Below are positions 1-64,000 of a stretch of 64,000 bases of DNA, piece by piece. Position numbers and translations under genes: made by a program. The DNA is taken from the NCBI RefSeq assembly GCF_000143415.4, contig NW_003314433.1:87352-151351 (forward strand), given 5' to 3'. A model generated the notes under the pieces. It was not told the DNA's origin. It did no database searches and was given only the letters and a program-made list of their open reading frames with translations. Positions within the stretch are counted from its first letter, which is position 1. The number at the start of each line of letters is the position of its first letter. The DNA is from Selaginella moellendorffii. Its lineage: Eukaryota; Plantae; Lycopodiophyta.

Positions 1-2269
1 GTGCATCATTTACAAAACTTACACTCTCCAAATCTCACTCGTAAGAGGTTGTTTACTATATTACCAAAATTGTTAGTAACCTTGTGTAAAATTGATACCT
101 TCTCCTTAAATATCAACAATGGATTGTATTTCATTTTCATATCTAACATGGAAACATTTATGGATGCTTTGTGGTACTAAGTATTTACCAAATGACCACT
201 TAATTTTAGATTCAATATTTGTATTACAAAGAAAAAAAAGCAAGAGATGGAATACTTGGATTTTATGGTCCAAAAGTAATAAGAGTGAGAATAGCACCAT
301 TGGACTAACTAGAATATCTAAACCAAATAACACTTGAGATTCATAAGTTGTCCTTGAAAGCCAAGATATCAACAAAAAGTAGTGATCACAAGAATAATAG
401 AATAAGTGGTTGCATATGAAATGTTGGAGATGAGTTGAGACTACATTCTCGAAATAAATATTATAAATAGAGGATGTTATTATTGTAGATTTGCATGTTT
501 TGCAAAGGTGATACATACTTGTATGACATTTCTCCAAAAAAACCATAAATAATATCTAAAGAGTTTTGAGAAAAAATTTATCTTTCACATTTGTAGTTTC
601 CAAGTATCATGTATGTTGTATTTACATTGTTTCCTATAAGAGCCACAATTTTCAAGATTGTGAATAAAAGTAGTAAGCCATTGTTTTTTAGGAGAACAAT
701 TCCTTGGAAAGCAATATCTAAAGCAAATTGTTGATAATTATCATTGCATCTACAAGTGATGAATATAGTTAAGTGTTTGGATTGCCATTGAATAATCTAA
801 GCCACATTTTGGTTGTAATGAGATTGGATATTATATGGTTAAAGTTAACCTTGGTGATATTTCTAATTTGAAGTGTTGATTTCTCATGATTGTCAAGAAA
901 AAGTTTTGAATTTATTAATTTAAAATAATCTTGGTAAAACTTTAGAAGTTGGTCCCAAAATTAATATTGAAACCTGCAACAATTCTAATTATCAAATTTT
1001 TACCTATAATATGGAATCAACAACTGCATCTTTGGCTAAGGGAGTAAAAACTATATATTTAATAAAAAGTAAAAGAATGATTTTTCTCGAGGAGAGAAAT
1101 GAATAAATTTATTGCATCTCCACCTATTTTGTATTATATTTGTGAGCAAACTTTGATTAGCACAAGTTAAGAAACTATTTACTTGGTTGTAAGAGCACAT
1201 CACACTGCTCATTTGGCCATCTTAAATGTAACTTTGGAAAAGCAGGTTATAAGAGTTAATCAAGTTTTATTCACTCACCTATGAAAAACTTACGAGTGAA
1301 AGCATTTCACTCACTACATATTGAAAAGCAAAGAAAATAAGCTGAAAGGAAGAGAGATAAGTTGAAATTATACCTTTGCATTGAAATAATTATAAACTCT
1401 TAAATTTGAAATTCCCGGGAAGTCACCCAACCAAGAGACACTTAACCCTAAATATCCCAAGACCTTTAACCGATTGAAAAAATGAATGCACTTGGAAAAT
1501 AAGATATATTTTTATTCATAAGCGCTTTCCTTCTATATTTGAACCCTATTGATCATCTTTCAAGTTATTCTCTTTAATTGTTTATAGTAATATTAATGCA
1601 TTTATGGATAAGCTTGTGGTTTTGTAACTATAGACAAAATTCTAGAACATGAGACAAAACTTTACATCTCTAATCAAGTAAAAAAGTGTAGAGTTGAATG
1701 AAGCTACAGTGAGTATCAACAATGGAAAAATTGTAGTAGCTAAAGTAAAATTGCCAAACTCTAGTGAGTAAGAATTTTTCTCTTGTCTTTTTCATATGGC
1801 AGGGTGACACTATGCAATTCAGATGAAGCATCCTTGGAAAGCCTAGGTAAACATAGTGAATTTCCACTTGCATTGCAAGAATGCTTTGATTATAAGCACA
1901 TCTTGCTGTTTTTCTTCAGAACTAGTACTTGTGATCTTGCAAATTGCAATTAAAGTACTTCGATTTAGTCGGGTATAGTTGCCGCAAAACATCCTCCTCT
2001 GCTGCCGCAGTGCAAGTGGCCAAGCAGCACAAACATTCATTCCCAACAAACACTGATTAGTTTACTCGTTTTGAAACATTACCAGATAGATAGTGTGGTG
2101 CTGGATTCAGGGGAGGTGCTCGTAACAATCACGAAAGTTCCAGTTTGACTCCAAACATCTCCCGTGTGATCTTCCACTTGCAAGCGATATCTTGTTCTTC
2201 ATGTATCAATCAAATGGAAGGGAAGTTGCTACCTCCAAAACTCGTTTGTTTCTTCTACAACAGTGTCGA

Positions 2270-2600
2270 TACGATACGCGGAGTAAAAAAGGAAGCAATC
2301 CAAAAAGAGGATGTCCGTAAGATCACTACAGCTTAACCTCACTCTCGCAACTTGGCTCGGTGGTCTCTTCATGGAGGAATCCATGGCAGAAAGAGAAAGA
2401 TCGTCAAGTCCGAGCTTTTGCAAACGAGGGAGCGATCGAGCGAAACGACGGCTGCCGCACACTGTGGATTGATCGATAAGTCTCTAGCTGGAGACACGGA
2501 GAATCCACCGAGCATCTCAACAGGAACTTTCATGATCATCATCACGCGCTTCAAGCACGGCCTAGCTTAACATCAACGACTTTGGGCTTGGCAAAGTTCT
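2270..2600 (+). pseudogene. Possible degenerate protein-kinase (RLK-type) fragment; also at ~22080-22410 (+) and ~33100-33430 (-)
   Basis: Motif-like pieces in kinase order across frames: GVKK..EDVRKIT..HSRNLAR, HGLA*, INDFGL(A/G)K. No HRD motif found; heavily broken. Confidence 0.3.
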
Positions 2601-4403
2601 TTATGTCTCTCTCTCTCTCTCTCTCTTGCTGCTTGCTCGTGGATTTTTTAACGAATTTCTTCGTCTTCCGTGTGCTGCCGGGCTTGAGGAAATCTGTCCG
2701 AGAAACTGGGCATGTATCTTGTTTCCAGTTTGGGTTGCTTCGGACGACTTTCGTGCCGGTCGCCAGAGGAAAAAGAATTGTCATGGAAAAAACAATGGAA
2801 CCTGTAAGCGCTCTGGATAACACGTTAGCTTGTCACATCCATGGCAAAAAGCTTAGACTTTGCTGGATGATCTGCGGCCTTGATCTCAGGCTAATGCCGT
2901 GCTGATCACATCAGCGAGAGGAATTTAAAGACTTTTCCAGTTGACAAGAAGTGGTGGAGTGATCGGGCAGTGATCCATCGACTTCGAGCGAAACATGGCA
3001 TGGATCGAATCGTCCAAGTCCGAATAGAAAAAGAAAAAGGACGAGATGGAGATGGAGGGATCAAAGAAGTGGAGCGCGGCAAAGTCAATCAAAGCCGGTG
3101 CCATTTCTCTCTCCTCTCAGATTTTTGCGCTCTCTCTCTCCTTCAAACTTTCTGTGTGTTTCTTTTGCTGGCAACAAAAACAAAGGCCACACATGGGGAG
3201 CTAAAGAGGGAACATGGACTCCCAGCGAACAATAAAAATAAGCATTTTAGGGGCCCAAAACCTCTTGTCACTGGTGGACCATGGGCCGATTCCGGAATAT
3301 TCTCCGGCAGCGAATATTCTATTATTCGCTAGGGTTAAGGCACCGGCATCTAAGCTATAGAGTCAAACCAATAATGGCACGATGTAAAAAAGAAGAACTA
3401 CTAGCATTGTCATCCCCTTAGTTTTTGATTTCTAGGTTTTGCTAGAGTGGCGTTCTCTCTTTTATTCTCTTTAACAAAGCCCAATGAATGGAGTTTCAAA
3501 CGTCGTACCCCGCGTACTCTACGCGGGGTTGGTTGTCACATAGAGGTGATCATGAGGAAGCACTACCAAGGATTGGAGGCGTATAATAAACTAGAGAGAG
3601 GCGTATGGTAGCGGTGGAGGCGTAGAGCGTACGGTGGCGGGTACGAGACCGCCGGTCCGTGGCTCGAGTCCGGCGCGGCGCGGCATCCGCTGGTCCGGGT
3701 TCGAGCCCGGCGTCCCCCAGTGGTCCATTTTATGACCCAAACTGGATTCCGACAAACTTAAATTCGGGGAGCTGCTAAATCTGGCAACAAACCGGTTATA
3801 GCTAAATTTGAGGCAGATAGCTAAATTGGCCGTAAGCCCGAAGGGCTGAAAAGGGCGTCCACGGTGGCTGGATTGTATATCCAGATGTAGCTGTGCCACG
3901 TGTCAAAAAGCCAGTGGACTTCCATGTCAGAAACCCGACCTGGGGGAATTGTACGGCATTTGGATGGATAGCTATTAGCTAGTAGTTGGCTATGGCGAGG
4001 GGCGCTGCGCCTTTGCTCTTCTCTCTCTCGCCGAGCAAAGCGGGGATCTTGATGCGCTAGGGCATCGATTCTCGTTGATCGTGTTGGCAGCGCCTCGCAG
4101 CGGTGGCGGCATTGGGATTATGACGCTTGCCCGGGCAATGTGTCGAATTTGAAGGCGCTGCGCCACTGTGTCACGGGCGCGATCGAGCGCGCGTCGACGG
4201 GGCATCGATGGAGCTAGGTAATCACACAAGGGGCTCGCGTTGAATCGAGCTTTTTCCTTCTTTCTCTCTGCTTCCCGTGATCTTCCTCGCTTTTCCCATT
4301 CGATCCTCGGCTTTCCATGGCGAATTGGAGGTAATCGCTCCGAAATATTCCCTCCTCTCGGAAGCGCTTGCTCGAAATATTTCCACTCCGATCGATCCGC
4401 AAG

Positions 4404-5400
4404 ATGGAGCTCCACGGCGGCGACCCGGACCTCTGCTATGGCCTGGACGTGGATCTTGTGGGAGACAACGATGAGGCCTGGGCGAGGCGGTCGTCCAGGA
4501 TCACGAGGATTTCAGCGACGACGACATGGACGTGGACGAGCTGGAGAAGAGGATTTGGAACGATCGGCTGCGGCTCAAGCGGATCAAGGACAAGCAAAAG
4601 GCCAGGGTCAACAACGCATTCTCCTCGAATCACTCGAATCACAGCCATGGGCAGCAGCAGCAGCAGCAGCATCACGGCGGCCCAGCAGCGCAGCACCAGA
4701 ATCTGGGCAATCTCCAGGAGCAAGCCCGGCGGAAGATGTTGCGAGCCCAGGACGGGATCCTCAAGTACACGCTCAAGATGATGGAGGTCTGCAAAGCCCA
4801 AGGATTCGTCTATGGCATCATCCCCGAGAAGGGCAAGCCAGTGAGCGGCGCCAGCAACAACAACCGCGTGATGGAAGGAGAAGGTCCGCTTCGATCGGAA
4901 CGGCCCCGCCGCCATGGCCAAGTACGAGGGCATCTGCTCCAGATCCGGCGGCGGCGCTGGCCAGCTCTCCGCCGCCGCCCCGACGCCACACACTTTCCAG
5001 GAGCTCCAGGACACCACGCAATGCAGCACTGCGATCCACCCCAGCGGAGGTACCCGCTGGAGAAAGGGGTGGCGCCGCCGTGGTGGCCGAGCGGCGACGA
5101 GGAGTGGTGGCCCGAGCTTGGGCTTCCAAAGGGGCAGGGGCCGCCGCCGTATAAGAAGCCCCATGATCTCAAGAAGGTGTGGAAGGTTGGAGTTGTCACT
5201 GCGGTAATCCGACACATGTCCCCGGATATCGGGAAGATCAGGAAGCTCGTGAGGCAGTCCAAGTGCTTGCAAGACAAGATGACTGCCAAGGAGAGCGGGA
5301 CGTGGATCTCGGTGCTCAACCAGGAGGGCAGTGCTCGGGGAATTTGATCGGGCAGCAGCAGCAGCAGCAGAGCCACCACCACCATCACCATAGCCAGGTG
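4404..5400 (+). pseudogene. EIN3: EIN3/EIL-like transcription factor, frameshifted (copy 1)
   Basis: [123 protein letters not shown]. Has a 1-bp loss near 4474 and internal deletions. Confidence 0.93.
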
Positions 5401-5877
5401 ATTGTGATGAGGATAACCCTTGAGACATTAGTATGAGGCTGCCTTGGATTGCTCTTCCAGGAAGAGGTCGAAGAGCAAGAAAACAATGAGGAAGCACCGG
5501 AATTTTGACCAAGTATGACAGAGCTCGCGCGCTTGGGACACGGGCTTCTTGGTCTTGCTAGTGAGAACTCTTAAGTTCTTTTTCTTTCGTGATTGAACAA
5601 CAACAGTATGAACGCTCCAGTGATGGCGGAATTCGAGGTATAGAAACTCTGAAAAGGAATTTGTGTGGAGCGACTCTTGAATGTGAAACTTCTATGTGAA
5701 GGGAAGATCCCTTTACGATTCGGCGGTATCTCCGAATGAGAGAGTGGTCCTCTTCGTGCGTTTCTAAGAGGCTACGAGGATTGGGAAGGAAGACAAGTTG
5801 GAAACTAGTGAAAAGTCTAAAAAGATTCGAGGGATACTATGCATATGCTTTTAGGGTTCTTTGCACATTAGCTTGTA

Positions 5878-6935
5878 ATGGAGGGGGCGCGGCTCGCGAT
5901 CGTCTCCGATCTCGATGGAACAATGGTACGCATTGCAATGCCTCTTCAATGCGCTCTGGGCCGCAGATTATTTCCATGACTCGCTGAATGAGAGCGAGAA
6001 CCAAACAAGGGGTGGGATACGGCTGTTTGGAAGAGACTTCCAAGTTTCCAGAGCTTACATTCCAGGTAGAAAAATTCCATATCCTCTCTTTGATTGTGTT
6101 TACAACGGTTTTCTCTATCTCGTCCTGGCTTTTTTTTTTTTCTGTAGGACACAGCGACCTCACAAAGTCAGCTTCAAGCTGAAGAAGGCGGAAGCTCCTC
6201 GGGTTGTGGAGACACTGTTGAAGAGATTGATCAAGTGTGAGGCAAGTTTTTAGAGGATCGTTCGAAGCTTTTGTGATCTTTTTCTTTTTTGTTCTTCCAG
6301 TTGGATGTAAAAATCATATACAGCGGAGGACAGGATATGGATGTTCTCCCTTGAGCAGCTGACAAGGGACAGCTCATGAGGGAAGGCAGAGCTCCTCAGA
6401 AAGTTCTTGTGATACTGAGCTCTTTGCCGTCAAAGACGTTTTTGGAGTGATCGTAAGTTCTTGAAGTCGATTGATCACCCACTCACTCACTGACGATCTC
6501 AGGTCGGGAATGCGTTTGAAGATCTTACGCAGTGGTACCTTGATAGCCAAAGACAATCCCAAGATCTTTCGTGGCACTGAAAGATGCGCTTCGGGAATCT
6601 TACAAGCTATCCGAGAGTTCAAGTTTGATCCTTGTGTTTCGCCCAGGGATGCCGACTTACTGAGCCAGCTCACTGTTTGAACACTTGAAAAGGCCAATGG
6701 TAAGTTCCTCGTGTTTAGTAGTTTTGGATGCTTGAGCAACGAAATGGCTGGCAGGCCCCTGACTCAACGCTGGTCACTCCGTGGGGACTAGAAGACGATC
6801 TTCGTAGAAGCGTGTCCCCTCCACGGTATTCACAGGGGAAAGAACTTCTGTATGTGGGTTGATCGAATTCGTGCGACGAAGGTTGGGGACGTTACTTGGG
6901 TTGTCAAGTTTGATAAGTGGCAGCGAACGGGTACG
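5878..6935 (+). pseudogene. SPP: Sucrose-phosphatase (SPP) pseudogene with introns (copy 1)
   Basis: Pieces FNALWAADYFHDSL, ETSKFPELTFQ, QRPHKVSFKLKK, LDVKIIYSGGQDMDVL, AKDNPKIFRGTERCASGILQAI, VSPRD and WVVKFDKW match plant SPP. Contains stops and deletions. Confidence 0.85.
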
Positions 6936-7788
6936 TCAAGTTCTTTCTGAGTCATATGCATTATTTTATTGCTGGTGCATTCCAGACGAAGAGCTGAATT
7001 ATCGCTTGACAACCGCCGTGTGTTTCAATATGAGGTGGCGTTCTTATCGCTTTGTCTTGGTGGAGTTATTCAGCTTTGCTTCTCTTACAGGATGGCATGC
7101 CTTATGCGAGTGCATTACGAATCCACGAAACGTGGCTTGATGGTTATGCGGGAAGACCTTTGCTCCTAATGTAGGAGGCACAGCCAACGATAGGCGAAAA
7201 AATAAGCAGGGACGAGTCATCGTCCAGGTAAGCGTGTTAAAGTTCTCAGCTCTGGAATCTAATTTAGTGGATGCTGCTGTGTGTGCAGTGGCATACAAAT
7301 TCCAGGTTTACTGAGATTGATATATGGTGAAGGAAAACGAGGGTATGTTTACACATTTATACTCATCCATTCATGGTGGTTGCTGTAGAACAGGGTGACA
7401 TCAGGATCAAAAGCGAGAATCAAGCACACTCAGGTCGGAACGACAGGGATCAAACTCATCAGTAGCAACGGAGAGGTTTGTATTCTGGATTTAAATCGCG
7501 TGTCTCAGCAAGCAACAGCAAATGGAAGGAGAAAAAACCCGGCGGGTTGGGGTCCACGTCGTCAATAAAACGATGCGGATCAATGTTAAAAACCCACAGA
7601 CTGGTACGTGAAATGCTTTACAGCCAGAAGTTTTGGCTTTCTTACCGAAGAATTGTGCAGAATCTGGCAAGGAAAAGGAAAAGTATAATCGGGCCACTAA
7701 GAAGGTGGAGCATTGCGAATGGAAGATAAGCTAAAATGCATTTATTTTCGTTCTCTTTCTTTCTGCGTGGTATGGCGGACTTCTCTCA

Positions 7789-7927
7789 GCATATCCCGAG
7801 CTGCATATCCAGTGATTCAAAGCAAAGTTCTCACCCTTATACCCCCCTTTGATGATAGTCGGGCAATTATCACACCACTATTCTTCCATGTCTTGTGTGT
7901 CTCTAGTCGACCAACCAGAGTATAAAA
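7789..7927 (+). promoter_or_regulatory. PHO1-like promoter: two P1BS motifs (GNATATNC) plus TATA box
   Basis: GCATATCC at 7789-7796 and 7803-7810; TATAAAA at 7921-7927. Same arrangement in copy B (27768, 27782, ~27900). Lies upstream of the SPX ATG. Confidence 0.6.
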
Positions 7928-8798
7928 TGCGACCACCACCTTCATTGCAAACTCCCCCCGCTCCCTCTTCCTCTCGCAGAAGGAGAGAAGGCTCCAAGTT
8001 TTTGAGTGAGCAAAGGGCTCTCACCTCGAGAACTCGACAAGCTCTCTCGATTCCAAGCTTGGCTCCTTCGGTTATTCTTCTCCTCTTCGTCCCCTTTCAA
8101 GAGTAAGTTTTTTCTTTGCTTTCGTAGTTCTGAGCTTGCGATTCTTTCAGTTTGGTTGCGCCAGCAATCGGGACTCTGACGAAACAAAACGCTCCATAAG
8201 CGTGATTTCCAGAAAGAGTACGTGCCTCGCTTCCTTCCATGCTTTAGATGCTCAAATGATTCTTTCATTCCCTTTCGCTCGCATAAATTACTCGTGTTGA
8301 CAAGAAAAGAGTTGAAGTGTGTGAGAGTGTGTGTAAGTGTGTAACTTACGGCAGCTTCTTTTCATGTAGATTCCCCTGCATTCCCTGTCCTTTTGTTTCC
8401 TTTTTAAGTTCCATAGGCCAATGGATCGCTTGCTTCTTCTCTCCTCTTGCACTCTGCTGCGTCAGTTTCACTCGGGAAAACGTGTTCTTATGTAATTGTT
8501 CGCTGGCCTCGGTGAGAAACGAAGGCTTTCCCCCTTTTTTCCAGAGATGATCTTAAGGCGCTGTTTTCTTGTGAGAATTGGTGGTGCTCCTCCCCAGCAC
8601 AATGCATTTGATGATTCCACGCCACCATTTGTCTCGTCATATGCTCACTGCCACTGTTCTTCCTCTGCTTCCAGAGCACAGGCGCCAGAAAAGTTTGAAG
8701 AGGCATTCTGAACTTGACACCATTTCCTCCAGGTATTTCATCTCTTGCTTGATCGTTTTCTTGACGATGTTCGCCTCAGGTAATCCAAGCTTTCAGAC

Positions 8799-10040
8799 AT
8801 GGTGAAGTTCCAGAAGCAGCTGGAGGGCCAGCTCGTCCCAGAGTGGCGGGTGAAGTACTGCGACTACAAGCAGCTCAAGAAAGTTGTCAAGAGAATCAAA
8901 AACCAGATCCTACATACCAAGAACCAGCAGCACAAGGTGTTCGATCCAAATGTCTTCTCGGTTGACAAGAGCAAGCTTCAAAACTTGCTGCAAAATCCCA
9001 GCGCCATCCTGAGCAGCTGCTGCGAACAATCCATATCCTCCGAAACGTCCATGGATGTTCTGGACTGTAAAGACAAAACAAAACCCTTCAATACGATCAG
9101 GTTGTGCACAAGACGAGAATTGGAGATGGCGAGGATTTTTACGAGACGGAGCTGTTCGGAACTCGATCGGATCACGAAAAGAGCTTCTTTTTCGGCCTTG
9201 ACGATCAGCTCAACAAAGTGGACAAGTTTTTTAGATGCAAGGAAGACGAGTACGATGCTCAAGCACGGCAACTTCACATCCAAATGGAAGAGCTCATCCC
9301 TATGCAAGGTTCGTTCTAGCAGCCTCTAATTCTGTGGCACTTAACTTGGAATCGTTTGATCTCTGCCATGTTGTAGATGACGAATCTCAGAGCTTGAAGG
9401 GGAGCCCGGCAACAAAGGAAAGGTTCAGCGAGCAGCCAAGATGCTCCAGACGGCCTTTGTCGAATTTTATCGTGGGCTTCGACTCCTAAGAAACTTCAGG
9501 TGAATGACCTCTATACGATTGATCCATGTTCTCAAAGTGTTGAAAACTTACTTGGCAGCTCCTTGAACATGATGGCATTCGTCAGGATCCGCAAGAAATA
9601 TGACAAGGTACTTATGGAAAATGGAAAATTACTGCAGACTTCTAAAAAGGTTTTTTAAATTTTCAGGTGACTGGAGTCTGGCAGTTATCTCAAGATGGTC
9701 GAAAACTCTCACTTTGCAACGTCGGACAAGGTGTGAAGAAATTTTCCTTTGAGGGTCTTGCTGATGGACCGCGTAGAGAGAGTGTTCACTCTGCACTTTA
9801 CGAAAGGCAAATGAAAGCAAGCCATGGATATCTCAGGCCCATACACTCTGCGAGCAATCATGGAAATATAAACTTTATCAGGCCCATACACTCTGCGAGC
9901 AATCAAACTTTATCCTGGGTAAGAGCAGGATATCCATTTCATGCATTCGGATCGTGGTTATTAATTAACCTTCTATCACCATTGATGATGCGACGCAGAG
10001 ATTGTATACTAGTGGTTTCATGGCAATGGCATTGCCTCTA
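8799..10040 (+). pseudogene. PHO1: PHO1-like (SPX-EXS) gene fragment: SPX region only, EXS absent (copy 1)
   Basis: [28 protein letters not shown]; YETELFG..FFFGLDDQLNKVDKFFRCKEDEY; KMLQTAFVEFYRGLRLLRNF; SLNMMAFVRIRKKYDK; YLKMVENSHFATSDK. Exons are separated by short GT-AG introns. Homology stops near the first transmembrane segment. Confidence 0.88.
9833..9915 (+). repeat. Local ~45-bp duplication inside the PHO1 fragment
   Basis: tcaggcccatacactctgcgagcaatca at 9833-9860 and 9878-9905; single in copy B. Confidence 0.85.
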
Positions 10041-10126
10041 GAAAAGGAAAGCACTCACCATACCTTTGGGAATAACTGTAATCTATTCATTTAATTTTCA
10101 GCTAGAACTTTCAGAGATCACGGACC

Positions 10127-11985
10127 TTATCGTTTCTTCTTGCTGCGCTCTTTGGAAGGTTTGGTAGCCTCCTCTTCGGCGTTGTGGTCGGCTTCAAGTC
10201 TCGCGAGCCGCAAATCAAACAATGCTGTTGTGAGGATTCCTTCTTGAGACACCACTTTACCTTGTCAGCGTGTCTCTGCCAAGTCAAATCCATCCTTCCT
10301 GAGCTCCTGATAGATGCAAAGAGCATGAAGAACGAGCGAAAGAAAACCTGCGTTGTCACCTTTCCAGTGTGTTGGGTGTGATCGTAAGGTGCCATTTGCC
10401 AATACATGATCGTCCAAGAGAAAAAATCTCTCAGCGTTTCTCCAGGCTGAAAGACAAATCAATAACAGAACAGGAAGATGAACTACTATCAGCACTCACC
10501 AAAAGTGTTTGTTGGGAATCAGCCAGGCCCAGCTCGGATCGATCTTTAATTTCCGTGCTTTCTGTGTCAGCTTTTTGCCTTCGCCCCTAAGAATAGCAGC
10601 TGCCTCTTCACAGTGACTCCACTGCATCCTAGAATACAAAAGGAAACCGACAAGTTTTCTTACATCCTTCTTTTTTACTACCTCGTCATCGTCCTCTTCG
10701 TCTTTTCCTTTATTAATCGATCCAGCATCACTGTTGTCACCATCAGTTTCGCCTTTCTCCTTACTAACTTCAATCCACGCGCTTTGTGTTTCCTGCTTGA
10801 GACATTAGTATGAGGCTGGATGATGGCTTGATCATACTAACCTCAATAATGCTCGAAGGTCCAGCGAGGAAAGGTCGTCGTGTCACTTTTTTTTTTGCCG
10901 ACTTCTTTCATACCTCCATACAGAAACAAAGTATCCTTTCCAACGACCATTCCAGCATTTATTCTTCCACAAGGCAACAACCTTCAAGCAGAACGCTCAA
11001 CGTTGAGACGCATTTTCCACATTTGGATCAACCACTTTCTTCTGCTTTGGATGCACACTTAACCACTACACAATCTCAGATTGCCATACCTTAATCTTTA
11101 GGCTCTTTGCTCCAAAGGATACCTGCGAGCGATGGTGCTTAGATAATTTTAAAAAAATCGACGAGATACAAACCATCTGGAAAGCATATACATCTCGATC
11201 ATAAAAACGCTGTGCAGGGAATCACCTGCAAAAGCCATTAGTTTTTCCAACGCATGCATTGAAACCGTACTCATCAGCATCAACTACACCACCAAACAAG
11301 ATGTGGACAAAAATCCTGCTCTTGGCCAGGAGCCATACCGGATTTTTTCACCTTCACAAAACACATTGAAAAACTAAAACTCCAAACGAGAATGTAAAAC
11401 AAGCAAACCTTGTCCCACTCCCAATCCGTGGATCTAACGTCCACATATCTGCGAGCACTACACCTTTGTCGGATTGATCTTTGTCAGGGGCAGGCTCTTT
11501 GAAATAGCCACCGTACAAGAAAATCTAGAAAAGAAAAAATGTTCACAACACGCAAAACTATACTTTTAGTAGACAAATACCTCATCTAAATAAACAGCAA
11601 GCTGAGAACCAGTTCCAGCTGAAGGCCAGGCAGCTCCAAGCTTGGGTTTTATCTCTTGCCACTGCAAAAGGAAATCAGTTTAGTTGTGAAAAAACAAGGA
11701 AGAACGATGAGCGACAGAAACAAACCTTATAATCTTTCAATCGAATTCTTACGCACAGAGCAATTGCATTGTGGGGAAGGAGCTGCTACATTCTCTTCGA
11801 CATGAATTTCGCTCTTCTTTGCTTTCTCCTCGTGGAGTTTAGCCTGACAAGAAGGAAAACGATTGAGAGTCTTTGGCCAGTGCTTTGCTTACCAAGATCG
11901 CATCAATATCATCCTCGTCCCACACCTTCTTCTCGTCGCGATGAGCTCGCTTCTCCGCCGCCTTGGCCGTCTTGCTCGAAGAACC
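10127..11985 (-). pseudogene. KLHDC4: Kelch domain-containing protein 4 (KLHDC4/DUF4110)-like multi-exon pseudogene
   Basis: Minus-strand exon pieces: KTAKAAEKRAHRDEKKVWDEDDIDAIL; EEKAKKSEIHVEENVAAPSP; WQEIKPKLGAAWPS; GGYFKEPAPDKDQSDKGVVLADMWTLDPR; YWQMAPYDHTQHTGK; ELRKDGFDLAETR; LARLEADHNAEEEA. Several kelch exons appear missing and frameshifts are present. Confidence 0.8.
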
Positions 11986-12019
11986 CTAAAACCTAAATTA
12001 ACTCTTGCTTGTACTGTCC

Positions 12020-12123
12020 GCTTTGCTTCCATACGATGGCTTTGCTTCCACAGCTGGCATATGCTTTGCTTTTCTTCCACAGCTGGCATACTTTCTTTAG
12101 TGCTTTGCTTCCACTGCTGGCAA
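12020..12123 (+). repeat. Imperfect short repeats (ctttgcttcca..gctggca) between KLHDC4 and the LRR-Roc-COR ATG
   Basis: Three to four degenerate copies of gctttgcttccac(a/t)gctggca. Confidence 0.6.
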
Positions 12124-12184
12124 GGTTCACTTTTACAAGTTTACTCGTGCTCTCCACTGCCCCTTCGATCCAGGGCAAACTTCC

Positions 12185-15100
12185 ATGGAGGAGGAGTGGA
12201 TCGGCTGTTTCTCTGTCAAGGCGGTCAAGGAGGCTCTCGCAGCGAAGCGGGACAACAAGTGGCACTTCAATGCGATTCGGTTTTATTGTGGGCACATCTG
12301 GAGGCTGGAGGCGCTTGACGCATCCAAAGGTGAGTTTGTTGATGAGGTGAGTGCTACCGTCCAGTGGTTTGGAGGCACAGAGGAGGATCTGATTGGTGTG
12401 CTCAACTGGTACATTTCAAATCCACCGAGTTTAGACAAGGCTCTGGATGTGGGAGATGCTCCTGGTGATGGCAGTTCGTCTGCTGCTGCTGCTGCTCACA
12501 TTGACATTCTCAAGGCCGCTTTGGTACCACAGCTCGACATCAGATTCATCCACTTCGCTGCCAGGGTCGCTTGTAGGTTGGGCATTCCCAGTGATCGAAT
12601 GCAAAGGGTGGCAGAGGGCATTGCTCCTCCTCAGCAGGGACAGGATATTCGCCAGATTGAGGTGCAGAGGTTTGCAAAGCTACTGACGATGACAGAGGAA
12701 TTCAAGGTCTTGAAAGTGCTAGTATTCCATTGGGTAGGCGCAGACATCCTCACACCACCTCAGGAGCTTGAGTTGGCCTTTGCTCAGCTCGACTGCTTGA
12801 CAGAGCTCTGGTTGCGCCATGTTGGGAACCCAGAGACTCTCCTTAGCCAACTCCTTAGGAAAGCAGGAAACAACTTGAAACGTCTCGAATTGCTGGCGAA
12901 CAGGATGACAGTGGAAGGATTTGGGAAATTGAGTAGGGATCTGGCAAGTCAGGAGTGCAAGGTGGAAGAGTTAGCCATCCTGGATGAGGGCATTGCCAAG
13001 GAAGGGTGGGAACAGGCATTTCAGAATGGCATTTGCAATAAGCTAGTGGCACTGCAGGCATATTCGTTTCCAGAGGGGGCAGGTGAAGCACTCTTCAAGG
13101 CACTCACGAGTCCAAACTGTTCGCTGCAAAGACTATACCTATTTTGGGGTACTGATGCTGGAGTGTTGCCATGGGTATGCAAGGCTCTTCAGGAGGGCAC
13201 CAGCCTGTCAGTTTTAGATTGCCGAAGTGAGGACCTGAGCAATGCAACGGGCCTGGGTGAGGCCCTGAGCAGCGCTAAGTGTGGCTTGAAGGAACTCAGC
13301 GTTACACTTTATCCAGGTGATGGTGGTGGATGGTTGGGCAAAGCGCTACAAAATCCCAATTGCAAGCTGATCAAGCTTGATCTTCATTGTCCTGACGAGG
13401 GAGGAGGAATGGTCGGTGACAGCAGTCTGTGGTCAGCTCTCTCAAGTCCACATTGTAAGCTGCGCCATTTGAAAATATGGGGTAGCACGGGAGAAGATGA
13501 GTTAACGTTGGAGTTTGCTAAGGGCATAGAGAAGAGCCAACTGGAGCATTTGAGTATAAGGAACTGCAAAATCACGAATGAGGAGCTCTTTTGGAAAGCT
13601 ATCACCAGCTGCAAGTCTCTGAAAGCTTTGTCATGTGACTCGGAGCTGCCATGGAGGTGCCTTTTGGGAAGCAGCATTGAAGACTTACATATTCGATTTA
13701 AGTCAGAATTTGAAAAGCTGGAAGAGCTTTGCCAGTTCCTGGGGGATCCAAAATGCAAGGTGCGCAGATTCAGGGCTCCTTATCTTAGAAGTGATGCACA
13801 GAAGAGACAAATTCTGGCTGCCCTGGAGGAAAACTACCAAAGCCTCGTGGAAGAGCTTGATATAGGCAATGATTCCGAAGCTTCTGAAGCTTTCAAGCAG
13901 AGGTGTTCTGGTCTTTTAGAGCGGAATGCAATCTTCCAGCAGAGTGCATTCAAAGACTTTGACAACCCGTCAACAGCAAAGCTCTTCTTGTGTGGTGCTA
14001 GCAGGGTTGGAAAGACCACAATAAAAAAAAACCTCTGCCGCAGAGTGTCTTGGTTTCCATCATGTCTCCAAAGGCATGCTTCAACAGCAGGCATTGAGCT
14101 GCAACCACTTGTCTATGCGACCACCAAACAAAAGTTGCTCATTTGCGACCTGGCTGGACAGGAAGAGTTCCATGCTTTCCACCAGTACTTTCTCAGAGGA
14201 AGTGAGAAGGATCTCTTCTTGATCGTATGCAAGGTGGAGGATGACAATTGTGACGTTTTCAAGCAGAATTTGGTTTACTGGCTGAGGTTCATTGCTTCAC
14301 ATCAATCAGCCTCACCCAAAAGGAAGCCCAGGGTCTTGATTGCCTTGAATTTTTTCACTCGAAAATCCAGCTATGACCCAAAGGAGGTGGTTTCTGCAAT
14401 AATCTCCGACAAAGGCTATCGGCAAGTACTTGAGTTTGGGAATGACTTTTGTTTTAAGGTGGTGGCCACTCAAGTGAAAGATTTAAGGGGGATAAAAACC
14501 ATGTTGGGGAGTTGCTTGGAAGAACTGTTGTCAGCCCAGCAACAAATGCCACGGGAATGTCTCAAAGCAAAGGGGAAACTGGTACAAAGTGCAAGTCACA
14601 ACAAGGTCATACCCCTAGATAAGGTTGGCAAAATCCTCTTGCCTAACATCAGTTCCAAAAACATAGAAGCCAGAAAGAACGTTGTTAAATTCGTCTTGCA
14701 ATTTCTACATGATTGTGGAGATGCAATTTACTTTGGCTTGGGACATGAAGAGGGTGACATTGTGTCTCAATTTGTCATCTTAGATGTCCAATGGTTTATG
14801 AGGGATGTGGTGCAACTCTTCATACCTACAGAGAAGACTAGCAAACTCAAAAGTCAAATGGATACACACCAAGTTAAATATCAATTGCAAGAACAATGTG
14901 GGAACCAAGACAAAATAGTGGAGTGCATTCTTGGAGTGCTCCATGAGATGGGAGTGATATTGCCTTGGGATGATACATGGGATGGGAATTGGCATAACTT
15001 GCCCAAAGAGTTAATAATGCCAACACTATTGCAAGAAGAATATTCACCTCCAGAATATTTATTATTGCCATCAGTGCCAATTGACACTCAAAAAAACCAC

Positions 15101-15610
15101 AACTACTGGGGCAGGAGGTTTGAATGCAAAGACAAGGACTTGAAATTGTTTCCTGCAAGTATTTTCACAAAGATCCAAGTTAAACTTTACAAATTAAGCA
15201 AGCAAGGTATTAGGCTTGGGAATGGATGGGTGGCTTTGAAAGAAAACCTTATCGAGACAATTGTGAGAGTTGGGGGAGACACAAACAATTGGAAAGATAG
15301 GCAATGGGTTGATGTCATCATTTATTACCCAAAAGAGGTAGAGAATGCACCAAGGCCAGATTTGGAAAAAGAAGCTGAAGGATGGATGGAAAAAATTAGA
15401 AATTGCATTATTGGGGTATGTATGGAGGATTGCCCATTTTTGGAAATTGAAGAAAATGTGATAAGGCGTGGTTATGTGTGGAGAAGGATACTAAATAAGG
15501 TAGGTAAACCAAAATCATGGGATGCAGTTATTTGTCCACTAAAGCAAATCAAATATGAAGCAAGAGAAAGAGGTTTAGACTACTCCCACACTTTGGAATT
15601 ATTCACATGA
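12185..15610 (+). CDS. TORNADO1-like LRR-Roc-COR (ROCO) protein, copy 1; 1141-aa ORF cut short by a frameshift
   Basis: Ribonuclease-inhibitor-type LRRs (PNCSLQRLYL, KCGLKELSV, PNCKLIKLDL, PHCKLRHLKI); Roc P-loop GASRVGKT, STAGIEL, DLAGQEEFH; TRN1-like YWLRFIAS; COR-like LHDCGDAIYF..VILDVQWF. No introns. Confidence 0.88.
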   Translation: MEEEWIGCFSVKAVKEALAAKRDNKWHFNAIRFYCGHIWRLEALDASKGEFVDEVSATVQWFGGTEEDLIGVLNWYISNPPSLDKALDVGDAPGDGSSSAAAAAHIDILKAALVPQLDIRFIHFAARVACRLGIPSDRMQRVAEGIAPPQQGQDIRQIEVQRFAKLLTMTEEFKVLKVLVFHWVGADILTPPQELELAFAQLDCLTELWLRHVGNPETLLSQLLRKAGNNLKRLELLANRMTVEGFGKLSRDLASQECKVEELAILDEGIAKEGWEQAFQNGICNKLVALQAYSFPEGAGEALFKALTSPNCSLQRLYLFWGTDAGVLPWVCKALQEGTSLSVLDCRSEDLSNATGLGEALSSAKCGLKELSVTLYPGDGGGWLGKALQNPNCKLIKLDLHCPDEGGGMVGDSSLWSALSSPHCKLRHLKIWGSTGEDELTLEFAKGIEKSQLEHLSIRNCKITNEELFWKAITSCKSLKALSCDSELPWRCLLGSSIEDLHIRFKSEFEKLEELCQFLGDPKCKVRRFRAPYLRSDAQKRQILAALEENYQSLVEELDIGNDSEASEAFKQRCSGLLERNAIFQQSAFKDFDNPSTAKLFLCGASRVGKTTIKKNLCRRVSWFPSCLQRHASTAGIELQPLVYATTKQKLLICDLAGQEEFHAFHQYFLRGSEKDLFLIVCKVEDDNCDVFKQNLVYWLRFIASHQSASPKRKPRVLIALNFFTRKSSYDPKEVVSAIISDKGYRQVLEFGNDFCFKVVATQVKDLRGIKTMLGSCLEELLSAQQQMPRECLKAKGKLVQSASHNKVIPLDKVGKILLPNISSKNIEARKNVVKFVLQFLHDCGDAIYFGLGHEEGDIVSQFVILDVQWFMRDVVQLFIPTEKTSKLKSQMDTHQVKYQLQEQCGNQDKIVECILGVLHEMGVILPWDDTWDGNWHNLPKELIMPTLLQEEYSPPEYLLLPSVPIDTQKNHNYWGRRFECKDKDLKLFPASIFTKIQVKLYKLSKQGIRLGNGWVALKENLIETIVRVGGDTNNWKDRQWVDVIIYYPKEVENAPRPDLEKEAEGWMEKIRNCIIGVCMEDCPFLEIEENVIRRGYVWRRILNKVGKPKSWDAVICPLKQIKYEARERGLDYSHTLELFT

Positions 15611-16490
15611 AGCAGAGAGTTGGGATGTGATTAGCGATTTGAAGGTCTCAGATGAGAATGCTTTGGCTAAGCTATTGATGCCTAATGAGCAAAAACATGA
15701 AGTGGTGAATAAGTTTGTTGAACTTCATGAACTCTTGAAGGACTATGAGGAGGTTGGAGAAGTCACAATTCCAAGGCATCATCAGATGTTGTTGAGTTTC
15801 CAAACATTGAAGACCCAAAACTTGATGCAATCCTCAGATATATTAAGAAGATGTTTGATAAAATGGAGAACCGTTTTAACAAGTTGGATACAAAACTTAA
15901 TGACATTGAAGTAAGCGTTAACGAGCTCAAGAATGGAATCAAGTTTATCATGGATAAAGTGAATGCAATCCATACAACGTGTTTTCAAGTATTATTGAAA
16001 TTGGAGACAGATTGCCCAAAATATCCATATATTCTTGATGAGAATAATAGGTGGAAAAATTATAGCAAAATACTGGGAACACATAGTAGACTTCACTACT
16101 TGTGTGAATGGCCTGGAGGAACTTATACTCAGGGAATTAAAGGTCATCAAGTGAAAAATTCTGTAAGTGTTGAATTGGATCTCCCACCAAACTACATTGA
16201 TCCTATTATTTATTGGGGCCAAAGTTTGAGGACATTTTGCTGGTGTTGGAGAGATAGCGAATGCAATATTAGACGAAATCAAGGGAAGCCTCATAAGCTT
16301 TTTGGATTCATGTCTTCTCAAAAGCAAGTTAACTACAAATCCCAAAGCAGAAGATGTGCAAGAGATATTTAAGCTAGTGACAACTAAATTTGGGAAAGAA
16401 GAAAAATGGGAGACAATCATGGAAAATTATTTTGCTCTTTATCCCAAAATCTTGGAGGGAAAACAAATATGGGTTTGCAAAGGTATTTAG
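15593..16490 (+). pseudogene. Frameshifted C-terminal part of LRR-Roc-COR copy 1 (coiled coil plus TRN1-like tail)
   Basis: FDKMENRFNKLDTKLNDIEVSVNELK, CPKYPYIL..RLHYLCEWP and ENYFALYPKILEGKQIWVCKGI lie in different frames. An extra T near 15593 relative to the paralogs. Confidence 0.85.
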
Positions 16491-17660
16491 CATTTAAGTT
16501 TTTTGTTTTATTTAACAAATACCATTCTAAAGCAGATCATCAATCTATAATTTTATAAAATGGTCTAGCAAAACGAAGGTAAATAAATATGCTTTATATA
16601 GTTATTACTATATATCTTTGGTATGATTCAGGTATATTTTGTAGCTGAAGTTAATGAGGTAAGTTTGTATTATAGCTCCAAATTATTCTTTCCTGTTTAT
16701 TTTAATGTTTCAAGTTTATTTCAGTGTTGAATATTTAATATTTTAAGTGAAGGAAAAGCTACCAAATATTTTATTTTTTATCCCATAATTTGGATGATAA
16801 AACAATATATATTTACAAAGGTATTTTATATTGAAATATATCCATGCTTTTAGTTTTATCTAACAGAGGCTATGTAGGGCATTTAAAGTAAATCATTAAT
16901 TATATATTTTGCTCTTCATCCCATAATCCTGGATGAAAGTAAAATATGGATCTGCAAAGGTATTTCACATTTAAGTTTTTAGTTTTATCTAACAAACACC
17001 ATTCTAAAGCAGATCATCAATATATATTTTTACGAGGTAGTTTGGAAAGATGAAGATAAATGAACATACTTTATATAATTATTACTATATGTCTTTGGAA
17101 TGATTGGGCTATATTTTGTAAGAAAAGTTGATGAAGTAAGTTTACATTATTGCTCTAAAATATTATTTCATGTTTATTCTAATGTTTCAAGTTTATTTCA
17201 GTGTTGAATTTTTAATAATCAAAGTGAAGGAAAAACTCATCAAATGATTTCATATTAATGACATTTCAATATGAAAACTAAAATTGTGAAAGAAATTGAC
17301 CAAAAGACAATCATGGCCAAATATTTTAATATCCATCCTATAACCTTGGATTATAAAACAGTATGGATTTACAAAGGTATTTTACATTGAAATATATCTA
17401 TGATTTTAGTTTTATTTAACAAAGACTATGTAGGGCATTTAAAATAAATAATTGATTATATTGATTTTTGAGATTATTTGGCAAGGCAATGATTAATCAA
17501 ATGTCCTCTATATTGTTATAGATATGGCAGAATGTTATTTTTACTATGATTATGCTACATTTCCTGATATAAGTTGATGAGGTATCTTTGCATATTGCTC
17601 TAAAATAATTTTTATATTTATTCTGATGTTTCAGTATTGAATGCTTTAAAAAAAAGCTAC
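16430..17660 (+). repeat. AT-rich degenerate tandem repeats that include the last codons of the ROCO gene; mirrored at ~36125-37080
   Basis: Motif tatccc..aat.tgga....aaa..atatgg.t.t.caaaggtattt at ~16440, ~16780, ~16918 and ~17335, with recurring downstream blocks. Confidence 0.75.
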
Positions 17661-20600
17661 TCAGATGATTTTATGTTAGCGGCATTTTTTATTTTGGCAT
17701 CTTTGGTAAGAAAAATTTAGGAATGAAGTTAATTAACATTAATAAACCTTTTAAGGTAATGCATTTCAAAACTAAATACAAGTGCTTAATTGTTATTTAT
17801 CATCACATACTGTAAAAGATAACTTTATATTATCTTTACCAACTTCAACTTATTCTTTAAATTAATGTTTAGCTAAAATATGTTACAAACTACAGATTAA
17901 AGACTTATGAAAATTGTCATTGTTCACAATTCCATTTACTTGCTAAACTCTATATAGAAATTTATTTACTCTCCTCAATTACATATATATGCCATCTCAT
18001 AAAACCAAACACTGTATTGTACTCTAACTATTGTAAGCAAGTGTTTGAATGACAATAATTTAACAGCAAAAGGTTTTTGAGTGTCTGTAGACATCTTTTA
18101 CAAAATACAAAATATGTATTAAACAAAACTTATAATTATTTTAAAAATAAAGTATAAAAATATTTTTTACTATGAAATCATTTGAAACACATCAAGTGTT
18201 ACTTCAGAGTAGCTCTAATAAAAATGCTTTCTAAATAGTTATTTTGAACATTCTAGTAAATATTTCATTTTTAAAAGGTTGTTTAATTTTAAATTGTTAT
18301 CTTTTTTGCTAGGTTCTTTACAAAGTTTAACTTATATTATTTATGGCACTATAATCTCCTGAATCTAGGCTTTCTAGAAGGTCATCTAACCCAATACTAT
18401 TTAAAGATGCTTAATCTCAAATAACCTATGATTTATAACTAATTGGAACAAAGGGTACATTTTTATATTTAAAAAAATATTAATAATTTTTTAAGTTATT
18501 ATTTTTGGTTGTTTACAATCCATCATGGTTTTTTGCAAGTTTACGCTTTCATAAATGGAAGTTGAAAGTTGCGGCTCTTCTAAGAGCCCTGCTCTTTTAA
18601 CACCCTACCCCTTGAGTTGAAATTGGAGTAAACTAAACTTATTAAATATTAATCTTGACATGTGGTGTTAATCAATTAATAGAGTCACACCTTATACTTC
18701 TCTAATACCAAATATAATTTTTTAAATTTGGACTTCATAAAAGGTTATTTAGCCATTTGGGTATCCAAAAGTGGAATTAAACACATAGAGCATTTAGACC
18801 AATTACAAAGTTGATGTGGTTACAAAAACTCATCTTAAAGTTAGCAAACACCCAAATTAATATTAGGGCTTATAGAGATTATGAGTGAGACTCCTTTAAA
18901 TGATCCTAAAGTAAAAAAAAATTAATCATTTATAAAGATGCCGAAAGCATGGTGATGGTTGCGATCACCACTACTATAACAAAAATGACAAGCTATAATT
19001 ATAGTATACTCCTATTTACATTTCCTTGATAAACATTTATGACATGCAAAAATTCAAAAATAAACTTTATCGAAACCTTTGCAAACTCAACCAAGTTTAT
19101 AAGCTAAATGAAGAAGTTTGGCTTAAAGATGTTTGCATAAGCTCACTCCCAATCTTTATCTCATTTTTGTTTAGAGAACAAACATCTTAATCATTTATTA
19201 TACCTTGTAAATTGGCAAAAAAAAGCTTCAAATTATCATTAATATACTGGTTTATATGTTTTTCTCAAATTTTTGGGCTAGTATTTAGTATTGGGTTGCT
19301 AAGATTTCATGTTAAGCTAAGTAATTTCTCAAGAGAAAAATTTAAGTGAATTTGAAATAAACTCTTTTTAGACAATAACTTACAAAAGAAGAAAGGGTAA
19401 GTCACTATATTATTTAGATATGGAACTTGTTAAAGAGGATCAGCTTGATAAAAAATATATGTATTGATTGAGTGGAGCTAAATTATTAAGCAAAGATGAA
19501 CATTTGGCTAAAGCTTTGATTTATTAATGATTTTGTCGAGATTGGGCAAAATGTTATTATAAATTTATAGTTCATTTTGTAAGTGATTGGATTAATCTTT
19601 GTTGATCTTTACAGTTGGACAATCTCAAAAGTTTCCTCTTTTGCTTTTGAAGGAGAGCTTTGTTAGTGCTTGTACAAGTAAGTTGAGTAAAACAATCCAA
19701 ACACGAAAGGAATCCACCTAACCGCTGCCAGGGGTATAAAAAAATTATAGCTTTTCTTATAATTATTTTTAGCTATGCATCATTTACAAAACTTACACTC
19801 TACAAATCTCACTCGCAAGAGGTTATTTACTATATCACCAAAGTTGTTAGTAACCTTGTGTAAAATTGATAGCTTCTCCTTAAATATTAACAATGGATTG
19901 TATTTCATTTTCATATCCAATATGGAAACATTTATGGATGCCTTGTGGTACTAAATATTTACCAAGTGACCACTTAATTTTAGATTCAATGTTTGTATTA
20001 CAAAGAAAAAAAAGCAAGAGAAGGAATACTTGGATTTTATGCTCTAAAAATAATAAGAGTGAGAGTAGCACCTTTGGACTAACTAAAATATCCAAACCAA
20101 ATAACCCTTGAGATTCATAGATTGTCCTTGAAAGCCAAGATATCAACAAAAAGTAGTGATCACAAGAATAATAGGATAAATGGTTGCATTTGAAATGTTG
20201 GAGATGAGTTGAGATTATATTCTCAAAATAAATATTATAAATAGAGGATGTTATTACTATAGATTTGCATGTTTTGCAAAGGTGATACATACTTGTATGA
20301 CATTTCTCCAAGAAAACTATAAATAATATCTAAAGAGTTTTGAGAAAAAATTTATCTTTCACATTTGTAGTTTCCAAGTATCATGTATGTTGTATTTACA
20401 TTGTTTCCTATAAAAGCCATATTTTCAAAATTGTGAATAAAAGTAGTAAGCCATTGTTTTTTAAGAGAACAATTCCTTGGAAAGCAATATCTAAAGCAAA
20501 CTGTTGATAATTATCATTACATCTCTAAGTGATGAATATCGTTAAGTGTTTGGATTGCCATTGAATAATCTAAGCCACATTTTGGTTGTAATGAGATCGG

Positions 20601-22411
20601 ATATTATATGGTTAAGGTTAACTTTGGTGATATTTCCAACTTGAAGTGTTGACTTCTCATGATTGTCAAGAAAAAGTTTTAAATTTATTAATTTAAAATA
20701 ATCTTGGTAAAACTTTAGAAGTTGGTCCCAAAATTAATATTGAAACCTCCAACAATTCTAATTATCATATTTTTACCTATAACATGGAATCAACAACTGC
20801 ATCTTTAACTAAAGGAGTATATATTGCACCCTTCAAAAAAAGTGAAGAACATCATAATCAAAAACTATATATTTAACAAGAAGTAAAAGAATGATTTTTC
20901 TCGAGGAGAGAAATGAATAAATTTATTGCATCCCCACCTATTTTATATTATATCTGTGAGCAAATTTTGATTAGCACAAGTTAAGAAAACTATTCACTTG
21001 GTTGTAATAGCACATCACACTGCTCACTTAGCCATCTTAAATGTAACTTTGGAAAAATAGGTTATAAGAGTTTATCAAGTTTTATTCACTCATCTATGAA
21101 AAACTTACGAGTGAAAGCATTTCACTCACTACATATTGAAAAGCAAAGAAAAATGCTGAAAGGAAGAGAGAGAAGTTGAAATTATACCTTTGCATTGACG
21201 TAATTATAAACTCTTAAATTTGAAATTCCCGGGAAGTCACCCAACCCAGAGATACTTAACCCTAAATATCCCAAGACCTTTAACCAATTGGAAAAATAAA
21301 TACACTTGGAAAATAAAATGTATTTTTATTCATGAGTCATTTCCCTTTATATTTGAACTTTATTGATCGTCTTTCAAGTTGTTCTCTTTAATTGTTTATA
21401 GTAATATCAATCTATTTATGGATAAGCTTATGGTTTTGTAATTATAGACAAAATTCTAGAACATGACACAAAACTTTACATCTCTAATCAAGTAAAAAAG
21501 TGTGGAGTTGAATGAAGCTATAGTGAGTATCAACAATGGAAAAATTGTAGTAGCTAGAGCAAAATTGCCAAACTCTAGTGAGTAAGAATTTTTCTCTTGT
21601 CTTTTTCATATGGCAGGGTGACACTATGCGATTCAGATGAAGCATCCTCGGAAAGCCCAGGTAAAGTGGTGAATTTCCACTTGCGTTGCAAGAATGCCTT
21701 GATTATAAGCACATCTTGCTGCTTTTCTTCAGGACTAGTACTTGTGATCTTGCAAATTGCAATTAAAGTACTTCGATTTAGTCGGGTATAGTTGCTGCAA
21801 AACATCCTCCTCTGCTGCCGCAGTGCAAGTGGCCAAGCAGCACAAACATTCATTCCCAAACACTGATTAGTTTACTCGTTTTGAAACATTACCAGATAGA
21901 TAGTGTGGTGCTGGATTCAGGGGAGGTGCTCGTAACAATCACGAAAGTTCCAGTTTGACTCCAAACATCTCCCGTGTGATCTTCCACTTGCGAGCGATGT
22001 CTTGTTCTTCATGTATCAATCAAATGGAAGGGAAGTTGCTACCTCCAAAACTCGTTTGTTTCTTCTACAACAGTGTCGATACGATACGCGGAGTAAAAAA
22101 GGAAGCAATCCAAAAAGAGGATGTCCGTAAGATCACTACAGCTTAACCTCACTCTCGCAACTTGGCTCGGTGGTCTCTTCATGGAGGAATCCATGGCAGA
22201 AAGAGAAGGATCGTCAAGTCCGAGCTTTTGCAAACGAGGGAGCGATCGAGCGAAACGACGGCTGCCGCACACTGTGGATTGATCGATAAGTCTCTAGCTG
22301 GAGACACGGAGAATCCACCGAGCATCTCGACAGGAACTTTCATGATCATCATCACGCGCTTCAAGCACGGCCTAGCTTAACATCAACGACTTTGGGCTTG
22401 GCAAAGTTCTT

Positions 22412-22446
<35 letters not shown>

Positions 22447-24108
22447 CTGCTTGCTCGTGGATTTTTTAACGAATTTCTTCGTCTTTCGTGTGCTGCCGGG
22501 CTTGAGGAAATCTGTCCGAGAAACTGGGCATGTATCTTGTTTCCAGTTTGGGTTGCTTCGGACGACTTTCGTGCCGGTTGCCGGAGGAAAAAGAATTGTC
22601 ATGGAAAAAACAATGGAACCTGTAAGCGCTCTGGACAACACGTTAGCTTGTCACATCCTTGGCAAAAAGCTTAGACTTTGCTGGATGATCTGCGGCCTTG
22701 ATCTCAGGCTAATGCCGTGCTGATCGCATCAGCGAGAGGAATTTAAAGACTTTTCCAGTCGACAAGAAGTGGTGGAGTGATCGGGCAGTGATCCATCGAC
22801 TTCGAGCGAAACATGACATGGATCGAATCGTCCGAGTCCAAGTAGAAAAAGAAAAAGGACGAGATGGAGATGGAGGGATCAAAGAAGTGGAGCGCGGTAA
22901 AGTCAATCAAAGCCAGCGCCATTTCTTTCTCTCCTCTCAGATTTTTGCGCTCTCTTTCCTTCAAACTTTCTGTGTGGCTGGCAACAAAAACAAAGGCCAC
23001 ACATGGGGAGCTAAAGAGGGAACATGGACTCCCAGCGAACAATAAAAATAAGCATTTTGGGGGCCCAAAACCGGACCACGGGCCGATTCCGGAATATTCT
23101 CCGGCAACGAATATTCTATTATTCCTTAGGGTTAGGGCACCGCCCGAGTAAAAGGTGTTGCAATAGAGTCAGACCAATAATGACACGATGTAAAAAAGAA
23201 GAACTATTGTCATCCCCTTAGTTTTTGATTTCTAGGTTTAGCTACAGTGGCGTTCTCTCTTTTATTCTCTTTAACAAAGCCCAATGAATGGAGTTTCAAA
23301 ACGTCGTACCCCACGTACTATACGAGGGGTTGGTTGTCACGTAGAGGTGATCATGAGGAAGCACTACCAAGGATTGGAGGCGTATAATAAACTAGAGAGA
23401 AGCGTATGGTAGCGGTGGAGGCGTGGAGTGTACGGTGGCGGGTTCGAGTCCGCCGGTCCGTGGCTCGCGGCGCGGCATCCGCTGGTCCGGGCCCAGTGGT
23501 CCATTTTATGACCCAAACTGGATTCCGACAAAAACCGGTTAGCTTAAATTAGAGGCAGATAGCCAAGTTGGCGCCAAGTCCGCGGTGGCTGGAATGTATA
23601 TCCAGATGTAGCTGTGCCACGTGTCAAAAGGTCAATTCCCGACCTGGGTGGAATTGTACGTCATTTAGCTATTAGCTAGTAGATGGCTATGGCGAGGAGC
23701 GGCGCCTTTGCTCTTCTCTCTCTCTCGCCGAGCAAAGCGGGGATCTTGATGCGCTAGGGCATCGATTCTCGTTGATCGTGTTGGCAGCGCCTCGCAGCGG
23801 TGGCGGCATTGGGATTGTGACGCTTGCCCGGGCAATGTGTCGAATTTGAAGGCGCTGCGCCACTGTGTCACGGGCGCGATCGGCGAGCGCAGCGCGCGTC
23901 GACGGGGCATCGATGGAGCTAGGTAATCACACAAGGGGCTCGCGTTGAATCGAGCTTTTTCCTTCTTTCTCTCTGCTTCCCGTGATCTTCCTCGCTTTTC
24001 CCATTCGATCCTCGGCTTTCCATGGCGAATTGGAGGTAATCGCTCCGAAATATTCCCTCCTGTCGGAAGCGCTTGCTCGAAATATTTCCACTCCGATCGA
24101 TCCGCAAG

Positions 24109-25150
24109 ATGGAGCTCCACGGCGGCGACCCGGACCTCTGCTATGGCCTGGACGTGGATCTTGTGGGAGACAACGATGAGGCCTGGGCGAGGCGGTCGTC
24201 CAGGATCACGAGGATTTCAGCGACGACGACATGGACGTGGACGAGCTGGAGAAGAGGATTTGGAACGATCGGCTGCGGCTCAAGCGGATCAAGGACAAGC
24301 AAAAGGCCAGGGTCAACAACGCATTCTCCTCGAATCACTCGAATCACAGCAGCCATGCGCAGCCGCAGCAGCAGCAGCATCACGGCGGCCCAGCAGCGCA
24401 GCACCAGAATCTGGGCAATCTCCCCAAGCACAAGCAATCCCAGGAGCAAGCCCGGCGGAAGATGTTGCGAGCCCAGGACGGGATCCTCAAGTACACTCTC
24501 AAGATGATGGAGGTCTGCAAAGCCCAAGGATTCGTCTATGGTATCATCCCCGAGAAGGGCAAGCCAGTGAGCGGCGCCAGCGACAACATCCGCGCGTGGT
24601 GGAAGGAGAAGGTCCGCTTCGATCGGAACGGCCCCGCCGCCATGGCCAAGTACGAGGCGGAGCACGGCATCTGCTCCAGATCCGGCGGAGGCGCTGGCCA
24701 GCTCTCCGCCGCCACCCCGACGCCACACACTCTCCAGGAGCTCCAGGACACCACCCTCGGATCGCTTCTCTCGGCGCTAATGCAGCACTGCGATCCACCC
24801 CAGCGGAGGTACCCGCTGGAGAAAGGGGTGGCGCCGCCGTGGTGGCCGAGCGGCGACGAGGAGTGGTGGCCCGAGCTTGGGCTTCCAAAGGGGCAGGGGC
24901 CGCCGCCGTATAAGAAGCCCCATGATCTCAAGAAGGTGTGGAAGGTTGGAGTTCTCACTGCGGTGATCCGACACATGTCCCCGGATATCGAAGATCAGGA
25001 AGCTCGTGAGGCAGTCCAAGTGCGACTGCCAAGGAGAGCGCGACGTGGATCTCGGTGCTCAACCAGGAGGAGGCGCTGGCGAGGCAGTGGAATTTGATCG
25101 GGCAGCAGCAGCAGCAGCAGAGCCACCACCACCGCCATAACCAGGTGATT
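24109..25150 (+). pseudogene. EIN3: EIN3/EIL-like (copy 2); longest intact middle, frameshifted at both ends
   Basis: ORF 24231-25097 retains [25 protein letters not shown] and [23 protein letters not shown]. Frame is lost after MSPDI. Confidence 0.93.
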
Positions 25151-25540
25151 GTGATGAGGATAACCCTTGAGACATTGCCTTGGATTGCTCTTCCAGGAAG
25201 AGGTCGAAGAGCAAGAAAACAATGAGGAAGCACCAGACAGATCCATTCGAGGTATAGAAACTCTGAGAAGGAATTTGTGTGGAGCGACTCTTGAATGTTC
25301 TTTGCAGATTTCTATGTGAACGGAAGATCCCTTTTACGATTCGGCGGTATCTCCGAATGAGAGAGTGGTCCTCTTCGTGCGTTTCTAAGAGGCTACGAGA
25401 TTGGGGAGGATTCTTGGAAGAGACAAGTTGGAAACTAGAGAAAAATCTCAAAAGATTCGTGGGATACTATGCATATGCTTTTAGGGTTCTTTGTAGATTA
25501 GCTAAAGGAGAAAATTCGCTAGGGTTTTCTTTCATTTGTA

Positions 25541-26830
25541 ATGGCAGGGGCGCGGCTCGCGATCGTCTCCGATCTTGATGGAACAATGGTACGCACCGCT
25601 CGTTTCTTCTTCGATGCGCTCTGGGCCGCGGATTATTTCCATGACTCGCTTCTGGTGTTCTCGACTGGAATATCGCCGACGATGTATCGCCTGCTGAGGC
25701 GGGAGAGGCCGCTGCTCACGCCGGAGGTCACGATCTTGTCTGTGGGGTACGGCGATGCCATGGTTCCAGATTCTGGATGAGAGCAAGAACTAAACAAGGG
25801 GTGGGATAGGGCTGTTTGGAAGAGACTTCCAAGTTTCCAGAGCTTACATTCCAGGTAGAAAAATTCCATATCCTCTCTTTGATGCTGTTTACAACGTTTT
25901 TCTCTATCTCGTGCTGGCTTTTTTTATTTTTTTCCTGTAGGAACAAACAGAACAGCGACCTCACAAAGTCAGCTTCAAGCTGAAGAAGGCAGAGGCTCCT
26001 CGGGTTGTGGAGACACTGTTGAATTGATTGATCGAGTGTGGGCCAAGTTTTTAGAGGATCGTTCGAAGCTTTCGTGATCTAATCCTTTTTCTTTTTTGTT
26101 CTTCCAGTTGGATGTAAAAATCATATACAGCGGAGGACAGGATATGCTTGAGCAGCTGACAAGGGACAGCTCATGAGGGAAGGCAGAGCTCCTCAGAAAG
26201 TTCTTGTGATGCTGAGCTCTTTGCCGTCAAAGACGTTTTTGGAGTGATCGTAAGTTCTTGAAGTCGATTGATCACCCACTCACTCACTGACGATCTCAGG
26301 TCGGGAATGCGTTTGAAGATCTTACGCAGTGGTACCTTGATAATGCCAAAGACAATCCCAAGATCTTTCGTGGCACTGAAAGATGCGCTTCGGGAATCTT
26401 ACAAGCTATCCGAGAGTTCAAGTTTGATCCTTGTGTTTCGCCCAGGGATGCCGACTTACTGAGCCAGCTCACTGCTGGGGACACCGAAGGGTTGATCGGA
26501 CGTGGAGTGGTGCTACTGTGTGAGATGGTTACGAGGCGAGGTTGAAAGCTCCCACGAGGTGTTTGAACACTTGAAAAGGCCAATGGTAAGTTCCCCGTGT
26601 TTAGTAGTTTTGGATGCTTGAGCAACGAAATGGCTGGCAGGCCCCTGACTCAACGCTGGTCACTCCGTGGGGACTAGAAGACGATCTTCGTACAAGCGTT
26701 GAGATTCTACGTCCCTCCACGGTATTCACAGGGGAAAGAACTTCTGTATGTGGGTTGATCGAATTCGTGCGACGAAGGTTGGGGACGTTACTTGGGTTGT
26801 CAAGTTTGATAACTGGCAGCGAACGGGTAC
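25541..26830 (+). pseudogene. SPP: Sucrose-phosphatase pseudogene (copy 2)
   Basis: MAGARLAIVSDLDGTMV (HAD motif I), HDSLLVFSTGISPTMY..RPLLTPEVTILSVG..MVPDSG then a stop where W is expected. Confidence 0.9.
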
Positions 26831-28774
26831 GTTAAGTTCTTCTTTCTGATGCATTATTTTCTTGCTGGTGCATTCCAGACGAAGAGCTGAATTATCGCTT
26901 GACAACCGCCGTGTGTTTCAATATAAGGTGGCGTTCTTATCGCTTTGTTTTGGTGGAGTTATTCAGCTTTGCTTCTCTTACAGGATGACATGCCTTATGC
27001 GAGTGTATTACGAATCCACGAAACGTGGCTTGATGGTTATGCGGGAAGATCTTTGGTCCTAATGTAGGAGGCACAGCCAACGGTAGGCGAAAAAATAAGC
27101 AGGGACGAGTCATCGTCCAGGTAACCAAATATATTCCAGGTTTGCTGAGATTGATATATGGTGAAGAAAAACGAGACAAATGCGCACTCAGTGATGGAGC
27201 CCGTAGTGCGACGATCCATGGTCGAGGTCGACTTACAACGCGTTGATAAGTTCTACACTTAATGGAATGGCATGTGGATCCAAACGCACACGCGTGATCG
27301 ACATTTGCGACAAGACGAGGGTATGTTTACGCATTTATACTCATTCATTCATGGTGTAGAACAGGGTGACATCAGGATCAAAAGCGAGAATAAGATACAC
27401 TCAGGTCGGAACGACAGGGATCAAACTCATCAGTAGCAACGGAGAGGTTTGTATTCTGGATTTAAATCGCGTCTCTCAGCAAGCTTTCGATGAACAGCAA
27501 ATGGAAGGAGAAAAAACCCGGCGGGTTGGGGTCCACGTCGTCAACAAAACGATGCGGATCAATGTTAAAAACCCACAGACTGGTACGTGCAATGCTTTAC
27601 AGCCAGAAGTTTTGGCTTTCTTAGCGAAGAATCGTGCAGAATCTGGCAAGGAAAAGGAAAAGTATAATCGGGCCACTAACAAGGTGGAGCATCGCGAATG
27701 GAAGATAAGCTAAAATGCATTTATTTTCGTTCTCTTTCTTTCTCCGTGGTATGGGGGACTTCTCTCAGCATATCCCGAGCTGCATATCCAGTGATTCAAA
27801 GCAAAGTTCTCACCCTTATACCCCTCTTTGATGATAGTCGGGCAATTATCACACCACTATTCTTCCATGTCTTGTGTGTCTCTAGTCGGCCAACCAGAGT
27901 ATAAAATGCGACCACCACCTTCATTGCAAACTCCCCCTGCTCCCTCTTCCTCTCGCAGAAGGAGAGAAGGCTCCAAGTTTTTGAGTGAGCAAAGGGCTCT
28001 CACCTCGAGAACTCGACAAGCTCCCTCGATTCCAAGCTTGGCTCCTTCGGTTATTCTTCTCCTCTTCGTCCCCTTGCAAGAGTAAGTTTTTTCTTTGCTT
28101 TCGTAGTTCTGAGCTTGCGATTCTTTCAGTTTGGTTGCGCCAGCAATCGGGATTCCGACGAAACAAAACGCTCCATAAGCGTGATTTCCAGAAAGAGTAC
28201 GTGCATCGCTTCCTTCCATGCTTTAGATGCTCAAATGATTCTTTCATTCCCTTTCGCTCGCATAAATTACTCGTGTTGACAAGAAAAGAGTTGAAGTGTG
28301 TGAGAGTGTGTGTAAGTGTGTAACTTACGACAGCTTCTTTTCATGTAGATTCCCCTGCATTCCCTGTCCTTTTGTTTCCTTTTTTAGTTCCATAGGCCAA
28401 TGGATCGCTTGCTTCTTCGCTCCTCTTGCACTCTGCTGCGTCAGTTTCTCTCAGGAAAACGTATTCTTATGTAATTGTTCGCTGGCGTCGGTGAGAAACG
28501 AAGGCTTTCCCCCTTTTTTCCAGAGATGATCTTAAGGCGCTGTTTTCTTGTGAGAATTGGTGCTCCTCCCCAGCACAATGCATTTGATGATTCCACGCCA
28601 CCATTTGTCTCGTCATATGCTCATTGCCACTGTTCTTTTTCTGCTTCCAGAGCACAGGCGCCAGAAAAGTTTGAAGAGGCATTCTGAACTTGACACCATT
28701 TCCTCCAGGTATTTCATCTCTTGCTTGATCGTTTTCTTGACGATGTTCGCCTCAGGTAATCCAAGCTTTCAGAC

Positions 28775-29656
28775 ATGGTGAAGTTCCAGAAGCAGCTGGA
28801 GGGCCAGCTCGTCCCAGAGTGGCGGGTGAAGTACTGCGACTACAAGCAGCTCAAGAAAGTTGTCAAGAGAATCAAAAACCAGATCCTACACAGCAGCACA
28901 AGGTGTTCGATCCAAATGTCTTCTCGGATGACAAGAGCAAGCTTCAAAACTTGCTGCAAAATCCCAGCGCCATCCTGAGCAGCTGCTGCGAACAATCCAT
29001 ATCCTCGGAAACGTCCATGGATGTTCTGGACTGTAAAGACGAAACAAAACTCTTCAATACGATGAGGTTGTGCACAAGACGAGAATTGCAGATGGCGAGG
29101 ATTTTTAAGAGAAGGAGCTGTTTGGAACTCGATCGGATCACGAAAAGAACTTCTTTTTCGGCCTTGACGATCAGCTCAACAAAGTGGACAAGTTTTTTAG
29201 ATGCAAGGAAGACGAGTACGATGCTCAAGCACAGCAACTTCACATCCAAATGGAAGAGCTCATCGTTATGCAAGGTTTGTTATAGCAGCCTCTAAATCTG
29301 TAGCACTTAACTTGGAATCGTTTGACGTCTACCATGTTGTAGATGACGAATGTCAGAGCTTGAATAACAAAGGAAAGGTTCAGCGAGCATCCAAGATGCT
29401 CCAGACGGCCTTTGTCGATGCAATCCCTCCAGGTAGTAAAGTTTATGGACCGCGCAGAGAGAGTGTTCACTCTGCACTTTACGAAAGGCAACCGAAAGCA
29501 AGCCAGGCCCATACACTCTGCGAGCAATCATGGAAATATAAACTTTATCCATTTCATGCATTCGGATCGTCGTTATTAATTAACCTTCTATCACCATTGA
29601 TGATAGGACGCAGAGATTGTATACTAGTAGTTTCATGGCAATGGCATTGCCTCTAG
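28775..29656 (+). pseudogene. PHO1: PHO1-like SPX fragment (copy 2)
   Basis: Same N-terminus as 8799, with an early frameshift and internal deletions. Confidence 0.85.
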
Positions 29657-30249
29657 AAAAGGAAAGCACTGACCATACCTTTGGGAATAACTGTAATCTA
29701 TTCATTTAATTTTCAGCTAGAACTTTCACGGACCTTATCGTTTCTTCTTGCTGCGCTCTTTGGAAGGTTTGGTAGCCTCCTCTTCGGCGTTGTGGTCGGC
29801 TTCAAGTCTCGCGAGCTGCAAATCAAACAATGCTGTTGTGAGGATTCCTTCTTGAGACACCACTTTACCTTGTCAAGGACCGCCGGGTTTTTTCTCCTTC
29901 CATTTGCTGTTCATCGAAAGCTTGCTGAGAGACGCGATTTAAATCCACAATACAAACCTCTCCGTTGCTACTGATGAGTTTGATCCCTGTCGTTCCAACC
30001 TGAGTGTGCCTGATTCTCGCTTTTGATCCTGATGTCACCTTGTTCTACAGCAACCACCATGAATGGATGAGTATAAATGTGTAAACATACCCTCGTTTTC
30101 CTTCACCATATATCAATCTCAGTAAACCTGGAATATATTTGTATGCCACTGCACACACAGCAGCATCCACTAAATTAGATTCCAGAGCTGATAACTTTTA
30201 CATGGTCACCTGGACGATGACAAGGACCAAAGGTCTTCCCACATAACCA

Positions 30250-31368
30250 TCAAGCCACGTTTCGTGGATTTCGTAATACACTCGCATAAGGTATGCCATC
30301 CTGTAAGAGAAGCAAAGCTGAATAACTCCACCAAAACAAGCACTTGGACTGCCTCACGAGCTTCTGCTGCTGCTGCTGCCCGATCAAATTCCCCGAGCAC
30401 TGCCTCGCCAGCGCCTCCTCCTGGTTGAGCACCGAGATCCACGTCGCGCTCTCCTTGGCAGTCATCTTGTCTTGCAAGCACTTGGACTGCCTCACGAGCT
30501 TCCTGATCTTCCCGATATCCGGGGACATGTGTCGGATCACCGCAGTGACAACTCCAACCTTCCACACCTTCTTGAGATCATGGGGCTTCTTATACGGCGG
30601 CGGCCCCTGCCCATTTGGAAGCCCAAGCTCGGGCCACCACTCCTCGTCGCCGCTCGGCCACCACGGCGGCGCCACCCCTTTCTCCAGCGGGTACCTCCGC
30701 TGGGGTGGATCGCAGTGCTGCATTAGCGCCGAGAGAAGCGATCCGAGGGTGGTGTCCTGGAGCTCCTGGAGAGTGTGTGGCGTCGGGGCGGCGGCGGAGA
30801 GCTGGCCAGCGCCGCCGCCGGATCTGGAGCAGATGCCCTCGTACTTGGCCATGGCGGCGGGGCCGTTCCGATCGAAGCGGACCTTCTCCTTCCATCACGC
30901 GGTTGTTGTTGCTGGCGCCGCTCACTGGCTTGCCCTTCTCGGGGATGATGCCATAGACGAATCCTTGGGCTTTGCAGACCTCCATGAGGATCGCGTCCTG
31001 GGCTCACGACATCTTCTTCCGCCGGGCTTGCTCCTGGGATTGCTTGTGCTTGACGAGATTGCCCAGATTCTGGTGCTGCGCTGCTGGGCCGCCGTGATGC
31101 TGCTGCTGCTGCTGCTGGCCATGGCTGCTGTGATTCGAGTGATTCGAGGAGAATGCGTTGTTGACCCTGGACTTTTGCTTGTCCTTGATCCGCTTGAGCC
31201 GCAGCCGATCGTTCCAAATCCTCTCTCCAGCTCGTCCACGTCCATGTCGTCGTCGCTGAAATCCTCGTGATCCTGGACGACCGCCTCGCCCAGGCCTCCA
31301 TCGTTGTCTCCCACAAGATCCACGTCCAGGCCATAGCAGAGATCCGGGTCGCCGCCGTGGAGCTCCAT
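30250..31368 (-). pseudogene. EIN3: EIN3/EIL-like (copy 3, inverted)
   Basis: Intact N-terminus [32 protein letters not shown], then frameshifts. ORF 30250-30852 carries the uninterrupted core [29 protein letters not shown]. Confidence 0.92.
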
Positions 31369-33065
31369 CTTGCGGATCGATCGGAGTGGAAATATTTCGA
31401 GCGCGCGCTGCCGAGAGGAGGGAATATTTCGGAGCGATTACCTCCAATTCGCCATGGATCGAATGGGAAAGCGAGGAAGATCACGGGAAGCAGAGAGAAA
31501 GAAGGAAAAAGCTCGATTCAACGCGAGCCCCTTGTTGATTACCTAGCTCCATCGATGCCCCGTCGACGCGCGCTGCGCTCGCCGATGGCGCCCGTGACAC
31601 AGTGGCGCAGCGCCTTCAAATTCGACGGGCAAGCGTCACAATCCCAATGCCGCCACCGCTGCGAGGCGCTGCCCAACGAGAATCGATGCCCTAGCGCATC
31701 AAGATCCCCGCTTTGCTGCGAGAGAGAGAGAGAAGAGCAAAGGCGCAGCGCTCCTCGCCATAGCCAACTACTAGCTAATAGCTATCCATCCAAATGCTGT
31801 ACAATTCCCCCCACTGCCTTTTTTACACGTGGCACAGCTACATCTGGTGGATGCCCTTTTCAGCCCTTCCGGCTTACGGCCAATTTGGCTATCTGCCTCA
31901 AATTTAGCTAAGCGGTTTGTTGCCAGATTTAGCAGCTCCCCGAAGCTGCCAGTTTGTCGGAATCCAGTTTGGGTCATAAAATGGACCACTGGGGGACCCC
32001 GGGCTCGAACCCGGATCAGTGGATGCCGCTCGAGCCACGGACCGGCGGTCTCGTCGCCGGACTCGAACCCGCCACCGTACGCTCTACGCCTCCACCGCTA
32101 CCATACGCCTCTCTCTAGTTTATTATACGCCTCCAATCCTTGGTAGTGCTTCCTCATGATCACCTCTACGTGACAACCAACCCGGCGTAGAGTACGTGGG
32201 GTACGACGTTTGAAACTCCATTCATTGGGCTTTGTTAAAGAGAATAAAAGAGAGAACGCCACTGTAGCTAAACCTAGAAATCAAAAACTAAACTACATCG
32301 TGCCATTATTGGTTTGACTCTATGGCTTAGATGCAACACCTTTTACTCGGGCGGTGCCCTAATCCTCGCGAATAATAAAATATTCGCTGCCGGAGAATAT
32401 TCCGGAATCGGCCCGTGGTGAGGTTTTGGGCCCCCCCCCAAAATGCTTATTTATATTGTTCGCTGGGAGTCCATGTTCCCTTTTTAGCTCCCCATGTGTG
32501 GCCTTTGTTTTTGTTGCCAGCCAAAGAAACACACAGAAAGTTTGAAGGAGAGAGAGAGAGCACAAAAATCTGAGAGGAGAGAAAGAAATGGCACTGGCTT
32601 TGATTGACTTTGCCGCGCTCCACTTCTTTGATCCCTCCATCTCCATCTCGTCCTTTTTCTTTTTCTACTTGGACTCGGACGATTCGATCCATGTCATGTT
32701 TCGCTCGAAGTCGATGGATCACTGCCCGATCACTCCACCACTTCTTGTCGACTGGAAAAGTCTTTAAATTCCTCTCGCTGATGCGATCAGCACAGCATTA
32801 GCCTGAGATCAAGGCCGCGGATCATCCAGCAAAGTCTAAGCTTTTTGCCACGGATGTGACAAGCTAACGTGTTGTCCAGAGCGCTTACAGGTTCCATTGT
32901 TTTTTCCATGACAATTCTTTTTCCTCCGGCGACCGGCACGAAAATCGTCCGAAGCAACCCAAACTGGAAACAAGATACATGCCCAGTTTCTCGGACAGAT
33001 TTCCTCAAGCCCGGCAGCACACGGAAGACGAAGAAATTCGTTAAAAAATCCACGAGCAAGCAGCA

Positions 33066-33096
<31 letters not shown>

Positions 33097-35905
33097 AAGA
33101 ACTTTGCCAAGCCCAAAGTCGTTGATGTTAAGCTAGGCCGTGCTTGAAGCGCGTGATGATGATCATGAAAGTTCCTGTCGAGATGCTCGGTGGATTCTCC
33201 GTGTCTCCAGCTAGAGACTTATCGATCAATCCACAGTGTGCGGCAGCCGTCGTTTTGCTCGATCGCTCCCTCGTTTGCAAAAGCTCGGACTTGACGATCC
33301 TTCTCTTTCTGCCATGGATTCCTCCATGAAGAGACCACCGAGCCAAGTTGCGAGAGTGAGGTTAAGCTGTAGTGATCTTACGGACATCCTCTTTTTGGAT
33401 TGCTTCCTTTTTTACTCCTTGTATCGTATCGACACTGTTGTAGAAGAAACAAACGAGTTTTGGAGGTAGCAACTTCCCTTCCATATGATTGATACATGAA
33501 GAACAAGACATCGCTTGCAAGTGGAAGATCACACGGGAGATGTTTGGAGTCAAACTGGAACTTTCGTGATTGTTACGAGCACCTCCCCTGAATCCAGCAC
33601 CACACTATCTATCTGGTAATGTTTCAAAACGAGTAAACTAATCAGTGTTTGTTGGGAATGAATGTTTGTGCTGCTTGGCCACTTGCACTGCGGCAGCAGA
33701 GGAGGATGTTTTGCGGCAACTATACCCGACTAAATCGAAGTACTTTAATTGCAATTTGCAAGATCACAAGTACTAGTCCTGAAGAAAAACAGCGAGATGT
33801 GCTTATAATCAAGGCATTGTTGCAACGCAAGTGGAAATTCACTATGTTTAGCTGGGCTTTCTGGGGATGCTTCATCTGAATCACATAGTGTCACCTTGCC
33901 GTATGAAAAAGACAAGAGAAAAATTCTTACTCACTAGAGTTTGGCAATTTTACTTTAGCTGCTACAATTTTTCCATTGTTGATACTCATTGTAGCTTCAT
34001 TCAACTCCACACTTTTTTACTTGATTAGAGATGTAAAGTTTTGTGTCAAGTTCTAAAATTTTGTCTATAGTTACAAAACCACAAGGTTATCCATAAATGG
34101 ATTGATATTACTATAAACAATTAAAGAAAACAATTTGAAAGTCGATCAATAGGGTTCAAATATAAAAGGAAATGGCTCATGAATAAAAATACATTTTATT
34201 TTCCAAATGCACTTATTTTTCCAATCGGTTAAAGGTTTTGGGATATTTGGGGTTAAGTGTCTCTAGGTTGGGTGACTTCCCGGGAATTTCAAATTCAAGA
34301 GTTTATAATTACTTCAATGTAAAGGTATAATTTCAACTTCTCTTTCTTCCTTTCAGCTTCTTTTTTTTGCTTTTCAATATGTAGTGAGTGAAATGCTTTC
34401 ACTCGTAAGTTTTTTATAGGTGAGTGAATAAAATTTGTATAACTTACTTTTCCAAAGTTACATTTAAGATGGCCAAGTGAGCAGTGTGATGTGCTCTTAC
34501 AACCAAGTGAATAGTTTCTTAACTTGTGCTAATTAGAGTTTGCTCACAGATATAATACAAAATAAATGGGGATGCAATAAATTTATTCATTTCTCTCCTC
34601 GAGATAAATCATTCGTTTACTTCTTGTTAAATATATAATTTTTGATTGTGATGTTTTTCACTTTTCTTGAAGGGTGCAACATATACTCCCTTATCCAAAG
34701 ATGCAGTTGTTGATTCCATGTTATAGGTAAAAATTTGATAATTAGGATTGTTGCAAGTTTCAATATTAATTTTGGGACTAACTTCTAAAGTTTTACTGAG
34801 ATTATTTTAAATTAATAAGTTCAAAACTTTTTTTGACAATCATAAGAAGTCAACACTTCAAGTTGGAAATATCACTAAGGTTAACCTTAACCATATAATA
34901 TCCAATCTTATTACAACCAAATGTGGTTTAGATTATTCAATAGCAATCCAAACATTTAACCATATTCATCACTTGGAGATGCAATAATAATTATCAATAG
35001 TTTGCTTTAGATATTGCTTTCCAAGGAATTGTTCTCATAAAAAACAATGGCTTACTACTTTTATTCACAATCTTGAAAATTGTGGCTCTTATAGGAAACA
35101 ATGTAAATACAATATACAGGCATGAACTTGCAAAAAAGCATGATAGATTATAAACAACCAAAGATAATAACTTAAAAAATTATTAATATTGTTTCAAATA
35201 TAGAATTTTACCCTTTGTTCCAATTAGTTATAAGTCTTGAGTTATTTGAGATTAAGCATCTTTAAATAGTCTGATTATAGTGCCATAAATAATATAAGTT
35301 AATGTTTGTAAAGAACCTAGCAAAAAAGAAAACAATTTAAAATTAAACAACCTTTTAAAAATGAAATATTTACTAGAATGTTCAAAATAAGTATTTAGAA
35401 AGCATTTTCATTAGAGCTACTCTCAAGTAACACTTGATATGTTGTAAATGATTTCATAGTAAAAAATATTTTTATACTTCATTTTTAAAATAATTATAAG
35501 TGGTGTTTATTACATATTTTGTAGTTTGTAAAAGATGTCTACAGACACTCAAAAACCTTTTGCTGTTAAATTATTTTCATTCGAGCACTTGCTTATAATA
35601 GTTAAAGCATAATACAGTGTTTAGTTTTATGGGATGGCATATATATGTAATTGAAAAGAGTAAACAAATTTCTATATGGAGTTTAGTAAGTAAATAGAAT
35701 TGTGAACAATGACAATTTTGATAAGTCTTTAAAGTGTAGTTTATAACATAGTTTAGCTAAACATTAATTTAAAAAATAAGTTGAAGTTAGTAAAGATAAT
35801 ATAAAGTTATCTCCTATAGTATGTGATGATAAATAACAATTAAGTACTTGTATTTAGTTTTGAAATGCATTACCTCAAAAGGTTTATTAATGTTAAATAA
35901 CTTCA

Positions 35906-36124
35906 TTTGAGACACATAATCCCTAGGCCTAAAGTGGAGCAAAAAGGGTGCCATGTGGTAGTGGCCGAAGTGAAAGCCAAACGAGCGTAACACGTTTGGA
36001 CTAAAAGGCTCCGACTTGAAATGTTAAGAGCGGGAGTGGAACTCCCAACGGAGTGCTCAAGGAACGAGCATGAAGCGAGCAATAAGCAAGGCTCCAAAAA
36101 GGGACCCAAAAAGGACTAACACAT
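35906..36124 (+). mobile_element. Truncated 5' piece (~220 bp) of an LTR from the same family as 52225-59891
   Basis: t(t)tgagacac..ccctaggcc..aagggtgccatgtggtagtggccgaag..ggctccaaaaagggaccc matches 52225-52442 with more divergence. Absent from copy A. Confidence 0.85.
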
Positions 36125-37079
36125 AGTCTTTGTTAAATAAAACTAAAATCATAGATATATCTCAATGTAAAATACCTTTGTAAATCCATATTGTTTTATA
36201 ATCCAAGGTTATAGGATGGATATTAAAATATTTAGCCATGATTGTCTTTTAGTCAATTTCTTTCACAATTTTAGTTTTCATATCGAAATGTCATTAATAT
36301 GAAATCATTTGATTAGTTTTTCCTTCACTTGGATTATTAAAAATTCAATACTGAAATAAACTTGAAACATTAGAATAAACATGAAATAATATTTTAGAGC
36401 AATAATGCAAACTTACCTCATTGACTTCTATTACAAAATATAGCCTAATCATTCCAAAGACATATAACAATAACTATATAAAGCATATTTATTTACCTTC
36501 ATCTTGCCAAATCACCTTGTAAAAATATAGATTGATGATCTGCTTTAGAATGGTGTTTGTTAAATAAAACTAAAAATTTAAATGTTAAATACCTTTGCAG
36601 ACCTATATTTTTCTTTCTTCTAGGATTATGAGATGAAGAGCAAAACATATAATTAATGATTTACTTTAAATGCCCTACATAGCGTTTGTTAGATAAAACT
36701 AAAAGCATGGATATATTTCAATATAAAATACCTTTGTAAATATATATTGTTTTATCATCCAAAGTATGGGATAAAAAATAAATTATTTGGTAGTTTTTCC
36801 TTCATTTAAAGCATTAAAAATTCAACACTGAAATGAACTTAAAACATTAGAATAAACAGGAAAGAATAATTTGGAGTTATAATGCAAACTTACCTCATTA
36901 ACTTCTGCTATAAAATATACCCCAATCATACCAAAGACATATAATAATAACTATATAAAGCATATTTATTTACCTTAGTTTTACCAAACCACCTCATAAA
37001 AATTTAAATTGATGATCTATTTTAAAATGGTGTTTGTTAGATAAAACTAAAAACTTAAATATTAAATACCTTTGCAGAC

Positions 37080-40000
37080 TCATATTTTTTTTCCCTCTAA
37101 GATTGTGAGATGAAGAGCAAAATATTTTTCCATGATCATCTCCTGCTTTTCTTCTTTCTCAAATTTAGTTGTCACTAGCTTAAATATCTTTTGTACATCT
37201 TCTACTTTGGGATTTGTAGTTAGTTTGCTTTTGAGAAGAAATGAATCCAAAAAACTTATGAGGCTTCCCTTGATTTCGTCTACTATTGCATTCACAGTCT
37301 CTCCAACACCAGCAAAATGTCCTCCAACTTTAGCCCCAATAAATAATAGAATCAATGTATATTTAAATACTGGAGCAAATTTCTTGAGCCAGTTTGGTGG
37401 GAGATCCACTTCAATACCTTCAGAACTCTGCACTTGATGAGCTTTAAAAGTTCCTTCAAGCTATTCACACAAGTAGTGAAGTTTAACATGTGTTCCCAAT
37501 ATTTTGTTGTAATTTTTCCACCTATTATTCTCATCAAGAATATATGGATATTTTGGGCAATCTATCTCCAATTTCAATAATACTTGCAAACACTTTGTAT
37601 GGATTGCATTCACTTTATCCATGATAGACTTTAGTCCATTTTTGAGCTCGTTAAGGATTACTTCAATGTCATCAAGTTTTGTATCCAACTTGTCAAAACG
37701 GTTCTCCATTTTATCAAACTTCTTATCAAAATATCTGAAGATTGCATTGAGTTTTGAGTCTTCAATATTCGGAAACTCAACAACATCTGATGATACTTTG
37801 GGAATTGTGACTTCTCCAACCTCCTCATAGTCCTTCAAAAATTCATAAAGTTCAATAAACTTCTTTACCCCTTCATGTTTTTGCTCGTTAGGCATCAATA
37901 GCTTAGCCAAAGCATTCTCATCTGAGACTTTCAAATCGTTAATCACATCCCAACTCTCTACTTCATGTGAATCATTCCAAGTGTGAGAGTAGTCTAAACC
38001 GCTTTCTCTTGCTTCACATTTGACTTGTTTTAATGGATAAATAACTGCATCCCATGATTTTGGTTTGCCCACATTATTTAGTATCCTTCTCCACACATAA
38101 CCAATATTCTTCTTGCAATAGTGTTGGCATTATCAACTCTTTGGGCAAGTTATGCCAATTCCCATCCCATGTATCATCCCTAGGCAATATCACTCCCATC
38201 TCATGGAGCACTCCAAGAATGTACTCCACTATTTTGTCTTGGTTCCCACATTGTTGCTTCAACTGATGTTTAACTCTGTGTGTTTCCATTTGACTTTTGA
38301 GTTTGCTTGTCTCAGTATGTATGAAGAGTTGCACCACATCCCTCATAAACCATTGGACATCTAAGATGACAAATTGAGACACAATGTCGTCCTCTTCATG
38401 TCCCAAGCCAAAGTAAATTGCATCACCAGAATCATGTGGAAATTGCAAGACGAATTTGAGAACATTCTTGGAACTCCTGTGAGGCAAAAGGATTTTGCCA
38501 ACTTTATCTAGGGGTATGACCTTCTTGTGACTTGGATCTTGTACCAATTTCCTCTTTGCTTTGAGACATTCCCGTGGTATTTGTTGCTGGGCTGACAGCA
38601 GTTCTTCCAAGCAACTCCCCAACATGGTTTTTATCCCCCTTAAATCTTTCACTCGAGTGGCCACCACCTCAAAACAAAGATCTGTCCCAAACTCAAGTAC
38701 TTGCCCATAGCCTTTGTCAGAGATTATTGCAGAAACCACGTCCTTTGGGTCATAGTTGCATTTTGGAGTGAAAAAATTCAAGGCAATCAAGACCTTGGGC
38801 TTCCTTTTGGGTGAGGCTGATTGATGTGAAGCGATGAACCTCAGCCAGTAAACCAAATTCTGCTTGAAAACGTCACAATTGTCATCCTCCACCTTGCATA
38901 CGATCAAGAAGAGATCCTTCTCACTTCCTCTAAGAAAGTACTGGTGGAAAACATGGAACTCTTCCTGTCCAGCCAGGTCGCAAATGAGTAGCTTTTGTTT
39001 GGTGGTTGCATAGACAAGTGGTTGCAGCTCAATGCCTGCTGTTGAAGCATGCCTTTGGAGACATGATGGAAACCAAGACACTCTGCGGCAGAGGTTGTTT
39101 TTTATTGTGGTTTTTCCAACCCCGCTAGCACCACACAAGAAGAGCTTTGCTGTTGACGGGTTGTCAAAGTCTTTGAATGCACTCTGCTGGAAGATTGCAT
39201 TCCGCTCTAAAAGACCAGAACACCTCTGCTTGAAAGCTTCAGAAGCTTCGGAATCATTGCCTATATCAAGCTCTTCCACGAGGCTTTGGTAGTTTTCCTC
39301 CAGGGCAGCCAGAATTTGTCTTTTCTGTGCATCACTTCCAAGATCAGGAGCCCTGAATCTGCGCACCTTGCATTTTGGATCCCCCAGCAACTGGCAAAGA
39401 TCTTCCAGCTTTTCAAAATTTGGCTGAGATATTCTCAAGTCTTCAATGCTGCTTCCCAAAAGGCACCTCCATGGCAGTTCCGAGTCACATATCAAAGATT
39501 TCAGATACTTGCACCTGGTGATAGCTTTCCAAAAGAGCTCCCCATTCGTGATTTTGCACTCCGATATACCCAAATGCTCCAGTTGGCTCTTCTCTATGCC
39601 CTCGGCAAACTCCAACGTTAACTCATCTTCTCCTCCCGCGCTACCCCATATTTCCAAATGGCGCAGCTTACAATGTGGACTTGAGAGAGCTGACCACAGA
39701 CTGCTGTCCCAGACCATTCCTCCTCCCTCGTTGGGACAATCAAGGTTGAGCTTGATCAGCTTGCAATTGGGATTTTGTAGCGCTTTGCCCAACCATCCAC
39801 CACCATCACCTGGATAAAGTCTAACGCTGAGTTCCTCCAAGCCACACTTAGCGCTGCTCAGGGCCTCACCCAGGCCCGTTGCATTGCTCAGGTCCTCACT
39901 CTGTCTCATTCTTCGGCAATCTAAAACTGAGAAGCTGGTGCCCTCCTGAAGAGCCTTGCATACCCATGGCAACACTCCAGCATCAGTATCCCGAGATAGG

Positions 40001-40953
40001 TCTAGTCTTTGCAGTGAACAGTTTGGACTAGTGAGTGCCTTGAAGAGTGCTTCACCTGCCTCCTCTGGAAATGATGCCGTCAGTTCTACTAGCTTATTGC
40101 AAATGCCATTCTGAAATGCCTGTTCCCACCCTTCCTTGCCAATGTCCTTATCTAGGATGGCTAACTCTTCCACCTTGCACTCCTGACTTGCCAGATCCCT
40201 ACTCAATTTCCCAAATCCTTCCACTGTCATCCTGTTCGAAGCCAAGGCGAGACGTTTCAAGTTGTTTCCTGGTTTCCTAAGGAGTTGGCTAAGGAGAGTC
40301 TCTGGGTTCCCAACCTTGTCCAACCCGAGCTCTGTCAAGCAGTCGAGCTGAGCAAAGGCCAACTCAAGCTCCTGAGGTGGTGTGAGGATGTCTTTGCCTT
40401 CCCAATAGATACCTAGCCCTTTCAAGACTTTGAATTCCTCTGTCATCATCAGTAGCTTTGCAAACCTCTGCACCTCAATCTGGCCAATATCTTGTCCCTG
40501 CTGAGGAGGAGCAATGCCCTCTGCCACCCTTTGCATCCGATCACTGGGAATGCCCAACCTACAAGCGACCCTGGCAGCGAAGTGGATGAATCTGATGTCG
40601 AGCTGTGGTACCAAAGCGGCCTTGAGAATGTCAATGTGAGCAGCAGCAGCAGCAGCAGACGAACTGCCATCACCAGGAGCATCTCCCACATCCAGAGCCC
40701 TGTCTAAACTGGGTGGATTTGAAATGCACCAGTTGAGCACACCAACCAGATCCTCCTCTGTGCCTCCAAAACTCTCGACGGTAGCACTCACCTTATCAAC
40801 AAACTCGCCTTCGGATAGCTCCAGCCTCGAGAAAAGCCCACAAGAAAAGCCAATCGCATTGAAGTGCCGCTTGTTGTCCCGCTTCGCTGCGAGAGCCTCC
40901 TTGATCTCCTTGACAGAGCCACAGCTGATCCACACTCGTCGCTCCTCCTCCAT
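37080..40953 (-). pseudogene. TORNADO1-like LRR-Roc-COR, copy 2; 959-aa ORF (38074-40953) followed by a broken C-terminus
   Basis: LRR and Roc intact (GASGVGKT, DLAGQEEFH). A deletion in COR joins LQEEY to the YVWRRIL region out of frame, and there is a stop at LCE*. Confidence 0.88.
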
Positions 40954-41183
40954 GGAAGTTTGCCCTGGATCGAAGGGTATTTACAGGTATTCCCAGAGGT
41001 ATGGTGAGTCCTTTCTTCACTATTGAGAGTGGCCCTGTGCCACGTGGCTAGTCCACGTGGAGAGACACGAGTCTTCACCGGTTCACCATGTGACACATAT
41101 GTACATTTTCCATTCCATATATGCTATGACGGATCTTGAGCACCATCACACGGTTTCACCTTTCGTTAGATGGTATCGGAGCA

Positions 41184-41324
41184 ATGCCTGGGAGAGCGCA
41201 AAGAATACGAAACCGTAGGATCAGGGCGACACTCGCTAGGGTGAATCGGAGCCTCCGTCTACGTAGACAGAGGCGTGCCCTAATCCAAGCGCTCCAGGCC
41301 TTGCAAGAGGCACTGGACGACTAA
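41184..41324 (+). CDS. Putative 46-aa Arg-rich leader ORF of the outer copia
   Basis: ATG begins 2 nt after the PBS ends. MPGRAQRIRNRRIRATLARVNRSLRLRRQRRALIQALQALQEALDD. Stop is ~50 nt before the gag ATG. Confidence 0.5.
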   Translation: MPGRAQRIRNRRIRATLARVNRSLRLRRQRRALIQALQALQEALDD

Positions 41325-41373
41325 GAACCTGGACCTAGACTTGAACGAGTGGTGGGATTGGGTGTCGGCACCC

Positions 41374-42624
41374 ATGGCAGCCACTGTTCCTACAAATCCG
41401 CCTCCAAATCCACCACCTATTTCCCCTCCCATCACAAATCCGACTGTGCCTACAGCGGATATCATTTCAGTGGACGCAAATCCACCAAAATTTGATGGGA
41501 GGAACTGGCGCTTCTGGAAGACAAAATTCGAATCCTATATGGATGAACGAGGCCTCTGGGACATCACCACAGGAACTGAGACACTTCCAGATACAGCTAC
41601 AGTGGATGAAACTGCGAAGTATCGCAAGAAGGACCGGAGAGCTTTGGGCAAATTCCATGCAGCGCTGGAGGGGCGAGAATTCCATTGCATTGGACGGTGC
41701 AAGAGTGCAAAGGAAGCGTGGGAGGCCATGAAGCAGACTTACCAGATCCCTTCAACATCCCATCGCATATTTTTACGGAAGCAGCTTCATGCATTGGTGA
41801 TGGTTGAAGGGGATGATCTCAAGGATCATCTTGCTGGTGTGAGAACCATCTTAGATGATCTTAAGGATGTAGGTGCAAACATAGAGGATGAAGAAGAAGC
41901 AGAGCTGGTGCTCGTCACACTTCCTCCATCCTTTGATCCTCTCATACGTAGCCTCACTACCACTGGAACTCCTCTAACCCTGAATGGCGTGATCAGTAGC
42001 CTCCAGGACGATGATCTGAGACGAAGAGCAACAACAGGATCAGAGGCCGTTGCATTCTACTCTTCTCTCAGGAAAGAAACAGTGAACAAAGGGAAACAAG
42101 GAGCCTCTTCATCCAAGAAGCCCAAGTGTTCTCATTGCAACAAGAAAGGCCATGACGAAGCTCAATGCTGGGTGAAAAATCCATCTCTCAAGCCTGTAAG
42201 GAACAATGCAAAGAAAAAGGTGGTACACGCCTTCATCTTGTCACGAGCTATGGCTGTGGCAGCACTGTCTGCAGAGTGCATCTACCTGGATTCTGCTGCC
42301 ACAGACCATATGTTCAACAGTGATAAGTACTTTGAAGCCTATGTTCCTACAGCCACAGAGGAGTATGTCATCGTTGGCAATGCCCAGCAGCTTGCTGTGA
42401 AAGGAGTTGGAACCATCAAGTTCACTTTACCACAAGGAATAGTCGTAAAGATCCACGAGGTTCTTTATATTCCTGGTTTATGTGCTAATTTGTTCTCTGT
42501 GGGACAATTTGCTGAGGATGGGTATCAGTTCGCCATTACACCTCGCCAATTCCAGCTGATCTCGACCACAGGAGCCATCCTCACAGCGTCCCGGCCTGGA
42601 CGGCGTGACCTCTACCGCCTTACC
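41374..42624 (+). CDS. Outer copia Gag-protease (5' part of polyprotein)
   Basis: PKFDGRNWRFWK; zinc knuckle CSHCNKKGHDEAQC; protease YLDSAAT. Joins 47375 in frame once the nested element and one TSD are removed. Confidence 0.93.
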
Positions 42625-42892
42625 TGTGGTATTATGAAACGGTGTTGTGTTATTATTATGACGGTTGATACATGGTTAAATGTATGGGTTTATCGTGACG
42701 ATCCGTGGCGGCGTCTGGATCGCTCACGTGGCTGTGTGCTGACGTGGTCTTGTTCACTCCCACACTCCTCCTCAAGGCCAACGTCTAAGGTCAGCCCAAG
42801 TGCCTTCGTGAAGACTTCATGTTTAACACGAGGAAGTGGTTTTGTTAGCACGTCCGCTAGCATGGAGTTTGTCGGGCAGAACTCCAGCTCGA

Positions 42893-45800
42893 TCATTCCT
42901 CTCTGGATCTGGAGTTCTTGGTCAAAGCTATTGCAGACTGGTTGTCACACAATAGCTTGACCACGCCCGTGTTGATTTGTAGATCCTGGAGAAGTCCCTT
43001 CAGCCACGCTGCTTCCTTGGTTGCAGCTGCTGCAGCTATGTACTCAGCCTCGGTACTCGACATCGCTGTAATAGCCTGTCGTTTGCTGCACCAGCTTGCG
43101 ACATTTCCATTTAGCAGGAAAACGTAGCCTGTGGTTGACTTCCTGTTGTCTGGATCCCCGGCCCAATCAGCATCAGAGTAACCAGCCAGCTTGTTGCCGC
43201 TCTCGCCTCTGGAGTACTTTAAACTTAGCTGGTTAGTCCCTGCCACGTACCTCATAATACGTTTCAAAGCCTGCCAGTGTGCTGTGGAGGGACGGTCCAG
43301 GTACTTCGCCACTGTTCCCACAGCATACGCAAGGTCAGGCCGAGTGGAGATTACCAGGTAGATCAGGCTGCCGACCATAGAGCGATAGACTGCTCTAGAT
43401 GCTTTCTCCTCCTCGGGAGATTGATCAAGGTACTCTCCACTCTCAGCAGATAATTTCGTGCCTGTTTCCATGGGAGTAGCAACCGGATTAACATGAGCAA
43501 GGCCATACCTCTGGAGCACGTCGGAAACATATTTTGCCTGGCTTAGCTCCAGAGTGCCTCGTTCCCTGTTGCGCGTCACCTGGATACCGAGGCAGAAATG
43601 CAACTCACCGAGGTCTTTCATGGCAAATTTAGCGCCAAGGTACGTTTTAAATTTGTGGATCAAACGTAGCTGATTTGCCACGAGAATAGCATCGTCCACA
43701 TATAGCGCAAGGAACAAATAGCCCTCAGCGTCAAAATATATGTAGAGGTTACAATCAGCAGCACTGCGCACGAAACCAAGGGAAATTAGAAAAGAATCTA
43801 TTTTCGTGTACCATTGGTGCTTGAGTCCGTAGAGAGCTTTGTTAAGCTTGCAAACGAGGTGTTCTTCTCCAGGCTGGATAAAACCAGGAGGCTGAGCCAT
43901 ATACACCTCTTCATCGATGTCGCCGTTAAGGAACGCAGTACAAACGTCAAGTTGATGGAGCTCGAGATCCAATTCTGCAGCTAAGATTAGTAGCATACGA
44001 ATGGTTGTGAGTTTCACCACCGGGCTGTAAGTCTCCGAGTAGTCCAGCCCATGAACTTGAGAAAATCCGCGTGCCACAAATCTCGCCTTGTAGCGCTCAA
44101 TGCTTCCATCAGCGTTGTACTTTTTCTTAAACAACCACTTGGATGAGACGAGCTTTCTGCGAGCTGGAAGTTCAACCAGCGACCAAGTGTTGTTTTTCTG
44201 GAGAGAATCATACTCCTCCTGCATAGCTGCCTGCCAGTGTTCAGCTTCTGGTCCATGTAGAGCCGCTTGGGGACCGAGAGAGGCAGGTGGAGCCGACAGA
44301 GCCCAGAAGTAGGCACGCTTTCCTATAGGCATCGCCTCCTTGGCTTTAAGAGATGGTTTCACGACACGACCCGAGCGTGTCACCACTGCTGTGCCGGCTG
44401 GAGGAGGTGGTAGCTTGGGAATGCTAGGAGGAGTGGTGGCATCTTGATATAACTCGTCGCCAACGAACAGGTCAGCCACAAGCGTGGAAAGATCTGGCTG
44501 TTCATTGGTGCTTGAGGATGCAGCCGCTGTGGCCTGTGGAGTCGTCAGAGGAGGTGTCGAAGGAAGAGAAGTACCGTGATCAGCTCCTCCTGCCAGATCG
44601 CCTCCTTCGGGCGCTCCTTCAGCAACTCCTCCTGGCTCTGCAGCGGCTGGATTGTCTGGTGCTGGGTGGAGATGTGGAACGTCGTCCAAAATCTCAGAAA
44701 GATCCACCAGAGATGGTGGAGAAACAGGAGGGAGTCTCAGGGTATCTCGATAAAGACGAGCTTCATCAAACACCACATCTCGGCTCACCACCAGTTTCCT
44801 GCGCTGGCAGTTATAGAGTCGATAGGCTTTTACCTGGGTGTGATAGCCCATGAAGATGCATTTCTCGCTCTTGGGATCCAGCTTCCGCCGCTGAACATCG
44901 GGGATGTGGGCGTAGGCTATGCAACCAAACACCCTCAAGTGCCCTAACTTGGGGCGCTTCCCAGTCCATACTTGAAACGGCACCTGTCCTGTGGAACGTG
45001 TTGGCAGCCGGTTCCGGAGGTACACTGCTGTGTTGAGTGCCTCTCCCCAAAACACCTTGGGCATGCCAGCGTGCTGGAGAAGGCAGCGTACACAGTCCAT
45101 AAGTGTCCTGTTCAGGCGCTCGGCGACCCCATTCTGCTGCGAGGTGTGGGCTGCGGTGTACTCGTGGTGGATGCCAGCCTGAGCAAGAAATGCCAGAAAC
45201 TCCTTGCTCATATACTCACCGCCGCCATCTGAACGTAGTGTCCGGATGGTACAGCCAGTGGCATTTTCTGCCCAGCTTTTGTAGACCTGGAAGTGATGGT
45301 AGACCTCTCCCTTGTGTGCCATGAGAACAGCCACCGCATAGCGTGAGTAGTCGTCAATGAACGAAACGAAGTACCGCTTGTGACTGAGAGTTGCTTCTGG
45401 CACATGGCACACATCCGTGTGTACCAGCTGAAGAAATCCTGAGGCGCCATCTTCTGGACTTCTGCGTGGAAAGGGTAGTCTTGGCTGCTTCCCCAGTTGG
45501 CACGTCTCACATACTCCCAGTTGGCTGGCACCGGTGAGGGTAAAGTCATCAGCAAGCTTGTGGCTAGCAAGTAGCTGGATGTCGTGAGAATTGGCATGCC
45601 CTAGCCGAGCGTGCCAGAGCTGGAGAGAGTTGGCAGCCCAGGAGCTGGGGCGAATTGCAAGCAAATGCCCCTGCTCGTGAGTTGAGAGGATCAACTGAGC
45701 ATTGAGCTTGTAGAGAGTCTCAGCTCGTCTACCAAAAGCTACTGGATGGCCAGTCTCGTCAAAGATGGTGCATCCGTCTGCGTTGAAGAGTGTTGAGAAG

Positions 45801-46960
45801 CCTTGATCTGCTGCTACACCAACTGAGAACACTGTCTGTCCTGCTTCTGGTACGTAGTAGACCTGGTTCACGAGCTTCTCAGCTCCACTCTCCAACTTTA
45901 TGACCGTTCCTTGTCCTTCCACTGTTAAGGGGCGTTTGTCTCCTACAAAGACTTGCTTCTCCTGCTCCAGTGGCCGGTACTTGTGAAAAGCTCTCTTCAA
46001 TGGTGTGAGGTGCATCGAGGCTCCAGAATCCATCCAGAGCACTTCGGCTTCGGACACAGTGGATGAAGATGCAGCGAGCGTCATCATCAACATCGTGTCA
46101 GGTTGGCGTGAAGAAGAGCTTCTTTCAGCGCGAGCTTTCTCTGCGGCTTTCTTGATCCGGCATTCACGCTCCACGTGGCCAGCTTTGCCGCAGTAGTTAC
46201 ATGGGCCCTTGCGTTTTTTATTGGTTGCAAATCCAGGGCTGGGAGAAGGGCTCTTTTGTCCTCGAACAGGGCCATCTCGTTTCTTCCCACCCGATTGCTT
46301 TCCCATGATCAAGGCCTGCTCCACCCGAGCAGCCTGAGAGGGCGCCTTTTGTCTCCGCTCGTTCTGCTTTCGTTCTTCCTCGATCAGGTCCGAGTAGAGC
46401 GAGTCCAAGTCCTTTCCAGGTACAGCCGAGAGCATCGATGCGAAAGGTTGGAGATCAGGGGAGACAGAGCTTAGAAGGAATGCCTTAGCTTGGTCAATGG
46501 TGATTGCCGCTTCCGCGTCCTTCAGCTCGGTGATCATCGCTTTAAACTTTCCAATGTAAGTGGCCATGGTGTCATCAGGTTGCATTCTCATCGTGAAGAA
46601 CCTTTGTGTTAGCACCACCTTAGCATTGGCAGCTTTGGCAGCGAAGATTTGTGTAAGGGATGTCCAGTTCTGGTGGGCTGTTTTGGTAAGATCAAGGAGA
46701 TGAACGAATTCATCCCCAAGACCTAACCCGATGACAGAGAGCGCTTTTCGATTCTTGGAGTCCCAGTCGAGCCGTTGGGTTACATCCGCAGCAGCCGGAC
46801 GTTGAGTCGTTCCATCCACTATAGGCCAGCAGTCCTTGGCCAAAAGGATAAGCTGTACTTTTGTTTTCCAAGTGGAGAAATTCTGTCCCGTGAACTTTTG
46901 GAGAAGTTTCTCCCAGCCCCCAGAGTCCCAAGAATTTCCTGCTGCGTTAGCAGAAGACAT
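42893..46960 (-). CDS. Inner copia Gag-Pol polyprotein; RNase H tail broken by a deletion/frameshift
   Basis: CNYCGKAGHVEREC, WMDSGAS, LWHARLGH, VHTDVC..RSDGGGEY..QQNGVAER, LYVDD, YSDADWAGD. The expected H.RTKHI segment is missing and the tail ADVLTKPL is in another frame (42690-42896). Confidence 0.95.
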   Translation of the reverse strand: MSSANAAGNSWDSGGWEKLLQKFTGQNFSTWKTKVQLILLAKDCWPIVDGTTQRPAAADVTQRLDWDSKNRKALSVIGLGLGDEFVHLLDLTKTAHQNWTSLTQIFAAKAANAKVVLTQRFFTMRMQPDDTMATYIGKFKAMITELKDAEAAITIDQAKAFLLSSVSPDLQPFASMLSAVPGKDLDSLYSDLIEEERKQNERRQKAPSQAARVEQALIMGKQSGGKKRDGPVRGQKSPSPSPGFATNKKRKGPCNYCGKAGHVERECRIKKAAEKARAERSSSSRQPDTMLMMTLAASSSTVSEAEVLWMDSGASMHLTPLKRAFHKYRPLEQEKQVFVGDKRPLTVEGQGTVIKLESGAEKLVNQVYYVPEAGQTVFSVGVAADQGFSTLFNADGCTIFDETGHPVAFGRRAETLYKLNAQLILSTHEQGHLLAIRPSSWAANSLQLWHARLGHANSHDIQLLASHKLADDFTLTGASQLGVCETCQLGKQPRLPFPRRSPEDGASGFLQLVHTDVCHVPEATLSHKRYFVSFIDDYSRYAVAVLMAHKGEVYHHFQVYKSWAENATGCTIRTLRSDGGGEYMSKEFLAFLAQAGIHHEYTAAHTSQQNGVAERLNRTLMDCVRCLLQHAGMPKVFWGEALNTAVYLRNRLPTRSTGQVPFQVWTGKRPKLGHLRVFGCIAYAHIPDVQRRKLDPKSEKCIFMGYHTQVKAYRLYNCQRRKLVVSRDVVFDEARLYRDTLRLPPVSPPSLVDLSEILDDVPHLHPAPDNPAAAEPGGVAEGAPEGGDLAGGADHGTSLPSTPPLTTPQATAAASSSTNEQPDLSTLVADLFVGDELYQDATTPPSIPKLPPPPAGTAVVTRSGRVVKPSLKAKEAMPIGKRAYFWALSAPPASLGPQAALHGPEAEHWQAAMQEEYDSLQKNNTWSLVELPARRKLVSSKWLFKKKYNADGSIERYKARFVARGFSQVHGLDYSETYSPVVKLTTIRMLLILAAELDLELHQLDVCTAFLNGDIDEEVYMAQPPGFIQPGEEHLVCKLNKALYGLKHQWYTKIDSFLISLGFVRSAADCNLYIYFDAEGYLFLALYVDDAILVANQLRLIHKFKTYLGAKFAMKDLGELHFCLGIQVTRNRERGTLELSQAKYVSDVLQRYGLAHVNPVATPMETGTKLSAESGEYLDQSPEEEKASRAVYRSMVGSLIYLVISTRPDLAYAVGTVAKYLDRPSTAHWQALKRIMRYVAGTNQLSLKYSRGESGNKLAGYSDADWAGDPDNRKSTTGYVFLLNGNVASWCSKRQAITAMSSTEAEYIAAAAATKEAAWLKGLLQDLQINTGVVKLLCDNQSAIALTKNSRSREE

Positions 46961-46997
46961 TCTATCTATTAATCTAAGAATAGATTAAACAGAGAAT

Positions 46998-47204
46998 TTA
47001 GAAAGGACGGCGTGGAGAAGAATCGTGAAAAACTCGGCCGCAACAAGGGCACACCATCCGGCAGGCTGGGCAAAGAGCTTGTTGGCGCTTTCGGTCCTGG
47101 ATCTTCCGCTCCACCCGCGCCAGCACTGCCAAAGCCCTCGCGCGCTCCTGAGCCAAGGGTTCCTGGCCCCTTTGATTCTTCATCTGCCACTGTCCTCTTG
47201 CCAT
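46998..47204 (-). CDS. Putative 68-aa leader ORF of the inner copia (basic helix plus CxxC-x3-CxxC)
   Basis: ATG ~14 nt after the PBS. ..ERARALAVLARVERKIQDRKRQQALCPACRMVCPCCGRVFH... Stop is 37 nt before the gag ATG. Confidence 0.5.
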   Translation of the reverse strand: MARGQWQMKNQRGQEPLAQERARALAVLARVERKIQDRKRQQALCPACRMVCPCCGRVFHDSSPRRPF

Positions 47205-47374
47205 TAGATCGTTCGCTGCTCCGATACCATGTGGTATTATGAAACGGTGTTGTGTTATTATTATGACGGTTGATACACGGTTAAATGTATGGGTTTATCG
47301 TGACGATCCGTGGCGGCGTCTGGATCGCTCACGTGGCTGTGTGCTGACGTGGTCTTGTTCACTCCCACATTACC

Positions 47375-50206
47375 ATGCTGCCAGATCTTGCTGGACGGAG
47401 TCTGGGCCTACACGCACAAAAGACAACGACCAGTCACTCACTGGAGCTTTGGCACGCACGCCTGGGGCATCCTAGTGCTGATAGAATCAAGCAGCTCACA
47501 CGCGAGCAGATGGTTGAAGGTCTAGACCTGGACCCAAGAGCCGTTCTTCCATTTTGCCAGGGCTGTCAGCTAGGAAAATCTACTCGCCAACCTTTCCCCA
47601 AGACTGGAGCATCTCGAGCTACAGAGCTCATGGAACTTGTACACACTGATGTGTGTGGCCCGATGGCCACCACAGCAGTGGGAGGTATCCAATACTTTAT
47701 CAGTTTCATTGATGACTACAGTCGTCGCACTATGATCTACCCTATGGCTCGCAAATCCCAATCGTTACACTACTTCCAGACTTTCAAGGATATGGGAGAA
47801 ACACAAACTGGGAAAATGCTCAAGCGATTGAGAAGTGATGGTGGAGGCGAATTCACTTCCAATGCTTTCAACCAGCTGTGTGAGCAAGGAGGGATTGTGC
47901 GAGAACTTACAACGCGAGAGACTCCACAACAGAATGGCGTAGCTGAGCGCAAGAATCGCACACTAGTGGAGAGTGCTCGGGCAATGCTACTTTCCAGTGG
48001 TTTGCCTCGCAGCTTCTGGTTTCACGCTGTCTTGACGGCGAACTATCTCCAGAACCGGCTCCCCACCTCTGCCCTTGCTGACATCACTCCTGAAGAAGCA
48101 TGGAGTGGCAAGAAACCTACAGTTACGCATCTGAGAATATTCGGGTGTGAAGCGTGGGCACACATCCCTGATGGAATGCGCAAGAAATTGGATCCCAAGA
48201 GCCAGAAGGCTGTGTTTGTGGGCTACAGCCTCGATCACAAAGCCTATCGTCTCTGGAATCCAATCACGAAGCAGGAGATCCTGAGCAGAGATGTGGTTTT
48301 CAACGAGAATTCGTTTCTTCCTTCTAGTCAAGGTTCTACTTCCAGACCTACCTTGACCGAAGAAAATGACGTTGAAGCGGAACAAGATCAGTTGACTGTC
48401 GGCACGATCACTGTGCCGCTTCAAACAGTCCCTACACAACAACCCATGCCCGCTTCTACTCCAACACCACCAACCCCGCCGCCTCCTCCAGATCCTCTAC
48501 GCAGATCGATCCGCACAAGGCGGCCTACTGAGCGTCTCATCGAGACAATGGTCTCCTCTCGTGCAGCTGGGACTCCTACTGTTCCGAGGACCTATGGAGA
48601 AGCCATGGCCTCACAGGAAGCGTCTTACTGGCGTGTAGCAATGGAAGCCGAGATTGCTTCACAGCAAAAGAACGAGACACATGTTCTTGTTCCAACTGTG
48701 CCTTCCAATCGCCAGATTATCAAGAGCATGTGGGTGTATGCTCTGAAGCTTAATCCTGATGGCTCGGTTCGCTACAAGGCGCGATTGGTGGCGAAAGGAT
48801 GCTCGCAAGTTCCTGGACTTGACTACAACGACACCTTTGCTCCAGTGGTTAAGCATTCTACTCTTCGTTCCTTGATTAATTTTGCTGCGGTGGGAGACTT
48901 TGATCTGGAACAGATGGATGTGACCACGGCGTTTCTTTATGGCGCGCTTGAAGAAGAAATCTATATGGCACAGCCAGAAGGATTTCTAGCCGCTGGAAAA
49001 GAGGATCATCTCTGGCTTCTCAAGAAAGCTGTCTACGGCTTGAAACAAGCACCCAGATCTTGGTACAAACGCTTTGACGATTTTATACTAAGTGTGGGCT
49101 TTTCCCGTAGCGAGGCAGACCCGAATCTTTATATTCAGGTGGAGGGTGAATCATTTGTGATCATCGCTCTTTATGTTGATGATACTCTTGTCATCCATAA
49201 CCATCGCTTAATGTTTCTCCAGGTTAAGCCAGATCTTTGCAGCCAATTTGAGATGAAAACTCTTGGCTCGGCTTCCTACTTTCTTGGCATGGAACTTGTG
49301 CGTGATCGCTCTCAACGCACTATCTATCTTCACCAAGCCAAGTATATAGAAGAGATGCTGGCCAGGTTTTCTATGACGAGCTCTAATCCAGTGGCGACAC
49401 CAATGGAACTAGGCTGCCAGCTTTCACGAGCCATGTCTCCTGAGACAGAGGACGACAAGAGAGCCATGGACTCCATCCCTTACAGACAAGCTGTTGGCAG
49501 TCTCATGTATCCAGCTGTTTGTACGCGCCCAGATATTTCTTTTGCCGTGAGCAAAGTTAGCCAATTCCTGGCTAATCCTGGATCTCAACATTGGGCAGCG
49601 GTGAAACGCATCTTCAGGTACCTTCGAGGTACTACTTACCTTGGATTGTGCTACCAGGGAAAAGCGCTTACCCTCACGGGCTACTGTGATGCTGATTTTG
49701 GGGGAGACTGTGACACACGCAAGTCCACCTCTGGCTATTCATTTTCCCTGGGCAGTGCGACAGTCTCGTGGTGCAGCAGGAAGCAAAGTACAGTGGCAAC
49801 CTCTAGTACTGAAGCAGAATATTTGGCAGCCTCACAAGCTACCAAAGAAGGTGTGTGGTTACGCTCACTACTTTCTAACCTTGGTGTGAGTGTGAAGACT
49901 CCCACTCGCCTCTTCTGTGACAATCAAAGCTGCATTGCGTTAGCGGCCAATCCTCGCTTTCATTCACGCACCAAACACTTTGGGATTCATCATCATTTTG
50001 TTCGTGAGAAAGTGGAAGATGGCACAATTGAGCTGATCTACTGCGACACGACCACTCAGGTTGCAGATATCTTCACAAAAGCACTACCCCGAGATCGATT
50101 TCAAGTCCATCGCGAAGGGCTGGGACTTTCTCCACTGATGAGCATCACTCGTGATGGCCACAGTGCCAGTGGGAGTGTTGAGAGTGGCCCTGTGCCACGT
50201 GGCTAG
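47375..50206 (+). CDS. Outer copia integrase-RT-RNase H (3' part of polyprotein)
   Basis: LWHARLGH, VHTDVCGP, RSDGGGEF, PQQNGVAER, YKARLVAKG, LYVDD, YCDADFGGD, ADIFTKAL. Confidence 0.96.
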   Translation: MLPDLAGRSLGLHAQKTTTSHSLELWHARLGHPSADRIKQLTREQMVEGLDLDPRAVLPFCQGCQLGKSTRQPFPKTGASRATELMELVHTDVCGPMATTAVGGIQYFISFIDDYSRRTMIYPMARKSQSLHYFQTFKDMGETQTGKMLKRLRSDGGGEFTSNAFNQLCEQGGIVRELTTRETPQQNGVAERKNRTLVESARAMLLSSGLPRSFWFHAVLTANYLQNRLPTSALADITPEEAWSGKKPTVTHLRIFGCEAWAHIPDGMRKKLDPKSQKAVFVGYSLDHKAYRLWNPITKQEILSRDVVFNENSFLPSSQGSTSRPTLTEENDVEAEQDQLTVGTITVPLQTVPTQQPMPASTPTPPTPPPPPDPLRRSIRTRRPTERLIETMVSSRAAGTPTVPRTYGEAMASQEASYWRVAMEAEIASQQKNETHVLVPTVPSNRQIIKSMWVYALKLNPDGSVRYKARLVAKGCSQVPGLDYNDTFAPVVKHSTLRSLINFAAVGDFDLEQMDVTTAFLYGALEEEIYMAQPEGFLAAGKEDHLWLLKKAVYGLKQAPRSWYKRFDDFILSVGFSRSEADPNLYIQVEGESFVIIALYVDDTLVIHNHRLMFLQVKPDLCSQFEMKTLGSASYFLGMELVRDRSQRTIYLHQAKYIEEMLARFSMTSSNPVATPMELGCQLSRAMSPETEDDKRAMDSIPYRQAVGSLMYPAVCTRPDISFAVSKVSQFLANPGSQHWAAVKRIFRYLRGTTYLGLCYQGKALTLTGYCDADFGGDCDTRKSTSGYSFSLGSATVSWCSRKQSTVATSSTEAEYLAASQATKEGVWLRSLLSNLGVSVKTPTRLFCDNQSCIALAANPRFHSRTKHFGIHHHFVREKVEDGTIELIYCDTTTQVADIFTKALPRDRFQVHREGLGLSPLMSITRDGHSASGSVESGPVPRG

Positions 50207-50325
50207 TCCACGTGGAGAGACACGAGTCTTCACCGGTTCACCATGTGACACATATGTACATTTTTCATTCCATATATGCTATGACGGATCTTGAGCACCA
50301 TCACACGGTTTCACCTTTCATTAGA

Positions 50326-51264
50326 TTCACACCTTGTCCGACGTTGCAAAGTGAGAGTTTTCGACCATCTTGAGGTAACTGCCAGACTCCAGTCACCTGA
50401 AAATTTAAATAACCTTTTTAGAAGTCCGCAGTAATTTTCCATTTTCCATAAGTACCTTGTCATATTTCTTGCGGATCTTGACGAATGCCATCACGTTCAA
50501 GGAGCTGCCAAGTGAGTTTTCAACACTTTGAGAACATGGATCAATCGTATAGAGGTCATTCACCTGAAGTTTCTTAGGAGTCGAAGCCCACGATAAAATT
50601 CGACAAAGGCCGTCTGGAGCATCTTGGCTGCTCGCTGAACCTTTCCTTTGTTGCCAGGCTCCCCTTCAAGCTCTGAGATTCGTCATCTACAACATGGCAG
50701 AGATCAAACGATTCCAAGTTAAGTGCCACAGAATTAGAGGCTGCTAGAACGAACCTTGCATAGCGATGAGCTCTTCCATTTGGATGTGAAGTTGCCGTGC
50801 TTGAGCATCGTACTCGTCTTCCTTGCATCTAAAAAACTTGTCCACTTTGTTGAGCTGATCGTCAAGGCCGAAAAAGAAGCTCTTTTCGTGATCTGATCGA
50901 GTTCCAAACAGCTCCGTCTCGTAAAAATCCTCACCATCTCCAATTCTCGTCTTGTGCACAACCTGATCGTATTGAAGTGTTTTGTTTTGTCTTTACAGTC
51001 CAGAACATCCATGGACGTTTCCGAGGATATGGATTGTTCGCAGCAGCTGCTCAGGATGGCGCTGGGATTTTGCAGCAAGTTTTGAAGCTTGCTCTTGTCA
51101 ACCGAGAAGACATTTGGATCGAACACCTTGTGCTGCTGGTTCTTGGTATGTAGGATCTGGTTTTTGATTCTCTTGACAACTTTCTTGAGCTGCTTGTAGT
51201 CGCAGTACTTCACCCACCACTCTGGGACGAGCTGGCCCTCCAGCTGCTTCTGGAACTTCACCAT
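50326..51264 (-). pseudogene. PHO1: PHO1-like SPX fragment (copy 3, inverted)
   Basis: Reverse complement of 8799-9737; [28 protein letters not shown]. The P1BS/TATA region is removed by the 52051 junction. Confidence 0.88.
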
Positions 51265-52120
51265 GTCTGAAAGCTTGGATTACCTGAGGCGAACATCGTC
51301 AAGAAAACGATCAAGCAAGAGATGAAATACCTGGAGGAAATGGTGTCAAGTTCAGAATGCCTCTTCAAACTTTTCTGGCGCCTGTGCTCTGGAAGCAGAG
51401 GAAGAACAGTGGCAGTGAGCATATGACGAGACAAATGGTGGCGTGGAATCATCAAATGCATTGTGCTGGGGAGGAGCACCACCAATTCTCACAAGAAAAC
51501 AGCACCTTAAGATCATCTCTGGAAAAAAGGAGGAAAGCCTTCTTCTCACCGAGGCCAGCGAACAATTACATAAGAATACGTTTTCCCGAGTGAAACTGAC
51601 GCAGCAGAGTGCAGGAGGAGAGAAGAAGCAAGCGATCCATTGGCCTATGGAACTAAAAAAGGAAGCAAAAGGACAGGGAATGCAGGGGAATCTACATGAA
51701 AAGAAGTTGTCGTAAGTTACACACTTACACACACTCTCACACACTTCAACTCTTTTCTTGTCAACACGAGTAATTTATGCGAGCGAAAGGGAATGAAAGA
51801 ATCATTTGAGCATCTAAAGCATGGAAGGAAGCGAGGCACGTACTCTTTCCGGAAATCACGCTTATGGAACGTTTTGTTTTGTCGGAGTCCCAATTGCTGG
51901 CGCAACCAAACTGAAAGAATTGCACAATCAATCGCAAGCCAAGCTTGGAATCGAGAGAGCTTGTTGAGTTCTTGAGGTGAGAGCCTTTTGCTCACTCAAA
52001 AACTTGGAGCCTTCTCTCCTTCTGCGAGAGGAAGAGGGAGTGGGGGAGTTTAATGATCTGTTTTAAAATAGTGTTTGTTAAAAAAAACAAAAAACTTAAA
52101 TGCTAAATACCTTTGCAGAC

Positions 52121-52224
52121 TCATATTTGTTTTCCCTCCAAGATTATGGGATGAAGAGCAAAATATTTTTCCATGATTGTCTCCTGTTTTTCTTCTTTCC
52201 CAACTGTAGTTGTCACTAGCTTAA
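52121..52224 (-). pseudogene. Last codons of LRR-Roc-COR copy 3, separated from the gene by the LTR element
   Basis: KLVTTTVGKEEKQETIMEKYFALHPIILEGKQI* continues EDVQEIF at 59897 across the CTTAA TSD. Confidence 0.9.
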
Positions 52225-52451
52225 TGTGAGACACAAAATTCCTAGGCCCCAAAGTGGAGCCCGAAGGGTGCCATGTGGTAGTGGCCGAAGCGAAAGCCAA
52301 ACGAGTGTAACACGTTTGGGCCAAAAGCTCCGACTTGAAAGGTCGAGAGCAGGAGTGGAACTCCTAACGAAGTGCTCAAGGAATGAGCACAAGGCGAGCA
52401 ATAAGCGAGGCTCCAAAAAGGGACCTAAAAGGACCAACACATGACACGTGG

Positions 52452-53056
52452 AGGAGTCTGAGATGGAGTCCGAGATGGACCCGAGGTGGAGTCCGAGATG
52501 GACCCGAGATGGAGTCTGAGGTGGACCCGAGATGGACCCGAGATGGAGTCCGAGATGGAGTCCGAGATGGACCCGAGGTGGAGTCCGAGATGGACCCGAG
52601 ATGGAGTCCGAGATGGACCCGAGGTGGAGTCCGAGATGGACCCGAGATGGAGTCCGAGATGGACCCGAGATGGACCCGAGATGGAGTCCAAGATGGAGTC
52701 CGAGATGGACCCGAGGTGGAGTCCGAGATGGACCCGAGATGGAGTCCGAGGTGGACCCGAGATGGACCCGAGATGGAGTCCGAGATGGAGTCCGAGATGG
52801 ACCCGAGGTGGAGTCCGAGATGGACCCGAGATGGAGTCCGAGATGGACCCGAGATGGAGTCCAAGATGGAGTCCGAGATGGACCCGAGATGGAGTCCGAA
52901 GTCGAGACCGAGACCGGGACCGAGACCGAGACCGAGATCGGGACCGAGACCGAGACCAAGGCCGAGACCGAGCCCGAGCCCGAGTCCGAGTCCGAGTCCG
53001 AATCCAAGTCCGAGTCCAAGTCCGAGTCCGAGTCCGAGTCCGAGTCCGAGCCTGAG
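52452..53056 (+). repeat. Minisatellite in the 5' LTR: 11/12-mers (GAG[A/G]TGGACCC, GAG[A/G]TGGAGTCC) then hexamers (GAGACC, GAGCCC, GAGTCC)
   Basis: Directly visible; explains the low-complexity six-frame ORFs here. Confidence 0.95.
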
Positions 53057-56000
53057 AGGGTGAAAGCCCAAAGCGTTCGTCTCCCAGACCCTGGGGGGTT
53101 TGGTGAGCTCCAAAAGTATAGTAGGGGGAGGACTGCAGTGGAGCCAGTTTGGCCCAGGAAGGCCGGACCCAGTGTTGGGTGATGAGCTGCCCACTGGGAA
53201 GTCCAAGACTAGAGTGAACACGGACCGACAAGCGGGGTAGCTTGGTGAAGTGTTCAAGAGCCGGCTCTAGTTCCCCCGGGAGATCGACTGGCCGATGCTC
53301 CTAGTCCAAGTGTGGGTGGCACTACCTACTTGGATACCTGGTGTGGCTCAACGGAACCCGCTCTAAGCCCATGGCTAGAGCACCCAAGGGCAGAAGGCGA
53401 GGAGAGTACCCAGGTGGCTTGCGTAAGGCCACTGTGTTTCGAAATGTTGTCCCAAAGGCCCAGACTGTGGAAAGGAAGAGGAGCAGTCCTCTGGGGTAGT
53501 GACCAAGGACACAGTCGTGTGGTGAGGAAGTCCCAGAGGACCGTGGGACTTAGTGGTCGGGCCTGTGGGTCTCAATCCAGTGGCAGTGTTGGCAAACACG
53601 GCCAGGGGCAGAAAGGGACTTAGTGGGGACTGACAGAGGGATATTGGGGAAGGCTATTCCCCTTGTCGGTGGGCATCCTAAGGATGCTAAGGAGTGGATC
53701 TCAGATGACCACTCACGGATGGTTTGCCTAGTCTTGGAGAGCCAAGACTGTGATGCAAGTGGTAATGGACTACCAGCGTGGCAAAGGTGATTGGGCATGG
53801 CCTTAGCGTAACAGACTGCCATGTCGGTGGTACCTTTGAGTGTCGGTCATGGGATCGGACACGGGGAGCACTTGGACCAAGTGCAAATGTTGAGTGGCAT
53901 GGATGCCATTCTCAGGGCTAGCAAGTCCCAAGTCCTGGATTGGACTTATGGAGGTTGTGAATGAGACTCCTCCAAGTGGTCGGAGGTGTGGTTAAGTGAC
54001 TAAAGTAGAATGGAAAATTTAGTCCCTTACAATTTGGTATCGGAGCTGTTCCTTAGTCCGACTTTTATTGGTGCTCAAGTATATCACCACTGGTGTTGGC
54101 AACGGAAGGTCTGAGAAGTGGGCCTATCCTTGAGGAGTAGTAGGTCGGGAAGACATGGCTCTCCATTACAGTTCATGTGTGAACTTGTAGACAAGGTGGT
54201 GGATAGAAAAGGGGCCAATAATGGAACGACTTTGGGATCTTGGGAACAGTGCAAGGTTTTCCTCATTGAGTTGAGGAGGTGATCCAGATGAGCGTTTGAC
54301 TCAGCAAACGGGCTAATGTAGTTGGGGTAAACAACTATAGTTGGGATCACAGGGAAGATAGAGACTCCAAAAATAATAAAGGAGTCACAAGTTTATCCTC
54401 ACATGGTTGAGGCTGGTGCTCATGAAGGTGAGACCGGAATGGATGACCGTGAGAGGTCAAGTATGGATGAGGACACGAGTTCTCGAAATGGTAACCGGGA
54501 CTACCTCTAATAAATGCTGGAACAACCCAAGGAGTTGGGGGTGTATTAAGTGGATGAGTTGGTATTCTCATCACATGGACAAGTAGTCCTAAGGGGCAAA
54601 GGTTGCCCCCAGAGAACAAAATCAAGTGTCAGAGTAACACTTGTGAAAATAGTCCTTTTGAGTAGGACAGGAATGCAAGAAGTGTATTCAAGTGAGCTAG
54701 TGCCTCACAAGTGGGACCTTACGGGTCTGTGGATTAACCAAGTCCAAAACTGCTGGATGACTCAAGTAGAGTCAAGGAATGGTCCTAAAAGGACTAATGG
54801 AAGCATTTGGACTGTACCCCATGAAGGATGGAGGGGGGATCATAGGATCCAAGGATGAGAATAGAGGGTATCTTATCGATGGCAAAATGTGCCATGCTAA
54901 AGTCGTGGGAAAGGTGTTCCCAAAAAGAAAACAACTTTGACACAAAGTTGTGTGTGACCTCTATAATGCAGTGCTAATGAATGGTTGGCATGAGAAAGAG
55001 TGGTATCGGTTTTGGCAAAGACTTAGACACAAAGAAGAAGTGTTATAGAGGTAAGCTCGTAGAGCCGATGGTGTGGAGACACCAAAGGTGCCAATGTGTG
55101 ATACCTTGAGGCTATGTTGGTGGGTTCATGGGAACCCCTTGCCAAAGGAATCCCAATAGAAATGGGAATGGCATAGCCTAAGCTGCAGAGCATGCAGTTG
55201 GAGTGTGGTGACCCAGATAATGATGGAGGTGTGGAAGCACCAGCAATGAGTTGTAGGACTTGACAACTACAAGGCAACTAAGCAAGAGGTGCAAAATAAT
55301 TGGTTAAACGGGTAGAAGGTAGCTACCCAAGCCTTCTTAATGGCATAGGGAAGTTGGATATACCTTTACGGGGGATAAGTTACTTATGTTGTGATATAGT
55401 AAGTCAATGTCATAAAAGGAAATACTCATTGTCAAGGAAGCCGTCATTGGGACACCCGAACACTCTAAAACACCAGGAGGTGGTGTTTGATGTCGCGAGG
55501 GCAGTAGATAAGGCCTAAGGGACTAAGTCCCTAGCGAATGATGGATAGTAGGTGCTATCCAAATGTCCAAGGTGGCGGAGACAGGAGAAGACTGTCTACT
55601 CGAATTGGACAAAGCCAAAAATGGAATTTTGGCAAGGCTAGCGATGGGCATGCAAAGGCTCGTAAGCAACAACGTAATCCCGGTGTGTGGGATTATAGGG
55701 TGAGCATACATGGATTGAGGAACCACTCCCTAGGCTATCGGGTAGGTTCATCCCTAAGAATACTTGCTAAGGCATGATAGAAAGTGCAAAGCTATCCTCC
55801 TGGTCTGGAGGAGAATGACTGAAGGAAAGGTGTGAAGCCAAAAGGAAGAAGTAAGGGGATAGAACCAAACCATAGGAATCGAAGGGCATAACCAATGTTG
55901 GTTATGCCAGCTGGGAATGGAGAATCAAGTGGGGGCTCGAGGGTGTTGCCGCTAGCAACCGTGATGCCATGGAGAGTCGAAAATATGGAATTGTCCATGT

Positions 56001-58317
56001 TAGACTATATGGTAATTGGAAAGCTTGCAGAAAGGGGGGCCTTAGCAAGCTAAGGGACAGAGTTCCTTCAAGGTTCCCAAAGAGGATTCTAGGTAGCTTA
56101 GTACCTAGAAAGGCCAAGTGTAAATGGTTCATGGAATGCGCGAAATCAGAGTGGCGCAGCAGAAGCGTGGTATTGAAGCTTGCCATGAGGCAAGGCTATC
56201 AAGGTTAGGGAAGTAGTTCCCGAGTGTTCAAAGAGAGGGCTTTGAACGAAAGTCGATGGTCAAGGACTTTCACGCTTATGCAGGAACCATGTTACAGTGG
56301 TCGGAGGACTTGCCAAGCGAGATTGGCAAGTCAGGGGAACAAATACCCTAGTTGAAGGTGATAACTTCAAAAAGGGTGGGCCATGGGGCCAAGCATGGAG
56401 GAGTCCATGCATGATCACAGACTTGTCAAGTGAGAGGACTTGGTAGTGTGGAGGAACTAGGTTCCTAAGTTGTGATCTGTAGCGCGCTTTAAATATAGGT
56501 TGGTGCACCGGCGTGGGGAGTCACGCCAAGCATCTTGTGTGATGCCGTCCGTAGATGCATATACGGAGGTTGGGTTCGAGTCCCGACCCTCTAGTGCTTG
56601 GGTTCGAGTCCCAAATCACTAGGGCGTGGTGATGGTTTGGAATATGAGGACACTCATATTTCGGTGGTCATGGACTCTCAGTGTGGAGACTGGTTTGGGC
56701 ACACCGCCAAGCGAGGGATGCCTCGGAGTCGTGATGCACAGTTAGATTGCTTAGTGTGAAAGCTCGGCATATTTAACTTGAACGCTTTGGTGCAACTGGC
56801 ACCAAGGTCGTGGTGAGTGAGATGGGGACACCTAATCTCAGTTGCTATGAACCCCCAAGTTGGCCGTAAGGGCTAGCTTGGGTGCACCGCCAAGTGTGGG
56901 GGATGCCCCCGGGGTTATAGTCAACAACTTGGAGGTCTAGAAGACCAAGTACCTCTTGGCAACTCTGTTAAGGTGCCAAGGTGAGATCACTAGATGATCT
57001 TATGGCCAAATAAGGACAATGTCCTTGGTTGGCTAAAGAATGAAGTTCCTGGTTTAAAATGTTGAAATTAAACTGTTTAAGGTGGTGTGGCTTGGTCGTG
57101 ATGACCAAGTGGGAAGAGCACCTAAGGGAAATAAACTATGTCCGTGCGATGGCATAGTGAGTCCAAGGAAAGTAGTCTCTATAAAAGACCCATGGGAGGG
57201 TCACGAAGTTGGGCCGTGGATAAAGCCCATAGCAGAAGATGCTAAAGAGACGTATTAGGGGTGAATATCCTTCGGACTTGGCAAAGAAGAGTCTTTGCTA
57301 TGGAACCGAAAGGATACCTCAAAAATGGAGGTAGCGATCCTATGTTGCTAGGTGCAACAATCAAGGATAGGAGCAAAGGACTAGTGGCCAAGTTTGGGCC
57401 ATGGAATTTAATGGAAGGGATCCAAATGGCAAAGTTAGCCAAGGAACACTAATGTATTCGATGTTAACAGCTTGTGGGAAAGGAAGTGGACTTCCAAGGA
57501 TGGATTCCTAAGTGCTTCAATTTGGCGAAGTAAAAGCTCCAAGTGAGGGAGTGGTAAGGTAGCCAAATGATAGAGCCATGGACAACCCTAGCACAAAGTA
57601 TGATAAATGGAACTTAGTGCCCAAGGTGGCACGAAAAAGAAGAGAGGATGCTGGTGCCCTCAAGTAATGAACTTCCTAGGATGGGGAAGTGGAGTTGCAC
57701 AATCTGTGCAATGCAAGGTGTTGGAGACACTTAGGAAATTGACTTCCAAAAGTCAAAAGAGTAAAAGTTCCAAGGTGCAAACGTTCAATAGATAGAAATT
57801 GAGATTACTCGAGGAGTAGTGGGATTGACTTAGAGAAGGGTCTCTAAGAGGTTTAGCGAGAACTAAACCAATAAAAGGAGAGAACCACTACATGTGGTCC
57901 AAAGAGTCTCTAAGTTGGGGAGACTACCCTCCTTAGAGGATGGACAAGGCATGGTGAGCCTTTGGTGTCAAACCATAGACAAAGATTGGCTAGGTGCCAA
58001 GGATGGAAATGGTAACACGTGTGGGTGTTACTTTATGAAAGGGTTTACCGTTCGATGAGGACATCGAACTTCGTCTATGGGTGGTGGAGTTGTGAGACAC
58101 AAAATCCCTAGGCCCCAAAGTGGAGCCCGAAGGGTGCCATGTGGTAGTGGCCGAAGTGAAAGCCAAACGAGTGTAACACGTTTGGGCCAAAAGCTCCGAC
58201 TTGAAAGGTCGAGAGCGGGAGTGGAACTCCTAACGAAGTGCTCAAGGAATGAGCACAAGGCGAGCAATAAGCGAGGCTCCAAAAAGGGACCCAAAAGGAC
58301 CAACACATGACACGTGG

Positions 58318-58916
58318 AGGAGTCTGAGATGGAGTCCGAGATGGACCCGAGGTGGAGTCCGAGATGGACCCGAGATGGAGTCTGAGGTGGACCCGAGATG
58401 GACCCGAGATGGAGTCCGAGATGGAGTCCGAGATGGACCCGAGGTGGAGTCCGAGATGGACCCGAGATGGAGTCCGAGATGGACCTGAGGTGGAGTCCGA
58501 GATGGACCCGAGATGGAGTCCGAGATGGACCCGAGATGGACCCGAGATGGAGTCCAAGATGGAGTCCGAGATGGACCCGAGGTGGAGTCCGAGATGGACC
58601 CGAGATGGAGTCCAAGGTGGACCCGAGATGGACCCGAGATGGAGTCCGAGATGGAGTCCGAGATGGACCCGAGGTGGAGTCCGAGATGGACCCGAGATGG
58701 AGTCCGAGATGGACCCGAGATGGAGTCCGAGATGGACCCGAGATGGAGTCCGAAGTCGAGACCGAGACCGGGACCGAGACCGAGACCGAGATCGGGACCG
58801 AGACCGAGACCAAGGCCAAGGCCGAGACCGAGCCCGAGCCCGAGCCCGAGTCCGAGTCCGAATCCGAGTCCGAGTCCGAGTCCGAGTCCGAGTCCGAGTC
58901 CGAGTCCGAGCCTGAG
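58318..58916 (+). repeat. Same minisatellite in the 3' LTR
   Basis: Directly visible; one 12-mer fewer and one 6-mer more than the 5' LTR, consistent with LTR lengths of 1807 and 1801. Confidence 0.95.
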
Positions 58917-59891
58917 AGGGTGAAAGCCCAAAGCGTTCGTCTCCCAGACCCTGGGGGGTTTGGTGAGCTCCAAAAGTATAGTAGGGGGAGGACTGCAGTG
59001 GAGCCAGTTTGGCCCAGGAAGGCCGGACCTAGTGTTGGGTGATGAGCTGCCCACTGGGAAGTCCAAGACTAGAGTGAACACGGACCGACAAGCGGGGTAG
59101 CTTGGTGAAGTGTTCAAGAGCCGGCTCTAGTTCCCCCGGGAGATCGACTGGCCGATGCTCCTAGTCCAAGTGTGGGTGGCACTACCTACTTGGATACCTG
59201 GTGTGGCTCAACGGAACCCGCTCTAAGCCCATGGCTAGAGCACCCAAGGGCAGAAGGCGAGGAGAGTACCCAGGTGGCTTGCGTAAGGCCACGGTGTTTC
59301 GAAATGTTGTCCCAAAGGCCCAGACTGTGGAAAGGAAGAGGAGCAGTCCTCTGGGGTAGTGACCAAGGACACAGTCGTGTGGTGAGGAAGTCCCAGAGGA
59401 CCGTGGGACTTAGTGGTCGGGCCTGTGGGTCTCGATCCAGTGGCAGTGTTGGCAAACACGGCCAGGGGCAGAAAGGGACTTAGTGGGGACTGACAGAGGG
59501 ATATTGGGGAAGGCTATTCCCCTTGTCGGTGGGCATCCTAAGGATGCTAAGGAGTGGATCTCAGATGACCACTCACGGATGGTTTGCCTAGTCTTGGAGA
59601 GCCAAGACTGTGATGCAAGTGGTAATGGACTACCAGCGTGGCAAAGGTGATTGGGCATGGCCTTAGCGTAACAGACTGCCATGTCGGTGGTACCTTTGAG
59701 TGTCGGTCATGGGATCGGACACGGGGAGCACTTGGACCAAGTGCAAATGTTGAGTGGCATGGATGCCATTCTCAGGGCTAGCAAGTCCCAAGTCCTGGAT
59801 TGGACTTATGGAGGTTGTGAATGAGACTCCTCCAAGTGGTCGGAGGTGTGGTTAAGTGACTAAAGTAGAATGGAAAATTTAGTCCCTTACA

Positions 59892-62800
59892 CTTAAATAT
59901 CTCTTGCACATCTTCCGCTTTGGGATTTGTAATTAGCTTGCTTTTGAGAAGACATGAATCCAAAAAGCTTATGAGCTTTCCCTTGGTTTCATCCACCATT
60001 GCATTCACTATCTCTCTAGCACCAGCAAAATGTCCTCCAACTTTGGCCCCAATAAATAATAGGATCAATGTATATTTAAGTACTGGAGCAAATTTATTGA
60101 GCCAATTTGGTGGGATATTCAATTCAACACCTTCAGAACTCTTCACTTGATGACCTTTAGAAGTTCCTTGAGGCCATTCACACAAATAGTGAAGTCTACC
60201 ATGTGTTCCCAATATTTTACTGTAATTTTTCCACCTATTATTCTCATCAAGAATATATGGATATTTTGGGCAATCTGTCTCCAATTTCAATAATACTTGA
60301 AAACACGTTGTATGGATTGCATTCACTTTATCCATGATAGACTTGAGTCCATTCTTCAGCTCGTTAAGGCTTACTTCAATGTTATCAAGTTTTGTATCCA
60401 ATTTGTCAAACCGGTTCTCCATTTTATCAAACTTCTTATCAAAATATCTAAAGATTGCATCGAGTTTTGGGTCTTCAATGTTCGAAAACTCAACAACATC
60501 TGATGATGCTTTGGGAATTGTGACTTCTCTAACCTCCTCATAGTCCTTCAAAAATTCATAAAGTTCAATAAACTTCTTTACCCCTTCATGTTTTTGCTCG
60601 TTAGGCATCAATAGCTTAGCCAAAGCATTCCATCTGAGACTTTCAAATCGTTAATCACATCCCAACTCTCTACTTCATGTGAATCATTCCAAGTATGAGA
60701 GTAGTCTAAACCGCTTTCTCTTGCTTCACATTTGACTTGCTTTAATGGATAAATAACTGCATCCCATGATTTTGGTTTGCCCACATTATTTAGTATCCTT
60801 CTCCACACATAACCACGTCTCATTACATTTTCTTCAATTTCCAAACATGGGCAATCCTCCAAACATACCCCAATAATGCAATTTCTAATTTTTTCCATCC
60901 ATCCTTTAGCTTCCTTTTCCAAATCTGGCCTTAGTGTATTCTCTACCTCTTTTGGGTAATAGATGATGACATCAACCCATTGCCTATCTTTCCAATTGTC
61001 TGTGTCTCCCCCAACTCTCACAATTGTCTTGATAAGGTTTTCTTTCAAAGCCACCCATCCATTCCCAAGCCTGAAATCTTTCTTGCTTAATTTGTGAAGT
61101 TTAACTTGGATCTTTGTGAAAATACTTGCAGGAAACAATTTCAAGTCCTTGTCTTTGCATTCAAACCTCCTGCCCCAGTAGTTGTGGTTTTTTTGAGTGT
61201 CAATTGGCACTGAGGGTGACAATAAATATTCTGGAGGTGAATATTCTTCTTGCAATAGTGTTGGCATTCTCAACTCTTTGGGCAAGTTATGCCAATTCCC
61301 ATCCCATGTATCATCCCAAGGCAATATCACTCCCATCTCATGGAGCACTCCAAGAATGTACTCCACTATTTTGTCTTGGTTCCCACATTGTTGCTTCAAC
61401 TGATGTTTAACTCTGTGTGTTTCCATTTGACTTTTGAGTTTGCTTGTCTCAGTATGTATGAAGAGTTGCACCACATCCCTCATAAACCATTGGACATCTA
61501 AGATGACAAATTGAGACACAATGTCGTCCTCTTCATGTCCCAAGCCAAAGTAAATTGCATCACCAGAATCATGTAGAAATTGCAAGACGAATTTGAGAAC
61601 ATCCTTGGAACTCCTGTGAGGCAAAAGGATTTTGCCAACTTTATCTAGGGGTATGACCTTCTTGTGAGTTGGATCTTGTACCAATTTCCTCTTTGCTTTG
61701 AGACATTCCCGTGGTATTTTTTGCTGGGCTGACAGCAGTTCTTCCAAGCAACTCCCCAACATGGTTTTTATCCCCCTTAAATCTTTCACTTGAGTGGCCA
61801 CCACCTCAAAACAAAGATCTGTCCCAAACTCAAGTACTTGCTCATAGCCTTTGTCGGAGATTATTGCAGAAACCACCTCCTTTGGGTCAAAGTCGGGTTC
61901 TGGAGTGAAAAAGTTCGAGGCAATCAAGACCCTGGGCTTCCTTTTGGGTGAGGCTGATTGATGTGAAGCGATGAACCTCAGCCAGTAAACCAAATTCTGC
62001 TTGAAAACGTCACAATTGTCATCCTCCACCTTGCATACGATCAAGAAGAGATCGTTCTCACTTCCTCTGAGAAAGTACTGGTGGAAAGCATGGAACTCTT
62101 CCTGTCCAGCCAGGTCGCAAATGAGCAGCTTTTGTTTGGTGGTCGCATAGACAAGTGGTTGCAGCTCAATGCCTGCTGTTGAAGCATGCCTTTGGAGACA
62201 TGATGGAAACCAAGACACTCTGCGGCAGAGGTTTTTTTTTATTGTGGTCTTTCCAACCCTGCTAGCACCACACAAGAAGAGCTTTGCTGTTGACGGGTTG
62301 TCAAAGTCTTTGAATGCACTCTGCTGGAAGATTGCATTCCGCTCTAAAAGACCAGAACACCTCTGCTTGAAAGCTTCAGAAGCTTCGGAATCCCAGCCTA
62401 GATCAAGCTCTTCCACGAGGCTTTGGTAGTTTTCCTCCAGGGCAGCCAGAATTTGTCTTTTCTGTGCATCACTTGTAAGATCAGGAGCCCTGAATCTGCG
62501 CACCTTGCATTTTGGATCCCCCAGCAACTGGCAAAGCTCTTCCAGGTTTTCAAATTTTCGCTCAGATATTTTCAAGTCTTCAATGCTGCTTCCCAAAAGG
62601 CACCTCCATGGCAGTTCCGACTCACACAACAAAGCTTTCAGAGACTTGCAGCTGGAGATAGCTTTCCAAAAGAGCTCCCCATTCGTGATTTTGCAACTCC
62701 ATATACCCAAATGCTCCAGTTGGCTCTTCTCTATGCCCTCGGCAAACTCCAACGTTAACTCATCTTGTCCACCACTTATTACCAAATGGCGCAGCTTACA

Positions 62801-64000
62801 ATGTGGACTTGAGAGGGCTGACCACAGACTGCTGTCACCGACCATTCCTCCTCCCTCGTTGGGCGAAAAAAGATGAAGCTTGATCAGCTTGCAATTGGGA
62901 TTTTGTAGCGCTTTGCCCAACCATCCACCACCTGGATAAAGAGTAACGCTGAGTTCCTCCAAGCCACACTTAGCGCTGCTCAGGGCCTCACCCAGGCCCG
63001 TTGCATTGCTCAGGTCCTCACTCTGTCTCATTTCTTGGCAATCTAAAACTGACAGGCTGGTGCCCTCCTGAAGAGCCTTGCATACCCATGGCAACACTGC
63101 AGGATCAGTTTCCCAAAGTAGGTTTAGTCTTTGCAGTGAACAGCTTGGACAAGTGAGTGCCTTGAAGAGTGCTTCACCTGCCTCCTCTGGAAACGAATAT
63201 GCCTGCAGTGCCACTAGCTTATTGCAAATGCCATTCTGAAATGCCTGTTCCCACCGTGCCTTGCCTAAACCCTCATCTCTGATGGCTAACTCTTCCACCT
63301 TGCACTCCTGACTTGCCAGATCCCTACTCAATTTCCCAAATCCTTCCACTGTCATCCTGTTCCCCAGCAATTGGAGACGTTTCAAGTTGTTTCCTGGTTT
63401 CCTAAGGAGTTGGCTAAGGAGAGTCTCTGGGTTCCCAACATTGCGCAAGCAGAGCTCTGTCAAGCAGTCGAGCTGAGCAAAGGCCAACTCAAGCTCCTGA
63501 GGTGGTGTGAGGATGTCTTTGCCTAGCCAATTGAATTCTAGCCCTTTCAAGACCTTGAATTCCTCTGTCATCGTCAGTAGCTTTGCAAACCTCTGCATCT
63601 CAATCTGCCAAATATCCTGTCCCTGCTGAGGAGGAGCAATGCCCTCTGCCACCCTTTGCATTCGATCACTGGGAATGCCCAACCTACAAGCGACCCTGGC
63701 AACGGCGTTGATGAATCTGATGTCGAGCTGTGGTACCAAAGCGGCCTTGAGAATGTCAATGTGAGCAGCAGCAGCAGCAGACGAACTGCCATCACCAGGA
63801 GCATCTCCCACATCCAGAGCCCTGTCTAACCAGGGTGGATTTGAAATGCACCAGTTGAGCACACCAATCAGATCCTCCTCTGTGCCTCCAAACCACTCGA
63901 CGGTAGCACTCACCTCATCAACAAACTCACCTTTGGATGCGTCAAGCGCCTCCAGCTTCCCGATGTGCCCACAATAAAACCCAATCGTATTGAAGTGCCG
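59892..64000 (-). pseudogene. TORNADO1-like LRR-Roc-COR, copy 3; ORF of at least 1101 aa with its start beyond the window end
   Basis: ORF 60608-63913 is open to the window edge with LRR, Roc and COR intact. A 1-bp loss near 60630 (gatggaatgc vs gatgagaatgc) shifts the C-terminal part (59778-60623), which is also hit by the LTR insertion. Confidence 0.9.

What the first reader, a model, noticed from the sequence alone, without database searches (positions are those of the whole stretch)
12700..13875. Hypervariable LRR surface in a TORNADO1-like ROCO GTPase cluster: candidate non-NLR immune receptor system
Seen in sequence: the three paralogs (12185+, 40953-, 63913-) match almost base for base between LRR strands and in the Roc core, but differ repeatedly at the x positions of each LxxLxLxx strand. 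Copies 1/2/3: LKVLVFHW/LKGLGIYW/LKGLEFNW; LTELWLRH/LTELGLDK/LTELCLRN; LKRLELLA/LKRLALAS/LKRLQLLG; LQRLYLFW/LQRLDLSR/LQRLNLLW; LIKLDLHC/LIKLNLDC/LIKLHLFS; LEHLSIRN/LEHLGISE/LEHLGIWS; LKALSCD/LKSLICD/LKALLCE; IEDLHIRF/IEDLRISQ/IEDLKISE. Many are multi-base codon swaps between identical flanks (CGC CAT vs GAC AAG; GAA vs GCC vs CAA). Established: these positions form the concave ligand-binding face, and this pattern marks diversifying selection in NLRs and other LRR receptors; angiosperm TRN1 is a low-copy developmental gene, while hypervariable LRR-ROCO genes have been proposed as immune receptors in brown algae. Inference: an expanded, clustered, TE-rich family of LRR-Roc-COR non-self receptors in a land plant, using a GTPase switch instead of NB-ARC.
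Basis: partly seen in the sequence, partly recalled or inferred. Interest (0 to 1): 0.93.

Follow-up and report, generated by a model that had tools for sequence, protein, structure and literature searches.

The report
Hypervariable LRR-ROCO receptor-like cluster in Selaginella
A spikemoss (Selaginella) gene cluster encodes LRR-Roc-COR proteins whose predicted ligand-binding residues change far faster than silent sites, as in plant and animal immune receptors; no function has been tested, and the three copies in this window have all lost their C-terminal domain.

Summary
The three ORFs are paralogs of a Selaginella moellendorffii 'ROCO family / TORNADO 1' family. I compared them with seven reference paralogs.

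- **Selection:** codons 1-600 have overall dN/dS 1.9. A selection model beats the neutral model by 2dlnL = 716, with 12.5% of sites at omega about 16. All four sub-blocks, each with its own tree, agree.
- **Location:** 57 sites have posterior above 0.95. In the LRR, 38 of 45 lie in or just after the AF2-predicted beta-strands, at positions 5, 7 and 8 of LxxLxLxx (Fisher p = 1e-16).
- **Not mutation bias:** nucleotide diversity is 0.40 in those codons (positions 1 and 2 above position 3), 0.05 next door and 0.02 in the background. Roc-COR (0.5-0.8) and the C-terminal domain (0.4-0.6) are constrained.
- **Alleles:** two haplotype alleles differ by 0.4-1.4% in the flanks but 4.5-9.7% in the LRR.

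- The family is not a TRN1 ortholog. It sits in a lycophyte-plus-fern ROCO clade.
- All three window copies are broken after codon 950. Intact members lie elsewhere.
- The Roc G4 motif is NFFT, so GTP specificity is unproven.
- Immune function is inference.

The parts
12185..16481 (+). Copy c1: LRR-Roc-COR paralog. The ORF 12185-15610 (1141 aa) is open through LRR, Roc and COR. The C-terminal domain is broken by +1 nt at 15591, -1 nt at 15770, a 32-nt deletion at 16192, and a reference-frame stop at reference aa 1348.
12698..13885 (+). c1 LRR domain (the flagged region): 15 RI-like repeats of 19-31 residues, mostly 26-29. The hypervariable residues sit at positions 5, 7 and 8 of LxxLxLxx.
12203..12655 (+). 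c1 N-terminal region. It holds further positively selected sites (c1 residues 7, 9, 32, 34, 37, 39, 46, 61, 82, 156), including two LRR-like strands (residues 5-8 and 30-35).
13967..14455 (+). c1 Roc domain. P-loop GASRVGKT, G2 Thr and DLAGQ are intact. G4 reads NFFT.
14543..15586 (+). c1 COR domain. The Pfam COR-A match is below its gathering score, but the model matches CtRoco and LRRK2 Roc-COR by fold.
37071..40953 (-). Copy c2: ORF 40953-38074 (959 aa). A 425-nt frame-breaking deletion at 38104 removes reference aa 950-1091. Reference-frame stops lie at aa 1298 and 1429. LRR is 40437-39241 and Roc is 39159-38671.
59892..64000 (-). Copy c3: the ORF enters from beyond the window end and runs to 60608. 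There is a -1 frameshift at 60631 (reference aa 1153). The coding sequence is cut at 59892 (reference aa 1397) by an LTR element. LRR is 63562-62378 and Roc is 62296-61808.
52112..52222 (-). Displaced last 37 codons of c3, separated from the rest of the gene by the LTR element.
52223..59891 (.). LTR retrotransposon inserted in the c3 coding sequence. LTRs are 52225-54031 and 58091-59891 (98.3% identical, TG..CA ends, 5-bp target duplication CTTAA, internal 23-nt tandem arrays). It has no long ORF.
41023..50326 (.). Nested Copia elements starting 70 bp upstream of the c2 start codon. The outer element is 41023-50326. The inner element, 42625-47369 on the - strand, has an intact 1355-aa polyprotein.
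1046..11734 (+). Upstream part of the roughly 20-kb segmental duplication unit that carries c1. It holds an EIN3-like ORF, an SPX fragment and a Kelch/DUF4110-like gene region. It is 92-98% identical to the units around the reference paralogs.

Best explanation
The window is part of a segmentally duplicated cluster in Selaginella moellendorffii, or a very close relative. The roughly 20-kb duplication unit carries an EIN3-like gene, an SPX fragment, a Kelch-like gene and one single-exon gene for an LRR-Roc-COR protein of about 1435 aa with a conserved C-terminal domain.

Shown:
- The paralogs exchange sequence by gene conversion, which keeps most of the 5' half nearly identical.
- About 45 codons at positions 5, 7 and 8 of the LxxLxLxx strands, plus about ten N-terminal codons, are driven apart by very strong diversifying selection on the amino acid.
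- Roc-COR and the C-terminal domain are conserved.

Inferred:
- The proteins are cytoplasmic receptors. Their RI/NLR-type LRR concave face binds fast-evolving ligands, most plausibly pathogen-derived molecules.
- By analogy with CtRoco and LRRK2, the LRR rests against Roc-COR. Ligand binding would change the nucleotide and oligomer state of Roc-COR and release the C-terminal module (coiled coil plus hydrophobic helices) as the output.

The three copies in this window are 3'-truncated members. They are either pseudogenes that act as a reservoir for gene conversion, or LRR-Roc-COR-only proteins.

The confidence value is for the whole statement, including the inferred receptor role. The diversifying-selection part alone I would put at about 0.95.
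For: - **Identity and clustering:** best hits are nine S. moellendorffii ROCO proteins at 81-89% identity. Flanks are 92-98% identical to several reference units with the same neighbour genes.
- **Architecture:** Roc scores above the Pfam threshold. The AF2 model has pLDDT 80 with 15 LRR strands. Foldseek top hits are LRRK2 and the CtRoco LRR-Roc-COR structure 6hlu, then NLRP and ribonuclease-inhibitor LRRs.
- **Selection:** M0 omega is 1.9, 0.81 and 0.59 for codons 1-600, 601-1130 and 1131-1434. 2dlnL is 716, 44 and 4.4 for the same regions, and 100-193 in four blocks with their own trees. My likelihood code reproduces the IQ-TREE lnL exactly.
- **Placement of sites:** 38 of 45 selected LRR sites lie in the strand zone, odds ratio 20, p = 1e-16. 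The motif register is shown.
- **Selection rather than mutation bias:** diversity is 0.40 within selected codons, with positions 1 and 2 above position 3. It is 0.05 in adjacent codons. Third positions of invariant neighbouring codons are at 0.00-0.04.
- **Allelic divergence:** the syntenic haplotype pair L001/L004 differs by 0.4-1.4% in flanks and 4.5-9.7% in the LRR.
- **Gene conversion:** trees differ between regions, dS rises 5' to 3', and the PHI-like test gives 0 of 1000 permutations.
- **Frame conservation:** across the four intact reference genes and the three window copies, every indel in the first roughly 2840 nt is a multiple of 3. In the intact genes, c1 and c3 this holds to about nt 3390; c2 has a 425-nt deletion at nt 2848.
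- **Context:** S. moellendorffii is reported to have only about 2 NLRs (PMC3782705).
Against: - There is no expression, genetic or biochemical evidence.
- All three window copies lack an in-frame C-terminal domain, and several reference members are also broken.
- The Roc G4 motif is NFFT, so guanine specificity and a GTP/GDP switch are unproven.
- The C-terminal 'output' domain has no Pfam, PDB-sequence or Foldseek match, and its model is mediocre (pLDDT 65).
- I could not read the model coordinates. 'One concave face' therefore rests on DSSP strands plus general knowledge of LRR geometry, not on a measured surface.
- Recombination violates the single-tree assumption of site models. This is mitigated by the block-wise runs and the tree-free tests, but not removed.
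- Diversifying selection does not by itself identify the ligand class.
Confidence: 0.6

Rival explanations
1. The copies are decaying pseudogenes and the differences are neutral drift.
For: All three window copies and four of the eight reference loci examined carry frameshifts, deletions or stops. The whole-gene non-synonymous to synonymous column ratio among the window copies (133:36) is near the neutral expectation.
Against: - Substitutions are concentrated 15- to 20-fold in single codons, with positions 1 and 2 more variable than position 3.
- Omega2 is about 16. Neutral drift cannot push dN (about 0.8 at these sites) above dS (0.03-0.08).
- Roc-COR and the C-terminal domain show dN/dS of 0.4-0.5 even between the window copies.
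- None of the three window copies has a stop or a frame-breaking indel in its first 950 codons.
- The four intact reference genes show the strongest signal.
Confidence: 0.03
2. A mutational process creates the pattern without selection for diversity. This could be micro-tract gene conversion from divergent donors, or locally targeted mutation.
For: Gene conversion is pervasive. Codons next to selected sites are slightly more diverse than background, 0.05-0.07 against 0.02. Many changes are multi-base, and kappa is low in the LRR.
Against: - A mutational process should hit third positions and neighbouring silent sites equally. Observed third-position diversity of invariant neighbouring codons is 0.00-0.04, against 0.47-0.48 at positions 1 and 2 of selected codons.
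- Pairs sharing an amino acid at these sites nearly always share the codon, 598 against 28.
- The sites follow the structural register i, i+2, i+3 of the beta-strand.
- Conversion can shuffle variants, but it does not explain why only exposed residues vary.
Confidence: 0.07
3. There is real diversifying selection, but for a non-immune recognition task. Candidates are self/non-self or gamete compatibility, control of selfish elements, or tracking a fast-evolving endogenous partner.
For: The sequence evidence identifies a hypervariable binding surface but not its ligand. The family lies in TE-rich DNA. No defence-specific domain such as TIR, CC or RPW8 is present.
Against: - Clustered, copy-number-variable LRR families with divergent alleles and many pseudogenes are the typical pattern of pathogen receptors. 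This is established for NLRs and proposed for brown-algal ROCOs (PMC3341825, PMC11378527).
- The species has very few NLRs (PMC3782705), leaving a gap such a family could fill.
- None of this is a direct test.
Confidence: 0.25
4. The genes are TORNADO1 co-orthologs with a developmental signalling role, as their database names suggest.
For: NCBI names several members 'protein TORNADO 1'. They share the LRR(RI-type)-Roc-COR layout and a C-terminal domain that is also found in other streptophyte ROCOs.
Against: - The tree places angiosperm TRN1 with Ceratodon, Chara and Marchantia P0068. The family falls in a separate, well-supported lycophyte-plus-fern clade (SH-aLRT 99-100).
- No angiosperm protein appears among the best 150 representatives.
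- Identity to TRN1 is about 24% even for the other Selaginella ROCO, P0160.
- Omega of 1.9 over 600 codons and ten or more clustered copies are unlike a low-copy developmental gene.
Confidence: 0.05

Closest known systems
Brown-algal LRR-ROCO candidate immune receptors (Ectocarpus, Saccharina; PMC3341825, PMC11378527)
   Same: Both have an LRR N-terminal to Roc-COR. Both are clustered, with rapid birth and death of copies. In both, positive selection falls on solvent-exposed concave-face LRR residues, and both are proposed to work as NLR-like receptors without NB-ARC.
   Different: The algal genes diversify by shuffling 72-nt single-repeat LRR exons and by alternative splicing. The Selaginella genes are a single long exon with RI-like repeats, mostly 26-29 residues, that stay in register. 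They diversify by codon-level substitution plus gene conversion. They are in an unrelated lineage and carry a distinct C-terminal domain shared by streptophyte ROCOs.
Highly variable plant NLRs (hvNLRs) and type-I R-gene clusters
   Same: Shared features are high entropy and dN/dS above 1 at xxLxLxx positions, tandem or segmental clusters, frequent sequence exchange, many pseudogenes, TE-rich surroundings and highly divergent alleles.
   Different: The central module is Roc-COR, a Ras-like P-loop with a COR dimeriser, rather than a STAND NB-ARC. The LRR is N-terminal. There is no TIR, CC or RPW8 domain.
Arabidopsis TORNADO1 (TRN1/LOP1)
   Same: Both have the LRR(RI-type)-Roc-COR layout, and several Selaginella members carry the TRN1 name in databases.
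   Different: They belong to different clades. TRN1 is low-copy and developmental (Cnops 2006, as cited in PMC4104024). TRN1 matches the Pfam COR-B and LRR_6 models, which the family does not reach.
Chlorobium tepidum Roco and human LRRK2 (solved LRR-Roc-COR structures 6hlu, 7lht, 8fo9)
   Same: These are the best structural matches over LRR-Roc-COR. G1-G3 motifs are conserved. They provide the mechanistic template: the LRR folds back on Roc-COR, and the dimer/monomer cycle depends on nucleotide state.
   Different: The family has no kinase or WD40 domain. Its G4 is NFFT rather than NKxD/THLD. Its LRR is hypervariable, which is not a feature of those proteins.

Membership tests
ROCO proteins | Roc (Ras of complex) GTPase-like domain | tested here: met
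   Pfam PF08477 scores 41.5-42 bits against a cutoff of 27 in all three copies. phmmer matches LRRK2 Roc and M. barkeri Roco2.
ROCO proteins | COR domain directly after Roc | tested here: met
   Pfam COR-A scores only 26.6-32.2 bits, below the 35.3 cutoff. However, the AF2 model aligns over LRR-Roc-COR to CtRoco 6hlu and LRRK2 at E of 1e-17 to 1e-18, and to the Roc-COR tandem 3dpu.
ROCO proteins | Canonical guanine-nucleotide motifs G1 (GxxxxGKT), G2 (T), G3 (DxxGQ) and G4 (NKxD) | tested here: inconclusive
   G1 GASRVGKT, G2 STAGIE and G3 DLAGQ are conserved. G4 is NFFT, with the Lys and Asp absent. Nucleotide specificity cannot be judged from sequence.
TORNADO1 (TRN1) orthogroup | Groups with angiosperm TRN1 in a phylogeny | tested here: not met
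   TRN1 (Trifolium, Nyssa, Helianthus) clusters with Ceratodon, Chara and Marchantia P0068. The family lies in a separate lycophyte-plus-fern clade with SH-aLRT 99-100. This was a quick search with midpoint rooting only.
TORNADO1 (TRN1) orthogroup | Low copy number and purifying selection typical of a developmental gene | tested here: not met
   There are at least 11 paralogous loci. M0 omega is 1.9 over codons 1-600.
Plant NLR (NB-ARC-LRR) | NB-ARC / STAND NTPase domain | tested here: not met
   Pfam gives no NB-ARC or NACHT hit at E up to 1. The central domain is Roc-COR.
Plant NLR (NB-ARC-LRR) | Diversifying selection on solvent-exposed xxLxLxx residues, clustering and allelic hypervariability (functional resemblance) | tested here: met
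Brown-algal LRR-ROCO candidate receptors | Repetitive single-LRR exons reshuffled between paralogs | tested here: not met
   The reference genes are one ORF of about 1432 codons plus a 2-codon terminal exon. The repeats stay in register across paralogs.
Brown-algal LRR-ROCO candidate receptors | Positive selection on concave-face LRR positions | tested here: met
   Compare PMC3341825 and PMC11378527.
Immune receptor (any class) | Ligand recognition that triggers a defence output; induction or requirement in infection | not testable with these tools
   No expression, genetic or biochemical data are available. No paper on land-plant ROCOs in immunity was found.

The most novel reading that the evidence does not exclude
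Seed-free vascular plants use a second, NB-ARC-independent class of intracellular immune receptors. In these LRR-Roc-COR proteins the hypervariable concave face senses pathogen molecules and a streptophyte-specific C-terminal module executes the response. This would compensate for the near absence of NLRs in Selaginella. The 3'-truncated copies would be kept open in their first 950 or more codons as sensor-only partners or as donors for gene conversion.
Probability: 0.35. Interest if true: 0.9.

Novelty: new variant of a known kind. Interest (0 to 1): 0.78.

Why it matters
Intracellular immune recognition in plants is almost entirely attributed to NB-ARC NLRs. Selaginella is reported to have only about two of them (PMC3782705). 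A clustered family with one of the strongest LRR-surface selection signals one can measure, built on a Roc-COR core, is a concrete and testable candidate for how such a plant senses pathogens.

It would also extend the 'LRR-ROCO as receptor' idea from brown algae to land plants as an independent case.

The data also show that ROCO proteins are widespread in streptophytes: Chara, liverworts, mosses, ferns and lycophytes. This contradicts a published statement that only flowering plants have them (PMC4104024). It further shows that the 'TORNADO 1' database labels on these genes are misleading.

Tried and rejected
- **Full M7/M8 optimisation:** my own run exceeded the time limit. I replaced it with a grid-based M1a/M2a-like fit on IQ-TREE GY94 branch lengths, checked against the IQ-TREE lnL. 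An unregularised two-dimensional (alpha, beta) mixture overfitted, calling 151 sites, and I did not use it.
- **Sites chosen by entropy:** choosing hypervariable sites by entropy and then computing dN/dS is circular. I replaced it with structure-defined classes.
- **C-terminal domain:** Pfam, a PDB profile search and AF2 plus Foldseek gave nothing significant.
- **Source record:** an exact look-up of the c1 product found no record, and P0007 DNA was not on record. The exact source assembly of the window therefore remains unidentified.
- **Literature:** searches for land-plant ROCO immune receptors returned nothing relevant.
- **Assembly errors:** I considered that the single-base frameshifts might be assembly errors. 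This cannot be the whole story, because c1 and c2 also carry 32-nt and 425-nt deletions and reference-frame stop codons, and c3 carries an LTR insertion with a target-site duplication.
- **Model coordinates:** these were not available to scripts, so surface mapping was limited to DSSP strands and motif register.
Full report
**What is in the window**

The window holds three long paralogous ORFs:
- c1 at 12185-15610 on the + strand.
- c2 at 40953-38074 on the - strand.
- c3 from beyond the window end to 60608 on the - strand. It is in frame up to base 64000.

Pfam finds a Roc domain above threshold and a sub-threshold COR-A match in each copy, and no NB-ARC. The AF2 model of c1 has mean pLDDT 80 and pTM 0.68. 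It shows a helical N-terminal region with two strands, then 15 LRR strands between residues 178 and 559, then Roc and COR. Foldseek against the PDB returns LRRK2 and the Chlorobium tepidum LRR-Roc-COR crystal structure first (E of 1e-17 to 1e-18). NLRP proteins and ribonuclease inhibitor follow for the LRR.

**Origin and family**

The best database hits are nine Selaginella moellendorffii proteins at 81-89% identity. They are named 'ROCO family protein' or 'protein TORNADO 1' and most are about 1435 aa long. I fetched eight of their loci.

The non-coding and neighbouring-gene flanks of the window copies are 92-98% identical to several of these loci. The same neighbours recur: an EIN3-like gene, an SPX fragment and a Kelch/DUF4110 gene. 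The window is thus another stretch of a roughly 20-kb segmental duplication array in S. moellendorffii or a very close relative. The exact c1 product is not on record.

In the reference, an intact gene is one ORF of about 1432 codons plus a two-codon last exon. Four loci (L001-L004) are intact. By synteny L001 and L004 are haplotype counterparts. Four other loci carry stops or frameshifts.

**State of the three window copies**

All three are broken in the 3' third:
- **c1:** +1 nt at 15591, -1 nt at 15770, a 32-nt deletion at 16192, and a reference-frame stop at reference aa 1348.
- **c2:** a 425-nt deletion at 38104, and reference-frame stops at aa 1298 and 1429.
- **c3:** a -1 frameshift at 60631. 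A 7.7-kb LTR element (LTRs 98.3% identical, target duplication CTTAA) splits off the last 37 codons, which lie at 52222-52112.

None of the three has a disabling lesion in its first 950 codons. In c1, c3 and the four intact reference genes, every indel in the first roughly 3390 nt is a multiple of three. In c2 this holds up to its 425-nt deletion at nt 2848. If the whole genes were dead, the later lesions should be spread along them.

Their confinement downstream suggests one of two things (inference). The LRR-Roc-COR part may still be kept open by selection. Alternatively, it may be continually repaired by gene conversion from intact paralogs. The second reading fits the 5'-to-3' rise in dS from 0.03 to 0.2.

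**Checking the observation**

I aligned the three copies with seven reference paralogs at the DNA level and read codons in the frame of the intact L001 gene.

Amino-acid entropy peaks recur every 19-32 residues, mostly 27-29, immediately after the conserved Leu of each LxxLxL motif.

IQ-TREE GY94 gives the following:

| Region (codons) | omega | kappa |
|---|---|---|
| 1-600 | 1.9 | 1.7 |
| 601-1130 (Roc-COR) | 0.81 | 4.2 |
| 1131-1434 (C-terminal domain) | 0.59 | 5.7 |

My pruning code reproduces those likelihoods exactly. I used it for M1a-like against M2a-like mixtures:

| Region | 2dlnL | Selected class |
|---|---|---|
| Codons 1-600 | 716 | omega2 = 16, 12.5% of sites |
| Roc-COR | 44 | seven scattered sites |
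| C-terminal domain | 4.4 | not significant |

The paralogs are mosaics. Region trees disagree. In addition, 56% of informative site pairs fail the four-gamete test, and the PHI-like permutation gives 0 of 1000. I therefore repeated the test in four blocks, each with its own tree. 2dlnL was 142, 193, 100 and 146.

**Where the selected sites are**

Fifty-seven codons have posterior above 0.95. In the LRR, 38 of 45 fall in a zone defined beforehand from the model (DSSP strand plus three residues). That zone covers 29% of the domain. The odds ratio is 20 and Fisher p = 1e-16.

In motif register they occupy x5, x7 and x8 of L1-x-x-L4-x5-L6-x7-x8, and sometimes x3 or x9. Thirteen of the 15 repeats carry at least one. 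From established LRR structural knowledge, these positions line the concave sheet. I could not measure this on coordinates.

Tree-free Nei-Gojobori estimates for the predefined zone are as follows:

| Set | dN | dS | omega (bootstrap range) |
|---|---|---|---|
| Zone, ten paralogs | 0.22 | 0.11 | 2.0 (1.4-3.2) |
| Zone, four intact genes | 0.243 | 0.095 | 2.55 (1.51-4.72) |
| Zone, three window copies | 0.200 | 0.139 | 1.43 (0.91-2.69) |
| Rest of LRR, ten paralogs | 0.034 | 0.037 | 0.92 (0.57-1.76) |

These values hold even though the zone includes the invariant core leucines.

Ten further selected sites lie in the N-terminal 170 residues, outside the flagged range. They include two LRR-like strands.

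**Selection rather than mutation bias**

Nucleotide diversity is 0.40 inside selected codons: 0.47, 0.48 and 0.25 at positions 1, 2 and 3. It is 0.05 in the adjacent codon and 0.02 seven or more codons away. Third positions of invariant neighbouring codons stay at 0.00-0.04. Paralogs that share the amino acid at a selected site share the codon in 598 of 626 pairs.

A local mutator or micro-conversion process would not spare silent positions. Neutral decay cannot raise dN tenfold above dS.

The syntenic haplotype pair L001/L004 differs by 0.4-1.4% per 500 bp through almost all of the 10 kb upstream. It jumps to 4.5-9.7% exactly where the gene's LRR-coding part begins. The locus therefore also carries strongly divergent alleles.

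**Relationship to TORNADO1**

A search of 1.8 billion representative proteins found only 11 clusters with E below 1e-30. All of those that carry a source name are from Selaginella or Adiantum. Weaker hits come from liverworts, a moss and Chara, and no angiosperm appears in the top 150.

I obtained angiosperm TRN1 sequences through a second search. In the tree they group with Ceratodon, Chara and Marchantia P0068. The window family lies in a separate lycophyte-plus-fern clade (SH-aLRT 99-100; quick search, midpoint root).

The family is therefore a ROCO but not a TRN1 ortholog. These results also contradict the statement in PMC4104024 that only flowering plants have ROCO genes.

**The switch and the output**

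The G1, G2 and G3 motifs are canonical and invariant in the family. G4 reads NFFT where M. barkeri Roco2 has NKID. A P-loop NTPase is likely, but guanine specificity is unproven.

The roughly 300-residue C-terminal domain is under purifying selection (omega 0.4-0.6). It is conserved from Chara to ferns, with the motifs PRYPY, LHxLCE and HxV, a hydrophobic helical pair and a terminal WxC. It has no Pfam, PDB-sequence or Foldseek match, and its model is only moderately confident. Calling it a cell-death or signalling module is speculation.

**Literature**

Positive selection on concave-face LRR residues of clustered ROCO genes has been described in brown algae and interpreted as candidate pathogen recognition (PMC3341825, PMC11378527). 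There the diversity comes from shuffling 72-nt LRR exons, which is not the case here.

I found no paper describing land-plant ROCOs as candidate immune receptors. A 2025 survey of fern and lycophyte immune receptors does not mention them. S. moellendorffii is reported to have about two NLRs (PMC3782705).

**Verdict**

The receptor interpretation is the best available reading but remains untested. The 'TORNADO1-like' label, the 'GTPase switch' and the implied integrity of the three window copies need the corrections given above.

Noticed in passing
window 15591-16481; 37071-38104; 52112-60631: Every disabling lesion in the three copies lies after reference codon 950. These are the frameshifts, the 32-nt and 425-nt deletions, the reference-frame stops and the LTR insertion. 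None of the three has a lesion in its first 950 codons. This suggests either that the LRR-Roc-COR part is kept open by selection or that it is repaired by gene conversion.
   Followed up: partly
window 52223-59891: An LTR retrotransposon without long ORFs is inserted in the c3 coding sequence. It has 1.8-kb LTRs (98.3% identical) carrying arrays of a 23-nt tandem repeat, and a 5-bp target duplication CTTAA.
   Followed up: partly
window 41023-50326: Two nested Copia elements begin 70 bp upstream of the c2 start codon. The inner one (42625-47369, - strand) has an intact 1355-aa gag-pol ORF and near-identical LTR ends, so it was inserted recently.
   Followed up: partly
window 4526-5344 (+), 24231-25094 (+), 30253-30852 (-); 8799-9326 (+), 50737-51264 (-): The duplication unit also carries EIN3 DNA-binding-domain ORFs and SPX N-terminal fragments. 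In the reference these are annotated as chimeric EIN3/S6PP/SPX genes next to each ROCO paralog. Whether an ethylene-signalling transcription factor gene co-duplicated with the ROCO genes has any meaning was not examined.
   Followed up: no
window about 29880: This is the junction between a partial direct copy of the unit (20257-29880) and an inverted copy (29880-40977). The array here is partly palindromic.
   Followed up: no
whole gene, all paralogs: Synonymous divergence rises from about 0.03 at the N-terminus to about 0.2 in the C-terminal domain. Kappa is 1.7 in the LRR region against 4.2-5.7 elsewhere. This points to a gradient of gene conversion and to selection favouring radical (transversion or multi-base) changes.
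   Followed up: partly
c1 residues 720-725 (window about 14342-14359) and the same site in c2 and c3: The Roc G4 motif is NFFT in the family and LNxF-type in most streptophyte ROCOs, rather than NKxD. The loop just after it (RKSSY / PKCNY / PEPDF) is also variable.
   Followed up: partly
L001 and L004 (GL377608.1 and GL377709.1): These syntenic haplotype counterparts differ by 0.4-1.4% through almost all of the upstream flank, but by 4.5-9.7% in the LRR-coding part and 5.6-7% in part of the 3' region of the ROCO gene.
   Followed up: yes
L005 18264-21335: A second, fragmentary ROCO copy lies about 4 kb downstream of the annotated gene. It shows further decayed members in the reference cluster.
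   Followed up: no
literature (PMC4104024): A review states that among photosynthetic eukaryotes only flowering plants have ROCO genes. The searches here find multi-copy ROCOs in Chara, liverworts, a moss, ferns and Selaginella, forming at least three clades.
   Followed up: partly

Follow-up and report, generated by a model that had tools for sequence, protein, structure and literature searches.

Similar basic open reading frames precede gag in two nested copia retrotransposons of Selaginella moellendorffii

Two Ty1/copia retrotransposons, one inserted in the other, each have a long ATG-initiated open reading frame (ORF) between the PBS and gag, and the strongly basic peptides that these leader ORFs would encode resemble one another over 22 residues beyond what shuffled sequences of matching composition usually give. 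Both elements lie in a 64,000-nucleotide stretch of the Selaginella moellendorffii genome, which was analyzed as a whole and is referred to here as the window. Ty1/copia elements are taken to encode Gag-Pol only, and full-text literature searches found no account of a conserved copia ORF in the interval from PBS to gag. Judged from the sequence, the leader ORF is probably real and lineage-restricted, and it may represent a small gene, or an upstream ORF with a regulatory role, that has not been described before; it is seen so far in two copies.

The two elements and their surroundings

The outer element is on the forward strand. Its 150-nt 5' LTR (41021-41170) has 3 mismatches to the 3' LTR (50176-50325), and the flanking TSD, TTCAC, was read directly at 41016-41020 and, as its partner, at 50326-50330. 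A 12-nt PBS (41171-41182) abuts the 5' LTR. The gag-pol gene extends from the gag ATG at 41374 to 50206 with a single break, open on either side, and this break is the nested insertion of the inner copia. The Pfam domains, spread over the two halves, occur in the order Retrotran_gag_2, Pol_BBD / gag_pre-integrs, rve, SH3_retrovirus and RVT_2. The outer element is young and compact, at about 4.6 kb.

The inner element (42625-47369, reverse strand, 4745 bp) lies within the outer gag-pol and has LTRs of 140 nt with 1 mismatch (42625-42764 and 47230-47369) and the TSD TTACC (42620-42624 and 47370-47374). Its 12-nt PBS (47229-47218) abuts the 5' LTR and is identical to that of the outer element. 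The inner gag-pol (42690-46960, with the gag ATG at 46960) has all its Pfam domains within one 1355-codon frame and in copia order; one frame-disrupting break is present near the 3' end, and the last RNase H residues carry on in another frame. This element is also young and compact, at ~4.7 kb. By their domain order, paired LTRs, 5-bp TSDs and a PBS next to the 5' LTR, both elements are Ty1/copia.

The Gags of the two families were originally described as highly divergent and their LTRs as unrelated. The first description is right, with identities of 25% for Gag and 41% for Pol. The second is only partly right: the LTRs show no overall alignment (a fit as good is given by 101 of 1000 shuffles), yet LTR size and CCACGT motifs are common to both. 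The CCACGT motif, which has an ACGT core and is G-box-like, occurs twice per LTR, at positions 20 and 33 in the outer and 18 and 34 in the inner element, and this pairing looks like a shared promoter architecture. Because the PBSs are identical, the LTRs are all 140-150 nt long and the twin CCACGT motifs have matching positions, the two families are not fully unrelated.

A neighbor-joining tree of Pol (736 columns, 126 database copias) places both elements in one small group together with P0044 and P0097. Support for this group is weak (it comprises at most 20 tips in 24 of 40 bootstrap replicates), and by plain BLAST rank neither element is the nearest Pol relative of the other. All these sequences are ~47-50% identical over the 736 columns, and the radiation is therefore deep and poorly resolved.

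The host-type content of the window is that of a streptophyte and comprises SPX domains, the DNA-binding domain of EIN3 and a tandem set of three LRR-Roc-COR genes. The GC content is ~50% in coding blocks versus ~28% in spacers. The three LRR-Roc-COR genes (ROCO, TORNADO1-like) are intron-poor and located at 12185-15610, 38074-40953 and 60608-63913; the outer copia is inserted between two of them, which puts it 63 bp ahead of the start codon of the middle copy. The middle and last ROCO genes lie within a duplicated block of ~3.5 kb whose copies are 23.1 kb apart. A separate segmental tandem duplication of ~19.8 kb (2-9224 and 19776-29190, 91-100% identical) contains an EIN3-like gene (approximate limits 4240-5350 and 23945-25100) together with an ORF for an SPX domain (8799-9329 and 28819-29295). 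Direct repeats with a 477-nt period, 83-87% identical, are present in the AT-rich spacers at 16428-17204 and 36314-37183.

The window also contains a third LTR element of 7.7 kb (52225-59891), whose PBS at 54035-54046 has the same 12 nucleotides as those of both copias; the 12-mer thus has 3 matches in the window, against 0.16 expected. The LTRs of this element are ~1.8 kb long and packed with ~17 copies each of a 23-nt tandem repeat, and its empty site is visible at the paralogous ROCO locus, where 37183/37179 corresponds to 52224/59892. It is probably non-autonomous, since it has no long ORF, and no frame resembling the leader ORFs was found in it.

Layout of the leader frames and features of the peptides

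The outer leader ORF (41184-41324, forward strand) begins 1 nt past the PBS and would encode 46 amino acids. The inner leader ORF (47204-46998, reverse strand) begins 13 nt past the PBS and would encode 68. Their stop codons are 49 nt (outer) and 37 nt (inner) upstream of the gag ATG. The original prediction, which had an ATG-initiated ORF right after the outer PBS, a second in the equivalent place of the inner element, and both ending shortly before gag, thus describes the two leaders accurately. In outer and inner element alike, gag is in the +1 frame relative to the leader ORF.

The leaders measure 191 nt (outer) and 257 nt (inner) from PBS to gag, compared with a median of 62 nt and a range of 3-228 nt in 19 metagenome copia loci whose PBS is within two substitutions of the window's own. 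Two of these comparators have long leaders, with ORFs of 18 amino acids or fewer. An ORF as long as that of the outer leader is present in 3.5% of shuffled leaders, and one as long as that of the inner leader in 1.3%. The GC content by codon position in frame follows the order GC1 > GC3 > GC2 in both ORFs, as in gag-pol. Codon usage is coding-like in the inner ORF (+8.6 bits) and ambiguous in the outer one (-4.5 bits).

In both elements an AUG is formed at the LTR/PBS junction, upstream of the uAUG of the leader ORF, and the latter is therefore not the first AUG. The inner junction AUG opens an 8-codon mini-ORF (47204-47230, reverse strand) whose stop overlaps the start of the leader ORF (UAAUG). 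The mini-ORF at the outer junction has 24 codons (41170-41244, forward strand) and overlaps the start of the leader ORF out of frame. A frameshift that would join the leader ORF to gag was considered for the outer element only and set aside: the gag frame opens only after the end of the leader ORF, and the two frames do not overlap.

The two peptides have the same net charge, +10, with 13 Arg among the 46 residues of the outer and 15 Lys plus Arg among the 68 residues of the inner peptide. AlphaFold2 models the outer peptide as a single helix spanning residues 4-45 (mean pLDDT 93) and the inner peptide as a helix over residues 16-43 and then, at 49-60, a small hairpin rich in Cys (mean pLDDT 74). 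The stretch that the peptides share is within the predicted helix in both, and this helix is not notably amphipathic. The C-terminal halves are unrelated, being a Leu-rich, heptad-like helix in the outer peptide versus a Cys-rich stretch in the inner one. The Cys-rich tail (46998-47070, reverse strand) resembles the first half of a C2H2 zinc finger and is possibly zinc-binding. The Leu-rich tail matches 0 of 10 CRM1 export-signal class patterns.

The leaders fold somewhat better than shuffled sequences (z = -2.3 and -1.9). A near-perfect 24-nt palindrome with a self-complementary center, a candidate RNA hairpin, occupies 41251-41274 (forward strand) within the Arg-rich codons of the outer leader ORF; no counterpart of it was found in the inner leader.

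Similarity of the two peptides and search for further members

The ungapped alignment with 10 of 22 identical residues on which the original prediction was built is reproduced here, with a BLOSUM62 score of 47. The shared 22 codons are at 41217-41282 (forward strand) in the outer element and at 47073-47138 (reverse strand) in the inner element. Comparison with composition-matched shuffles had been proposed as a check, and the match exceeds the residue, dinucleotide and block nulls. A score of 47 was reached by 2 of 5000 residue shuffles of both peptides, by 0 of 1500 dinucleotide shuffles of both leaders when the best of nine frame pairs was taken (mean 26, sd 3.6), and by 4-21 of 3000 block shuffles that preserve local composition. 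The eight remaining real frame pairs of the two leaders score 28 or less, and the similarity is confined to the pairing of ORF with ORF.

In a six-frame search of the window the two peptides are each other's best non-self match, and the next matches score 46, 44 and 42. Six-frame translation of 632 kb of other copia loci gave a single match of 47, located outside any leader, which corresponds to about one equal score per 1.3 million residues. Since equal or near scores turn up in real six-frame DNA, a score of 47 alone is not remarkable genome-wide; composition-adjusted BLASTP between the peptides returns E = 0.54. That such a score should land by chance in the only leader of equivalent position, 257 nt long, has a probability of roughly 2-4 in 10,000, and nominal values of this kind are optimistic, because the pair was picked by eye, after looking, from the 64-kb window.

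Over the shared codons, nucleotide identity is 32 of 66 (48%), and different codons are used at 7 of the 10 identical residues; a preserved block of DNA or RNA is thereby excluded. By codon position the identities number 14, 12 and 6 of 22, a pattern that is partly a by-product of having selected the best protein alignment.

Searches for further members extended from the exact peptides to distant relatives of the elements. Exact look-up of seven proteins of the window, both peptides included, found none of them in the protein collection, and a word search with the peptide alignment gave no match. A profile search of 1.84 billion representative proteins returned two matches, P0141 (35 repeats) and P0142. 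These were rejected as relatives of the shared stretch, as they are long zinc-finger repeat proteins that align only to the Cys-rich tail of the inner peptide. No named relative of the peptides, and no family of Rev or Tat type, was found in Pfam and PDB at E values up to 10. An origin from the N-terminus of Gag was likewise rejected, as the peptide profile has no match in 140 copia polyproteins. The whole window has no match in Rfam.

The elements themselves have no near neighbors in the collections. The inner Gag has no close relatives in the protein collection, where its best match is 26% identical, and the Pol search returned nothing beyond ~40-50% identity. In about 40 readable copia leaders a comparable leader ORF was found in none. 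Of 80 metagenome copia loci, 36-37 include the gag start and upstream sequence; their upstream frames score 34 at most against the two peptides, and none of these loci has an ORF rich in Lys and Arg beside gag. Among the nearest relatives by Gag or Pol, L001-L003 and L084-L092 have no leader ORF. The database copia nearest to the outer element in the Pol tree is P0044 (Logan SRR18067407). Its contig has a called frame of 87 residues (1-264) that runs in from the contig start without a stop and ends exactly where gag-pol (264-4457) begins; this could be a third leader ORF, one whose stop overlaps the start of gag.

Origin and possible role of the leader frame

Weighing these observations, it seems probable that one ancestral leader ORF, whatever its function, gave rise to both frames, an origin that is read from two sequences. 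The original prediction of an accessory peptide or conserved-peptide uORF holds insofar as two equivalent, unusually long basic ORFs exist and match above chance, but the lineage conservation that it assumed comes down to these two sequences and about 40 leaders are without the ORF. The preferred reading, adopted tentatively, is a cis-acting, peptide-bearing upstream ORF that limits the access of ribosomes to gag-pol. It is preferred because the observed anatomy, in which a long ORF ends shortly ahead of the main AUG, is all that it needs, and because the two peptides show no conservation in their C-terminal halves. Common descent and a role in cis are both favored by the same place and layout after an identical PBS and by the same +1 position of the gag frame in both elements. 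Also in their favor are the rarity of such long ORFs in shuffled leaders, the unusual leader lengths, a similarity confined to one frame pair and to the peptide level, the helix and charge common to both peptides, the codon-position GC order, the shared LTR architecture with the weak Pol grouping, and the P0044 frame. Against them, they are carried by two sequences only, and neither the profile nor the word searches produced a third; the BLASTP value, the chance scores of 42-46 in the window, the BLAST ranks, the weak tree support, the ambiguous codon usage of the outer ORF and the junction AUGs also count against them.

Under the preferred reading, two compact copia families of a streptophyte genome (element length about 4.6-4.7 kb, LTR length 140-150 nt) would have inherited the leader ORF from their common ancestor. 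Scanning along the genomic RNA, ribosomes would reach the uAUG just past the PBS, translate 46-68 codons that specify a very basic helix, and terminate 37-49 nt upstream of the gag AUG. Gag-pol would then be reached only by ribosomes that leak past the uAUG or reinitiate. Synthesis of Gag-Pol would in this way be held down, leaving RNA free for packaging and reverse transcription, and the polybasic nascent chain may add a slowing of the ribosome.

Coincidence is a serious competitor to these proposals, though it falls short of being the probable explanation. Two GC-rich (53-58%) leaders with open frames rich in Arg, Ala and Leu could produce an accidental alignment with no common descent or function. 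The pair was selected by eye, no search added a third member, real six-frame DNA yields scores of 42-47, and up to 0.7% of the shuffles preserving local composition attain the score; the BLASTP value and the codon usage of the outer ORF, which is not coding-like, point the same way. What chance would have to account for is the joint occurrence of two long ORFs (3.5% and 1.3%), their matching position, frame offset and net charge, and a similarity that is itself of the order of 1 in 1000, in leaders that are both far longer than is usual for copia. An RNA-level element of the leader, such as a structure for packaging, dimerization or tRNA interaction, with the reading frame incidental, is very improbable. 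The folding of the leaders and the position of the outer palindrome inside the shared stretch are what such an element would predict, but third codon positions are identical at the random level, the similarity is found in one frame pair only at 48% nucleotide identity, the palindrome has no inner counterpart, and no Rfam family was matched.

Arginine-rich motifs of viral regulators bind RNA, and the peptides could accordingly be viewed as products that act in trans. The leader ORF would then be a third gene besides gag and pol. Its putative product, a small helix rich in arginine, would bind RNA of the element itself, and the C-terminal module would be swapped (a Leu-rich helix versus a zinc-knuckle-like tail) between families in a lineage of compact streptophyte copias. 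Its role would be in nuclear export, packaging, dimerization or chaperoning, or in targeting RNA or Gag to the nucleus or nucleolus. This gene is an unlikely one on present data. Its appeal lies in the Arg-rich content and equal charge of the peptides, the location of the shared stretch in a long predicted helix in both, the retention of particular residues beyond charge, the possible zinc-binding tail of the inner peptide, and the precedent of CERV, the RNA-export factor that the LTR retrotransposon Cer1 encodes for itself (PMC10309623). Weighing against it are the lack of any sequence relative or Rev or Tat family match in the databases searched, the unrelated C-terminal halves, a helix without notable amphipathicity, and Gags that in both elements already have a CCHC knuckle for RNA binding. 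The more specific Rev-like layout of the original prediction, an arginine-rich motif followed by an export signal, is not supported: the outer Leu-rich tail fits no CRM1 class, a Cys-rich tail takes its place in the inner peptide, and neither Rev nor Tat is matched. Of the features of a Rev-type regulator, a predicted Arg-rich helix is present, which is not diagnostic alone, whereas family similarity and a conserved export signal were not found.

Conserved-peptide uORFs (CPuORFs) are known in plant mRNAs. The leader ORFs are like them in being short, in ending shortly before the main AUG, and in that the peptide rather than the nucleotides appears to be kept between divergent homologs. They differ in belonging to retrotransposon genomic RNA rather than host mRNA, in having a conserved part that is central and polybasic, and in a length of 46-68 codons that would leave little room for reinitiation. 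Measured as CPuORFs, both lie between PBS and gag, but with a junction AUG ahead of each uAUG, and the peptide similarity is above chance in the one available pair, with about 40 other leaders lacking the ORF.

Comparison with other systems gives partial likenesses. The leaders of plant pararetrovirus pregenomic RNAs are several hundred nucleotides long and contain many very short ORFs and a shunt structure (PMC5902531); because of this structure and the shortness of the ORFs, the sequence of the leader peptides is generally unimportant. The copia leaders, in contrast, have one long ORF downstream of the PBS, and their similarity is in the peptide sequence. The aORFs of plant LTR retrotransposons resemble the leader ORFs as extra frames besides gag-pol that recur in more than one family, but they lie between pol and the 3' LTR, in sense or antisense orientation, and are much longer (PMC7264820). 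Both leader ORFs are instead between PBS and gag, a position for which the same review describes no aORF in copia. CERV of the C. elegans element Cer1 is a large protein made from a spliced mRNA (PMC10309623). The leader peptides have in common with CERV and the Rev type that they would be small accessory products encoded by the element, and with the Rev type an arginine-rich helix. Unlike the Rev type, they lack an export signal, match no such family by sequence or profile and do not share a C-terminal module with each other, so that the likeness is one of arginine richness only.

If the leader ORF is conserved and translated, copia biology would gain a new accessory protein or else a switch by which the element limits its own translation. 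Such an ORF would also offer a way into the question of how translation and packaging divide a single genomic RNA between them, and it would suggest that small genes in the leaders of transposable elements are being missed by annotation pipelines.
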